From: Bacilli bacterium
Lineage (GTDB): Bacteria; Bacillota_I; Bacilli_A; RFN20; CAG-288
Direction of reading: 5' to 3'
DNA length: 55,062 nt
Assembly (NCBI GenBank): GCA_017470005.1
Contig: JAFUFH010000090.1
Coordinates: 1 to 55,062, forward strand
Shown: positions 1-55,062 of the stretch, one piece after another
How positions within the stretch are numbered: position 1 is the stretch's first letter
Layout: each line of letters opens with the position of its first letter
Position numbers and translations under genes: made by a program
Notes under the pieces: model-generated
Database searches by the model: none
The model's input: the letters and a program-made list of their open reading frames with translations, nothing else
What the model was told of the DNA's origin: nothing

Positions 1-29
1 AAGACCGCTAAGAAAATCATATCAAAAAA

Positions 30-89
30 GTAGTGGGAAGCACAAATGCCCGTCTTCCTGTCTCATGAGACAGGAAGATATCCCACTAC
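30..89. repeat. Nested inverted repeat: 9-bp outer arms plus 26-bp perfect palindrome
   Basis: GTAGTGGGA (30-38) pairs with TCCCACTAC (81-89); TCTTCCTGTCTCA|TGAGACAGGAAGA at 53-78; T-run follows on the minus strand. Confidence 0.8.
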
Positions 90-296
90 ATTGTTTATCT
101 ATTTATTTTCGCATTTAATATGAAAGTTAATATGCTAGACAAGTTGGCAAGACAGCTATGACAAAACATATATATTCTGATATAATTTGTTCTTCTTTTT
201 CTTATTGTCTTGTATTTCTAATAATTGATGGATATCTAAATCTTCCATATAAATAACATCATTCTCTTTTACTAGAGAATAAGAATATTTATGTAA

Positions 297-557
297 AGCA
301 TCATTTACGATATTGTTTCTTCTTTAGGAAAGCTTGTTCGATTGTTAACTTATAAAGCCGAAATGTATGAAAAACAAATACATAAGGTGGATAAATATTA
401 TCCTTCCAGTCAGATATGTTCTTGTTGTCAAAAGAGGAACAACGTAGGCGAAAAAGAAATATACCATTGTCAATATTGCGGATTAGTTATAGATCGAGAT
501 ATCAATGCTTCGATCAATATACTTCATCAAGGCAGAACGGCTCAAAGAGAACCTTAA
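297..557 (+). pseudogene. tnpB: TnpB (IS200/IS605/IS607 family) C-terminal remnant
   Basis: Frame open from 297: SIIYDIVSSLGKLVRLLTYKAE...YPSSQICSCC...YHCQYCG...DRDINASINI = Zn ribbon plus RuvC-III; in-frame stop at 294-296, N-terminal ~300 aa missing. Confidence 0.85.
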
Positions 558-567
558 TTCGTGATGA

Positions 568-681
568 TAACTACGGTAGGAACTATCGAAAGTTACGCTA
601 GGGGAGATTGTGTAAGAGGCATCTATTGTCCAGTAATCGATGAACCTAGAATCTTATGACTTCAGTCATGAGAGTGTTCAA
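568..681 (+). mobile_element. IS200/IS605-type right end / omegaRNA scaffold
   Basis: Follows the tnpB stop; subterminal hairpin TCTTATGACT-TC-AGTCATGAGA (652-673), then GTGTTCAA, a typical right-end terminus. Confidence 0.7.
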
Positions 682-785
682 TACATTTAAGCGCAATACT
701 TTTGGTTTAGAAAAGATATTCAATTTCTTGTTCTATAAAAAACAAACTTGAAAATCAAAATTATCGAATTATAATATTAGCCTAT

Positions 786-1182
786 GGGGGTGTTCCGGTT
801 TCGACAGGCAGGAACGACTTCCGAGTGCAGTGGCTTGGTCTCCTTATCGACCGACACAATTACAAGTGCCAATAAACCTGTTATGTTCCGTGCTCCGGCC
901 ATGATGGCCTGCGCTGCCTAGTCTTAGACTAGCTTCGATCATTCTGGGACCATAGAGTCCCTTTGCACGCCTGACTGAACATCTTTTCAGATTCATGCCA
1001 GTCAGAGTTAAGAATCTGATTAACGCGGGTGCTTCTTTTCCATTCGCGTCGGACACAAGGAAAGATATCCCTAAGACAGTTTGTCATTGTACTGCCTAGG
1101 TAGAATTCGAACAATGAATAAACTGTAGTACTCGTTAGGGATTTCTGTTTGGACGCGGGTTCAACTCCCGTCACCTCCACCA
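786..1182 (+). ncRNA. ssrA: tmRNA
   Basis: 5' GGGGGTG..TTCGAC, 3' T-arm GGTTCAACTCC and CACCTCCACCA; G3-U wobble; tag ORF 868-921 ANKPVMFRAPAMMACAA*. Confidence 0.97.
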
Positions 1183-1195
1183 ATATTAAATGAAC

Positions 1196-1227
1196 CAGAT
1201 TGATACAGTGTGTCAGTCTGTTTTTTT
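1196..1227 (+). terminator. Intrinsic terminator after ssrA
   Basis: CAGATTGATAC/GTGTCAGTCTG stem followed by T7. Confidence 0.8.
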
Positions 1228-1264
1228 ATTTCTAGAAAATAGAAAAAGGCTCGAAGGTGCCTTT

Positions 1265-2359
1265 TTAATATAAGATTGTTTTTAAGCTATCGATAGTAGA
1301 TTGTTTCACACCGATTTGTAGCATAAATGCCTCAATTTTTTGGGAGAGGTTTTTACCCTCTAATTCATCGATAGCATCTCCATATTCTTCTTTTAGATTA
1401 TCTAATACACGCGGTTTACCAATTTGACCGAGATTGGAGAACAAGTAATCTTTATATAATAAGTTTTGTTCTACTCCGAGTAACCCGTTGATCAAATAAG
1501 AGATAAAACCAGTGCGATCGGTACCGATGGAACAATGGAAATAGATGGGATAATTGTTTTTATCAGCGATGGTCTCTAAACACTTCACATAGGAGGGGTA
1601 GTTATCTTCGATGACAAAGTGAGAACCGCTTCCGTATTCACAAGGACAAGAGACATAATTTACGCCTTCGACAACAGAATATAATTCATCCCCATATCCG
1701 TTATCGGATAAACCGCGCAAATCGATTTCGGTTTTGATCTTCAATTGTTCTTTGAAGACTTTCTCTCCTTCTTCTGTGATTTGTTTGGTTGGTTCTTTCA
1801 CGTTCTTTAAAGAGTAGTTTAATCTTCCTCCACGATAGAGAAGTCCTTGTTTTGTTTTCTTTTCTCCGATTTGATAACCGCCTAAATCTCGAATGTTAGT
1901 GACACCACCGACATCGATAAAACGAGGAGTCTCATCACAAGTTTGGAAACTTGATATAGCACTAGATCCCGTAGAAGAGGAAACATAGTAATAATATTTG
2001 GTGCCAACAAATAAATTATCTAATGTGATCTTTTCTTCTTTTACATTAAAGATAGATTCGCCTTGGAAGGTTTCATCCAAGGCAAGATGGAATTGATAGG
2101 TGTGATTATCATTTTCTTGTTCCCAAGATAATTCTAATTTTTTTGGTTTGCTTCTCTCGTTGCTACCCGCTCCATAATTGTCGATGGAATTGACATCGTT
2201 ATCTAAGATATATCCTTTTTGGAATTCATCATGAAGCTCTACCACTTCAGGAATAGAATGAATTTGGATGGTGTTTTTGCTCGAAGTAGTGGATGGATTT
2301 TGTGGTGCACAAGAAAAAAGAAAGAGCGCTTGTATTAAGAATAGAAGTCCTTTTTTCAT
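1265..2359 (-). CDS. Lipoprotein, tyrosine-phosphatase-like (Y_phosphatase3 family)
   Basis: Lipobox LFSC; NIRDLGG, IDLR and P-loop FHCSIGTDRTG motifs. Confidence 0.85.
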   Translation of the reverse strand: MKKGLLFLIQALFLFSCAPQNPSTTSSKNTIQIHSIPEVVELHDEFQKGYILDNDVNSIDNYGAGSNERSKPKKLELSWEQENDNHTYQFHLALDETFQGESIFNVKEEKITLDNLFVGTKYYYYVSSSTGSSAISSFQTCDETPRFIDVGGVTNIRDLGGYQIGEKKTKQGLLYRGGRLNYSLKNVKEPTKQITEEGEKVFKEQLKIKTEIDLRGLSDNGYGDELYSVVEGVNYVSCPCEYGSGSHFVIEDNYPSYVKCLETIADKNNYPIYFHCSIGTDRTGFISYLINGLLGVEQNLLYKDYLFSNLGQIGKPRVLDNLKEEYGDAIDELEGKNLSQKIEAFMLQIGVKQSTIDSLKTILY

Positions 2360-2841
2360 TTGGTGGTACCTCCTGCCTTTATTTTACAACATCTTTTCAT
2401 CATCAGCCACGTTCTATTATCAAGAGAGATTCTTTCTTGTGTATAAAAATCAAAGCGTTCATAGAAAGAGCGTCGGTTTTCTTGGCATAACAAGTAGATA
2501 TCTTTATCTGTGTTTTCTAGTAACATGTTCATCAGTTCTGTTCCGATTCCTTTTCCTTGTTCTTTTGGACAACAGCAAAGAGATAATAGAAGGATATATT
2601 TTCCTTTCTTATCATTCCTTTTCGGGGATAAGGAAAGAGTAGGAATATCGATAGAATCTGAGATCATATAAGAGAGATAGGATATGACTTTTCCTTCTTT
2701 TTCATAGAGCAGAAATTGATCAGGGAAGAGAGATATTCTTTTCTTTAACGTTTCTCTTTTGCATCTCTCTTTAAAGGAGAAAGTCTCATGCTCTAATTGA
2801 AGCAAAGGGATGATGTCTTTCTTTGTTACGTTTCTTATCAT
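2356..2841 (-). CDS. GNAT N-acetyltransferase
   Basis: Motif A QGKGIG, FYERFDF; 4-nt overlap with the downstream gene. Confidence 0.85.
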   Translation of the reverse strand: MIRNVTKKDIIPLLQLEHETFSFKERCKRETLKKRISLFPDQFLLYEKEGKVISYLSYMISDSIDIPTLSLSPKRNDKKGKYILLLSLCCCPKEQGKGIGTELMNMLLENTDKDIYLLCQENRRSFYERFDFYTQERISLDNRTWLMMKRCCKIKAGGTTK

Positions 2842-3029
2842 AGAAATAGTATAAGGCGAAATCGTTTGATTAAAAAGATGAAATCCTCTGTTTAAGGTAA
2901 GTTATTGTTGGATTTTTCCAATCAAAAAAATAAGTTTCAATTTTATTGTTTTAGAGAAGGTTGTTATAAAGATTAGAAGAATAAAACCATTCTATGTTAA
3001 AATAAAACCACAAAAGGATATGTTGTAGT

Positions 3030-4511
3030 ATGAATCACGTTTTTACAAAAGAGCTTCTTCCTTGCTTGCTTTGTTATGATGCCCCTTGTTCCCAACACTG
3101 TAAAGAAGGAATGGATCCTGCAAAGATCATTCGTTCCATCCGTTTAGAAAACAGAATCGGTGGTATGGAAAAGATTCGGGACTGTTGTTTTTCTTGTGAC
3201 GCACCTTGTGAAAAACATTGTGTCTTACATAGAAAGCTTCCTATTAAGCACATCATGGAAAATTTTTATGACTATAAAACCATGCGTAAATTCACCTATG
3301 ATAAAGTAGATCTATCTACAGAAATCTGTGGTATTAAGATTGAGAATCCGTTCTTGCTCTCCTCTTCTGTTGTTTCTTCTTCTTATGACATGTGTAAAAG
3401 AGCCCTTCAAGCGGGATGGGCTGGTGTCTGTTTTAAGACGATTTGCATGATGGATATCCATGAAGCCTCTCCTCGTTTTTCTGCGGTGAAAAGTATCGAT
3501 GGCGCCTTTGTTGCCTTTAGAAATATCGAACAATTAAGCGATCACTCTCTAACAGAGAATTTTGCGATATTCCACCGATTAAAAGAAGAGTTCCCAACAA
3601 AGTTTTTACTTGTTTCTATCATGGGAAGAGATGAAGAGGAGTGGAGATATCTTGCCAAAGAAGCGGAAAAATCTGGTGCCGATGCTTTAGAGCTTAACTT
3701 CTCTTGCCCGAATATGACCGAAGAATTCACAGGAAGTGATGTCGGTCAAATCCCTGAGTTAGTGGAAAGATACACAAGAGTTGTTAAAGAATCTGTCTCT
3801 ATTCCTGTCATCAGCAAACTCACTCCCAATGTCATGACGATGTCTCCTGCCGCAGAAGCCGCCAAAAGAGGTGGGGCCGATGGCATCGCTGCTATCAACA
3901 CCATCAAATCCATCACGGACTTGAATGTCATTCATTCCTTAGATGGTGAAGTCGCTGATTCTAACATTTTGGTAGGAGGTCTCAGCGGTCCTTCTGTGAA
4001 ACCGATCGCCTTACGTTTCATCTCAGAATTATCCCAAAATGAGAACTTAAAAGGTATCCACATCTCCGCTATGGGTGGTATCTATACTTGGATTGATGCT
4101 GCTTCCTTCATCGCCTTAGGAGCAGGTTCATTACAAGTGACTACCGCCGTTATGGAATACGGATATCGAATCATTGATGATTTGGTGGAAGGATTACAGC
4201 TCTATCTTGCTTTCCACAAGCTTTCCTCGGTAAAAGAGTTGCAAGGTGCCTTGCTCAATCGTGTTACTCCTGTGACAGAGATTGAAAGAGATTATGTCAT
4301 TTATCCTAAGTTCATCCGTGAGAAATGCGTCGGATGCGGAAGGTGTTATATCTCTTGCCAAGATGGCGGACATCAAGCGATTAAATTTGAAAATAGAGTC
4401 CCGACACTGGATCCTAAAAAATGTGTCGGATGTCATCTCTGTATCATGGTATGCCCTAACGAATCCGTTGTTTCAAGCGAGATCAAGGTCAAGAAACAAC
4501 CTATTCAATAA
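3030..4511 (+). CDS. preA: Dihydropyrimidine dehydrogenase PreA with an N-terminal Fe-S extension
   Basis: ELNFSCPN, KLTPN and AINT motifs; two C-terminal CxxCxxC ferredoxin motifs; extra Cys-rich ~90-aa N-terminus. Confidence 0.9.
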   Translation: MNHVFTKELLPCLLCYDAPCSQHCKEGMDPAKIIRSIRLENRIGGMEKIRDCCFSCDAPCEKHCVLHRKLPIKHIMENFYDYKTMRKFTYDKVDLSTEICGIKIENPFLLSSSVVSSSYDMCKRALQAGWAGVCFKTICMMDIHEASPRFSAVKSIDGAFVAFRNIEQLSDHSLTENFAIFHRLKEEFPTKFLLVSIMGRDEEEWRYLAKEAEKSGADALELNFSCPNMTEEFTGSDVGQIPELVERYTRVVKESVSIPVISKLTPNVMTMSPAAEAAKRGGADGIAAINTIKSITDLNVIHSLDGEVADSNILVGGLSGPSVKPIALRFISELSQNENLKGIHISAMGGIYTWIDAASFIALGAGSLQVTTAVMEYGYRIIDDLVEGLQLYLAFHKLSSVKELQGALLNRVTPVTEIERDYVIYPKFIREKCVGCGRCYISCQDGGHQAIKFENRVPTLDPKKCVGCHLCIMVCPNESVVSSEIKVKKQPIQ

Positions 4512-4513
4512 TC

Positions 4514-4550
4514 AAAAAATGACTCACGTTCATTCGTGAGTCATTCTTTT
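4514..4550. terminator. Bidirectional terminator
   Basis: AATGACTCACG/CGTGAGTCATT stem between convergent genes, A/T runs on both sides. Confidence 0.8.
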
Positions 4551-4867
4551 TATTTCTCTTTTTTCTTTTTCTTCTTTTCTGCACGGCGCTGTTGTCGATT
4601 GGTAGGTTCTGCTTTTCCCTTATTGGGTTCGAGATCATATCTATCTTGGGGAAGGACGACGGATTGTTTTCTTGCTTCCGCATAATCTTGCTGGAATTCT
4701 TCAATCGTTTTATCCGGATTTCCTCTTTTTACTTCAATCCACTCCAGTGCCATAGCGGTGTCCCAACGATTGAGCTCTAATGCTTCCAAAGCTTCTTTTT
4801 TAGAAATCTCGTAGGCGCACATGGTCTTGATTAAAGATACTCTTTCTTTTTGATCTTTGGTCAACAT
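4550..4867 (-). CDS. Small protein with UBA/TS-N-like helical domain and basic tail
   Basis: SD CGGAGG; EALEALELNRWDTAMALEWI resembles the UBA pattern; C-terminus NRQQRRAEKKKKKKEK. Confidence 0.65.
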   Translation of the reverse strand: MLTKDQKERVSLIKTMCAYEISKKEALEALELNRWDTAMALEWIEVKRGNPDKTIEEFQQDYAEARKQSVVLPQDRYDLEPNKGKAEPTNRQQRRAEKKKKKKEK

Positions 4868-4937
4868 ACTATTTCCTCCGTGAAAATGAACTTAGTAATA
4901 TTTTTCCACTTTTACCCCATAATTATCAACTCTTTTC

Positions 4938-4969
4938 AAAAAAATCGGTCAGAGTAATCTGACCGATTT
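4938..4969 (-). terminator. Terminator of the lipoprotein-GH3-membrane protein operon
   Basis: AAATCGGTCAGA/TCTGACCGATTT stem with T-run on the minus strand. Confidence 0.8.
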
Positions 4970-4978
4970 CTATTTCAT

Positions 4979-5422
4979 TTAAGCTTTTTGTTCTTGTTTT
5001 TTATCTAAGAAGCAAACAACGATAGATAAAACCATCAAGAGAGCAAAGATGACAAGGAAGGTAGTGAAGATATTAGAGACAGTCAAAGCGAATTCACCAC
5101 TATCGACGAAGAAAGCAACACCAGTGGCAAGGTCTGCGTAAGGATAGCAAGACATGAAGAGGTGTTGACCAACTCCACATCCATAAAGGATAGTGGAGAT
5201 GATAGCAAGGAATTCGATTTGAGTGAAGCAACATGCTAGAGAGAGAAGTCCACCCACCAAGACGAATAAGAAGGTGAAGAGTGTATTGTCAGGGAAGGAG
5301 ATGTGTCCTCTTACGACGGTGATTTCAATGATCAAGAAGAGGATAGAAGAGATTAAGGCGATGACACCTGTAACGAGTTGAATATAGAACGCTTTGCTAC
5401 GATTCTTGAGAGACAAATTCAT
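4979..5422 (-). CDS. Hypothetical 4-TM membrane protein
   Basis: Four hydrophobic segments; starts 1 nt after the GH3 stop, with SD AGGAGG. Confidence 0.8.
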   Translation of the reverse strand: MNLSLKNRSKAFYIQLVTGVIALISSILFLIIEITVVRGHISFPDNTLFTFLFVLVGGLLSLACCFTQIEFLAIISTILYGCGVGQHLFMSCYPYADLATGVAFFVDSGEFALTVSNIFTTFLVIFALLMVLSIVVCFLDKKQEQKA

Positions 5423-5423
5423 T

Positions 5424-8270
5424 TTATTTATCCTCCTTCTTCAAAACATACTTTAAGACAACATACATAGAAATGCCTGCGAGAGCTAAGACACCTAAAG
5501 AGACATTGAGAGTGATGAGGGCGGGTTTCCACCAAGGAATGGTTTCTTTAACGACAGTGTCTGCGGTCATATCGACAGTCAAATTGGAGTTAGCCATGTT
5601 GTAGAAGAAACGCTTGGCACTGATTCTTGCTTGAGACCAGATGTGTCCGTCTCTTTGTTTGATCAACCAGTTTTTAACTTCGGTGGTTCTATCGGCATCG
5701 TTATTGAACATATCGGTACCCGCATCAACAGCATCACCGGTGAAGATGTAAGAAGAAGCGTCTTTAGAAGAGTCGGTGATAGAGATACCTGTGGTACCCC
5801 ATTCTTCTCTTAAGAGAGTAGTCATCAAGGCTTTGTAAGAAGCGGTAGGGATGACACCTAAACGGTTGTAAGCGGACATGTTAGACATACCAGAACCTAA
5901 GTGAAGAGCACCTTCAAAGGATCTAGTTTCATTTTGTCTTAACACTTGTTCCGTCATGAAGGTAGCAACACCGTGACGGTTGGTTTCTTGATCGTTTCCG
6001 CAGAAGTGTTTGTTCATACCGATGAGACCACCCACTCTCATAGCGGTAGCTTCTTTTTCACCGCAGAGATAAGCGAGAGTAGAGTCTTCAGAGAAGTATT
6101 CAAAGTTTCTTCCACCGTAAGGAGTACGATGCATGTTGCATCCGCCACCATAGACCATGGTAAGACCAAGATACATGGCGTCTTCGGCAAGGAATTTTCC
6201 TCTTTCTTCTAATAAGTCAAGATTGAATGTGGAGGCGGAGAGGTTTTCGGAAGTGTGAAGGACACCACCTCTTTGTAAGCCATCAGGACCATCGACACCG
6301 GTGCAACCAGGATAGTTGATACCATCCTCACTAGCACCGATAGCATCATATCCCATCTTGTCACCATAAAGAGTGGCAAGCATGGTAGGAGTAAGTTGAT
6401 CGATGAAGGTTTCCCATTTCTCATCATCATACTCCACGCCCTTCATTTCGACGAATTTGATGGTGACAGGTTGAGAGTGTTTGAAGTCCTTGTAGTCAGG
6501 AGCATCACTAGGAGTGGTATAGAGTTCCGCACGTGCGGTCATATTCTTCTTTAATTCACCAGAAGTATCACCTTCCGTTGTTAATCCTGTGATTCTTTCA
6601 GGGAAAGTAGACCAATCATCTCTAGTGAGATATTCGACAGCATTTGCTTTGTAATTGTTGATGTTAACTTCAGGGAATTGGTTAGAAACCACTTTATCCG
6701 TATAAGGAGAAGTCGCCCAAGTGGTGTTATCTAAAGCAGCTAAGCTATCTTTGACAACAAGAGCCGCATTTCCGGAAACGGAATTTCCCTTTTCATCTGT
6801 CATGCCAGTGATTCCCATCTTAGCCATGACATTGTTTAAAGCATCGTGAGCGCCATTGCCGATAGAGAAATAATAATCTCCTTTATCAAAGACATAACAA
6901 CCTTTCTTGTTGCTGTCCTTGCCGTTTGTGGCATTCTCATCATATGTAGCGAAAAGATAATCGCTCACTTCGATAGAGACGGTCTCTTCTTTGTTGGGGT
7001 CAAGTTCGCTAGTCTTTGCAAAACCGACGAGCTGAATTGCACTCTTTTGGGCATTTCCGGATTCATAAGGAAGAGATGCGTATAATTGGACGGAATCTTT
7101 TGCCTTGAAAGAACCAGTATTTTTCACTTTGATGCTAGCTTTCAATTTATGGCTAGTCTTATCCCAAGTGATGGATTCTACACTTTCTTCAAAGGTGGTA
7201 TAAGTCAATCCATAACCGAACGAGAACTGCATCTCATCCGCATAATTCCACTGGGTGGAACCAGAGAAGACACCGAAAGGTCCAGAGGCATTGTTTTTGT
7301 TTTGAACTTGATCGAAATATCTTGTTTCGTAATACTTATATCCGACATAGATACCTTCGGCATAAACGACATATTTATCGTGATATAAGGAAACGGGTAA
7401 GTCACCCCAGGAGATATCACCGAAGTTCTGCATAGCAGGAGAAGAGAGAGAGTTTGTGGCATAAGTGTCACTTAAAGATCCCGAAGGAGAGACTTCGCCT
7501 TTGAGCATCTTAGCAACACCAGTCATACCATAGGCGCCAGGATATCCAATCCACATACAAGCATCGACTTGATAGTCATCCAACCAATCTAAGTCCATAG
7601 CGTATCCGGTGTTTAAAAGAACGACAATCTTTTTGAAACCAGAGTTTTTCACCAATTCCATGATCTTCTTTTCACTGTCGTGGAAAGAAAGTTCAGGAAC
7701 TCCATAGCTATCGGTGGTGTCCATGTCATTTGCTTCACCAGCAAAACGGCCAAAGACAACGATAGCGGCGTCTTTGTAAGAATCAGAGATTTTACCGCTA
7801 TAGATATCCGCATCGACTTCTCGGATATCTTTGTCAGAAGGAGAACGACCATTGCTCTTGGTGGCTTCAAAGACATCTTCATTGATGTTGAATCCTTCAC
7901 TCTTTAAAGCATCGTGAAGAGAGACACCGGCGTTAGAAGGTCCACCAGATCCACCATGATAAGTGGCATAAACGGAGGCGTTACCAAAGAGGGTGACATT
8001 CTTTCCATCCTTTAAAGGAAGGGCATTGTTCTTGTTGGTGAGAAGGACGGAGCCCTCTTCTTGAGTGCGGATGATGTAATCTTTCTCCGCAACTAACATC
8101 TCGTCTTTGTTTGCGTAAGCAGAACCGCCACTTTTAGGGGCGTTAGTCGTGATATTTAAAACTCTATTGATATCTGCTTCACGATCGAAAGCGAGAACGG
8201 ACATGAACGCAGTCACGGAGAGCAAGGCTCCGAAAGTGGCACCAAGTCCTTTAAACAAATTTTTCTTCAT
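5424..8270 (-). CDS. GH3 beta-glycosidase, permuted domain order, N- and C-terminal membrane segments
   Basis: EGSVLLTN and YAEGIYVGYKYYE precede GRNFEYFSED, KHF and the nucleophile region SITDS; hydrophobic helices at both ends. Confidence 0.95.
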   Translation of the reverse strand: MKKNLFKGLGATFGALLSVTAFMSVLAFDREADINRVLNITTNAPKSGGSAYANKDEMLVAEKDYIIRTQEEGSVLLTNKNNALPLKDGKNVTLFGNASVYATYHGGSGGPSNAGVSLHDALKSEGFNINEDVFEATKSNGRSPSDKDIREVDADIYSGKISDSYKDAAIVVFGRFAGEANDMDTTDSYGVPELSFHDSEKKIMELVKNSGFKKIVVLLNTGYAMDLDWLDDYQVDACMWIGYPGAYGMTGVAKMLKGEVSPSGSLSDTYATNSLSSPAMQNFGDISWGDLPVSLYHDKYVVYAEGIYVGYKYYETRYFDQVQNKNNASGPFGVFSGSTQWNYADEMQFSFGYGLTYTTFEESVESITWDKTSHKLKASIKVKNTGSFKAKDSVQLYASLPYESGNAQKSAIQLVGFAKTSELDPNKEETVSIEVSDYLFATYDENATNGKDSNKKGCYVFDKGDYYFSIGNGAHDALNNVMAKMGITGMTDEKGNSVSGNAALVVKDSLAALDNTTWATSPYTDKVVSNQFPEVNINNYKANAVEYLTRDDWSTFPERITGLTTEGDTSGELKKNMTARAELYTTPSDAPDYKDFKHSQPVTIKFVEMKGVEYDDEKWETFIDQLTPTMLATLYGDKMGYDAIGASEDGINYPGCTGVDGPDGLQRGGVLHTSENLSASTFNLDLLEERGKFLAEDAMYLGLTMVYGGGCNMHRTPYGGRNFEYFSEDSTLAYLCGEKEATAMRVGGLIGMNKHFCGNDQETNRHGVATFMTEQVLRQNETRSFEGALHLGSGMSNMSAYNRLGVIPTASYKALMTTLLREEWGTTGISITDSSKDASSYIFTGDAVDAGTDMFNNDADRTTEVKNWLIKQRDGHIWSQARISAKRFFYNMANSNLTVDMTADTVVKETIPWWKPALITLNVSLGVLALAGISMYVVLKYVLKKEDK

Positions 8271-8305
8271 GAGAGAATTCCTTTCTTTTGCTTAAGGGGA
8301 GGAGA

Positions 8306-9586
8306 TTATTTGGATAAGGCTAAGTATTCTAAGGCGTTAGTGGAAGTGGCGGTGGTGAATTTCTTGGATCCACTAAATTTCTTGGCTTCAAGATATTCGG
8401 CACCAGTTTCATAATATTTGGTTCCAACGACTTCTTGAGAACCGGTTTCAGGATCATATTTGATATCTTTATCGGCGCTCTTTTCTTTCATTTCAGGAGT
8501 CCAGTTGGCGGTATCCACATAGTAAGAAGAGTCATAGGCCATAACAATTCTTGTAGGTTCAGATAAAGTGTAATAAACCGTATCTTCATCTAAATCGTCT
8601 ACTTCAGAAGTGAAAGTTCCGTAATACTTGGTCAAATAGTTATCTCTTTCATTGGCGGTAGCATCATTTCCTTCATCAGGAAGGATGACGGCAGAGAAGC
8701 AAGAAGAGGAGATGGTTAAACAATAAGTGTTATCGTTGAAAACCTTTAAATCTTGATAGGCGAAAGTGGTGAGATAGTAGTTATAAGTAGGTCTCATGTT
8801 GGAATAAGACATCTTGGCGGGAGAGAGGAATTCATTGGAGAGATTCTTGTCGATATCGGTCTTCTTGGTGGCGGGAGCATTGGCGACAGGTTTGTTATCT
8901 TTGGAGAAGACATCTAAGAATTCTAAGGCAGAGTTCTTCTTCGCGGTGGTCAAAGTGACAGGAGCAAACTTCTTAGCTTCAAGATATTCGGCACCAGTTT
9001 CATAATATTTGGTTCCAACAACTTCTTGAGAACCAGTTTCAGGATCATATTTGATATCTTTATCGGCGCTCTTTTCTCTCATAGCGGGAGTCCAGTTGTC
9101 GGTATCGACCGCATAAGCGGAATCATAAGCCATGACGATACGAGAAGGTTCAGATAAAGTGAAATAGACCGTATCCTCGTCTAATTCGTCGACTTCAGAG
9201 ACAAAGGCACCATAATATCTAGTGATATAATTATCTCTTTCATTAGCGGTAGCATCGTTTCCTTCAGCAGGAAGGATGACAGCAGAGAAACAAGTGGAAG
9301 AGATGGTTAAACAATAGGTGTTGTCAGAATAAGTTTCTAAGGTTTCGAAAGTGAAAGTGGTGAGATAGTAGTTATAAGTAGGTCTCATATTGGAATAAGA
9401 CATCTTAGCGGGGGAAATGTAGTTTCCAGTTAACGTGGCTTCTTTTCCTTCCCCGGAAGTAGTATCTTCCTGAGTCGTGGTATTAGGAAGAGTGGTTTCT
9501 CCAGCGGTAGTAGGATTAGAGGTTCCACAGCCAACTAAAGCGATGGAGGCTAGTGCTAAAACGGAAGTAACAAATAGCTTTTTCAT
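8306..9586 (-). CDS. Lipoprotein with two tandem ~170-aa repeated domains of unknown function
   Basis: Lipobox LVGC; Thr-rich linker; SPAKMSYSNMRPTYNYYLTTF...KYYETGAEYLEAKKF occurs twice, with a 591-nt period. Confidence 0.9.
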   Translation of the reverse strand: MKKLFVTSVLALASIALVGCGTSNPTTAGETTLPNTTTQEDTTSGEGKEATLTGNYISPAKMSYSNMRPTYNYYLTTFTFETLETYSDNTYCLTISSTCFSAVILPAEGNDATANERDNYITRYYGAFVSEVDELDEDTVYFTLSEPSRIVMAYDSAYAVDTDNWTPAMREKSADKDIKYDPETGSQEVVGTKYYETGAEYLEAKKFAPVTLTTAKKNSALEFLDVFSKDNKPVANAPATKKTDIDKNLSNEFLSPAKMSYSNMRPTYNYYLTTFAYQDLKVFNDNTYCLTISSSCFSAVILPDEGNDATANERDNYLTKYYGTFTSEVDDLDEDTVYYTLSEPTRIVMAYDSSYYVDTANWTPEMKEKSADKDIKYDPETGSQEVVGTKYYETGAEYLEAKKFSGSKKFTTATSTNALEYLALSK

Positions 9587-9644
9587 GATATAAATCTCCT
9601 TTTATTTGCTTATTAGAGCCCCTACGGCTTCTAATCTAGTTAAG

Positions 9645-9712
9645 AGTTTATAAGACATAGGGGCTAGAATTTCTTCAACGGCGAAAATTGACGTTTTGAA
9701 GTCAAAAATTGT
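9645..9712 (-). promoter_or_regulatory. LytTR-type direct-repeat pair plus -10 box (site A)
   Basis: Plus-strand CGAAAATTGA 9682-9691 and CAAAAATTGT 9703-9712; minus-strand -10 TAAACT at 9645-9650, 31 nt away. Confidence 0.8.
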
Positions 9713-9719
9713 TAAAAAG

Positions 9720-12206
9720 TTACTGAACGGTGATGGTGTGAGTACCGTTACTGAGGTGTAACGCTCTCTCTTCTAAGGCGACAGATTCTCCATCGAGAGT
9801 GACTTGATTTCCAAAGGAAGGATCAAGGAGGAGTCTTCCTCCATCGTTAGGACAAGTGACTTGGATGGTGGTCTTTTCTTCTTTTGTTTCTAAAGTAAAG
9901 GAGAGAAGACCATCGGGAGTGGTTGCAGAAGCTTGATAGGAAGAGGAGACTCCGTAAGCGGGTTTGATCTGATAACTTTGGTATCCTGCACTCAAAGGTT
10001 GAATGCCAGCAAAGTATTTGCTCATGACCACTAATGGACCACCCGCCCATCCGTGATTGATGGTTCCAGAATCCGGAGCGGGATCCCACTCTTCCCAGAG
10101 AGTAGAAGCTTCGTATTCAATCATTCCTTTATAACGGGTGAGCATTCTCTGTTTTGCTTCAGTGAAACGATTCATCTTGGCTAAGGCTTCATCCACAAAT
10201 CTTTCCATATAAGGGGATGCGTAAGCCGTATTGACCAAAAGGGAAGTGACTAAGTCATAATCCTTTTCCTTCACAAGACCAGAGAGAACAGCAAGGGCGT
10301 TTCCTCTATCATCATAGGGACGTCTTATTCCATCACTAGTCACAGATGCAAAACCATTTTCGGTTCTATAGATGCTATCAAAGACAGATTGGATGGAGTT
10401 TCTTCTCTGTTCAAAGAGGGTTTTATCTTCGTCTTTCAATTCTCCAACTTCTTTTCCAAGAAGCAGGACTCTCTCTAATGCCCAGTAATACCAGCACTGT
10501 TCCATCAAATCCGAATCGGTATTGTTTCCCCAGTCGACCCAGGGGAATGTACCATTTCGATATTGAACAGTTCCATTTTTATTCATATTCCATAATTTGA
10601 GATAGTTTACATAAATGGGAAGAATGAGCTTCATGGTCTCTTTATCCCCGGTGTGGAGGTAGTAATCATAAGTGGTGATGATACAAGCTAAGTTTTGCAT
10701 CGGGATCTCGTTGGTAGTCTTACTTGGCCAACGGGAAGGAATGACATCCTTCATATCCCCTTCATCTGTGACCCAACCAAGAAGAGAAGTGTAAGTCTTT
10801 TTGGCTAAGGCCCAACCATCGCTATCTAAGGCATAAAGAGTTTCTGCAATTTGGTTAGCGGCATCTCCGGTGTAGGGAGAACGTTCTCTTTCTGGGCAAT
10901 CCATGTAGTTATCTCTCATGCAGATGCGAAGAGTATTGGATGCTTTTTTCCAAAGAGTATCTAAATCTTTGTTATCGGATTGATACTGTCCGGTTTGAAG
11001 AGCGTTGTATCTTGTTTTTCTATAGCCAACTTTGGTGATAGTGATACCCGCAGGGACTTCCATGATGAATTGATAACCGGTTCTATAATAGAGTTGTTGA
11101 TATTCTTGTTTTCCTTCTATGGTGACATAATCGTCCATGAAGGAAGTGGTTCCTTGTGTGGTTTTGGTGTTGGTGTAGAAGGTGATCACTTTTCCTTTTT
11201 CATCTGCTTCTAATTCGAAGTAAGGAAGGAATTGTTGATTCTCATCTAAGGCAAAGGTAAGAATGCTATCGCTGGTGGTTTTCTTTCCTAAGACCGAGTG
11301 TATATCTTCCATGTCTGTCACTTCTTCATCAAAAGCAAAGGGAGGAATTTCACAATAATAAGTGTCACCGAAAGGAAGATTTCCAGGAAGGCAAAGTAAG
11401 CTAGCATCATCCCAGGTGGAATCATCTAAGCTTTCATCGGTGAAATCTTCTTTGAAGGAAGCGTCAAAATAGATATCTCTTTCGGCTAAGAAAGAAGAGG
11501 TGGGGTGATTGGGATATTTCTCCTTGAGGTTAGATTTGTTTCGATAGGCAGCGATTCTTTTGACTTTGGTTTTGGAATCGGAGACGATATGTTCCTCTCC
11601 TAAAGATAAGTCATAAAGAAGACCACCTTGGAAATTCTCTTCATCTTTTTTTGCAGCGATAGAAGAGTTTCCACTTTGTCCCCAGAAGACGACTTCAAAG
11701 ACAATCAGGTTTTCGCCTTGCTTCAAATGAGACGTGACATCAAAATTGGAATAATAAGAGTCATGTTCACTCATACCTCTTTTGATGTTTCCATCTACGA
11801 CAACTAATTTACCGTTGATCCAAACGGTGACTTTATCTGCCGCAGATAAAGAAAGAATCGCTTTAGAAGGAATTTGATTGACCTGGAATTTTCTGCGGAA
11901 AGCAAAATAGGAATCGGCGGGAGTTTTGCTATACCAAATCCATTTAGCTCCATTCCAAGCAGGAGCTTCTTTCTTTAATGAGGATAATTTGGATAGGTAA
12001 GGCAAATGAGAAGTGTCTTCTTTTCCTTCTGGATAAAGATATTCTTCGACTTCTTCCTCGGGGGTAGTAATGCTTTCTTGACTTTCTTCTGTTGAGGTAG
12101 TCGTGGTGGTAGCAGGAGTAGTTTGGCTAGGAGAAGTGATGGCACTTTCCCCACAAGAAGTAAGGAAGGTTAAACTGATCAAGGATAACAAGATTTTCTT
12201 TTTCAT
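9720..12206 (-). CDS. GH78 alpha-L-rhamnosidase lipoprotein
   Basis: Lipobox LTSC; YMDCPERERSPYTGD, TLWEEW and NHGWAGGP motifs. Confidence 0.9.
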   Translation of the reverse strand: MKKKILLSLISLTFLTSCGESAITSPSQTTPATTTTTSTEESQESITTPEEEVEEYLYPEGKEDTSHLPYLSKLSSLKKEAPAWNGAKWIWYSKTPADSYFAFRRKFQVNQIPSKAILSLSAADKVTVWINGKLVVVDGNIKRGMSEHDSYYSNFDVTSHLKQGENLIVFEVVFWGQSGNSSIAAKKDEENFQGGLLYDLSLGEEHIVSDSKTKVKRIAAYRNKSNLKEKYPNHPTSSFLAERDIYFDASFKEDFTDESLDDSTWDDASLLCLPGNLPFGDTYYCEIPPFAFDEEVTDMEDIHSVLGKKTTSDSILTFALDENQQFLPYFELEADEKGKVITFYTNTKTTQGTTSFMDDYVTIEGKQEYQQLYYRTGYQFIMEVPAGITITKVGYRKTRYNALQTGQYQSDNKDLDTLWKKASNTLRICMRDNYMDCPERERSPYTGDAANQIAETLYALDSDGWALAKKTYTSLLGWVTDEGDMKDVIPSRWPSKTTNEIPMQNLACIITTYDYYLHTGDKETMKLILPIYVNYLKLWNMNKNGTVQYRNGTFPWVDWGNNTDSDLMEQCWYYWALERVLLLGKEVGELKDEDKTLFEQRRNSIQSVFDSIYRTENGFASVTSDGIRRPYDDRGNALAVLSGLVKEKDYDLVTSLLVNTAYASPYMERFVDEALAKMNRFTEAKQRMLTRYKGMIEYEASTLWEEWDPAPDSGTINHGWAGGPLVVMSKYFAGIQPLSAGYQSYQIKPAYGVSSSYQASATTPDGLLSFTLETKEEKTTIQVTCPNDGGRLLLDPSFGNQVTLDGESVALEERALHLSNGTHTITVQ

Positions 12207-12232
12207 ATTAAAAGTTCCTTTTTTGTGATAAT

Positions 12233-12300
12233 ATTTTATTTAGGGAAAACACAAACATTTGTTTAAGAACAAAAATTGTATTTATAAAAGCAAAAATTGA
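12233..12300 (-). promoter_or_regulatory. LytTR-type direct-repeat pair plus -10 box (site B)
   Basis: CAAAAATTGT 12270-12279 and CAAAAATTGA 12291-12300; minus-strand -10 TAAAAT at 12233-12238, 31 nt away. Confidence 0.85.
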
Positions 12301-12320
12301 TATATAAAGATTGAAAAAGC

Positions 12321-13034
12321 ATGGAATTGGTTAAAATTGTCATCCTGGAAGATGAAAAAGAACACTCGGACAAGTTGATTTCTTTCCTGAATCAGTATTC
12401 TCAAGAGACAGGAAAGGTTTCTTTTGATATCCGTCTTTATGAAGCTCCATTGGAATTCATGGAGACCTTCCGTTATGATGCCGATATCATCTTTTTAGAT
12501 ATTCAAATGCCAGGAATGACCGGAATGGATGTCGCCCATGAAATTCGTAAGCAAGACCAGGATGTTACACTCATCTTCATCACGGCTTTAACCCAATATG
12601 CTGTGGAAGGATATTCCGTGCAAGCTGAAGACTATATCTTAAAACCAATTTCTTACCCTGAATTCAAAATGAAAATGGTAAGATCCCTTTCTAGAATCGT
12701 CTTGAAAGGTGGCAAATATCTCACCTTTATCAACAATGAGACCATTCAAAAGGTGTCTTTAGATAGCATCACTTATATCGAGACAGATATGCATCGTCTT
12801 CTTTTCCATGACAACGAAGGCTTTTGCTTTGTCAAACATCAATCCATGAAAGAATGTGAAGAAGAATTAAAAGGAACCGATTTCCTTAGAATCAATTCTT
12901 CCTATTTAGTGAATTTAAGATATGCTGTCAATATCAGCAACGGGGACATGCTTCTCAACGATGGTACCAGACTCAAGATTTCTCGACCGAGAATGTCTGA
13001 AGTTTGCTCTGAATTTGCTCAATTTAAGAAATAG
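12321..13034 (+). CDS. LytTR-family response regulator
   Basis: REC domain (LEDE, FLDIQMP, ILKP) plus LytTR domain (ITYIET, FLRINSSYLVNL). Confidence 0.95.
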   Translation: MELVKIVILEDEKEHSDKLISFLNQYSQETGKVSFDIRLYEAPLEFMETFRYDADIIFLDIQMPGMTGMDVAHEIRKQDQDVTLIFITALTQYAVEGYSVQAEDYILKPISYPEFKMKMVRSLSRIVLKGGKYLTFINNETIQKVSLDSITYIETDMHRLLFHDNEGFCFVKHQSMKECEEELKGTDFLRINSSYLVNLRYAVNISNGDMLLNDGTRLKISRPRMSEVCSEFAQFKK

Positions 13035-13037
13035 TAT

Positions 13038-14393
13038 ATGACAATCATTTATTTTTTGCGTACATGGGGTGCAATCACTAGCTTTTATACCATGCTCTAT
13101 GAATGGGAAATCATTCAGCATTTGGTATGTATTTTCCTTTTTAATTGGCATCTTCCAAAACGCAAATATACATGGCTTTATTGTACCATCGGAACTGTTT
13201 TGATGCTCGGGTGGGGCTTTTTGCTTGGATTTTTAAGAGATTTGTGGCCCGATTCCAATCTTTTTAAAATCTTCGCTACTCTTTCTTTATATAGTTTCTC
13301 GTTATTTATCACCTTCTTCTGCTATAACGAAAAACATTGGTCCCACGTATTCTTAAGCTGGATTACCGCATTGTGTGTAAGGGAAGTGATTGATGCAGGT
13401 TATGCTCTAATTTGTATGTCTACAGGACAAAACCCACGTCTTGGTATCATTCAGTTTATCGATAATGATATCTTCAATCTAGTGATGTATGATCTCATGC
13501 ATATCGTCTTTGCTATCGCTTTGTATTTCTTGTTGAGAAAACGTATTCATTTGGTGGAAGATCGCTCCATTTCTTTGCGTATCATCATCATTTCATTAAC
13601 GATGTTATTTGCGCTGGTTTTAATCAAAACATTTGTTGTGATCAATTCGGAATCGGCAATACCTTTGTACGGGTGTTGTGAAGCATTAATCTTACTTGTT
13701 TCTGCCCTTCTTTTATTTGTAAGAGCGGACATTTTAAGAGAATCTTCCTTCAAAGTGGAACAAAGAATCATGGATCAAGTTTTAGCCGAAAACAAAAAAC
13801 AATATCAGTCTTTGAAGACCAATATTGATATTGTGAATATGAAAGCTCACGACTTAAAACATCAGTTAGAAAAATACCAAGATAAACTGACCCAAGAAGA
13901 AGTGGAATCCTTAAGAAATGCGGTAGATGTTTATGACAAAGATATCCGTACTGGATCTCCTGTCTTAGATACCGTTCTATATGTCGAGCACCTTGTTTGT
14001 GACAAACATCAGATTCAATTCACCTATCTATGTGATGGGCATCAGTTAGAGAACTTCTCCTCTAGTCAGCTCTATTATCTCTTCTCGAATATCATTGATA
14101 ATGCTATCGATGCTTGCAAGGATGTGCCTGTGGAAAATAGAATCATTTCTTTCAATATTCGACAAAAAGATAATCAAATTGTCATTGATTCTTGTAATTA
14201 TTTTGAGGGATCTAGAAATATTCAAGATGGTGTGATGGAGACGACAAAGAAGAATAAAGCCCATCATGGATATGGATTAAAATCTATCAAGATGATTGTG
14301 GAACAAAACAAAGGTAGTATGAATATTCATACCGAAAATAATATGTTCTTTATGGTAATCAACCTACCGATACCCGAAAAGAAAACGATTTAA
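13038..14393 (+). CDS. Multi-TM GHKL histidine kinase (AgrC/HATPase_c_5-like)
   Basis: About 7 TM segments; H-box AHDLKH, N-box NIIDNAIDA, G-box HGYGLKSI. Confidence 0.92.
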   Translation: MTIIYFLRTWGAITSFYTMLYEWEIIQHLVCIFLFNWHLPKRKYTWLYCTIGTVLMLGWGFLLGFLRDLWPDSNLFKIFATLSLYSFSLFITFFCYNEKHWSHVFLSWITALCVREVIDAGYALICMSTGQNPRLGIIQFIDNDIFNLVMYDLMHIVFAIALYFLLRKRIHLVEDRSISLRIIIISLTMLFALVLIKTFVVINSESAIPLYGCCEALILLVSALLLFVRADILRESSFKVEQRIMDQVLAENKKQYQSLKTNIDIVNMKAHDLKHQLEKYQDKLTQEEVESLRNAVDVYDKDIRTGSPVLDTVLYVEHLVCDKHQIQFTYLCDGHQLENFSSSQLYYLFSNIIDNAIDACKDVPVENRIISFNIRQKDNQIVIDSCNYFEGSRNIQDGVMETTKKNKAHHGYGLKSIKMIVEQNKGSMNIHTENNMFFMVINLPIPEKKTI

Positions 14394-15274
14394 TGATTGT
14401 TTTGATGAGAGTGGAATAGTTTCTGCTCTCTTTTATATTGGCTGATGAAATCAAAGCTTACACAAAGAGATTCGATGGGGTTTTTATGTAAGTAATGTTT
14501 GTGTTGTTCTAAAATGACCGCCTCGACTTCATTCTCTTGATCTTGCTTTAAGAAGGCGAGGAGGTTTAAATTTCCTGTTCCTAGTTCCACCGCTTCATTG
14601 GAAATGATGGGTGTCATGAATTTTTTGTGACTTAAATTTCCGTGATCACAGATGTGATGAAGTTTTTGTCTTTTTCCTAATTTCTTCATGTAGAAAAGAG
14701 CATCCACCCCAGAGATAGAGGGCCAATAGCTATCAAATTCAAAAGAAACATAGTCGGGATCGGTGTTTTCGATGATGAAGTCATAGGCTAATCTATCGGG
14801 AGTAACATGAACAAATTCTACATTATGATTGTGATATAAGAACGTAAGGCCGTGCTCAGATAAGTTCTTTCCTATCTTGTTGAGACGTTCCGCAAGAGCG
14901 AGCACTTCTTTCTTAGAACTATACTCAAATTGATATAAGCCAGTTAAAACAATGTTGTGTGTTTGAAATAAGGTTGCTTCTTTCACCACATCGTCAAGTC
15001 TTTTTTCTAAGGTGTCGATATCTTCGTGAATCGAAAAGACTTTCAAGGAGACTTGATCTAATAACTCTTTCCAATTCATCTTGCCAGAATTCTTGATGGG
15101 CATCCCACTCATGGAAGTTAAAAATTTGACAATCCAGGGGCTTTTTCGAATCATGAAACCATTCAATTCGATGCCATCATATCCAGAAGCTTGGATGATT
15201 TTTAACGCATTGAGTGCATTCTTTTTATTGCTAAGGACTTTCCCTAATTGTAATTGTTGAACACCAAATTCCAT
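14390..15274 (-). CDS. Sugar phosphate isomerase/epimerase-like TIM barrel (AP_endonuc_2)
   Basis: GYDGIEL, YHNHNVEF, FEFDSYW, HICD and ILEQ metal-binding motifs. Confidence 0.88.
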   Translation of the reverse strand: MEFGVQQLQLGKVLSNKKNALNALKIIQASGYDGIELNGFMIRKSPWIVKFLTSMSGMPIKNSGKMNWKELLDQVSLKVFSIHEDIDTLEKRLDDVVKEATLFQTHNIVLTGLYQFEYSSKKEVLALAERLNKIGKNLSEHGLTFLYHNHNVEFVHVTPDRLAYDFIIENTDPDYVSFEFDSYWPSISGVDALFYMKKLGKRQKLHHICDHGNLSHKKFMTPIISNEAVELGTGNLNLLAFLKQDQENEVEAVILEQHKHYLHKNPIESLCVSFDFISQYKREQKLFHSHQNNH

Positions 15275-15307
15275 AAGCTGCCTCCCTCTAAGTCTTTATT
15301 TGACAAC

Positions 15308-15375
15308 ATTATAAAAGGAAAAAAGGAATGTTTTTTTCTTTCGTCAATTTCTGTCTTTTTACAATCAAAAATTGA
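15308..15375 (-). promoter_or_regulatory. LytTR-type direct-repeat pair plus -10 box (site C)
   Basis: CAATTTCTGT 15345-15354 and CAAAAATTGA 15366-15375; minus-strand -10 TATAAT at 15308-15313, 31 nt away. Confidence 0.75.
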
Positions 15376-15434
15376 TGAAGAAAACCCGTCTGCTTTTGCA
15401 AACGGGTTTAGAAAAGGTTTATGAATGAAGCTTA

Positions 15435-16766
15435 TTATCTAGCCATGGTAGCAGTGTGTTCAACACTGTTGGCATCAACATATTTGAAGGAGTAGTTGTT
15501 GAAGGACCAAGTTCCGGTTTCAGTTAATTTATAGGAAGTGAAGTAGAATTTATAAGTACCATCCTTTAAGCAATCAAAGGTGCAAGAGGCATTTTCACCT
15601 TCTTTCACTTCTTGAGCAAAGCTGAATAGGACGTCAGTATCGCCTTCAACAGGTTGATAATTTAAGGCACTAGCGGTGCTCCAAACAGCAGCGGAGCAAA
15701 CAAATCTAGCCTTCAATTGAGCAGAGGCGACAGCAACATAATCGAAGTAAAGAGTGCCTTGAGAGTAGGAAGGGCCTTCTTGTTCACCACCAGATTCTTT
15801 GCCGATCAAGTTAGAGACATCTTCGCAGTAGAAGTTGTATCTAGCAACATAATCACCATAGACAGCTTCTTCCCAAGCGATGGTAGCGGATTTGTTTTCG
15901 GCGATAACAGCTTCACGAGGAGTTCCACCGATGACAACAGTCAACTTTTCCTCTTTGTAAGACCAAGAGATTTCACCCTTAGGATAGTAACCAATCAAAG
16001 CGCCATTTTTATCTAATCTTGCACCATAATCGGAACCAGTGTTATCGGCGAAGAGATAGAGCTTTTCTTTGGTTTCAGTATCTTCAAAGATAGCAGCGTA
16101 TTCTTCAGGTTCAACGAATTTATAGCTGGTTTCTTGGATGAATTCATCTAAAGTTTCATAAGGATCAGCATTGTATTCTAATTTGACAGAACGGCCAGAG
16201 ATACCGATCGGAATGGTGAAATTAGAGATATTTAAGGGAGTTTCATCATCAGAAGCAAAGTTGATGAGGTAAGTGTTCTTACCAGTGATGGGTTGACCAG
16301 TTTGTCCCTTGACACCATCAACGATGTTGACAACGGCTTTGATGCATTCATTATCGTCATCATCAGTAGCGAGGCCCCAGACACCATCAAACCATTTGGT
16401 AAGGTTTTTGTTTTCTTCCGCAGCGGAAGTATCTAAGGAATATATAGAATATCCGTATCCGTCTAACTTACCATCGGCATAAAGATTCAAGATATAAGAG
16501 TAGGCGAAACCGAAGTTGGCCATTTCGGTGTTGACACCAGTCCACTGATATTGAAGAGTGTGTTCTTTTTGTTCTTCTTCAGAATTGGTGGTGTTTTCTC
16601 CCGCAGTAGTGTTAGGGGTGTTTTCTCCCGAAGTAGTGTTAGGGGTGGTCTGTTGAGCAGTAGTTTCTGTGGGATTGGTGTTGCTAGCGGGAGTTTCACC
16701 GCAGGAAGCCATACCGAAAACGGAGATAGTAGAGAGTGCCAATAAGGCTAATCTTTTTAATTTCAT
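15435..16766 (-). CDS. Uncharacterised lipoprotein
   Basis: Signal peptide ending MASC; Thr/Asn-rich linker; acidic, aromatic-rich body; SD AGGAGG. Confidence 0.88.
   Translation of the reverse strand: MKLKRLALLALSTISVFGMASCGETPASNTNPTETTAQQTTPNTTSGENTPNTTAGENTTNSEEEQKEHTLQYQWTGVNTEMANFGFAYSYILNLYADGKLDGYGYSIYSLDTSAAEENKNLTKWFDGVWGLATDDDDNECIKAVVNIVDGVKGQTGQPITGKNTYLINFASDDETPLNISNFTIPIGISGRSVKLEYNADPYETLDEFIQETSYKFVEPEEYAAIFEDTETKEKLYLFADNTGSDYGARLDKNGALIGYYPKGEISWSYKEEKLTVVIGGTPREAVIAENKSATIAWEEAVYGDYVARYNFYCEDVSNLIGKESGGEQEGPSYSQGTLYFDYVAVASAQLKARFVCSAAVWSTASALNYQPVEGDTDVLFSFAQEVKEGENASCTFDCLKDGTYKFYFTSYKLTETGTWSFNNYSFKYVDANSVEHTATMAR
16591..16647. repeat. 27-bp tandem duplication in the lipoprotein linker
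   Basis: GTGTTTTCTCCCG(C/A)AGTAGTGTTAGGG twice, encoding PNTT(S/A)GENT twice. Confidence 0.85.
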
Positions 16767-16851
16767 CTTTTTATCCTCCTTTAAAATTTGATGTAAGATG
16801 ATCGCTCTCTTTTTTGAAAGGAGAGAGCGAGAACCTTAGGAAAAAACAGAA

Positions 16852-19800
16852 TTAATTACCAGCGACTTGAGTTTCTTTGACTAAGAAGCGTTCTAAGATG
16901 ATCATGGCAATACTAGCCGCAGCGATACCAAAGCCAGCAAAGGTGATGACCTTAAGAACCACGATCCACCAGGATTCAATCGGGATGATGGTGGCAGAGG
17001 AAGTGAGGCCGTTCATAGCGATAGAGTGAGCGATGGATTGGACGATACGTTTGGCGGCAACATGCATACAATGCACGATGGCTTTATCGTTCTCATATCC
17101 ATTGAGAGTACCAGCGGTACCGGAACCATCCCACAAATCTTGACCAGCTAAGACACCCATAGCGATGTCCATATAATCGGCGAAGACAGAACAGTCAGTG
17201 ATGGCAGCACCCTTCATACCCCATTCGTTACGTAAGACATTGGTCATGAGGTTGTAATCAGAACCTGCCCAAACAACACCTAAACGGTTGAAGGAGGTCA
17301 TGACACCTGCACCACCACCTAAGACAGAACCTTCAAAGGCTCTGAGATAGATTTCACGGATACTTTGTTCATTTGCCCAAGTGGAGAGACCGTAACGACC
17401 AGATTCTTGATCGTTGAGAGCGAAGTGCTTTGTGAAGACATAGATACCTCTTTCTTGGATGGCTCTAACTTCGTGTTCTAATGCTTTAGAAGTGAGGAGA
17501 GAGTCTTCAGAGAAGTATTCGAAGTTGCGACCGCAATAAGGAGTTCTGTGAATATTTCCACCAGGACCATATAAACCAGAGGTTCTTATATCCGCTTTAT
17601 TGTCGGCTTTTCCGCAGTCTTCTCCGATGAAGGAGCCCATCTTAGAAATCATGTCGATATTTCTAGTTGCTGCCATGATGTCTTCAGAGGTGTAACCCAT
17701 ACCGGAAGCACCAAATTGTAAGGATTTGGTATAACCTTGAGGACCATTTTCATCATAAGTTCCAGGTAAACCTAAGGAACCGATAGGTTGTGTGGCGTGG
17801 AAGCCATTACCGATGAGCTTATGGAGGTCTTCGAAAGAAGCTTGCTCGACAAGGTCTTGCCATAATTTGGCGCCTTCTTCTGTCTTATGATCTTCAGTGA
17901 TATCTCTCTTTTGGAACATGATAGCGGTTAAACCATTCTGTTGATTGAACTTTTCTAATTCGGTGATGTCAGAATAGTGAGCGGCTTTCATCTTTTCGAC
18001 GATAGCTTTTCTTCCTTCGGGAGTAGCAATCAAACCATCTTCCCACATCTTAGGAGAAATCTTAAGAGTTGGTCTTGTTGAAGCAGTGGGCATTGTTCCG
18101 ACCCAATCTTTACGAGTTAAGTATTTGATAGATTGGTCATCTTTGGTTCCTTCGTACTTGTTTAAGTCGGCGTGATCGAATTGGTTGGTGACTTTATAAC
18201 CTGTCTCTTCAGAAGTGGAACAAGTTGTGCTATCTAATTCATTTAAGGTCCATTTGGCGGTGTTGGCTGCTTTACCTTCCGCATCCATTTTGCCGGTGGT
18301 AGAAGAAGGAGTGTAACCTTTGGCGGCTAAGATATTGTTCAAAGCTTCGTGAGCACCGTTACCAATAGAGAAGTAGTAATCGCCTTTATCTAAGATATAG
18401 GTCTTAGCGAGGTTAGCATCATAAGAGGCGATATCTCTCTTCTTGATGGTGATGTTCACTGTTTCGCTTTCACCCGCTTTGACGATACCCGTTTTGGCAA
18501 AGCCAGCTAATTGAACTGCGGCTTTTTCGACACCATTTTCTCTGTCATAGTCGGTGTAGGGAGTTTGAACATAGATTTCCGCGGAGTTTTTACCATCGAC
18601 GGAACCCTTGTTTTCTACTTTGACAGAAACATCGAAATGGTCACCGTTTTCTTTCACATTGAGATTGGAATATTCCCAAGTGGTATAAGATTCACCAAAA
18701 CCGAAGGGGTAAGCAACATCATCATGATATCTGTATTCACCAGCATTTCCGTTACCTGTGACAAAGTCTTCATAACGGGTTTCATAATACTTGTATCCGA
18801 TGTAGATACCTTCTTGATAAACCATGTAATTCTCATTACATTCACCAGATTTACCCGGTTGATTGTATTGAACCCAAGAAGTCTTGTATTCACCCGTCAT
18901 ACCAGAGGCAGAAGAGTTAGTGAAGGCGTGTAAGCCGAAGTTGATGGCGGCAGGAGAGGTTCTATTGTTATTTAAGAAAGTCTCCGCCAAACGTCCGGAA
19001 GGATTGGTGTCTCCCGCTAAGATAGAAGCGACACCTTCCATACCATGAGTACCAGGGTCACCGATCCATAAGGCGGCATCGATGCCATAGGTGTCGGAAG
19101 TGAGGAAGTCGAGTTTGACTAAGTTAGAACCGTTGAGCAAGACAACAATCTTTTTGAAGACACCGTTGTCTTTGTATTGCTTCAATCCGGTTAACATATC
19201 GATTTCATTCTGATTGAGTCTTAAGTAATCGCCATCGATACCATCGGCGCATTCACTCATCGGTAAGTCGTTACCTTCACCACCAGAACGGGCGATGAAG
19301 ACAAGGGCGACATCTCCGTAATCGGCAAAGGAATCTTCCACTTCTGGAGTGATGACTTCCGCCCAAGGGGCTTCGTTGATACGATATTGATCAATGGTTC
19401 CACCAGAGGTGGCAGCATTGACTCTACGGTATTGAGTCAGATCATTGAAATAGTGGTTGTAGAGAACGTTGTTGGTACACTTTTTCGCAAAGTGTGCATT
19501 TAAACCAGCACGGATGGTGGTAGCTTGAGAGATGTTGACTTGACCAGAACCAGTACCGCCATAGACAGGGTCGACAGAAGAGGTAGAGAACATAGAGAAT
19601 TTGGTTGTCTTAGCTAAAGGAAGGGTATTGTTTTCGTTCTTGAGAAGAACAGCACCTTCGGCTTCTAAGTTTGTGCATAGTTCTTTTTCATCCTCTGCTA
19701 ACTTTTTACTTCCTTCTTCTGTGTTAGGATAGTTGGTTTTGTAGTATTCTGTGTCTTCTTCATTACCACCGGTGTCTTTGATCTCGAATGTTTTAACATT

Positions 19801-19923
19801 CCAAGTACCATCTAATTGGGTTTTGAAGAGGGGGGATACTCCCCAGGCAACAGCACCTACGACACCAAGGAATCCGAAAACAGAGGAGAGGGAGATCCAT
19901 AATGGTGTGTGTTTTTTCTTCAT
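16852..19923 (-). CDS. GH3 beta-glycosidase, permuted domain order, N- and C-terminal membrane segments
   Basis: Start moved to MKKKH (SD AAGGAG); EGAVLLKN, YQEGIYIGYKYYE, GRNFEYFSED, KHF and AITDC motifs. Confidence 0.95.
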   Translation of the reverse strand: MKKKHTPLWISLSSVFGFLGVVGAVAWGVSPLFKTQLDGTWNVKTFEIKDTGGNEEDTEYYKTNYPNTEEGSKKLAEDEKELCTNLEAEGAVLLKNENNTLPLAKTTKFSMFSTSSVDPVYGGTGSGQVNISQATTIRAGLNAHFAKKCTNNVLYNHYFNDLTQYRRVNAATSGGTIDQYRINEAPWAEVITPEVEDSFADYGDVALVFIARSGGEGNDLPMSECADGIDGDYLRLNQNEIDMLTGLKQYKDNGVFKKIVVLLNGSNLVKLDFLTSDTYGIDAALWIGDPGTHGMEGVASILAGDTNPSGRLAETFLNNNRTSPAAINFGLHAFTNSSASGMTGEYKTSWVQYNQPGKSGECNENYMVYQEGIYIGYKYYETRYEDFVTGNGNAGEYRYHDDVAYPFGFGESYTTWEYSNLNVKENGDHFDVSVKVENKGSVDGKNSAEIYVQTPYTDYDRENGVEKAAVQLAGFAKTGIVKAGESETVNITIKKRDIASYDANLAKTYILDKGDYYFSIGNGAHEALNNILAAKGYTPSSTTGKMDAEGKAANTAKWTLNELDSTTCSTSEETGYKVTNQFDHADLNKYEGTKDDQSIKYLTRKDWVGTMPTASTRPTLKISPKMWEDGLIATPEGRKAIVEKMKAAHYSDITELEKFNQQNGLTAIMFQKRDITEDHKTEEGAKLWQDLVEQASFEDLHKLIGNGFHATQPIGSLGLPGTYDENGPQGYTKSLQFGASGMGYTSEDIMAATRNIDMISKMGSFIGEDCGKADNKADIRTSGLYGPGGNIHRTPYCGRNFEYFSEDSLLTSKALEHEVRAIQERGIYVFTKHFALNDQESGRYGLSTWANEQSIREIYLRAFEGSVLGGGAGVMTSFNRLGVVWAGSDYNLMTNVLRNEWGMKGAAITDCSVFADYMDIAMGVLAGQDLWDGSGTAGTLNGYENDKAIVHCMHVAAKRIVQSIAHSIAMNGLTSSATIIPIESWWIVVLKVITFAGFGIAAASIAMIILERFLVKETQVAGN

Positions 19924-19972
19924 ATTTTGCTCCTTTTCATGAAGAAAGACTGGACGTCTTTTCTTGGCTAAT

Positions 19973-20040
19973 ACTTTAATCACTTTGCCAAAAAGAAAAC
20001 GCTCACATTCAAAAATTGTAGGTTCATGAGCAAAAACTGT
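19973..20040 (-). promoter_or_regulatory. LytTR-type direct-repeat pair plus -10 box (site D)
   Basis: CAAAAATTGT 20010-20019 and CAAAAACTGT 20031-20040; minus-strand -10 TAAAGT at 19973-19978, 31 nt away. Confidence 0.85.
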
Positions 20041-20143
20041 CGCTCAAAGGGAAAATATATAGTTGAATATATTTATTAATATAAAGATTTAAGTAGAAAA
20101 AAAGCTCGGCGTTTCCACCGAGCGAAAGGAAAGGATTAATTTA

Positions 20144-21619
20144 TTAGGAAGACTGTTTCTTCATGTTCTTCTTTTGAGAATACATGAGAATATCTGCTCT
20201 CTTGAAGACATCCTCTACACAAGTGTCCTGGCTAGGATTGAAGGTAGAGTAGCCTAGAGCGGCAGAGACGGTCTTTGTCAATTGAGATTCGTCATTATTG
20301 AGAGGAGAGGAAACTTCATCGTTGAAATTTTGGATGAGAGCTTCAGCATTCTCATAATCTTTTTCTTTTAAGATGACGACGAATTCATCTCCACCGATAC
20401 GATAAGCGGGAGAGTGAACGAATGTCTTTTGAATGAGTTTTCCTAAGCGGATGAGAGCTTGATCACCTTCGACGTGACCAAAGTCATCGTTGATCATCTT
20501 CAAATAGTTGAGGTCGATCATGGCGATGCCGAAGTGTTGCATCTTTCCTTCTTTGATTTGATCGTTGATTAAGTTTTCATCGCTGGTATAGGCGATCTTA
20601 TTATAGAGCCCTGTGAGAGCATCACTGTTAGCTAAAACGGTGATACGAACGTTTTCTTGCTGAGATTGGATGAGTTGTTCATTGGTTTTGGTAAGCTCAT
20701 CGATTTTGTTGCTGACATCTTCTTCCATTTTGACAAGAGATCTTCCTAAGTCACCGATCTCGTCGTTGACGGTGGTGTTAATCTTAGAGAACTCTTTTCT
20801 TGTCTTTTCTAAGTTGGAACTGTCGTAAGAGCTAGCAATTTTAGTTAAACCTTTTAAAGGCTTAATGATACCGAATTGAGAGATAATTAACGCAAACACG
20901 GACACAACAAGAGCGGTGGACATGGTGTAGATGAAGAGTTGGATGATATTTCCTGCTTGGTGAGCACGGATAACTTTTAAGCTGATATCGGTTGCCATGT
21001 AGCCGATGACTTCATCGTTGTGATAAATCGGTTTTCCTGCGGTGACCAATTGACCAAAGTCGGCATAATCGACAATACTGGCAGGGAAGCCGTTAGCGGG
21101 GTCTTTTCTGATAGCTGCTTTTGCGTCTTCGTTCATCTCATCGATAGATCCGATAGGGCAAGGATCGACTAAGTCTCCGTCGGCGACATAAATACAGTTT
21201 TCATTCTCGATATCGACGAAGGTGATATAGATACAATCAATTTCGTGGGAATTGGCTCTTTCTACTTTTTGTAAGAAGTTGATGAGATCTTTGTAGTTTT
21301 GACTTTCTTCTAGAGTGGTAAACTGTTCCACATAAGCGTTCCAGGCATCAGAACCCCACTCATCATTTCTCGGTTTGGTTTCCGAGTTTTCGTAAATCAG
21401 CTTTACTTCTTCAATCAAATCATGGGCTTTTTGCGTGTCCACTGTTGCCGCTACCGTTCCTGCAAGGGAAGAAGCGATATCTTTGTATTGCTGACGATTA
21501 GAAGAAGAAGAGACCAACGAGAAATAAGCCATTGCAACTTCAACAAGAAGAATGACTAAGACATAAATAAAGATGATGGACTTCGCTTGAATCGTGAAAC
21601 GTAACTTCTTTTTTTGCAT
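20144..21619 (-). CDS. Membrane sensor diguanylate cyclase (TM-sensor-TM-HAMP-GGDEF)
   Basis: DALTGLYN, IDLNYLKMINDDFGH and YRIGGDEF motifs; two TM segments. Confidence 0.93.
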   Translation of the reverse strand: MQKKKLRFTIQAKSIIFIYVLVILLVEVAMAYFSLVSSSSNRQQYKDIASSLAGTVAATVDTQKAHDLIEEVKLIYENSETKPRNDEWGSDAWNAYVEQFTTLEESQNYKDLINFLQKVERANSHEIDCIYITFVDIENENCIYVADGDLVDPCPIGSIDEMNEDAKAAIRKDPANGFPASIVDYADFGQLVTAGKPIYHNDEVIGYMATDISLKVIRAHQAGNIIQLFIYTMSTALVVSVFALIISQFGIIKPLKGLTKIASSYDSSNLEKTRKEFSKINTTVNDEIGDLGRSLVKMEEDVSNKIDELTKTNEQLIQSQQENVRITVLANSDALTGLYNKIAYTSDENLINDQIKEGKMQHFGIAMIDLNYLKMINDDFGHVEGDQALIRLGKLIQKTFVHSPAYRIGGDEFVVILKEKDYENAEALIQNFNDEVSSPLNNDESQLTKTVSAALGYSTFNPSQDTCVEDVFKRADILMYSQKKNMKKQSS

Positions 21620-21681
21620 AGTTTTGACCTAAAAAAACCAGGGTCACGCAAAGAGTGGCACTGGCTCATAAAAAGTCATAA

Positions 21682-21762
21682 ATGTGCAACTGGCTGCCTT
21701 AAAATTGAGGGCCCTCTAGCTTTGCGTCACCGGATTTCTCCGGGTTTGCCGATAAAAACATC
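21682..21762 (-). ncRNA. c-di-GMP-I (GEMM) riboswitch aptamer
   Basis: Minus strand GGCAAACCCGGA-GAAA-TCCGGTGACGCAAAGCTAGAGGG...CAGCCAGTTGC; P1 ATGT/ACAT. Confidence 0.92.
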
Positions 21763-21768
21763 TAGTTA

Positions 21769-21797
21769 ATAATACTTGTGTTGAGAATACCTGTCAA
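21769..21797 (-). promoter_or_regulatory. Sigma-A promoter for the riboswitch-DGC transcript
   Basis: TTGACA-17 nt-TATTAT on the minus strand, directly upstream of the aptamer. Confidence 0.8.
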
Positions 21798-21879
21798 GAA
21801 TTATTTTGGTAATATTTGCATAAATATCATATTTCGGATGTGTTTTTTACAAAAATTAGATAAAAAATACGATTTGCAC

Positions 21880-21911
21880 AAAAAATCTCCCACAGGTTTT
21901 TCTGTGGGAGA
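21880..21911 (-). terminator. glnS terminator
   Basis: TCTCCCACAG/CTGTGGGAGA stem with minus-strand T-run. Confidence 0.8.
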
Positions 21912-21918
21912 AAAAGAT

Positions 21919-23580
21919 TTACTGATGAGGTGCGTTAGGGTTGAAAGAAGACTTTAAGGAGCAAGTTCTATTGAAGATGAGATGATCTTTGGTAGAGAGT
22001 TTGTCGGTGCAGAAATATCCGGTACGGACAAATTGGAAGTGATCTCCAGGAAGGGTATCTTTAGCCTCGGCTTCAATGAATCCTTCCTTGACTTGCCAAG
22101 AGTTGGGGTTGAGTCTCTCTAAGAAATTGGTGCCCTTGGTTTCTTCGGTCTCATCAAAGATGAGAACATCGAAGAGGTTGAAGGTGGCCTTTAAGCCAGT
22201 GGAAGCTTCCACATATTGGATGGTGCCATTAGGCTTTCTTCCATCGGTAGAATTGCCTTGCTTGGTGTTGGGGTCATAAGTGGCGTGAACACGGATGATG
22301 TTTCCTTGTTCATCTTTATCCACAGACACAGCTTTGATGAAGTAAGTGTTCATCAATCTGACTTCTGTATCTAAGGCAAGACGTTTCCATTTCTTGTTGG
22401 GTTTGACTTCAACAAAGTCTTCTTTTTCGATATAGATGTGTTTAGAGAAAGTGATGGTGTGAGAACCCAGTTCTGGGTTTTCCATGTTGTTAAGAGCTTG
22501 GAAAGTCTCTGTCTGTCCTTCTGGATAGTTATCGATGACCACTTCTAAGGGATCGATGACAGCCATGAGACGCTTGGCACTCAATTTTTGATCTTCCATG
22601 AGATAGTGATCAAGGATAGAAGCATCGGTGGTGGAGTTGATTCTAGAAAGACCAGTGTAGAGGATGAATTCACGGATAGCAGAAGCGGTGACACCTTTTC
22701 TTCTCAAGCCGACAAGAGTAGGCATTCTAGGATCATCATAACCGGTGACATATTTCCCTTCGACAAGCTGTCTTAAATATCTCTTGGACATGATGGTATT
22801 GGTGATGTTGAGTCTTCCCCACTCGTATTGATGAGGAGCGGGAGACATCTCACATTTTTCGATGACCCAATCATATAAAGGACGATGGTTATCGTATTCG
22901 ATAGAGCAGAGAGAATGGGTGATTCCTTCAAAAGCATCTTGTAAAGGATGAGCGAAATCATACATCGGATAGATGCACCATTTCTTGCCTTGTCTATGGT
23001 GTTCGACATGCAAGATACGATATAAGACAGGATCGCGCATGTTGATGTTAGGAGAGGACATGTCGATCTTGGCACGAAGAGTCTTTTCTCCATCTTTGTA
23101 TTTGCCTGCTTTCATCTCTTCAAAGAGGCGAAGGTTTTCTTCCACACTTCTATCGCGGTAAGGAGAATTCTTACCAGGTTCCGTTAAGGTACCTCTATAA
23201 GCGGTGGTTTCTTCGGGAGAGAGATCATCGACATAGGCTAAACCTTTCTTGATCAATTCGACGGCCTTTTCATAGGTGGCATCAAAATAATCGGAACCGA
23301 AGAGGACTTGATCCGGATGATATCCTAACCACTCGATGTCTTTTAAGATGGCGTCGACATATTCGGCGCCTTCGTTGACAGGGTTGGTGTCATCAAAACG
23401 GAGATTGGTCTTGCCGTTGAAAGCCATGGCCAATTCAAAGTCATTGATGATGGCTCTAGCGTGACCAATGTGAAGATAGGCGTTAGGCTCAGGAGGAAAA
23501 CGGGTCTTGATCTCGCTGACACGACCTTCCTCTAAGTCTTTTTCCATGATGGTTTTAATGAAATTGTTGATCTCTGTCAT
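21919..23580 (-). CDS. glnS: Glutamine--tRNA ligase
   Basis: TRFPPEPNAYLHIGHA, MSKR, WCIYPMYDFAH and FQFVRTGYF motifs. Confidence 0.97.
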   Translation of the reverse strand: MTEINNFIKTIMEKDLEEGRVSEIKTRFPPEPNAYLHIGHARAIINDFELAMAFNGKTNLRFDDTNPVNEGAEYVDAILKDIEWLGYHPDQVLFGSDYFDATYEKAVELIKKGLAYVDDLSPEETTAYRGTLTEPGKNSPYRDRSVEENLRLFEEMKAGKYKDGEKTLRAKIDMSSPNINMRDPVLYRILHVEHHRQGKKWCIYPMYDFAHPLQDAFEGITHSLCSIEYDNHRPLYDWVIEKCEMSPAPHQYEWGRLNITNTIMSKRYLRQLVEGKYVTGYDDPRMPTLVGLRRKGVTASAIREFILYTGLSRINSTTDASILDHYLMEDQKLSAKRLMAVIDPLEVVIDNYPEGQTETFQALNNMENPELGSHTITFSKHIYIEKEDFVEVKPNKKWKRLALDTEVRLMNTYFIKAVSVDKDEQGNIIRVHATYDPNTKQGNSTDGRKPNGTIQYVEASTGLKATFNLFDVLIFDETEETKGTNFLERLNPNSWQVKEGFIEAEAKDTLPGDHFQFVRTGYFCTDKLSTKDHLIFNRTCSLKSSFNPNAPHQ

Positions 23581-23663
23581 AACTGTACCTCTTCTAAATT
23601 GTGTTTATAAAATAAATACGGGTAATACAATAACAAATATTTTATGAAAAAGAAATGAAAACA

Positions 23664-24107
23664 TCACTTGAGAATGTTATCTAAGATATCTTTTACACAT
23701 TGGCGAAGCTCTTCCACCACTAAAGCATAATTTCCAGAATACCAAGGATCCTCTATCTCGACAATCCCAGGGGAGAAATAAAAGACAGGAAGGCATTTGG
23801 AAAGATTGTGAAAATAGCGTTCTAATCTTCGCTTGTTTTCATAATCCATGTAAAAGAGATAGTCGCACTCATCCAATTCTTTTTGGGTGAGCCAATAGGA
23901 TTCATGAGGATAAAGCTTCACTTTTTGCTTGATGAGCTCTCTCTTCATCGGTGGATAGATGGGATTAGATATCTCTTCGCTAGAGAGAGCTTTAGATGAC
24001 ACTTCAAAGAGAGAGGAGACTCCTCTTCTTTCTGCTTCTTGTCGAAATAGCATCTCCGCAGCAGGAGAACGACAGATGCTACCATGACAAACAAAAATGA
24101 TTTTCAT
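23664..24107 (-). CDS. Low-molecular-weight protein tyrosine phosphatase
   Basis: FVCHGSICRS P-loop; EDPWY. Confidence 0.9.
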   Translation of the reverse strand: MKIIFVCHGSICRSPAAEMLFRQEAERRGVSSLFEVSSKALSSEEISNPIYPPMKRELIKQKVKLYPHESYWLTQKELDECDYLFYMDYENKRRLERYFHNLSKCLPVFYFSPGIVEIEDPWYSGNYALVVEELRQCVKDILDNILK

Positions 24108-24190
24108 ACTCTTATTTTAACGAAATTCTTTTCTTTCATAAAGTTTTACTTTGACAAGATAATATTTATGTTATTAAATGAAATAGAGAT

Positions 24191-25237
24191 ATGAAAATTG
24201 CATTATGTATTCCCATCTATGAACCAAGCGATAAAGTTCTCCCTTTCTTAAAGCAATTTAGAGAAGGAGATTTTGACGCTTTTTTGGTGGTAAATGATGG
24301 TTCAGATTCCAGATTTGATGAGATTTATCAAAGAATCGAAGAAGAGACTCTCTTCCATGTCGTTTCTTATGAGAAGAATCACGGCAAAGGTTACGCTCTT
24401 CGTTATGGATTCACTTATTTGAGAGAACATGTGGAAGATTTAGGATGGATAGAAACTGCAGATGGGGATGGTCAACACACCTATTCGGATATTCTTCATG
24501 TCAAACAAGTCGCTTTTGAAAACCCGGATTCTTTAATTTTAGGAAGCAGAGATATTCATCTTCCTTATGTACCTGACCGGTCTAAAATCGGTAACAAATT
24601 ATCTAACGCTTATTTCTTATGGGAAACGAATCACAATTTAAAAGATACGCAAACAGGACTGAGAGTCATTCCGAAGAAATTATTTCCTATCGCAAATAGA
24701 ACTTACGGAAATCGTTTTGAATACGAGCTCAATTTTTTGACCAATTCTGCCCCGGTTACCCCCTTTGTTGAAGTAGATATTGAGACCGTTTATGAAGGAA
24801 ATAATACCGGAAGTCATTTCCGTCCCATCCATGATACCGTCAGACTTTACCGTATTCCTTTATTGACCAAGGTATTAAGAATCGCTTGTTGGGCTTTAGA
24901 ATTAGTTCTCTTCTTTGTGTTTTCTACTTTTGTTTTCCAAAACGAAGGAAATTTGATGATTTTCGCTTCTAATACTGGGGCATGGTATAGTTCCTATTTT
25001 CTCTTCTTTTTCTTGCTAGTCTTTGCTATCTATCAATGTAAGATGCGTATTACCAGGAGACAGTTATTCCTATTGTTCTATCACTTTGCTACCTATGGTA
25101 TTACTACCCTCTTGCTCTACCTGGTGAAAGACACCCCACTACCACTGACTTTATGGAAGTTCTTCTTCGATGCTGCTCTCTTGACTCTTTGGTTTATCAT
25201 TCATATCATCTCTTATAAAATTCACTTAAAAAAATAG
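24191..25237 (+). CDS. GT2 glycosyltransferase with C-terminal GtrA-like TM domain
   Basis: IPIYEP, VNDGS, GKGYAL, DGDGQH and DTQTGLR motifs; 4 C-terminal TMs. Confidence 0.88.
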   Translation: MKIALCIPIYEPSDKVLPFLKQFREGDFDAFLVVNDGSDSRFDEIYQRIEEETLFHVVSYEKNHGKGYALRYGFTYLREHVEDLGWIETADGDGQHTYSDILHVKQVAFENPDSLILGSRDIHLPYVPDRSKIGNKLSNAYFLWETNHNLKDTQTGLRVIPKKLFPIANRTYGNRFEYELNFLTNSAPVTPFVEVDIETVYEGNNTGSHFRPIHDTVRLYRIPLLTKVLRIACWALELVLFFVFSTFVFQNEGNLMIFASNTGAWYSSYFLFFFLLVFAIYQCKMRITRRQLFLLFYHFATYGITTLLLYLVKDTPLPLTLWKFFFDAALLTLWFIIHIISYKIHLKK

Positions 25238-25261
25238 GCTGCAAACGCAGCCTTTTCTTTA

Positions 25262-26173
25262 TTAACAACTTCTTAATGCTTTTTCAATGTAATCAAAGAA
25301 GAGATTCACGTCAATCCCTGTAGCGACTTGGATGTAACTCTCTTTATTTGGTTTGCAACGAGTCTGCCCATACGTGATGGAATCGGAGATATCCACATCA
25401 ACATCCATATGTTCAAAATGAAGAATTTTATCATCGAGTAGACAAGCGATAGTGAGTGGATCGTGAAGAGGTCCACCATCTAGTCCAAACACTTCTTTCT
25501 GTGTCTTATTGAAGAATTTCATCAAAGCGACAAACATCTTAGAAGAGTGAGTTTTAATCTTATCCATTCTTTCGACAATCTCAGGTAGGACCAAGGCTTT
25601 TCTTGTGACATTTAATCCCACCATTCTCATAGGGATTTTGCTATCGAAACAAATCTTAGCAGCTTCGGCATCCGCTAGGATATTAAATTCCGCATAAGGA
25701 GTGAGATTTCCTTTATCGGTGCTTCCTCCCATAGAGATGATTTCTTCGATATGAGGAATGATTTCTGGATACTGAAGAAGGGCGCTAGCAAGATTGGTCA
25801 TAGGACCAGTTGTCACGACAGTTACTTTATCCTGAGAAAGAAGGGTGTCTTTTAAAAAGGTGACAGCATCTCTTTTCTCATACTGAAGATCATATTCGGG
25901 GAACGTAAAACCATCTAAACCGCTCTCTCCATGGATCTCTCCACAATTGAGACGGCTTCTCTTTAAAGGCTTAGAAGCCCCTAAAGCGATAGGAACATCG
26001 CTATGGAGATAACGAGTGACATTTAAAGCGTTTCTTGCGGTTTTTTCTAAGGTTTGATTACCAGAGACCACACTGATACCAAGAAGGGAAAGAGAAGGAG
26101 AGCTTAACGCTAATAAGATAGCGATAGCATCATCGTGTCCAGGATCACAATCTAGAAAGATCTTTCTAGGCAT
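25262..26173 (-). CDS. Inosine-uridine-preferring nucleoside hydrolase
   Basis: DCDPGHDD, IHGESG, AEFNI and LHDP motifs; start moved to MPRK. Confidence 0.93.
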   Translation of the reverse strand: MPRKIFLDCDPGHDDAIAILLALSSPSLSLLGISVVSGNQTLEKTARNALNVTRYLHSDVPIALGASKPLKRSRLNCGEIHGESGLDGFTFPEYDLQYEKRDAVTFLKDTLLSQDKVTVVTTGPMTNLASALLQYPEIIPHIEEIISMGGSTDKGNLTPYAEFNILADAEAAKICFDSKIPMRMVGLNVTRKALVLPEIVERMDKIKTHSSKMFVALMKFFNKTQKEVFGLDGGPLHDPLTIACLLDDKILHFEHMDVDVDISDSITYGQTRCKPNKESYIQVATGIDVNLFFDYIEKALRSC

Positions 26174-26438
26174 CTTGATCCTCTTGCATTTCCACGAGGT
26201 GGTTATATTCATCAAAAACGGCTTCTATGATCTGTTCATCGGTGACGATATCATAGACTTTCTTTCCATCTTTTCTTTTGTGATAACGGAAAACAAAGGC
26301 CTCTTCATCTTCCATTCCTTCAATGGGTTTTACGGGCTTTAAAATGGCGTAATCTTTGGTGTTGAAAAAGATGGTGGCTAATTCTTCAAATTGGAGTTCT
26401 TCTCCATCTCCTGTCATTAAAGTGATGTATTCATCCAT
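26166..26438 (-). CDS. DUF1292 family protein
   Basis: Acidic 90 aa with the pattern YITL..DGEELQFE...YAILKP. Confidence 0.75.
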   Translation of the reverse strand: MDEYITLMTGDGEELQFEELATIFFNTKDYAILKPVKPIEGMEDEEAFVFRYHKRKDGKKVYDIVTDEQIIEAVFDEYNHLVEMQEDQDA

Positions 26439-26518
26439 GTGATTAATCCTCTTATAATTAATATAACAAAATCGTAAGAAAGATAGAAAAGGAAAGAATA
26501 GATTGATAGAATGTTGTT

Positions 26519-27547
26519 ATGAAAGAAATACAGGAAATCTTCCTTCATCGAAAAGTAGATTTAGAGAAACTATTCTCTTATGGTTTTACAAAACAAGAAA
26601 ACCTTTATGTTTATCCAGTCAATATCATGAATGATGATTTTCGATTAGATTTTTATTTTGATGGAAAAGACTTCACTAGAATCTATATTTATGACAATCA
26701 ATGGGAAGACGAATATTTTGATATCACAAATGATTCTACTTATGAGAATGTGAATTATAAAGTTAGAGAAGAGATAGAGAAGATATTAGAAGATATCAAA
26801 GAGAAATGTTTTTCGATTTCTTTATTTACTTCTCCTCAAGCCAATCGAATTGTCTCTCTTATTCAAAAGAAATGGAATATCTCCCCAGATTTCCCTTGGA
26901 ATGATGAGAATGGGGTGGTGAGAAATCCTGATAATCAAAAATGGTTTGGTCTTTTCATGCACATCGATGCAAAGAGAATGAAATTAGAGAGCAGGATGGT
27001 GGATGTTCTCAATGTCAAAATAGATCCTTTTAAGAATGAAGAAATCCTTTCTAGAAAAGGAATCTATCCCGCTTATCATATGAATCATAAATCCTGGATC
27101 AGCATCATCTTAGATGATACGTTAAGTGATGAGGAAGTGATGTCTTATATTGAGTGGAGTTATCTTTCTGTCTTAGAGGAGAAGAAAGAAAACCAAAGCG
27201 CATTTCTAGTACCTTCGAATCCTTCCATGTTTGATATCGAAAGAGAATTAAAAGAGACAGGCAGTATTCTATGGGAGAATCGGTGCCATGCGAAAGCGGG
27301 AGATGTCGCTTATATTTATTATGGTCAACCTTATTCTTCCATCATGCTTCTATGCAAGATAGAAAAAGTAGGGATTGAGAATCCTTTTCCTACCACGGCC
27401 AAGTCTTGTATGAAACTTGTCTTAATCAAGAAGTTTAAAGAAAAAGAACTTCCATTACAAGAATTAAAGAATCACGGTCTTACTTCCGTACGTTGCCAAA
27501 GAAAAATTTCTCCTTCTTTATTAGATTATTTGAAGATTTTTTCTTAA
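26519..27547 (+). CDS. MmcQ/YjbR family protein with C-terminal EVE/PUA-like domain
   Basis: KWFGLFM and YPAYHMNHKSWISI motifs; C-terminal KAGDVAYIY. Confidence 0.8.
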   Translation: MKEIQEIFLHRKVDLEKLFSYGFTKQENLYVYPVNIMNDDFRLDFYFDGKDFTRIYIYDNQWEDEYFDITNDSTYENVNYKVREEIEKILEDIKEKCFSISLFTSPQANRIVSLIQKKWNISPDFPWNDENGVVRNPDNQKWFGLFMHIDAKRMKLESRMVDVLNVKIDPFKNEEILSRKGIYPAYHMNHKSWISIILDDTLSDEEVMSYIEWSYLSVLEEKKENQSAFLVPSNPSMFDIERELKETGSILWENRCHAKAGDVAYIYYGQPYSSIMLLCKIEKVGIENPFPTTAKSCMKLVLIKKFKEKELPLQELKNHGLTSVRCQRKISPSLLDYLKIFS

Positions 27548-27645
27548 AAACGAATAAAAAGTAGTTAAAAATAGCTTTATTTTGATTTGTTAAAATTACG
27601 AAAGCGCTTTTATGGCACAAAAAGGATAAAAAGCGAAAAAAACAC

Positions 27646-27674
27646 TTGCACGAGCTTGAAACAATCGATATAGT
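27646..27674 (+). promoter_or_regulatory. Sigma-A promoter
   Basis: TTGCAC-17 nt-TATAGT. Confidence 0.75.
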
Positions 27675-27797
27675 ATTCGTCCATTCGACACAGCTATCGA
27701 CAGACGAAGACGAGACGATCATAAGTTTCAAAAGTTAACCCCCTTACTTTGTTGGCTCCAGCAGAAAACCGAATGGCAATCAAAAAGGAGGTACATC

Positions 27798-27935
27798 ATG
27801 AATTACAACAACACCAAAAAGACAGTGAAGACTTCCAAAAAGAAAGCCACTGCCAAGAGAGAAAGATTCTTCAGCTTATTCAGCGGATTAGTCGTTTCTC
27901 ACATCATGAACGTTTTCGAAGCTAACGACTTCTAA
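27798..27935 (+). CDS. Small 45-aa protein (not in the ORF track)
   Basis: SD AAGGAGGT; MNYNNTKKTVKTSKKKATAKRERFFSLFSGLVVSHIMNVFEANDF; own promoter and terminator. Confidence 0.8.
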   Translation: MNYNNTKKTVKTSKKKATAKRERFFSLFSGLVVSHIMNVFEANDF

Positions 27936-27954
27936 AACGAAGAATGAAAACAAT

Positions 27955-27981
27955 AGCCGCAGGCGTGTTCTGCGGTTTTTT
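27955..27981 (+). terminator. Terminator of the small ORF
   Basis: AGCCGCAGG/TCTGCGGTT stem with T-run. Confidence 0.75.
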
Positions 27982-28022
27982 CTTTTCAAAAAAGAAAAAG
28001 AGATTGTGATATAATTTCATAT

Positions 28023-29633
28023 ATGGCTTTAGATAACCTTTCTCTTTCCATCATTGCGGATGAAATCGAAGCGAAGATGCTAGATTGTCAAATAGGCACC
28101 CCATTGGCTCTCAGCCAATATGATTTTGCGTTGCCTTATTCGGATAAGGATAAGGATGGCAATATCAAGAAGGGAAGCTTCATTTTCTCTTTGGATCCTA
28201 CCAATCCTTTTGTCACCTATTCGGAAGAACGTTTTGCAAAGGTTCAGGATAATTCTATTTTCTTCAATTCTTTAAGAAGACTTTCATTATCCAAAGTGAC
28301 TTCTGTCAAGAAGCATAAAGGGGAAAGAATATTAACCATTTCGATGAAGGCAAATCAGAATGACATCTCTGAAATCAACACCGGATATGATTTGATTTTA
28401 GAATTATTCCCAAATCGCCCGAACTGCTATATCATCGCTTATCCTTCCGGAAGAATTCTCTCAGTTTACAAAGAACACACCGATATTGAAAAGGGAATCT
28501 TCATCACTCGTAACGCGATTTATCAATATCCAGATGAAAAAGGTGCTTTGCCAACAAATTTAGAGGACCCGGAACAAGCTAGACCTTATCTTCCTAATGC
28601 GACATTAAGAAGATTGAAACAATATGTTTTGGATGGTCATGATTTAAAAGATACCTTAGTTCGCATGACTACTTCCAAAGATATTTACGTCATTCACAAA
28701 GATATCTTGTCTTTTGATTTTGGGGACAAAGAGGCAAAGAAAGTCCCTGTTCCTCAGCTTTATTCCACTTTTGTCGGTGATCAAAAGAGCATCGCAAAGT
28801 TAGATAAAGTCAAAGAATTGGTCAAGTTGATTGAAAAAGCAATCAAGACAGCCACCAAAAAACTCAATAATCTCGAAAATGATTTAGCGACCGCCAAACA
28901 GAGAATGATTTATATGGAATATGGTCAAATCATTTATCTTTATCAAGGTGAGATTCATGTCGGGGATAAGATGTTAGAAAGAGATGGATATCAAATTCCT
29001 CTTGATCCTAGATGGAACGCTCCCAAAAATGCCAATGCTTATTTTAAAAAGTATCAAAAAGCCAAAGCGGCTTTAAAAATCTTAGCGGATATCATCGTCA
29101 AGACCAAAGATGAGATCACTTATTTAGAAAAGAAACTGATGGAAGCTAAGGATGGAACCCCAAGAGATGTCATGGAATTGAAATCGGAGCTTCTTTCTGA
29201 GGGTTATATCAAGGAAAAACAAGGAAGAAATACGGTTTATAAAGTTTCTAAAAAACACAAATATGAACCTCATTATCTTATCTTGCCTCAGGGTAAGATC
29301 GGTTTTGGTATGAATGGACTTCAGAATGAAGAGCTGACTTTTGAGATTGCCGCTAAGGATGATATCTTCTTCCATGTCAAAGACTATCCCGGTTCTCATG
29401 TCGTGCTTTTAGAAGGCAAGGACAATCAAGATATGAAGACACTTGCATGCGAGTTGTGTCTTTATTTATCACATCTTGATAACGGAACCATTATGATTGC
29501 AAAGAGAAAAGATGTTAAGAAAAATCCCAACAAAATCGGCTTGGTCAACATCTTAAAATATGAGACTCTTGTCGTGAAATTTATCCGTGAAGAATCCCTT
29601 TCTCTTTTTAAAAAGGCTCTCAAGGCAGAATAA
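28023..29633 (+). CDS. rqcH: NFACT/FbpA family ribosome quality-control protein
   Basis: MALDNL start; NANAYFKKYQKAK, GMNGLQNEELT and FFHVKDYPGSHV motifs. Confidence 0.88.
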   Translation: MALDNLSLSIIADEIEAKMLDCQIGTPLALSQYDFALPYSDKDKDGNIKKGSFIFSLDPTNPFVTYSEERFAKVQDNSIFFNSLRRLSLSKVTSVKKHKGERILTISMKANQNDISEINTGYDLILELFPNRPNCYIIAYPSGRILSVYKEHTDIEKGIFITRNAIYQYPDEKGALPTNLEDPEQARPYLPNATLRRLKQYVLDGHDLKDTLVRMTTSKDIYVIHKDILSFDFGDKEAKKVPVPQLYSTFVGDQKSIAKLDKVKELVKLIEKAIKTATKKLNNLENDLATAKQRMIYMEYGQIIYLYQGEIHVGDKMLERDGYQIPLDPRWNAPKNANAYFKKYQKAKAALKILADIIVKTKDEITYLEKKLMEAKDGTPRDVMELKSELLSEGYIKEKQGRNTVYKVSKKHKYEPHYLILPQGKIGFGMNGLQNEELTFEIAAKDDIFFHVKDYPGSHVVLLEGKDNQDMKTLACELCLYLSHLDNGTIMIAKRKDVKKNPNKIGLVNILKYETLVVKFIREESLSLFKKALKAE

Positions 29634-29773
29634 AGGAGGCAAAGATATTATTCTTTTAGAATAAATAATTTAGAAATACTTGAGAAAAGAGGAAAATATT
29701 CTTATTTTTCCGTTCATGAAATTGTTGACTTTGAAGTTGTAATTGTATATAGTATTTAACGCGATTGAAAAAT

Positions 29774-29847
29774 GCCCCCTTAGTTAAGTGGTATAACGGA
29801 TCCTTGGTAAGGATCAATTGCTAGTTCGATTCTGGCTCGGGGCACCA
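29774..29847 (+). tRNA. tRNA-Thr(GGT)
   Basis: Anticodon arm GATCC-TTGGTAA-GGATC; TTCGA loop; ACCA end. Confidence 0.9.
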
Positions 29848-29916
29848 CCTTGTTTATAAGTAGTTTATTTATATAAAATTCCGTCGTGTGCAATTCATTA
29901 TGCGGGAGGTTTCTCT

Positions 29917-30741
29917 ATGAGCGCTAACAAAGAAAAGAAGAACGCCAATCGTGCTCATGCCGTAGCTGCATGGGAATGGTTTAAAGAGGCAGCTTGGTTA
30001 CAAGTTTTACTCATCGTCGGCGTTGTCGTCGGTTTGGTTGTCGCTATTCCTTTCGTTGTTCAAGGCATCGTCTCTGCTATCAACAACAACGAATCTGACT
30101 TCTATCAAACTCACCAAATTTATTACAGCGATTTAGAAAAATACATCGCCGGTAATGATACGAACAATTCCAACGGTTTGGTTGGTAAGGGCGAAAGAGT
30201 CTCCTCTGTCTCTGACACTACAGAAGGCTTCGTCGTCATGTTCTACAAAGATAATTGCGATAACTGCGATACTCTTCAAAAGAATGTTGAAACCTGGTAT
30301 AAGAATGCTTCCACCACTTATGGTGAAGGCAAGATTAAATTCTTCACTATCAATGTTGGTTGGGTTCCCGCTGATGAAGCTAAGAGCACTCAATACGAAG
30401 GAACCAAAGAAAAATACGATAACAAATACATCACTCTTGAACAACAACAGATCGTCATTGACAATGTCAAAGATGTCTACTTAGATCAAGATGATGATCA
30501 CAAAGCTTCCGCTGTCACAGAAGATACCCTCAATGCTAGATTAGATACTGGTACTTCTTGTGCTACTCTTCCTACTCCCTTATTCGTCAACTACACCAAA
30601 GATAAAGAAAGCAGTTCTTTCTCCGCTTCTGATCCTTCTAAAGCCATCTTTGGCCCTATCGGTGGCCTTTCTAATAGCTCTGTGGAAGATGTCGCAAAAC
30701 AAATGAACGATATCTACAACTTCCAGATCTATAACAAATAA
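29917..30741 (+). CDS. Membrane-anchored thioredoxin-fold-like protein
   Basis: N-terminal TM; FVVMFYKDNCDNC CxxC motif; later TP motif. Confidence 0.65.
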   Translation: MSANKEKKNANRAHAVAAWEWFKEAAWLQVLLIVGVVVGLVVAIPFVVQGIVSAINNNESDFYQTHQIYYSDLEKYIAGNDTNNSNGLVGKGERVSSVSDTTEGFVVMFYKDNCDNCDTLQKNVETWYKNASTTYGEGKIKFFTINVGWVPADEAKSTQYEGTKEKYDNKYITLEQQQIVIDNVKDVYLDQDDDHKASAVTEDTLNARLDTGTSCATLPTPLFVNYTKDKESSSFSASDPSKAIFGPIGGLSNSSVEDVAKQMNDIYNFQIYNK

Positions 30742-30817
30742 ACCCTTTATTCGGTACGTAACGGTCAACCTCACGGTTGACCTTTTTCTTCGTTAAAAAA
30801 GGAGTCTTTATGACTCC

Positions 30818-31300
30818 TTAACCTAATTTCTTTTTCATGGCATCTAGAACTTCTTCGGGAACCATGGGAGAGATATCTCCGTGGAGAGAATAAATCTCTT
30901 TTACAGCGGAAGAAGAGATGAAGGCTTCTTCTTTATTTGCCATCAAGTAGACCATCTCTACTTCTGGTTGTAAGTAATGGTTGATTTCATGGAGCTGATA
31001 TTCCATCTCATAATCGGTCACGGCTCTCAAACCACGGATGATGGCTTTGATATCTCTATCGTGAGCGTATTTGACCACCATGCCGGAGAAGCTTTCGACT
31101 TCAAAGCCTTCATATTTAGAAAAGACTTTCTTTGCCATATCGACTCTTTCTTGGGTGGAGAAGAGATAATTTCCTTTTTTGGCGCCGTTGTCTGCGACTA
31201 AGATGATGATTTTATCAAAGAGGGTCTTCGCTCTTAAAGCAATGTCTACATGACCATTGGTGAGCGGATCAAAAGAGCCAGGATAAATTGCGATTCTCAT
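30818..31300 (-). CDS. coaD: Phosphopantetheine adenylyltransferase
   Basis: IYPGSFDPLTNGH, RGLR and ISSS motifs; start moved to MRIAI. Confidence 0.97.
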   Translation of the reverse strand: MRIAIYPGSFDPLTNGHVDIALRAKTLFDKIIILVADNGAKKGNYLFSTQERVDMAKKVFSKYEGFEVESFSGMVVKYAHDRDIKAIIRGLRAVTDYEMEYQLHEINHYLQPEVEMVYLMANKEEAFISSSAVKEIYSLHGDISPMVPEEVLDAMKKKLG

Positions 31301-31301
31301 A

Positions 31302-31844
31302 TCAGTTCTCCTTTCTATATACGGCGACATGTTTTTGTCCGTATCGATATTCTTTCATTTCAAATCCTTCGATTTCTTTATTGGGATAATCTTGTTCAGA
31401 GACGATGATACATTCCGGGGCTAATTGGTCTCTTTCCTTCATATCTAAGATGATATTTGCGTTGATGTTCATCTTGTAAGGAGGATCGAGGAAGATAAGA
31501 TCAAATTTGAGTTCAGAAGAGCGGCGAATAAAGACACGATAATCTCCTAAAAAGGTCTCATATTTTTCTGGTTCAACCCCAAGGTCTTGAATGTTTTCTT
31601 TGAGGACTTGGAAGGTTCCTCTATCCTTATCTACAAAGTAAACTTTTTTAGCACCTCTTGAGATTGCTTCTAAACCCATAGCTCCACTTCCAGCAAATAG
31701 ATCTACGGTAACAGCGTTAATACTTTTATCATGAAGTATGTTAAAGATGGCTTGGCGAACTTTGTCCATGGTCGGCCTGGTCACTTTGCTGTTAGGAATC
31801 TTTAAAAAGCGTCCTTTATAGATTCCAGCAATGATACGAATCAT
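31302..31844 (-). CDS. rsmD: 16S rRNA m2G966 methyltransferase
   Basis: RIIAG, TRPT, DLFAGSG and DPPY motifs. Confidence 0.95.
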   Translation of the reverse strand: MIRIIAGIYKGRFLKIPNSKVTRPTMDKVRQAIFNILHDKSINAVTVDLFAGSGAMGLEAISRGAKKVYFVDKDRGTFQVLKENIQDLGVEPEKYETFLGDYRVFIRRSSELKFDLIFLDPPYKMNINANIILDMKERDQLAPECIIVSEQDYPNKEIEGFEMKEYRYGQKHVAVYRKEN

Positions 31845-32170
31845 GATAAAACCTCCTTTGTTAATCCATCGCAAAGGGTGTTGATCAGTTTTCTTAATTT
31901 CTGATAATAGAAAAGATATTCTTTCATCAAATCTTGGTTTCTTAATTCATTGTCAAATTGATTGGCTTGTTTCAACAAGGATTGCTTCTTTTCTTCGTCT
32001 TTTTCTTCGTTTGCTAAAAGAAGAAGTTCATCTCTTTTTTGAGCCAAAGCAACACAAGTCTCATCCTCATTGAGAAGAGAATTAAGCTTTTGAATTCGCT
32101 GATAGAGAATAGACTCTCTTACATCTTGAAGGAACTGAGATTCCTCCATCATAAACTGAGTGGATGTCAT
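31841..32170 (-). CDS. YlbF/YmcA-like helical protein
   Basis: Helical, charged 109 aa upstream of rsmD-coaD, the synteny typical of ylbF. Confidence 0.55.
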   Translation of the reverse strand: MTSTQFMMEESQFLQDVRESILYQRIQKLNSLLNEDETCVALAQKRDELLLLANEEKDEEKKQSLLKQANQFDNELRNQDLMKEYLFYYQKLRKLINTLCDGLTKEVLS

Positions 32171-32232
32171 CGTGTAATAATTATAAGTGTATTCCGTATT
32201 CTTTGCAAAATTTATGTTATAATTTTCTCATT

Positions 32233-32781
32233 ATGAAACTGTTTAAGATTTATACAAATGATGACGAAGTCGTTCATCAAAGAGCTAGCGAAGTCCCTTT
32301 CCCGATTCCAGAAGAGACAAGAAAAACCATCATCGATATGGTGGAATATTTAAAGAATTCCCAAGATGATGAATTCGCTAAAAAGAATGGAATCCGTCCT
32401 GGAGTTGGAATTGCTGCCCCTCAGATTGGTATCTCTGAGCGTTTTTATGCCATCTATTTTGATGATGAAAATGATAAGCATTACGAATACGGACTAGTCA
32501 ATCCAAAGATCATCTCTTCCTCTGTGAAGAAAGCGTATTTAAAATCCGGAGAAGGATGTCTCTCTGTTCCTAAAGATATGCCTGGATATGTGTATCGTTA
32601 TTTCCGTATCACCATCAAGGGATATGATGTTTTAACCGATCAAGAAGTCACTTTGAAATTATCTGGCTATCCTGCGATTGTTTTCCAACATGAATACGAT
32701 CATTTAGACGGTGTTCTTTACACCGATAAAATCGATAAAAAGAATCCTTTCTTTGAGGATCCTGAAGCCGTTGGTATTTAA
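32233..32781 (+). CDS. def: Peptide deformylase
   Basis: GVGIAAPQ, EGCLS and QHEYDH motifs; start moved to MKLF. Confidence 0.97.
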   Translation: MKLFKIYTNDDEVVHQRASEVPFPIPEETRKTIIDMVEYLKNSQDDEFAKKNGIRPGVGIAAPQIGISERFYAIYFDDENDKHYEYGLVNPKIISSSVKKAYLKSGEGCLSVPKDMPGYVYRYFRITIKGYDVLTDQEVTLKLSGYPAIVFQHEYDHLDGVLYTDKIDKKNPFFEDPEAVGI

Positions 32782-32915
32782 TAAATACCAAAATAAAGCG
32801 GTTAACTATTTACATGAAACATTTTATTCACTAGAATATATCTAGCGAAAATTTTTGAAATGAAATCAAATCTCTCTATTTACTTGTTTTGATTTGAATT
32901 TGATGAGGTATATCT

Positions 32916-34604
32916 ATGGCAGAATCGAGAAAATCTATCGCATCCCCAGTCGAGATTTATGCTCTCGGCGGTTTGGGCGAGGTCGGAAAAAACATATATT
33001 GCATAGAAAATGATAAATCGATTTTAATTGTCGATTGCGGTGTTCTCTTCCCGGATAGCAACTTACCGGGTATCGATTACATCATTCCTGATTTCACCCA
33101 CTTAGTGGAAAATCAGCACAAGATCAAAGGCTTGGTCATCACTCACGGCCATGAAGACCACATCGGTGGTATTCCTTTCCTTCTTCAACAAGTGAATGTC
33201 CCTGTCATCTATGCTCCAAGAATCGCTTGTGCTCTCATCCGTCACAAGATTGAAGATGCTAAGCTTCCTTCCTTCACTCCCGTCATTGAATTCCAAGAAG
33301 ATTCACTTCTCACCTTAGGAGACTTCAATGTCGAATTCTTCCATGTCACTCACTCTATTCCTGATTCCTTCGGTTTGTTTATTACTACTCCTCAAGGAAC
33401 CATCTTAGAAAGTGGTGACTTCAAGATCGATTTGACTCCTGTTGATGGTGATTTCAATTTCTCTAAGCTCACTCGCTTTGGAGATAGAGGGATCGACTTA
33501 TTGATGGCGGATAGTACCAACGCCGAAAGAGAAGGTTATACCAACTCGGAAAGAACCGTTATCCGCGGCATCCAGGATGTCTTCTCTGAAGCTAGTGGAC
33601 GTGTTTTAATCTCCACTTTCTCTTCTAACATCTCTCGTATTGAACAGATCATTGAAACCAGTATCAAATTCAAACGTAAGATAGTCGTCTTTGGTAGAAG
33701 TATGGAAACCAATATCCAGGCGGCAAGAGAATACGGATATATCAAAGTTCCCGATGATTCTTTTGTTTTACCTCAAGATTTAGATATCTTACCTCCCAAT
33801 CAAGTCACTATCCTTTGTACAGGTACACAGGGTGAACCGATGGCGGTTTTATCTAGAATTGCTCGTGGCGATCACAAATTTATCCGCGTCTATCCTGGCG
33901 ATACCGTGGTCTTCTCTGCATCTGCAATTCCTGGAAATACTTCCGCAATCAATGCGTTGATCAACCAGCTCACTCGTTTAGGGGCTTCCGTTGTCACCAA
34001 TTCTGTCTTATCTAACCTTCACGCTTCTGGTCACGCTTCTAGACAAGAGATGCGTCTGTTACAAAAGTTAGCTAGACCGAGATACTTCATGCCGATTCAC
34101 GGCGAATATAGAATGTTGAAATTACACGCTAGAATCGCTGTGGAATGCGGATTAGAGAAAGATCACACTTTCGTTTGTGAAAACGGAGATGTTCTTACTC
34201 TTGTCAATCACAAAGTCTCTCGTGGAGGCAATGTAACTGCGGATTCTATCTATATTGATGGTAAGAGCACTGTCGGTATTTCTAACTCTGTCATCAAAGA
34301 TCGTTCTACTCTCATCAACGAAGGTGTTGTCGGTGTCTTCTTGGTCATTAATTCTAAGAAGAATACCTTGATGGCTATGCCTGTGGTGGAAAGCAAAGGC
34401 TTCATCTCTTCTAACAAGAAGGGTTTACAAAAGAAAGCTTCTGAAATCATCGGAATAGAAGTTCAAAGAGTTCTCACTTCCGGTCAGAAGGTGACTTATG
34501 CGGAATTGAAGAGTACCATCAAGAGTGTCACATCTCACTTCCTCTATCGTGAAGCTAGACGCACTCCGATGGTTATCCCTGTCATCATGAATGTAGGGGA
34601 ATAA
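32916..34604 (+). CDS. rnj: Ribonuclease J
   Basis: GGLGEVGKN, THGHEDHIG, HASGH and PIHGE motifs. Confidence 0.97.
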   Translation: MAESRKSIASPVEIYALGGLGEVGKNIYCIENDKSILIVDCGVLFPDSNLPGIDYIIPDFTHLVENQHKIKGLVITHGHEDHIGGIPFLLQQVNVPVIYAPRIACALIRHKIEDAKLPSFTPVIEFQEDSLLTLGDFNVEFFHVTHSIPDSFGLFITTPQGTILESGDFKIDLTPVDGDFNFSKLTRFGDRGIDLLMADSTNAEREGYTNSERTVIRGIQDVFSEASGRVLISTFSSNISRIEQIIETSIKFKRKIVVFGRSMETNIQAAREYGYIKVPDDSFVLPQDLDILPPNQVTILCTGTQGEPMAVLSRIARGDHKFIRVYPGDTVVFSASAIPGNTSAINALINQLTRLGASVVTNSVLSNLHASGHASRQEMRLLQKLARPRYFMPIHGEYRMLKLHARIAVECGLEKDHTFVCENGDVLTLVNHKVSRGGNVTADSIYIDGKSTVGISNSVIKDRSTLINEGVVGVFLVINSKKNTLMAMPVVESKGFISSNKKGLQKKASEIIGIEVQRVLTSGQKVTYAELKSTIKSVTSHFLYREARRTPMVIPVIMNVGE

Positions 34605-34609
34605 AGATT

Positions 34610-35179
34610 ATGATCATTCTAGCGAGTCAATCTCCTCGTCGTAAGGAGATATTAAAAGAAATATTAGGCGATGTCGAATTCACTTGTGTGCCTTCTTCTT
34701 TCGATGAAAGAAAAGTGCACGAAAAAGATTGTCGAAAGCTTTGTTTAGAAGAAGCGAGAGGCAAAGGAAGAGAAGTCGCTCTTGCTCACAATCAAGATAT
34801 CGTCATCTCTTCGGATACGATGGTCTCCTTCAAAGGGGAACAATTAGGAAAACCTAAAGATTATCAAGACGCCTTCAACACGCTTCAAAAACTCAGTGGA
34901 GAAAGCCATGATATCATCACGGCTTATTGCATCTTCGTCAACGGCGTGGAAGTCAGACACAGAGTTGTTGTAGCAAAACTCTTCATCGAAAAGATGGCGG
35001 ATGTGGAGATCGAGATGTATTTAGATACAGGTTCTCCTTTCGATAAAGCGGGAAGCTATGGAGTTCAGGATAAAGACTTCATCAATTCCAAAATCTTACA
35101 AGGTGATATGTACACCATCATGGGACTTCCTCGTTATGAATTAGAGGATGACCTTGTCGATTTAGGTATCATTGAATAG
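34610..35179 (+). CDS. maf: Maf-family nucleoside triphosphate pyrophosphatase
   Basis: ILASQSPRR, SDT and DKAGSYG motifs. Confidence 0.93.
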   Translation: MIILASQSPRRKEILKEILGDVEFTCVPSSFDERKVHEKDCRKLCLEEARGKGREVALAHNQDIVISSDTMVSFKGEQLGKPKDYQDAFNTLQKLSGESHDIITAYCIFVNGVEVRHRVVVAKLFIEKMADVEIEMYLDTGSPFDKAGSYGVQDKDFINSKILQGDMYTIMGLPRYELEDDLVDLGIIE

Positions 35180-35255
35180 AACCCAGCAACGGGTTCTTTT
35201 TTCTGCACAAAAAAAGATATAACCATCACAGTTATATCTTAAGTTGTTTATGTTT

Positions 35256-35651
35256 TTATTGTTTGATTTTGTCGACGTTTTCTTGAAGAAGTTTTGAAAA
35301 TTCTTCGCTCTTAGAACCGACGACAAGGACCACTTTGTTTCCCATGTACATCGCGCCTTGGAAGTGAGAGTCGATCTCTTCTTTATTCACGGCGAGAGGA
35401 TCGTTGACTTCGATGGTGACTCTACTACCTCTTTGGGTGATGCCTTTGATGTTTTCATTTCCACCGAAGCAAGAAGCGAGGGCACTTGCGGTTTCTGCAA
35501 CGACTTTATTGGCTTGTTCTTCACTCTCTTGAATCTTTTTGTTCTTTGCGATTTTGACGATGATGAAGACAACAACAGCCGCAAGAAGTGCGACACCTAA
35601 AGCGATGAGAAGGTAAACATAGATGGGTAAACCAGTATCATTTGGACTCAT
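35256..35651 (-). CDS. Membrane-anchored PTS EIIB-like protein lacking the catalytic Cys
   Basis: N-terminal TM; FGGNENIKGITQRGSRVTIEV aligns with EIIB LGGxxNI....CxTRL. Confidence 0.7.
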   Translation of the reverse strand: MSPNDTGLPIYVYLLIALGVALLAAVVVFIIVKIAKNKKIQESEEQANKVVAETASALASCFGGNENIKGITQRGSRVTIEVNDPLAVNKEEIDSHFQGAMYMGNKVVLVVGSKSEEFSKLLQENVDKIKQ

Positions 35652-35652
35652 A

Positions 35653-36435
35653 TTAGTCTTCCTTTCCTGAGATATTCTTTCTCAAACGTTTGGTTTGTGT
35701 GATTTTCTTGAAGTGAAGAAGGGAGATATTCTTTCCTTTATCTCTGGTGAAGTGGAACACTTTTCCAGCGCAATCTTCTCTCTTTCTTCCTCCATCGATA
35801 TAACAATCAATCTCTCCTTTTTGTACTTCGACAGTGAGAACTTGGTCGCTTTGGAGAATCGCTTTATTGATGGGATTTAATGAGAGAGCATTATAACAAG
35901 GAGCAATGATTGCATATTGATAAATGTCCGGTTGTCCGATGACCACAGGGGATCCTAAAGAAGTGAGATAGCCGGTGGTTCCAATGGGAGAAGAGACCAC
36001 GATACCATTGCAACGGATGTTGGTCAAAGGTTCTCCGTTGATGTAGAGATTTAGGAAGCAAGTCTCTCCCGATTGAATGGCGACATCATTGACAAAATCA
36101 TGGACTTTGCCATCGATGTTCACTTGTAAGAGAGGAAGTTCCATCATCATAGGTTCATGATGGAGGATGTTATCTAAGAATTCTTCTAATTCCTGAATTC
36201 CATAGTCGGAATAGAAGCCCAAATGTCCAGTGTTGATAAGAACAAACATGCCCTTCTTTTGATGGAAATGAATCGCTCTCATCAAAGAGCCATCTCCCCC
36301 TAAAACTATGATGAGAGAAGGGTCTTTTTCGTTGTATACAAAACCATGTTCTTCTAAGCAAGAACGGATATGGTTTACATGTTTGGCATTTTCTTCAGGA
36401 TTGCGAGAATGAATGATAAAGTCTGTGGATTTCAT
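35653..36435 (-). CDS. nadK: NAD kinase
   Basis: GGDGS, GHLGFY and GIVVSSPIGTTGY motifs. Confidence 0.9.
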   Translation of the reverse strand: MKSTDFIIHSRNPEENAKHVNHIRSCLEEHGFVYNEKDPSLIIVLGGDGSLMRAIHFHQKKGMFVLINTGHLGFYSDYGIQELEEFLDNILHHEPMMMELPLLQVNIDGKVHDFVNDVAIQSGETCFLNLYINGEPLTNIRCNGIVVSSPIGTTGYLTSLGSPVVIGQPDIYQYAIIAPCYNALSLNPINKAILQSDQVLTVEVQKGEIDCYIDGGRKREDCAGKVFHFTRDKGKNISLLHFKKITQTKRLRKNISGKED

Positions 36436-36503
36436 CGTTTTGTTTTCTTTATATTTAACGAGATATATTGTATCATATTTATGTATGGAAAAGAGGTTTT
36501 AAT

Positions 36504-37094
36504 ATGTCTAGTAATAACATTGAAATCGAAAGTAAGGTACTCTTATCAAAAGCGGATTATGAAAAAATTGTTCGCAGAATGAATTTTCCTGAAAATGATC
36601 AAGTGCAAACCAACTATTATATGGATAGTGATGAACGCATCTTGAAGAAATACGGAATGATTCTTCGTATTCGTCAATCTGGCGAAGTTTTTGTCTTCAC
36701 CATGAAAGCTCCTTTGAGTGAAGGTTTGTTGGAAAAGAACCAAAATCTCACCGAGAAAGAAGCGGATTCTTTGATCAATCACGGTTTGTTCCCTAGAGGA
36801 GAAATCCAGGATTTCTTAGAGATGTTACAAATCAAACCTGCCTCCTTGAAAGTCTTAGCTACTTTGACCACCACAAGAAAGATCATGGACTTCAAAGGTA
36901 CCACTTTAGATATTTCTAAAAATGTCTACGGAAATCGTGTCGATTATGAATTAGAATGCGATTCTGATTCCGCTATCCGTTCTGAAACGATGTTGAAGAA
37001 CATCTGTGAACAGTTTGATATCCGTTTTAAACTCAACACACTCTCCAAAGAAAACAGAGCCATCAACGCCGCTTTAGAAGACGCTAAGAAATAA
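36504..37094 (+). CDS. CYTH domain protein (YjbK-like)
   Basis: EIESK, QTNYYMD, LRIR and DYELECD motifs; SD AAGAGG. Confidence 0.9.
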   Translation: MSSNNIEIESKVLLSKADYEKIVRRMNFPENDQVQTNYYMDSDERILKKYGMILRIRQSGEVFVFTMKAPLSEGLLEKNQNLTEKEADSLINHGLFPRGEIQDFLEMLQIKPASLKVLATLTTTRKIMDFKGTTLDISKNVYGNRVDYELECDSDSAIRSETMLKNICEQFDIRFKLNTLSKENRAINAALEDAKK

Positions 37095-37168
37095 AATACA
37101 TGCCCTCAATTGAGGGCATTTTTAAAGTAAAAATGTCTATCCCAAGCTAGGATAGACATTCTTTATAT

Positions 37169-38050
37169 TTAGAACAGATGATTGAGAAGGTAGGCTTCAA
37201 AGTAGGGCATCCACCAGTGAAGATAACCGGCCTTCTTAGGATGGATAGGATCGCTTGTGGCCCAAGAATAGAATTCGTCAGAGACCACAGAGTTGAAGGC
37301 TTCATCATAGAACATGTCGATGACACCGCAATCGTATCCTTTTCCTTGATAGTCTTTGACGATATCTTTGACATTGTCGACTAATTTAGCGTAGTTGGTG
37401 CCAGTGGGGTTAATGTTTTTGCGTTTTCCTTCATCGGCAAAATAAGAACCAGAATAGAAATAGATCGGGCAATCCCAGGTTTCCTTGACATATTCGATGA
37501 TGAATTCGACCGCACCTAAAGTGGTAGCGGTATTCTTTTGCCCATCGTGAACACCCATGTTTGCAACAGCTTCGTTTCTTGCGTCGTTAGTGGAGATTTG
37601 ACAGATGAAAGCATCGACATATTTCTCTTTTTTGAACGCGGTAGAACGAAGTAGACGATTGACATAAGAATTATCGCCTTCATTCTTAACATATAAGGTG
37701 GTACCAGAGACGGCTTCTTTTAAGCATTTTGCTCCAGTCTTGGCGGAAAGATATTCGGCCATAGCTACACCCTGAGAGGAAGCTCCATAGGTGACAGAAG
37801 AACCTAAGAAGAGGAAAGTCATGGCACCAAGAAGATGATCTTCTACCTGTTTCACGGTAGAGACATTAAAGGCGCTATCGTTGGCATCGAGAGACATGTC
37901 GGCGTCATCGATGGTGTATTCGGGTTTGTATTTTTCTTCTACGGGTTGAGAAACTGTGGTGTTTTCCTGAGTGGTAGTTGCGGGTTGTTCACCGCAAGAA
38001 AAGAGAAGGGGAAGAAGGGATAAAGTCGCAATCAATTTTTGTTTTTTCAT
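37169..38050 (-). CDS. SGNH/GDSL hydrolase lipoprotein
   Basis: Lipobox LFSC; FLGSSVTYG, STND and DPIHP blocks. Confidence 0.88.
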   Translation of the reverse strand: MKKQKLIATLSLLPLLFSCGEQPATTTQENTTVSQPVEEKYKPEYTIDDADMSLDANDSAFNVSTVKQVEDHLLGAMTFLFLGSSVTYGASSQGVAMAEYLSAKTGAKCLKEAVSGTTLYVKNEGDNSYVNRLLRSTAFKKEKYVDAFICQISTNDARNEAVANMGVHDGQKNTATTLGAVEFIIEYVKETWDCPIYFYSGSYFADEGKRKNINPTGTNYAKLVDNVKDIVKDYQGKGYDCGVIDMFYDEAFNSVVSDEFYSWATSDPIHPKKAGYLHWWMPYFEAYLLNHLF

Positions 38051-38173
38051 AGTTACCTCTGCTTTGTTTACTTTGAAATTATCTTAAGATAATTCTCCAA
38101 AAAGGAACAAAAAAATACATATCCGCCCGTTTTGTTTTCGTAATTTGAAAAAAGTCCCTCTTTGGGAGAGACT

Positions 38174-38677
38174 TTAATCGCATTCCGAACAATCTTGGCA
38201 GACTTCCGCTTTACTTTCTTCTTGGATTTGATTTTTCTTATCGCTGAAGCGATGGAGACATTCTTCTTTGTCTTTACAATTGGCGCAAGTCTCAGCGGCG
38301 ATACGTTTAGCTTCTAAGATAGCGCGTTTGTTTCTTTCAAAGATTTCGATCTCATCCAAATTGTATCCGACTTGAATCTTATCGTCATCCACGATGATAG
38401 GACGCTTTAAGACAGTAGGGTTTTCTTGAATGAATGCGACAAGCTCTTTGACGGACATGGAATCTACATCTAAGTTTTGTTCTTTGAAGATTTTACTTCT
38501 TGTAGAAATGATTTCATCGGTTCCATCTAAGGATTTGTTCAGCATTTCTTTGAGATCTTTTTCGGTGATTTTATGGCGGAGAATGTTGATTTCTTTATAA
38601 GGGATCTCTTGGTGATCAAACCAAGCTTTTACTTTTCTACAAGAAGAACAGCTAGGCGAAAGATAAATTTTAATCAT
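38174..38677 (-). CDS. spx: Spx transcriptional regulator with Cys-rich C-terminal extension
   Basis: SPSCSSCRK, GTDEIISTRS, RPII and QVGYN motifs. Confidence 0.88.
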   Translation of the reverse strand: MIKIYLSPSCSSCRKVKAWFDHQEIPYKEINILRHKITEKDLKEMLNKSLDGTDEIISTRSKIFKEQNLDVDSMSVKELVAFIQENPTVLKRPIIVDDDKIQVGYNLDEIEIFERNKRAILEAKRIAAETCANCKDKEECLHRFSDKKNQIQEESKAEVCQDCSECD

Positions 38678-38679
38678 CG

Positions 38680-39459
38680 CTATTCCTCCTTATTCTCATC
38701 GACCATGATGACAGGCTCATCTTCGATGGTATCTTTATTTTCAATGACATCCGTTGTGCCATCTGTATGTTTAATAAAAGTGACTTCATCATTACCGTTT
38801 TTAAGGACTTTGAAGAAAAGAGTAAAGTAAGCAATCCAGGAGAAGAGCATGGGGATGATACCGAAAGTAGCAATTCCATCAAAGCAATAATGGGCAAGTA
38901 CAAAAGTATCGGGATTGTTCAGTGGATAAGAGTAAAGGATGAAGGGACCAGCAAGAATCAACGTGGCGATGACAGCATAGAGGATAAAAGAAGATACTTT
39001 TCCATGCCATCTAGCTTGACCGAAAGTCTTGTTTCTTCTGGTGAGGATGAGCGTTTCAAAGAACATGAAGATTTCTTTGACTAAGAAGACAGCAAACATC
39101 ACCCAGATAGAGGCGAACATGTGATAACGAATGAGAATGGCTAAACCTGTTCCAAATTGCAATAACTTATCGGCGATAGGATCTAAGACTTTACCAAGAT
39201 TGGAGATTTGATTGAATCTTCTTGCGATGAATCCATCCACAAAGTCTGTATAAGCGGCAGTGACTAAGATAGCGATAGCGATATAAGTAGTTCCTAAAGG
39301 GTTGGGGAGAATATTTTCGGGTAAAAGATAAATCACTAAAAAGATGACCACTAAAATAATGCGGAAATAACAAAGAATATTCGGTACTAAAAGGACATCT
39401 TCTTTGCGGAAATATTTTTTGAGAACTGCTTTAAATATATTATTATCGCCTTTGGTCAT
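38680..39459 (-). CDS. CDP-alcohol phosphatidyltransferase (PgsA-like)
   Basis: DFVDGFIARRFNQISNLGKVLDPIADK signature. Confidence 0.9.
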   Translation of the reverse strand: MTKGDNNIFKAVLKKYFRKEDVLLVPNILCYFRIILVVIFLVIYLLPENILPNPLGTTYIAIAILVTAAYTDFVDGFIARRFNQISNLGKVLDPIADKLLQFGTGLAILIRYHMFASIWVMFAVFLVKEIFMFFETLILTRRNKTFGQARWHGKVSSFILYAVIATLILAGPFILYSYPLNNPDTFVLAHYCFDGIATFGIIPMLFSWIAYFTLFFKVLKNGNDEVTFIKHTDGTTDVIENKDTIEDEPVIMVDENKEE

Positions 39460-39506
39460 TTCTTCACCTTCAAATTAAACAAATAAATTATAGCAATTAA
39501 ATAAAA

Positions 39507-40289
39507 CTATTCAAATAAAATGGAACTAAAAGAGATGTTTTCTTGCAAATTTTGAATATTAACATATTCAATATGTTTCAAAAGTAGCCCTTGAGGTTCC
39601 GCTCTAAGCTTTGGATACTTCTCTTCTTTTCCTTGTAAAAGGTTAGAGATGGTCTCTAAAGATACTTTTCCTCTGCCATATTGAAGGGCAGCTCCTACCA
39701 TGAATCGAATCTGATAGCGAAGGAAGCTTTTTGCTTTAAAATGCAAATATAGGATACCGTCTCTTTCCCTGACGGAGATCTCGTCCACACTTTGAATGGT
39801 GTTTTCTTCTCCTTCCGGAGTAGAAAAAGCACGGAAATCATGTAATCCGACAAAAAGAGATAACGCTTCTTCTATCTTTTCTTTGGAGATAGAGAAAGTA
39901 GGAACGTAAGAGATGGGATTTAAAAGGGGATTTCTTTTCTCTGGAAGTTGAATGAGATAAAGATATTCTTTATAGAGACAAGAATAGCGGGCACTGAAGT
40001 CTTCGTCGACTTCTCTCACATCCTTGATCAACACGTCAACTCCTAATCTCCTTTGAAGGAAATATTTTAAGTGATCCAAATTGCTACCATCAGGGCAAGA
40101 GAAAGAAATGCCATAGTCAAGAGCAGAAACACCTCTATCTAATCTAGAAGAGATGGTGACTTTAATTTCCTGATTAAAAATCAAGGATAAAGCTTCTTCA
40201 AAGTCTCCTTGAATGGTTTTATCTTTCTTCTGTTTTTGCGTGCCAAAGTAATCTTTTCCGTAAAAGGCAATTCGAATCAATACTTTCAT
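39507..40289 (-). CDS. truA: tRNA pseudouridine(38-40) synthase
   Basis: SRLDRGV, HDF and FLRYQIRFMVG motifs; follows ecfT. Confidence 0.92.
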   Translation of the reverse strand: MKVLIRIAFYGKDYFGTQKQKKDKTIQGDFEEALSLIFNQEIKVTISSRLDRGVSALDYGISFSCPDGSNLDHLKYFLQRRLGVDVLIKDVREVDEDFSARYSCLYKEYLYLIQLPEKRNPLLNPISYVPTFSISKEKIEEALSLFVGLHDFRAFSTPEGEENTIQSVDEISVRERDGILYLHFKAKSFLRYQIRFMVGAALQYGRGKVSLETISNLLQGKEEKYPKLRAEPQGLLLKHIEYVNIQNLQENISFSSILFE

Positions 40290-40290
40290 A

Positions 40291-41154
40291 TTATTTTAGT
40301 TTTGGTAATGTGATTTGTAAGGCGGAGAAGAGATCATAAGGGAAGATGGCAAGAAGGATTGCTCCTGTTAAGAAGGAAGCGGCAAGGAAGAGAGAAATCG
40401 TGTCAACAATCGACCAGTGTGTGGTCTTATATTTGGTTCTTTTTGCGTTCGGGTCATAGCCTCTTGCTTCCATAGCGTCGGCTAATTGACCAGAGCTAGT
40501 GAAGGCGGATACAAATAAAGGAATGATGAGGGAGACGATGGATTTGACTTTATCTTTGATTTTACCCTGTTTGTAATCCACACCACGGCTTGCTTGGGCT
40601 TTGATGATTCTATCGGCTTCTTCTTGAAGGGTAGGAACAAAGCGGAGAGCAAGGGAGAGAGCCATGGCGAATTTATGAATCGGAATTCGTATGAGGGAAA
40701 GAGGAAAAAGTAGGAATTCAAGAGCATTTGTTAATTCTAATGGTTTTGTAACACAAGTGAAGATATTGGTCATCATCAAGACAAGAACCAAACGAGCAAA
40801 GATGAAGATGACATTCATGATGCTTGACCAATAGACAGGGAAGTCGTTGATAGAGAAGGCGATATCTCCCGTCTTAGTAGCGGGGAAGAAGACATTGATG
40901 ATAAGGATGATGAAAATCATCAACCATATAGCTTTCAAGGCTCTAAAGATGGTTCCTACGGATACCTTTCCGATGATACAAAGTATCACGAGAATCAAGA
41001 ATAAGAACAAGTCGACCACCAAATTCATGTAAGTTGTTCCATAATCTAGGAAAACAGAGACCATGAAGATGATCATCGTAATGAGTTTTACTCTCGCATC
41101 CATGTGGTGTAAAAGAGTGTTAAAGGAGGTATATTTACCTAATTTGGTATTCAT
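40291..41154 (-). CDS. ecfT: ECF transporter T component
   Basis: LRFVP, AQASRG and AMEARG motifs. Confidence 0.93.
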   Translation of the reverse strand: MNTKLGKYTSFNTLLHHMDARVKLITMIIFMVSVFLDYGTTYMNLVVDLFLFLILVILCIIGKVSVGTIFRALKAIWLMIFIILIINVFFPATKTGDIAFSINDFPVYWSSIMNVIFIFARLVLVLMMTNIFTCVTKPLELTNALEFLLFPLSLIRIPIHKFAMALSLALRFVPTLQEEADRIIKAQASRGVDYKQGKIKDKVKSIVSLIIPLFVSAFTSSGQLADAMEARGYDPNAKRTKYKTTHWSIVDTISLFLAASFLTGAILLAIFPYDLFSALQITLPKLK

Positions 41155-42068
41155 TGTTTCCCTCCTTTCACTCTCGCGATTTCCTCCGCAAGAGTAGAGG
41201 TACTTCTAATGTTCTCTAATCTTATGGGCATTCCTCTTTCTATCAGAGACATAGCAAAGGAGAAGACGATAGGAGGTTCAATAGAAGAAGAGGATAAGAA
41301 TTCCTTATCTTGGAAGAGTTTTAAAGGAGTGCTATCTAAGACCACTTTACCTTGATCTAGAACAATGACTCTAGAACAAGTTCTTAAGACGACATCCATT
41401 TGGTGGGTCGCTAAGATGATGCTCTTTCCTTGATCATATAAATCTTGAATGAGATGGAAGAATTCTCTTTGTCCTCTCACATCTAAACCAACAGTTGGCT
41501 CATCTAAGACAAGAATATCAGGTTCCATCGCTAAAATACCAGCGATGGCAACTCTTCTTTTTTCTCCGCCAGAGAGCTCGAAAGGAGAGCGTTCATAAAA
41601 AGATTCATCCAAATGAACCATCGTTAAAGCTTTCTTTGCTTTTTCGATGGCTTCTTCCTCAGTGCAACCGAAGTTTTTAGGGCCGAAAGAGACATCTTTG
41701 AGAACGGTCTCTTCAAAGATTTGATATTCTGGGAATTGGAAAACGATACCGACGGTTTTTCGGATTTCTTTCACTTGAGGAAGTTTCTTCTTGTGAAGCT
41801 TCTTCATCTTTCGATAATTCACTTTTCCATTCTTTTTTACTTGAACAGGAAAATCAAGAACATGCTCGTTGATTTGAACTCTTCCACTGTCAGGAAGAAG
41901 CAAAGCGTTGAGGTGTTGAATGAGAGTAGACTTTCCAGACCCAGTCTTACCGATCAGAGCAGTAAAACAATGGTCATCAAAAGTGAGGCTGATGTCTTCA
42001 AGAGCTCTCTTGCTATCAGGACGATTGAGGTTATAAGTGTAATACACTTGGTTTAATTGGATGGGCAT
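41151..42068 (-). CDS. ecfA2: ECF transporter ATPase A2
   Basis: GKTGSGKS, FQFPEYQ and SPFELSGG motifs. Confidence 0.93.
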   Translation of the reverse strand: MPIQLNQVYYTYNLNRPDSKRALEDISLTFDDHCFTALIGKTGSGKSTLIQHLNALLLPDSGRVQINEHVLDFPVQVKKNGKVNYRKMKKLHKKKLPQVKEIRKTVGIVFQFPEYQIFEETVLKDVSFGPKNFGCTEEEAIEKAKKALTMVHLDESFYERSPFELSGGEKRRVAIAGILAMEPDILVLDEPTVGLDVRGQREFFHLIQDLYDQGKSIILATHQMDVVLRTCSRVIVLDQGKVVLDSTPLKLFQDKEFLSSSSIEPPIVFSFAMSLIERGMPIRLENIRSTSTLAEEIARVKGGKQ

Positions 42069-42931
42069 AACACCTCCAATAATTCTTCATCGTTCTTTAC
42101 TTCCGGAACATCCACGCCATTTTTTCTTAAGACTTTGGCAAGCTTGTGAGAGAAAGGAATATCGAGATGAATGCTTCTCAATAAGTCGTCATTTTCAAAA
42201 ACAACTTCGGGTCTATCATCCAAAATGATTTCCCCGTGATTTAAGACTAAAACACGGTCAGAATCATATGCGTCATCAATTTCGTGCGTGATGGTAAGAA
42301 TGGTCAAATCGGGATCCTCTTGTTTTCTTTCTTTGATGATAGCGCGGATTTCTTTTTTACCTTTCGGGTCAAGCATGGCTCCGGCTTCATCAAGGATTAA
42401 AATCTTAGGGCGTCTTGCGATAGCCCCAGCGATAGCCACTCTTTGCTTTTGACCACCAGAAAGATTGGAAGGTTCACTTTTTAAATATTCTTCCATATCG
42501 ACTTTTCTTGCACAATCTTCGATGATGGCATCCATATCTTTATAGGGAACTTGATTGTTCTCTAATCCAAAAGCGATATCATCTCTCACGGTAGAACCGA
42601 TGAATTGAGAATCGGGGTTTTGAAAGACAAGACCGATATCTTTTCTCAAGATCAGAGCGTTTTCGTCGGTCATTTTCACACCAAAAATATAGATGTCACC
42701 TTCGTTTTGAACCAAGATGCCATCAATCAATTTCGAAAGAGTAGATTTTCCGCTTCCATTGTGACCGATGATAGAGACTCTTTCTCCTTTTTTGATATCG
42801 ACACTGACGTTTTTGACGTTGAGTTTTCCCGTTTCATAGCCAAAAGAAAGGTTACTTAGATAGATGGCGCTATCTAAGGGGATGTTCTCATCGCGCTTCG
42901 TCAGTTCTAATTCTTTCTTCTTACTTCTCAT
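42053..42931 (-). CDS. ecfA1: ECF transporter ATPase A1
   Basis: GHNGSGKS, FQNPDSQF and LSGGQKQR motifs. Confidence 0.93.
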   Translation of the reverse strand: MRSKKKELELTKRDENIPLDSAIYLSNLSFGYETGKLNVKNVSVDIKKGERVSIIGHNGSGKSTLSKLIDGILVQNEGDIYIFGVKMTDENALILRKDIGLVFQNPDSQFIGSTVRDDIAFGLENNQVPYKDMDAIIEDCARKVDMEEYLKSEPSNLSGGQKQRVAIAGAIARRPKILILDEAGAMLDPKGKKEIRAIIKERKQEDPDLTILTITHEIDDAYDSDRVLVLNHGEIILDDRPEVVFENDDLLRSIHLDIPFSHKLAKVLRKNGVDVPEVKNDEELLEVLCPSN

Positions 42932-43145
42932 TCTTATGGTTCTCTTTGTGGAACTTGCGGATTTGATAAATCCAGTAAGCAGCTAATCCAAGGAGATATA
43001 AACTACCCCAAACCACCGCAAAAATCCAGGATTTATCTGGAATATTTGTTTCGTTAGCGATGGTGAATAATAACGCGAGGACCATCAATGCCACCAAGGT
43101 GATGACAATGGTAGAAATCGCACATCTAATTGTCGGAAATTTCAT
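42921..43145 (-). CDS. Small 2-TM hypothetical protein
   Basis: Two hydrophobic helices; tightly packed between operon genes. Confidence 0.7.
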   Translation of the reverse strand: MKFPTIRCAISTIVITLVALMVLALLFTIANETNIPDKSWIFAVVWGSLYLLGLAAYWIYQIRKFHKENHKNEK

Positions 43146-43148
43146 AAA

Positions 43149-43625
43149 TTAAAAGCGAATCTCAGGGATTTTACCCTCATAATGTTCATAAACGATGCCA
43201 GCCATGTCTAACATTCTTCTAGCAGCAACTTCATCATCGGTATCATGGTATTTATCGGAGAGATAAACAATCTTCTTGATACCAGATTGGATGATGGCTT
43301 TGGTGCATTCATTGCAAGGGAAAAGAGTGACATAGACAGTGGAGCCTTGCAAATTGTGATTGGAATTTAAAATCGCGTTAAGTTCTGCGTGGCAGACATA
43401 AGGGTATTTGGTTTCAATTCTAGGTTTACCAGAATCAGAACCTGCCCAAGGGATACAGTGATCATCCACGCCATGAGGCATACCGTTATAACCTAAAGAG
43501 AGGACTTTGTGATCATCTGAAACGATGCAAGCACCCACTTTGGTATGAGGATCTTTGCTTCTTAAAGAAGATAAGATGGCAATAGACATAAAGTATTCTT
43601 CCCAGGAAATGTTATCAAATGTCAT
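43149..43625 (-). CDS. dCMP deaminase
   Basis: RSKDP, HAELNA and PCNEC Zn motifs; SD AGGAGG. Confidence 0.93.
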   Translation of the reverse strand: MTFDNISWEEYFMSIAILSSLRSKDPHTKVGACIVSDDHKVLSLGYNGMPHGVDDHCIPWAGSDSGKPRIETKYPYVCHAELNAILNSNHNLQGSTVYVTLFPCNECTKAIIQSGIKKIVYLSDKYHDTDDEVAARRMLDMAGIVYEHYEGKIPEIRF

Positions 43626-43643
43626 AATGGACCTCCTTTTCAA

Positions 43644-44057
43644 TTAGTGTAAGTTATTGGAGATAGAGAGACGATTGAGCGCTCTCTTGAGTTTGATCTC
43701 CGCACGGTAATATTCTCTTTGAGATTCGGCTTCTTCTAAGGCTTTTTCGGCGTTTTCTTTGGCTCTTAAGGCTCTTTCTTTATCGATATCTTCGGCTCTT
43801 TCAATGGAGTTTACCAAGAGGTAAGCTGTGTTTTCTTTTTGAACGACTTGGATTCTTCCTCCACCGATAGAATAGATGTGGACATGACCATTTTCGTTGA
43901 CTGTGAGTGGAGAGATTTCTAGTTTAGCAATCAAGTCCGTGTGATGGGGGAGAATACCTAATTGCCCTTTCTCTGTGGTCACGTTAAAAGAGAGGACGTT
44001 ACCGTCAAAGAAAGTCTTATCCGCTAAGAGGATTACAAGTCTCATTTCACTAGCCAT
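43644..44057 (-). CDS. atpC: ATP synthase epsilon
   Basis: GQLGILPHH motif; position in operon. Confidence 0.95.
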   Translation of the reverse strand: MASEMRLVILLADKTFFDGNVLSFNVTTEKGQLGILPHHTDLIAKLEISPLTVNENGHVHIYSIGGGRIQVVQKENTAYLLVNSIERAEDIDKERALRAKENAEKALEEAESQREYYRAEIKLKRALNRLSISNNLH

Positions 44058-44071
44058 TTTTTAGTCCTATA

Positions 44072-45484
<1,413 letters not shown>

Positions 45485-46357
45485 TTATTCTTCTTTCTTT
45501 CCTGCGTTGGCGCCAGCCACAACCTCGGTGATTTCCTGAGTGATGGCGTTTTGACGGGATTTGTTGTATTGCAATTGTAATTGTTTGACGATTTTGTCTG
45601 CAGCATCGGTTGCCGTTTCCATGGCGTTGCGGCGAGATGCTAATTCTGATAGTTCACTTTCTATCAGTCTTTGATAAATTTGAGAATCGATGCTATAGGT
45701 GATGACATTCTCTAATACCGTATTAAGATCTGGTTCAAAGAGAGGTTCATAATCATAACTATCTTTTCTAAGAGATAGAGCTTCTACATCCAAGGGCAAT
45801 AATGTGTGGAGGGAGGGGAGGAAGGTCATGGAGTTTTTATATTGGGTGTAAACAAGGACAACTTTTTGATATTTCCCGCTCTTGTAATCTCTGACAATGG
45901 AATGGCGAAGTCTTCTGACTCTCGACATTCTGAATTCCTCTAACAAATGGATATATTCTTCGTTGATTTCGACTTCTTTGTTCTTATAGTGGGTATAGCC
46001 CTTTGTTCCAATCAAATAAAGGCCGTCTCCTTCTTTCAAGATAGGATCGAGAGTCTTAAACAAGGAATAGTTATAAGCACCGCAGAGTCCAAGAGAAGAA
46101 GTGACTAAGATATAAAGCGTCTTTTCTCCTTCACTCTCTTTGATATAAGGGTTAGAAGAGAGCTCCTCAAAAGGAACACTCTCGAGAGTGGTGATCAACA
46201 TGCGCTGCATCTGAGAAGAATAAGGGCGACTTTCATCATAGTATCTTCTCCACCTTTGATATTTCACGGTGGCGACAAGTTTCATCGCTTTGGTGATTTT
46301 CTCGGTGGATTTGATGGTCGCAATTCTTCTCCTTGTGTTGACTAAGGATTCTGCCAT
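45485..46357 (-). CDS. atpG: ATP synthase gamma
   Basis: KITKAMKLV, GLCG and RQNAITQEI motifs. Confidence 0.98.
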   Translation of the reverse strand: MAESLVNTRRRIATIKSTEKITKAMKLVATVKYQRWRRYYDESRPYSSQMQRMLITTLESVPFEELSSNPYIKESEGEKTLYILVTSSLGLCGAYNYSLFKTLDPILKEGDGLYLIGTKGYTHYKNKEVEINEEYIHLLEEFRMSRVRRLRHSIVRDYKSGKYQKVVLVYTQYKNSMTFLPSLHTLLPLDVEALSLRKDSYDYEPLFEPDLNTVLENVITYSIDSQIYQRLIESELSELASRRNAMETATDAADKIVKQLQLQYNKSRQNAITQEITEVVAGANAGKKEE

Positions 46358-46363
46358 GTTAGA

Positions 46364-47869
46364 TTATCTTTCTAAACCTGCCTTGATTGCTTCCACTGCT
46401 TCGTCGATGAGAGCTTTGGTCTCATCCTTTAATAATTTGGTCTCTTTGAGAGAAGTGTAGACTTCATTGTGATTAGAGTGGAGATATGAGCGGACACTTT
46501 GAAGGACATTTTGAATCTGAGCGAGAGGAACATCGTCGAGTTTCTTAGATTGAGCGACATAGATATCGATGACTTCATCCTCCATAGAGAGAGGAGAATA
46601 CTGTTTTTGTTTTAAGACTTCCATCAACACAGCACCGTGATTGAGGATGTTTTTGGTGGTGGCATCTAAGTCAGAACCAAAACGAGAGAAGTCTAACATT
46701 TCGTTGTAGTTTGCAAGTTCAATCTTCAAAGAAGAGGCGACACTCTTCATGGCTTTGATTTGGGCTGCAGAACCGACACGAGAAACGGAAAGACCGCTGT
46801 CGACAGCAGGTCTTTGACCAGCGTTGAAATAATCGGTGGTCAAGAAAATCTGACCATCGGTGATAGAGATGACATTGGTAGGAATGTAAGCAGAGATATC
46901 GCCAGCTTGGGTTTCAACGATAGGTAAAGCGGTAAGAGATCCGCCACCTTTTTCATCGCTGAGCTTACAAGAACGCTCTAATAATCTAGAGTGTAGATAG
47001 AAGATATCACCAGGATAGGCTTCTCTACCAGGAGAACGCTTCAACAAGAGAGACATGGCTCTATATGCGACAGCGTGTTTGCTTAAATCATCGTAGATGA
47101 TGAGAACGTTTTTGCCTCTTCTTTCCCAATATTCACCGATAGCGGTAGCCGCATAAGGAGCAACATAAAGCATCGGAGCGGTCTCGGAAGCGGAGGCGTT
47201 GACGATGACGGTGTGATCCATAGCACCGTGGTCTTTCAACTTTGCCACAATCTGAGCAATAGTGGAGTTTTTCTGACCGATGGCGCAATAGATACAAATG
47301 ACATCTTTTCCGTTTTGGTTGATGATGGTATCGATAGCGATAGCAGTTTTACCAGTTTGACGGTCACCGATGATCAATTCTCTTTGTCCTTTACCGATCG
47401 GAATCATAGAGTCGATTGCTTTGATACCAGTCTCTAAAGGTTCAGAGACACTTTGACGGTCCATGATAGAGGGAGCATTGGCTTCGATAGGATAATAATC
47501 ATCCGCTTCAATCTCTCCTAAACCATCGATAGGAGCACCAAGCGCATTGACGACTCTTCCCATCATCTTATCTCCGACAGGGACAGAGACAACCTTTCCG
47601 GTGAGCTTGACGCTATCGCCTTCATAAATGTCGGTATCTTTTCCTAAAAGAACACAACCGACACTGTCTTCATTTAAGTTTAAGACCATACCATAGACAT
47701 TATTTTCGAATTGTAAAAGCTCACCATACATGGCTTTGTCTAGTCCGTAAACGGTGCAGACACCATCGCCGACAGAGATGACGGTTCCGACGTCGCTAGT
47801 TTCAATTTTATCGTTGTATGAGCTGATCTCTTTTTTGATCAGATTTGTGATTTGATCGATATCTGCCAT
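46364..47869 (-). CDS. atpA: ATP synthase alpha
   Basis: GDRQTGKT and PGREAYPGD motifs. Confidence 0.99.
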
Positions 47870-47889
47870 ATTGTTTTCCTTTCCTCAGG

Positions 47890-48429
47890 TCACTTCTCGT
47901 AGACGAGATTGTCCCTGACGCGGTTGAGCTTTGTGTCGATGGAATAGTCGTAGAGAGTATCCTGTACATAAATCTTCATGCCAGCGATGACTCGTTTGTC
48001 GATGAGAACCTTGAAGATGACTTTCTGAGAATACTTCTTTTCGAAGTTTTCTTCGATTCTCTTCAACGTCTCTTTCTTGAGGGGGAAGGGAGTATAGATT
48101 CTTCCTTCTAAGACACCTTGTTCTTGGTTGTAGCATTCTCGATAATGTTTGAGAATATCTGAGAAATGATAGATCGCTTTTTTCTTGATCATCACTTTGA
48201 TAAAAGCGATGACATCTTGATCTAGCCAAGAAGCGAAGTGTTGGTCCAAGGATGTTTCTTTTTCTTTTTTGGTCACCTTGGGAGAAGAGAGAATCTTTAG
48301 ATATTCTGGAGTCTTTTCAAACACAAGCGAAAGCTCTTCGAGATCCTTTAAATAGGTCTCGATCTTACCTTGCTCCTTGCCTAAGGAGAAGAGAGCGATG
48401 GCATAGTGTTTGAGCAGATTCTGATTCAT
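47890..48429 (-). CDS. atpH: ATP synthase delta
   Basis: YAIALF N-terminus, IAGMKI motif; position in operon. Confidence 0.93.
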   Translation of the reverse strand: MNQNLLKHYAIALFSLGKEQGKIETYLKDLEELSLVFEKTPEYLKILSSPKVTKKEKETSLDQHFASWLDQDVIAFIKVMIKKKAIYHFSDILKHYRECYNQEQGVLEGRIYTPFPLKKETLKRIEENFEKKYSQKVIFKVLIDKRVIAGMKIYVQDTLYDYSIDTKLNRVRDNLVYEK

Positions 48430-48434
48430 GAGAA

Positions 48435-49034
48435 TTAATCCTTGTCCTCAAGGTTCATCTTATCGATGAAATCATTGACCACTTTTTCATTGTCTTCTTC
48501 ATCAATCTCACGCCCGAGGATTTCCTTGGAAGCCATGATGGCGCTCTTGACGATGGTATCGTGAGCTTCACGCTCGATTTCCTTCTTTCTCTCTTGAGCA
48601 TCTCTCTCGCCTTGTTCACGGATGTTGTTAGCAACATCGTTAGCGTCAGCGATGATCTGTTCAGCAGAAAGCTTTGCTTCTTTATTGGCATCATCAACAA
48701 TCTGTTTGGCTTGGAGACGGCTGTCTTTGATATTTTGAGCAGCAATCTCTCTATCTTTTTGAGCTTCTTGATTGTTGAGTTTGCTCTCTTCGATGTTCTT
48801 CTCGACATAGTCTTGACGATCTTTGAGTTTTTGTTTGATGGGTTTATAGAAGAATTTGAAGAACACCAAAACCATGACTAGGAAAGCACCTAGTTGAGCC
48901 AAAGTGATATAGAGGTTAGGAACAACATTTCCCACCCCTTCTTCAATGGCGTTAGAAGCGGCTTGCATATCGCAGGAAGTAAGTGCAAGCGGAAGGACGA
49001 TGAACAATGAAAGAGAAGCAATCTTCTTTTTCAT
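48435..49034 (-). CDS. atpF: ATP synthase b subunit with lipoprotein signal peptide
   Basis: Lipobox LTSC (Cys21), then TM, YKPI..L..R and coiled coil. Confidence 0.93.
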   Translation of the reverse strand: MKKKIASLSLFIVLPLALTSCDMQAASNAIEEGVGNVVPNLYITLAQLGAFLVMVLVFFKFFYKPIKQKLKDRQDYVEKNIEESKLNNQEAQKDREIAAQNIKDSRLQAKQIVDDANKEAKLSAEQIIADANDVANNIREQGERDAQERKKEIEREAHDTIVKSAIMASKEILGREIDEEDNEKVVNDFIDKMNLEDKD

Positions 49035-49050
49035 GTTTTTCCTCTAAATA

Positions 49051-49353
49051 TTAGGCTTGGAAAGTTCCAGGGCCAGCGACGAAGATGAGAAGAATGGCTA
49101 AGACTAAGCCGTAGATAGCGACAGTCTCGCACAAAGAGACGCCTAAGATCATGGAAGAACGAAGGGTCTTGCTTGCTTCAGGATTTCTAGCCATACCTTT
49201 GATGGCGTTAGAGACAACTAAACCTTCGGCGATGGAAGAGAGACCCATGGCCAACATGATGATACCGATGCCAAGATATAAGAATCCGGCGGCAGTGAAG
49301 ACGTTGTCTGCGGCTCCTTCAGCTAAGAATTTGAATGAGTTAAGTAAGTTCAT
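49051..49353 (-). CDS. atpE: ATP synthase c subunit
   Basis: Hairpin with RNPE loop; ETVAIY. Confidence 0.95.
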   Translation of the reverse strand: MNLLNSFKFLAEGAADNVFTAAGFLYLGIGIIMLAMGLSSIAEGLVVSNAIKGMARNPEASKTLRSSMILGVSLCETVAIYGLVLAILLIFVAGPGTFQA

Positions 49354-49365
49354 TTTCAGCCTCCT

Positions 49366-50196
49366 TTATTGATTGGCTTCTTGCACCGATGCCTTTAATG
49401 TGATGGCTTTTGCGACTTCGTGTTGTGCTTCTTCTACGGGTGCTTCCTGCGCGATGTCCATCATAGTGATCATCACGAACACGAGAGTCTGTATAAAACC
49501 ACTGAATAAATCGAAGTAAGCGTGCATGAAGGGCATTATGACAGGGGATGCAATCAAACCAAAGCCTCCGGCGATCCCGTTTAAGGCGTTGTAGAGTAAC
49601 GTCATGATACAGAATCCTGCAAAGGCGTTACCGAATAAACGGATACCGAGAGATAACATAGGAACAAAGTTTGTCATCAAAGGTAAGAGAGGAGGGAAGG
49701 TAAAGACAAATTGTTTCCAATAAGCAAAACGTTGCGTACGAATCTTGGTCACTTCAATCAAGACGACCGTGAGGAAACCAAGAACAAGAGTGAAAGCAAG
49801 ATTGGTGAAGGGAGCAGGAAGAGGAGTCCACATGGTTTTCTCATTGAGAAGATAGCCATCCGCGGAAGGACCTAAGGCAAAGAAGATAGGGAAACCGATC
49901 ATTCCCACAAAGAATCCTAAGAAGATATAGAGAGCTAAAGGAATGATATAAGCGGCAAAATTAGAGAAATATTTTGGGCAACCCATCAATTCCGAAATCT
50001 TGCTGTCTCCAAATTCCACGATGTATTCAGCGATATTGACAATGCCTCTTGGTTTATCGAGAGGAGAGTACTTCTTTTGTTTGAAATAAACGACAAAAGA
50101 AAAGACGATGATGCCAAGCATCACGATCATAGAAGTGATGAATTGGGGTGAAATCATCTTGATGAAATCACTGTTCAACAATCTGCCAAAATCCAT
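49366..50196 (-). CDS. atpB: ATP synthase a subunit
   Basis: SLGIRLFGN and FIQTLVF motifs. Confidence 0.95.
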   Translation of the reverse strand: MDFGRLLNSDFIKMISPQFITSMIVMLGIIVFSFVVYFKQKKYSPLDKPRGIVNIAEYIVEFGDSKISELMGCPKYFSNFAAYIIPLALYIFLGFFVGMIGFPIFFALGPSADGYLLNEKTMWTPLPAPFTNLAFTLVLGFLTVVLIEVTKIRTQRFAYWKQFVFTFPPLLPLMTNFVPMLSLGIRLFGNAFAGFCIMTLLYNALNGIAGGFGLIASPVIMPFMHAYFDLFSGFIQTLVFVMITMMDIAQEAPVEEAQHEVAKAITLKASVQEANQ

Positions 50197-50200
50197 GGAA

Positions 50201-50587
50201 TCAGTTATCTTTCTTTAAAGCGAAATTAAAGATTACATTTATTATATATATAATGATTATTTCTATAAAGGGTATAAATATATAGTAAACGCTTACACCC
50301 TCTTTCACACTTTCCACTAGGCCCCAAAGCAGAGAAGGAAGGAGGGTAGCTAAGAGAATTAATAAGAATCTTAAGAAGATAGAAAGACCGATATAAAACC
50401 CTAAGTGATAATCTTTTTTCTTGAACATATCAAAGGTGAGATATAAAGGAATCAAGAACAAAGAAGGATAGGTGACAAAGAGAAGAACAAAATATTTTTG
50501 TAAAACAAGAAAGAGAATTGAAAAAGAGAGAACGAGAGCGTAGAGTACGATGAAGGTAATGGTAAGTATTCTTTTCTGGTTTTTCAT
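50201..50587 (-). CDS. AtpI-like 4-TM membrane protein
   Basis: First gene of the atp operon, hydrophobic, with an LRF motif; start moved to MKNQK. Confidence 0.65.
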   Translation of the reverse strand: MKNQKRILTITFIVLYALVLSFSILFLVLQKYFVLLFVTYPSLFLIPLYLTFDMFKKKDYHLGFYIGLSIFLRFLLILLATLLPSLLWGLVESVKEGVSVYYIFIPFIEIIIIYIINVIFNFALKKDN

Positions 50588-50757
50588 TTTTAATATATAA
50601 CATATTAACACGAAAGGAAAAATATATAAATTTAAATTTATATATTCTAAAGAGGAAACGATTTGGGCAAAAAAGAGAAGAGGAGAGATAAAAAACCAAA
50701 AAAATAAGAAAAAACAATTGACACGGGATAACCAAATCAATATAATTATCTAGCTTT

Positions 50758-50833
50758 GGGCATTTAGCTCAGCTGGGAGAGCATCCGCTTGACGTGCGGA
50801 AGGTCACAGGTTCGAGCCCTGTAGTGCCCACCA
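50758..50833 (+). tRNA. tRNA-Val(GAC)
   Basis: Canonical cloverleaf, loop TTGACGT, CCA end; upstream TTGACA-17 nt-TATAAT. Confidence 0.97.
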
Positions 50834-50883
50834 TTCAAAGCAAAGCTAAACCTCACGGCAATTGTGAGGTTTTTTTCTTTTCT

Positions 50884-50975
50884 GGAGCAGTACCCAAGCG
50901 GCTGAAGGGAATGGTCTTGAAAACCATCAGTAGGTGAATAGCCTAGCGAGAGTTCAAATCTCTCCTGCTCCGCCA
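50884..50975 (+). tRNA. tRNA-Ser(TGA)
   Basis: Loop CTTGAAA, long variable arm, GCCA end. Confidence 0.97.
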
Positions 50976-51184
50976 CGTAAGAAGAATAATTCTGATACGA
51001 TAAAAAGTGTCAGAATTTTTCATTTTTAAGCCATTTTTTAATAAAAATGCTGAACAAAGTCGCGCTATTGGCTTCATTTTTTATTTTCGTCTAAAAAGTT
51101 GGAACGAATGGAAACGTCAAAAAATGAAAGGTGCTAAATATAAAAAGCCACACAGTGAACTTGTTTGGTTTATAATTAGTTCAT

Positions 51185-52756
51185 ATGAAATATCTTGTAA
51201 AAGTACCTTTTGTTAGAATTTGGGCTAATCTTTTCATCTTTAAAGGAAAAGAAACAACTAAGCAGTATGGAAGCGATCTTGGCCTTTATACAATTTTTGC
51301 TATAGTTTTAATAGCTATATGGCAACTTAATTTTACTGAGTTAATGCCAACGATGGATGCTGCCGCTGTGTCAACCTTTGTGATTTGCTACATTGTAGTC
51401 ATTCCTTTGATTTCTATGACTTCAAGAAGGTTCTATACAGTAGGCTTACCATGGGGTTTGTCATTCTTGATTTTGGTTCCTCTTTTAGGGTATTTTTGGA
51501 CCGCAATTGTATCATTAAGTGCTAATTCCACAGAAGAATCACAGATAAAAACAACAAAAAATAGAGTTAAAGCACCAATAATTGCGGCTTCTATTGCATC
51601 TCTTCCAGCATCATTTGTTTCCACCATTGTTTTGTTAATTTTTTTGGTGATTCTTTCTTTATTTATTCCATATCATATTCATCGCCCAGCAGTTCTAAAT
51701 CAAACTAGTGATGTTTTCAAAGATGAAAATGGCATTGTCTATTTTGTTCAAAACGATTTTTTGTTTTATTACAATAACGATGACAATAAAACGCCACATC
51801 TTTTCAATCGTAAAGATGATAATGGCGATTGGTTGAATCCCCGTGGATTAGTTCGTGACAATAATTATTTTTATTATTTTTTGGATGATGGCAATAGTGG
51901 CGGGCAAACTAATTATTGGCTAAGAATTTATGATAAACAATTTGAACTCATAGAGACCATTATTTTTCCGGATGACATGTATATTTTTGGTAAGTGTACG
52001 GCTAATGGGCTTCTTTACTATGTTCTCAGTGAAAAAAATACTTTGACCGAAGATTCAAAAGATGTCATTCCAGGGAAGAGATCTTTGTATAGTTATGATG
52101 CTTCTACAAAAGAAACAAAATTAGTTTTTGAAGACATCAAAAAGAACACCTCGGTAGAAGATAACGGAGTCAGTCTTTTCTATAATAACTCTTACCATCT
52201 TCAAGTGATTTCTGAGAAAACTAGTTTGGATAATTGGTGGGACAAAGAAAAGAGAGTTTCCCATAGATACTTTGGAGATTTATTTGATTTTTATTTATAC
52301 AATGGCAATATTAATGCAACAATCCATGGAGAAGATTATTCTTTTGAAGTAGATAAAAGAATTGACACGCTTTGTTCGAATGCTTTTTTGATTGACAATA
52401 AAGTTGTCTTTGGAGCATACAATTACGTAGAAAATAAAAAATGTGGAAACTATTCTGGCTATTATTGTATCTGCAATCAAGGCGAGGCTTTTTTATTCAA
52501 ATTAGATTTAGACACTAAAGAATTAGAAAAAATGGGCGAATATGAAAAAGGCACCTTCCTAATTGATTATGATTTAGATGGCGCTAAATATTACTTCGAT
52601 GGTGGCCTTTATATTAACAATGAATTCTACAGGGAATGCGAAAAAATAGAGCCAGGTCCGATTGAAATAAAAAGAGGCGAAAGTTATTTCAGATCAGAAG
52701 AGAGAAAACTAGATTATGACGTGTCCTATTTAAACGGAGAATTCTACGGAATTTAG
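51185..52756 (+). CDS. Membrane protein: DUF805-like N-terminus plus large beta-rich domain
   Basis: FKGKETTKQY...SRRFYTVGLPW pattern; 4 TMs; aromatic-rich C-terminal domain. Confidence 0.65.
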   Translation: MKYLVKVPFVRIWANLFIFKGKETTKQYGSDLGLYTIFAIVLIAIWQLNFTELMPTMDAAAVSTFVICYIVVIPLISMTSRRFYTVGLPWGLSFLILVPLLGYFWTAIVSLSANSTEESQIKTTKNRVKAPIIAASIASLPASFVSTIVLLIFLVILSLFIPYHIHRPAVLNQTSDVFKDENGIVYFVQNDFLFYYNNDDNKTPHLFNRKDDNGDWLNPRGLVRDNNYFYYFLDDGNSGGQTNYWLRIYDKQFELIETIIFPDDMYIFGKCTANGLLYYVLSEKNTLTEDSKDVIPGKRSLYSYDASTKETKLVFEDIKKNTSVEDNGVSLFYNNSYHLQVISEKTSLDNWWDKEKRVSHRYFGDLFDFYLYNGNINATIHGEDYSFEVDKRIDTLCSNAFLIDNKVVFGAYNYVENKKCGNYSGYYCICNQGEAFLFKLDLDTKELEKMGEYEKGTFLIDYDLDGAKYYFDGGLYINNEFYRECEKIEPGPIEIKRGESYFRSEERKLDYDVSYLNGEFYGI

Positions 52757-53043
52757 GCTATTTTTGGGGTGTACGGGTTTTGTATCAAAATGGTGCTTTC
52801 AACCCAGTATAAATCGTATAGAGTGATACCTTGTGGTATCGCTCTTTTCCTTTATTTCATCTTAAATAACAGATACTGCCTGAGATAACATCAAGGTGCT
52901 TTTTTACCATCTTTATTTAGTTTCTTCGGTAGAGAAAAGCGGAATAACATTCATTTATATGTTTGTTTTTACTAGGACTTGTATTGACAATGTAATGATA
53001 ATAGTTTTATAAAGTAAATATCAAGATATAGAGAGGAATAAGT

Positions 53044-53331
53044 ATGGCTTTATTGCAAATAAGAGTTGATGAAGAATTGAAAAATCAAGCTAATGCAATT
53101 TTTAATGAACTAGGGATTGATTTATCTACGGCTGTAAGAATGTTTTTGAAAAAAAGCGTGTTAGAAGGAGGTATTCCTTTTGATACTAAAGTGGACCAAT
53201 TGACATTAAACGCCATTTTATCTGTAGATAAGATGAGGACCACATCTGAAAACAACGGGAATTCTGACATGAGTTTAGATGAAATAAATAAAGAAATTAA
53301 GTTAGCAAGAAGGGGAAGAAAAAACTCTTAG
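53044..53331 (+). CDS. RelB/DinJ family antitoxin (orphan)
   Basis: QIRVDEELK...LGIDLSTAVRMFLK...GGIPF signature. Confidence 0.9.
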   Translation: MALLQIRVDEELKNQANAIFNELGIDLSTAVRMFLKKSVLEGGIPFDTKVDQLTLNAILSVDKMRTTSENNGNSDMSLDEINKEIKLARRGRKNS

Positions 53332-53359
53332 CTAAAAAAGCTAAGAGTAAATAAGACAG

Positions 53360-54808
53360 TTAAGCTTGTAAGGTGTAAAGACCTAAATCAGCAGAAGGAT
53401 CGCTGCTATAACCTTTCCAAGTGGCGTGACTTTGATCGGATAAGACAAGGTAGACGTCCTGTTCTCCTAAAAGAACTGCTTTGCCATTATTGATACTCAC
53501 TTTCCATTTGATGGAGCCGTTATCGGTAGGAGTGTTTCCGATTCCGATAGAATAATGGTCCGTGTGATAATGGAAGAGATATCCTTTTTCGGTAGAGAAG
53601 GTGTAATAATCACCTTCTTTTTTCACGTTGAATAAGCAAAGATTGTTGTGGGTGTTTATCTCGTTATTTTTGGGATTCTCTACAGCGGTAGAAGAGAGAT
53701 ACCAAGGTAAGTTTTGACTGATAGCAGTGTCTTTTAAAGCAGCATAGGAAGTACTGACATCTTGATAATTAGAGACAATAGCAACTTTTGAACCATCTAC
53801 TAGTTTGTCGACAGAAGAAATACGGTTATAAACATTGCCTTCTGTTTCAGAAGAACCGCCGCCTTGATAAGAGGAAGTACGGATATCGTTAGAATCCCAG
53901 ATGTAATTGGCTAATTGTGGATGGTCGATGAAAGGATTTCTACCAAAGCCTTCTTTGTAAAGATATTCGTTTCTCTTCTTTTCTTGATCCGTGACAGGAT
54001 AGGTGTTGTTCCAAGAGATGAGAAGGTCAAGTCTACCCATAGTTTTTTGACTTGTTGAATCGTTAGGATTATTGCTTAAGGAAAGGCCGTGAGATTTTTG
54101 ATAACGAGCGCAGGTGTAGAAGATGATTCTCGCACATTCTCCACGAGCAGGCTCATAACCTAAAGAAGCAGGATCGAAGGTTTTTGCCCCAGCTAGACCA
54201 TAGAAATTGTTGCCTCTATCGGAGTTTTCGTTAGAGAGGGCAGGACGTAACATATGAGGATCTGCGCCAGGTCCACTCTTTCCCACGCCTCTAGAATTCG
54301 GCCAAACATGTTCTTTATTGATAGAACCGCTACCGACTGTCGAAGCGACAGCATCATTAGGTCCATGATAGAAAGGAATGACTTTTTCTCCCTTATTATC
54401 GATGGAGTCACTGTATGTTAAGACATTGTTATTTTGAGAATAACCGATGGTTTTGTGTCCGGTTGCATTGATTAAGGGAACAAGAGCATCCAACATATTT
54501 TGACCATAAAGGTTTAAATCTAGAGTGTTCCAATAGGAAAGAAGTTCGATGTCTTCTTGCTCAACCTGACTATCTGTTGCAGAATTGCTTTCACTATCTT
54601 TTTCAGAATTTGCAGTAGTAGAATCTTCTTTTGTTGTTTCTTCAACTGAGGTGTTTTCACTAGTTGTAGTATCAACTGTGCTATTCTCTGTTGTCGCAGT
54701 TGTACTTTCTGAGGTGTTTTCACTTTGAGGAGTAGAAAGACCTGTTCCTTGGCAGGAAACAAGTAAGAATAAAGAGAAGAGAGCGGATGTAAAATAATGC
54801 TTTTTCAT
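53360..54808 (-). CDS. Endonuclease I family lipoprotein nuclease
   Basis: Lipobox LVSC; S/T/E linker; NKEHVWPNS, DPHMLRP, NSDRGN and RNPFIDHP motifs. Confidence 0.9.
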   Translation of the reverse strand: MKKHYFTSALFSLFLLVSCQGTGLSTPQSENTSESTTATTENSTVDTTTSENTSVEETTKEDSTTANSEKDSESNSATDSQVEQEDIELLSYWNTLDLNLYGQNMLDALVPLINATGHKTIGYSQNNNVLTYSDSIDNKGEKVIPFYHGPNDAVASTVGSGSINKEHVWPNSRGVGKSGPGADPHMLRPALSNENSDRGNNFYGLAGAKTFDPASLGYEPARGECARIIFYTCARYQKSHGLSLSNNPNDSTSQKTMGRLDLLISWNNTYPVTDQEKKRNEYLYKEGFGRNPFIDHPQLANYIWDSNDIRTSSYQGGGSSETEGNVYNRISSVDKLVDGSKVAIVSNYQDVSTSYAALKDTAISQNLPWYLSSTAVENPKNNEINTHNNLCLFNVKKEGDYYTFSTEKGYLFHYHTDHYSIGIGNTPTDNGSIKWKVSINNGKAVLLGEQDVYLVLSDQSHATWKGYSSDPSADLGLYTLQA

Positions 54809-55062
54809 ATGAACTACCTTCGTGCTTAAAAATATTATCTCACTTAAAGAAATCAAATTCACTATTTATTGATAGTCATTACTCATAAATATTAAAATTC
54901 CCTGTTTTTGCTGCTGTTTTCCATCGAAAAAAGACAGAACTCAGATTGTCCTGTCTTTTTCTGTTGTGAAAGGTTCTGTCATCGACAGTTTCCTATTTTT
55001 TGCTTTCCTTCGTGCCTCTCATGTTCTTCCTTACGAGCATAGTAAACGTGTTTCCGAACAGA

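Follow-up and report, generated by a model that had tools for sequence, protein, structure and literature searches.

Four pairs of short direct repeats in the analysed stretch of DNA (the window, 55,062 nucleotides) are most probably the operators of the adjacent LytTR regulator (12321–13034), which, judging from the arrangement of the sequence, would activate four promoters that have no −35 element. The sites themselves, with their geometry, uniqueness, conservation and co-occurrence with the regulator, are observed; that the regulator binds them and activates instead of repressing, where transcription starts and what is sensed are what we infer. The assignment to the local regulator among the eight of the genome rests on adjacency, co-occurrence and locus-specific motifs.

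In the proposed mechanism, a membrane-embedded kinase (13038–14393) would phosphorylate the regulator, probably at D60, and a regulator dimer would occupy two head-to-tail half-sites two helical turns apart, roughly at −74 to −65 and −53 to −44. The dimer would recruit or reposition RNA polymerase at four promoters with a −10 box and without a −35, thereby switching on four units: the rhamnosidase-like gene; lipoprotein–GH3a–orf147; the TIM-barrel gene; and GH3b–lipoprotein.

Geometry of the Repeat Pairs

All four pairs, read on the minus strand of the window, are direct repeats of the half-site consensus ACA[A/G][T/A]TTTTG with a period of 21 (4/4 sites), and the proximal half-site lies exactly 31 nt from a TAnnnT box in every case (4/4). 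The pairs, their period and this distance had been described in an earlier note on this DNA, and all were confirmed. The note had also seen no good −35, in agreement with our promoter scan, which listed no sigma-70-type hexamer pair (0) at the four −10 boxes.

Operator A (9682–9712, minus strand) has the form ACAATTTTTG-N11-TCAATTTTCG, with the distal half-site at 9703–9712 and the proximal one at 9682–9691; it is located directly 3' of the stop codon of the rhamnosidase-like gene and deviates from the pattern by one mismatch. Its predicted −10 is TAAACT (9645–9650, minus strand), with a presumed start near 9638. Operator B (12270–12300, minus strand; TCAATTTTTG-N11-ACAATTTTTG, half-sites 12291–12300 and 12270–12279, no mismatches) lies in a 114-bp divergent spacer, points to the rhamnosidase-like gene and ends 20 nt before the ATG of the regulator. 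The predicted −10 of promoter B is TAAAAT (12233–12238, minus strand; presumed start near 12226), and back to back with it there is a candidate extended −10 (TG-n-GATAAT, 12224–12232, plus strand) that, from its sequence, may serve the regulator/kinase operon.

Operator C (15345–15375, minus strand; TCAATTTTTG-N11-ACAGAAATTG) has three mismatches: its distal half-site (15366–15375) is perfect, and the proximal one (15345–15354), ACAGAAATTG, is A-rich. Its predicted −10 is TATAAT (15308–15313, minus strand; presumed start near 15301). Immediately upstream of this operator, after the gene of a 443-aa lipoprotein, is an intrinsic terminator (15382–15409, minus strand), whose 12-bp stem (−18.5 kcal/mol, z = −6.2) leads into a run of U. 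Operator D (20010–20040, minus strand; ACAGTTTTTG-N11-ACAATTTTTG, half-sites 20031–20040 and 20010–20019) has no mismatches, and the predicted −10 of its promoter is TAAAGT (19973–19978, minus strand; presumed start near 19966).

Rarity of the Pattern

With up to three mismatches allowed, the pattern has five matches in the window, namely the four sites and one shifted overlap of D, compared with 0.33 expected from dinucleotide shuffles of the window; 0/100 shuffles reach five. The genome (1.93 Mb) contains 10 period-21 matches at ≤3 mismatches, and those with zero (n = 2) or one mismatch (n = 1) are only B, D and A. Scanning periods 11–39 genome-wide added no further 0-mismatch match and a single 1-mismatch match, at period 15. 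Three-mismatch matches number 7 at period 21 against 3–13 at other periods, and since these counts are alike across periods, site C is inseparable from the background by the pattern alone.

At the five background matches elsewhere in the genome, TAnnnT is found at neither 31 nor 32 nt (0/5); this box occurs at 2.8% of intergenic positions, and its presence at one exact offset in 4/4 sites has a probability of ~6e-7, assuming independent sites. Genome-wide, the combination of repeat pair and TAnnnT 31 nt away is limited to the four sites of the glycosidase locus, and the outcome that the earlier note had named as refuting, a motif of this spacing being common in the genome, did not arise.

Regulator and Kinase

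The response regulator (237 aa, 12321–13034, plus strand) consists of a receiver domain (PF00072, 61.3 bits, cut-off 30.2) and a LytTR DNA-binding domain (PF04397, 49 bits, cut-off 22.6); the latter, at C33:12744–13004, is one of exactly eight in the genome. ComE (4cbv) is its only full-length match among solved structures (E = 1.5e-6), and D60 is the likely phospho-acceptor, judging from the receiver fold. We rejected its assignment as a BtsR, LytR or AgrA equivalog (NCBIfam 65.6/246, 58/375 and 34.4/400 bits); because all these scores are far below the cut-offs, the regulator represents an unnamed LytTR subfamily.

The sensor histidine kinase (451 aa, 13038–14393, plus strand; PF14501, HATPase_c_5, 75.1 bits) has, from its hydropathy, at least five membrane helices in residues 1–230 (47–228) with no large loop, followed by KAHDLKHQLE and a GHKL ATPase domain. 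H271/H275, presumably including the phosphorylated histidine, and the N and G boxes are invariant in five orthologues. With its polytopic sensor lacking any large extracytoplasmic domain, its H-box and its HATPase_c_5 domain, the protein belongs with AgrC/ComD-type GHKL kinases; a LytS-type 5TM sensor and His_kinase (PF06580) are absent from it, HATPase_c_5 and HATPase_c being the only matches. The central LytTR/GHKL pair proposed previously is thus indeed a REC+LytTR regulator with a polytopic GHKL (HATPase_c_5) kinase.

Genes Behind the Predicted Operators

All units lie on the minus strand. Operator B precedes the gene of a rhamnosidase-type six-hairpin lipoprotein (828 aa, 9720–12206; PF17389, E = 5.9e-29) with a lipobox in its translation. 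Operator A precedes three genes: a lipoprotein (426 aa, 8306–9586) with two ~190-aa repeats and no family, both halves of which match single-repeat orthologues; GH3a (5424–8270), a domain-permuted GH3 with the C-terminal domain first, a signal at its N-terminus and a membrane helix at its C-terminus; and orf147 (4979–5422), a small polytopic membrane protein of no family, which keeps its place behind GH3a in orthologous loci and behind the GH3 gene of three paralogous modules. Behind operator C is the gene of a cytoplasmic xylose-isomerase-like TIM-barrel protein (294 aa, 14390–15274; PF01261), and behind operator D are GH3b (16852–19923), the second domain-permuted, membrane-anchored GH3, which probably starts at the ATG at 19923 and not at the GTG at 19983, and a lipoprotein of no family (443 aa, 15435–16766).

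Of the seven genes previously taken as glycoside genes, three can be recognized as glycosidases, the two permuted GH3 and the rhamnosidase-like six-hairpin gene; the others are the two family-less lipoproteins, the TIM-barrel protein and the small membrane protein. Apart from the TIM-barrel protein, every product has an N-terminal signal or lipobox or membrane helices and is therefore expected at the cell surface or in the membrane. Such products suggest an apparatus that trims glycosides at the surface, possibly plant glycosides with rhamnosyl and glucosyl or xylosyl decorations. The ORFs between positions 1265 and 25237 contain no transporter family, and the locus does not count as a gpPUL (Sheridan 2016), though enzymes and a regulator are present.

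Conservation in the Genus

In five further species of the genus, and in metagenome contigs as well, the sites are kept before the corresponding units, with gene order and strand rearranged; G033 and G068 carry the right arm in inverted orientation, and the sites still precede the same units. Altogether we count 19 promoter sites from six lineages, with kinase identities of 42–62%, and because the orthologous genomes are kin, these sites are not independent. The period is 21 and the orientation to the target gene is conserved in 19/19, and TAnnnT is likewise present in 19/19, at 31 nt in 11 and at 32 nt in 8, without a −35 hexamer.

Orthologous sites of operator A precede the lipoprotein–GH3a–orf147 unit in L053, L055, L040 and L031, and those of operator D were found in G003 and G017. 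The A-rich proximal half-site of operator C also stands before the TIM-barrel orthologues in L040 and L031; the TIM-barrel gene is missing from L055/L032 and L053. Spacers and flanks diverge among orthologous promoters, and only the half-sites and the −10 box are invariant: in the alignment of promoter D (A2) the two half-sites and TAAAGTA form the invariant blocks, and a further alignment of orthologous promoters (A3) covers operator B. The gap between operator B and the start of the regulator is 8–19 nt in L031, L040 and L055, compared with 20 nt in the window.

At ≤2 mismatches, the motif is present in 5/5 genus genomes with the orthologous LytTR/kinase pair and in 0/5 genomes without it (92–93% complete). 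The pair-carrying genomes have 10 matches, nine of them before orthologous units, and the reversed-pattern control gave 0. A stray match with two mismatches (G016:C43:5401) lies outside any orthologous unit, and one L033 site has neither a gene nor a −10 box behind it. Overall, the computational checks suggested in the earlier note all went in its favor, the sites being conserved before the same units in orthologous loci and co-occurring with the regulator across the genus.

Metatranscriptome Contigs

It should be noted that RNA contigs show neither starts nor strand and that RNA libraries may contain DNA. Operator A is spanned by contigs 9245–9718 and 9421–9746 coming from the rhamnosidase-like gene, and since they bridge the site from the upstream gene, the unit behind it is read from upstream too, and promoter A could be no more than internal to a longer unit. 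Contig 12252–12739 starts at 12252, crosses operator B and enters the regulator gene, so that operator B seems to be part of the leader of this gene. Contigs from three studies have ends at 12205–12213, ~13–21 nt inside the predicted start of B, and in two studies contig ends fall at 19950 and 19949, ~16 nt inside that of D; both are weak hints.

Paralogous and Distant Modules

The genome contains eight LytTR two-component pairs, 7/8 of them within ~5 kb of a gene of a domain-permuted, membrane-anchored GH3, and several paralogous loci have private period-21 repeats. TTCACGMAA at period 21 has 3/3 genome matches in the C19 locus and AAGGTTATGCA has 2/2 in the C6 locus, each motif having been derived from the locus in which its matches were counted. 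In non-redundant sets, a GH3 gene lies within 5 kb of 22/23 distant kinase relatives, and a 9-mer repeat occurs at period 21 in 7/12 kinase-to-GH3 spacers versus 0–3 at any other period in the range 12–35. In the Clostridia MAG locus L047, TATCAGTTTTTG occurs twice at period 21, followed after 31 nt by TAGACT.

A tentative and rather doubtful reading is that of a widespread module in gut Bacillota and some Actinomycetota, in which a LytTR system is hard-wired to a permuted GH3, the kinase senses glycoside turnover in the membrane and not a peptide pheromone, and eight insulated copies discriminate plant glycosides. Such a module would comprise a kinase without an extracellular domain, a GH3 with a C-terminal membrane helix and often a small polytopic membrane protein. 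What the kinase detects might be a hydrophobic aglycone set free by the enzymes; alternatively, it might register their activity through the small partner protein or through the GH3 membrane segment.

Discussion

Several relatives have the core CA[AG]nTTTTG (it is common to L047, L051 and L079, with a near-match inside the C13 repeat), and recognition could therefore overlap among the eight LytTR regulators of the genome. The repeats might then be real operators of another factor, either one of the seven paralogues or an unrelated regulator encoded elsewhere. We consider this quite unlikely, because the motif is restricted to the glycosidase locus within the genome and travels with the orthologous pair (5/5 genomes with it, 0/5 without), and because the C19 and C6 loci have different repeats of their own and C13, C10 and C59 one repeat pair each. 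It is very improbable that there is no dedicated regulator and that the repeats are copied promoter modules or generic AT-rich elements, such as UP-like or −35/−10-like half-sites. The half-sites are indeed T-rich, and the promoter scan lists GCGACA-17-TACAAT at 20043–20015, inside operator D, but this hexamer pair is missing from A, B and C, and in two studies the RNA contig ends fall downstream of the start predicted from the D hexamers, which is a weak argument. Against such elements stand also the invariance of the half-sites and −10 alone amid diverged spacers and flanks, at 42–62% kinase identity, and the recurrence of the exact 21-nt period with unrelated half-sites in paralogues and distant relatives.

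The same regulator could also be mainly a repressor or act in a dual manner, for example by acting at site B as a roadblock to transcription of its own operon. Because operator B is close to the ATG, in the window as well as in L031, L040 and L055, and an RNA contig runs across it into the gene, a dimer bound at B would sit inside the regulator leader. The earlier note suggested that this site may autoregulate the regulator; any such effect would more likely be negative. As a description of the system as a whole, repression has little probability: at all four predicted promoters the sites would precede the −35 position, where a −35 hexamer is missing, and activator-dependent LytTR promoters are arranged in this way (PMC4227749). 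Orientation to the target gene, kept in 19/19 sites, likewise favors activation by the local regulator.

LytTR operators as such are textbook knowledge: AgrA sites have an ACAGTT core, and those of ComE, BlpR and PlnC are 9–10-bp repeats with a 21-bp period. In ComE the LytTR domains are placed in tandem, in keeping with a pair of direct repeats (PMC4005675). The agr system of Staphylococcus aureus (P2/P3), as presented in passages of PMC4227749, resembles ours in its REC+LytTR regulator and polytopic GHKL kinase, in a regulator dimer (AgrA there, predicted here) seated on a pair of imperfect direct repeats that precede promoters with a defective −35/−10 architecture, and in operators placed in a divergent spacer beside the regulator operon. 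There each promoter has its own repeat pair, whereas our divergent spacer contains one; the agr target is a virulence RNA and not glycosidases and lipoproteins; and no peptide gene was noticed in our locus. AgrB (PF04647) had no match in the genome (91% complete; the control set was without staphylococcus), and there is no AgrB-like ORF in the locus.

The ComE/BlpR/PlnC regulons of streptococci and lactobacilli also comprise several operons per locus, and because each operon carries a repeat pair, the regulon is readable from sequence both there and here. In contrast to them, a non-exhaustive search for small peptide genes found no pheromone gene in our locus, and the output is carbohydrate-active enzymes; the C39 exporter (PF03412) is missing from the locus, its two genome matches being on C65 and C34 and not on any of the eight LytTR contigs. 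BtsSR/YpdAB and LytSR likewise use LytTR regulators on carbon-source-related genes via direct repeats, and BtsR is the best NCBIfam match, but our kinase has no LytS-type domains and the regulator is far below the family cut-offs.

Bacteroides PUL hybrid two-component systems and Firmicutes gpPUL AraC-type regulators are also dedicated to one glycan locus and multiplied as paralogues (passages of PMC5320581); their DNA-binding domain and sensor architecture are unrelated, and our locus has no transporter. Further precedents are PUL7, 21 and 33 of Butyrivibrio proteoclasticus B316, where LytTR regulators beside secreted GH3 with a C-terminal membrane helix were remarked on in passages of a 2010 account, and the RR[LytTR]+HK pair listed for the Roseburia gpPUL Ros-7 in a part of PMC5320581. 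Main-text passages of the Butyrivibrio account give no operator, promoter geometry or regulon, whereas here all three are predicted, for a different, uncultured Bacillota lineage with eight copies of the module in 1.9 Mb.

Taken together, the design of this regulation is familiar and its job little studied; the locus is one more LytTR–GH3 system, well supported as such, and its new element is the readable operator code. For an uncultured rumen bacterium our results provide a testable regulon at sequence level, with four predicted promoters, one operator code and one regulator, and they turn the neighbourhood remark of 2010 into a checkable rule, according to which, within such systems, a 21-bp-spaced repeat pair ~31 nt before a −10 marks controlled glycosidase genes. 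If the signal is a plant glycoside or aglycone, the modules would be ready-made sensors and may help to predict the responses of gut bacteria to dietary glycosides; if the module reading is true, eight copies with private 21-bp-period operator codes would allow a 1.9-Mb genome to tell many plant glycosides apart. LytTR systems are known mostly from quorum sensing, competence, bacteriocins and virulence, and a large carbohydrate-dedicated branch would widen this picture.

Predicted Operators and Promoter Geometry

We read the minus strand before each of the four units and found a pair of direct repeats with a period of 21 nt, placed exactly 31 nt before a TAnnnT box, which confirms the arrangement described in the earlier note. 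Operator A (9712–9682) reads ACAATTTTTG-N11-TCAATTTTCG and is followed by TAAACT, operator B (12300–12270) reads TCAATTTTTG-N11-ACAATTTTTG and is followed by TAAAAT, operator C (15375–15345) reads TCAATTTTTG-N11-ACAGAAATTG and is followed by TATAAT, and operator D (20040–20010) reads ACAGTTTTTG-N11-ACAATTTTTG and is followed by TAAAGT. At up to three mismatches, the dimer of ACA[A/G][T/A]TTTTG has five matches in the window, namely the four operators and one shifted overlap of D, against 0.33 expected from the shuffled window (0 of 100 shuffles gave five).

Taking the −10 box as −12 to −7, the half-sites would lie at about −53 to −44 and −74 to −65, and minus-strand transcripts are predicted to begin near 9638 (A), 12226 (B), 15301 (C) and 19966 (D). 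The sigma-70 scan listed no hexamer pair at any of the four −10 boxes; with 24 sites against 24.7 in shuffles, it is uninformative in all other respects. A strong terminator (15382–15409, z = −6.2) separates the GH3b–lipoprotein unit from operator C, and a second one lies upstream of operator D (20104–20123). None of the four leaders matches an Rfam family, and the hairpins in those of units A and D are no better than in shuffled sequences (z = −1.5 and −1.0).

Genes of the Locus

The regulator (12321–13034) combines REC and LytTR domains according to Pfam, and the kinase (13038–14393) has at least five membrane helices, the motif KAHDLKHQLE and an HATPase_c_5 domain. The glycoside hydrolases GH3a (5424–8270) and GH3b (16852–19923), both on the minus strand, carry an N-terminal signal and a C-terminal membrane helix by translation and hydropathy, and their Pfam C-terminal and Fn3-like domains precede the N-terminal catalytic domain, that is, they are circularly permuted. 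GH3a-like matches occur on 13 further contigs of the genome. Translation and Pfam also show a lipoprotein with a rhamnosidase-type six-hairpin domain (9720–12206), and Pfam a xylose-isomerase-like TIM barrel (14390–15274).

Two lipoproteins (8306–9586 on the minus strand, and 15435–16766) and orf147, a small polytopic membrane protein by hydropathy (4979–5422, minus strand), have no family by Pfam at E ≤ 1 or by NCBIfam, and no NCBIfam equivalog cut-off was reached. For the lipoproteins, the protein atlas gave only sub-threshold lipocalin/NlpE-like leads (scores of 0.79–0.88), from which no function is claimed. The 426-aa lipoprotein (8306–9586) contains a unit of about 190 aa duplicated internally in tandem; single-unit orthologues in the related loci L031, L040 and L032 match both halves, and the duplicated form is found in L053. 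Proteins of the orf147 type, with the invariant motif GxGQ.L...CYP.AD, always stand 3′ of GH3a (4979–5422 here, 13599–14051 in L032, 275–715 in L053, 2740–3168 in L040).

Outside the four units, a c-di-GMP-I riboswitch-like element (RF03167, 21681–21759, minus strand; E = 7.5e-9, with 48.3 bits against a gathering score of 59) has a GGDEF diguanylate cyclase gene directly downstream (20144–21619); a c-di-GMP sensor before a c-di-GMP synthase gene would be a feedback loop. At 21919–23580 (minus strand), a glutaminyl-tRNA synthetase-type class I enzyme (PF00749 and both anticodon-binding domains) is encoded in this Bacillota-like metagenome-assembled genome. GlnRS is missing from many Bacillota.

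Specificity of the Operator Pattern within the Genome

The genome searched comprises 1.93 Mb in 92 contigs with 38.4% G+C, the window being the whole of one of them. At a period of 21 nt it contains 10 dimers with up to three mismatches, of which B, D and A are the only ones with 0 or 1 mismatch. Each other period within 11–39 nt gave 3–15 matches, none of them perfect and one overall with a single mismatch. Operator C has three mismatches, a level at which other periods are equally rich, so that for C the pattern alone is not significant.

TAnnnT occupies 2.8% of intergenic positions and is absent at 31 or 32 nt from all five background dimers outside the locus. The full architecture of dimer and TAnnnT box thus occurs four times in the genome, solely at this locus. 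The outcome that the earlier note named as refuting its reading, a motif common genome-wide, is therefore not observed.

Conservation at Orthologous Loci

Among the 44 other genomes in this genus, 5 contain an orthologue of the kinase (42–62% identity), and so do four metagenome contigs. The relatives among the genomes are labelled as uncultured Erysipelotrichaceae, Clostridia or Bacillales MAGs, and sequencing runs containing the stretch are labelled as sheep, goat, bovine or generic gut metagenomes. The gene set is kept across the loci while its order has changed: in G033 and G068 the TIM-barrel, GH3b and lipoprotein genes stand 3′ of the kinase gene on the opposite strand, G016 has its GH3a unit in another place, and the TIM-barrel gene is absent from G016 and L053.

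Every orthologous unit that could be examined is preceded by the period-21 ACA[A/G][T/A]TTTTG pair. All 19 promoter sites, from six lineages that are kin and therefore do not represent independent events, have a TAnnnT box, 31 nt away in 11 of them and 32 nt away in the other 8; the rhamnosidase-like promoter of L053, for example, reads GCAGAATTTG-N11-GCAAATTTTG, 31 nt, TAAAAT. In 40 half-sites, A at position 3 is invariant, C at position 2 is found in 36, T at position 7 in 39 and G at position 10 in 38. In the alignment of GH3b promoters, the only invariant parts are the half-sites and TAAAGTA. The A-rich deviant proximal half-site of operator C is itself kept before the TIM-barrel orthologues, and this conservation rescues site C despite its weak pattern score.

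The pattern also follows the regulator/kinase pair. At up to two mismatches it has 10 matches in the genomes with an orthologous pair, present in all five, against none for the reversed pattern in the same five, and none of five genus genomes without the pair (92–93% complete) contains a match. Seven of the 10 matches lie in known loci, two on small contigs of G003 and G017 carrying GH3b orthologues, and one is unexplained. The last (G016, contig C43, 5401–5431) has two mismatches and no orthologous gene near it, and could be a chance match or an extra target. In G003, a repeat pair GAAATTTTTG-N11-ATAGTTTTTG (L033, 1171–1201, plus strand) follows the lipoprotein gene, in the place taken by operator C in the window. 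Neither a TIM-barrel gene nor a TAnnnT box at 31–32 nt comes after this pair, which may be left over from a lost unit.

Paralogous Modules and the Wider Family

The genome encodes exactly eight LytTR domains, all in regulator–kinase pairs. Seven of these pairs have a permuted GH3 paralogue no more than about 5 kb away, and the eighth is at a contig edge; lipoprotein genes accompany six of the eight modules, and a 140–152-aa membrane protein follows GH3 in four.

Private period-21 repeats were found at paralogous modules on contigs C19 (20567, 25725, 35171), C6 (13447, 20582), C13 (47736), C10 (3251) and C59 (3896). On C19, TTCACGMAA stands before three units, which are all three of its period-21 matches in the genome, with a single further match at periods of 15–27 nt, at 19; on C6, AAGGTTATGCA stands before two units, its only two matches. 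These repeats are locus-specific, and the half-sites differ between the loci. Since both motifs were derived from their own loci, what counts as evidence is that each recurs at separate promoters and is absent elsewhere. For C13, C10 and C59, with one pair each, only the presence of a repeat is claimed; the C59 half-site pattern was rejected as a specific code (7 matches at period 21 versus 1–9 at other periods). Genome-wide, intergenic 9-mer repeats near LytTR pairs show a modest rise at period 21 (9 versus 0–6 elsewhere).

Four paralogous GH3 promoters (C13, about 47650; C10, about 3310; C59, about 3850; C29, about 62270) share a block between the repeats and the −10 box, consisting of TTGAAA or TTGTAA, then GGGC or GCCC, then TTT, which looks like a −35-like element with variable spacing.

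Outside the genus, a GH3 homologue lies no further than 5 kb from distant relatives of the kinase (24–38% identity) in 22 of 23 non-redundant loci (34 of 37 before removal of near-duplicates), orthologues and loci with less than 4 kb of flank being excluded; among the sources of these loci are a Bifidobacterium asteroides record and Clostridia MAGs. In 24 loci GH3 follows the kinase within 900 nt on the same strand, giving 12 non-redundant spacers. Seven of them contain a 9-mer repeat (at least 8 of 9 matching) at period 21, against 0–3 of 12 at all other periods of 12–35 nt, other multiples of three included. One distant locus, L047, has TATCAGTTTTTG twice at period 21, then 31 nt and TAGACT, and CA[AG]nTTTTG is common to several others.

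Metatranscriptome Contigs and the Regulator Leader

RNA contigs from four studies extend over the glycosidase and lipoprotein genes; start, strand and level cannot be read from such contigs, and DNA contamination is possible. Two of them (9245–9718 and 9421–9746) bridge operator A, so unit A is also read from the rhamnosidase-like gene. Contig ends from two studies (19950 and 19949) and from three studies (12205–12213) give a weak hint of the starts predicted for D near 19966 and for B near 12226. At none of these stops was a loose end reported. Bins at 20047–21700 are empty in all four runs, except for 1.4 in X19 at 20047–20607, and no piece among those listed falls in 15279–15416; contigs cannot show absence, and neither gap is evidence.

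The earlier note placed operator B about 20 nt before the regulator's own start and suggested that it may also autoregulate that gene. A candidate extended −10 element, TG-n-GATAAT, lies on the plus strand at 12224–12232, back to back with the −10 box of promoter B, and fits the start of an RNA contig (12252–12739) that takes in operator B and the first part of the regulator gene. The plus-strand start of the regulator operon is accordingly predicted near 12239–12252. In L031, L040 and L055 the distal half-site ends 8–19 nt before the ATG of the regulator. This geometry and the one contig suggest that transcription of the regulator operon passes through operator B, in which case an occupied B would be more likely to damp than to boost the expression of the regulator.

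Discussion

Overall, sequence comparison supports the interpretation proposed earlier to the extent that such evidence allows: the local LytTR regulator probably activates the four promoters. The operators are arranged as established for LytTR activators; in ComE, the tandem arrangement of LytTR domains is described as consistent with two direct repeats (PMC4005675). The system differs from the familiar LytTR systems themselves. It is not agr, as the genome has no AgrB match, nor com/blp, as its two C39 peptidase matches are on other contigs, nor is it of the LytS type. Inspection of the locus, as distinct from a dedicated small-gene search, brought no peptide gene to light. That the kinase, which lacks an extracellular domain, senses glycoside turnover or aglycones in the membrane rather than a peptide is the boldest possibility, and one judged less likely than not.

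The kind of system is already known. The link between LytTR and GH3 genes is in print (Kelly et al.), and the Roseburia gpPUL Ros-7 is described with RR[LytTR]+HK (Sheridan et al. 2016, PMC5320581). The published gpPUL definition does not apply here because neither the locus nor its flanks contain a transporter. In the full-text literature, supplements and most subscription journals being outside its scope, we found no operators or regulon for a LytTR–GH3 system.

Taken together, our results describe the operator code and geometry conserved in a widespread LytTR–GH3 module, of which one small genome has eight insulated copies, and they draw attention to the signal of a kinase without an extracellular domain.
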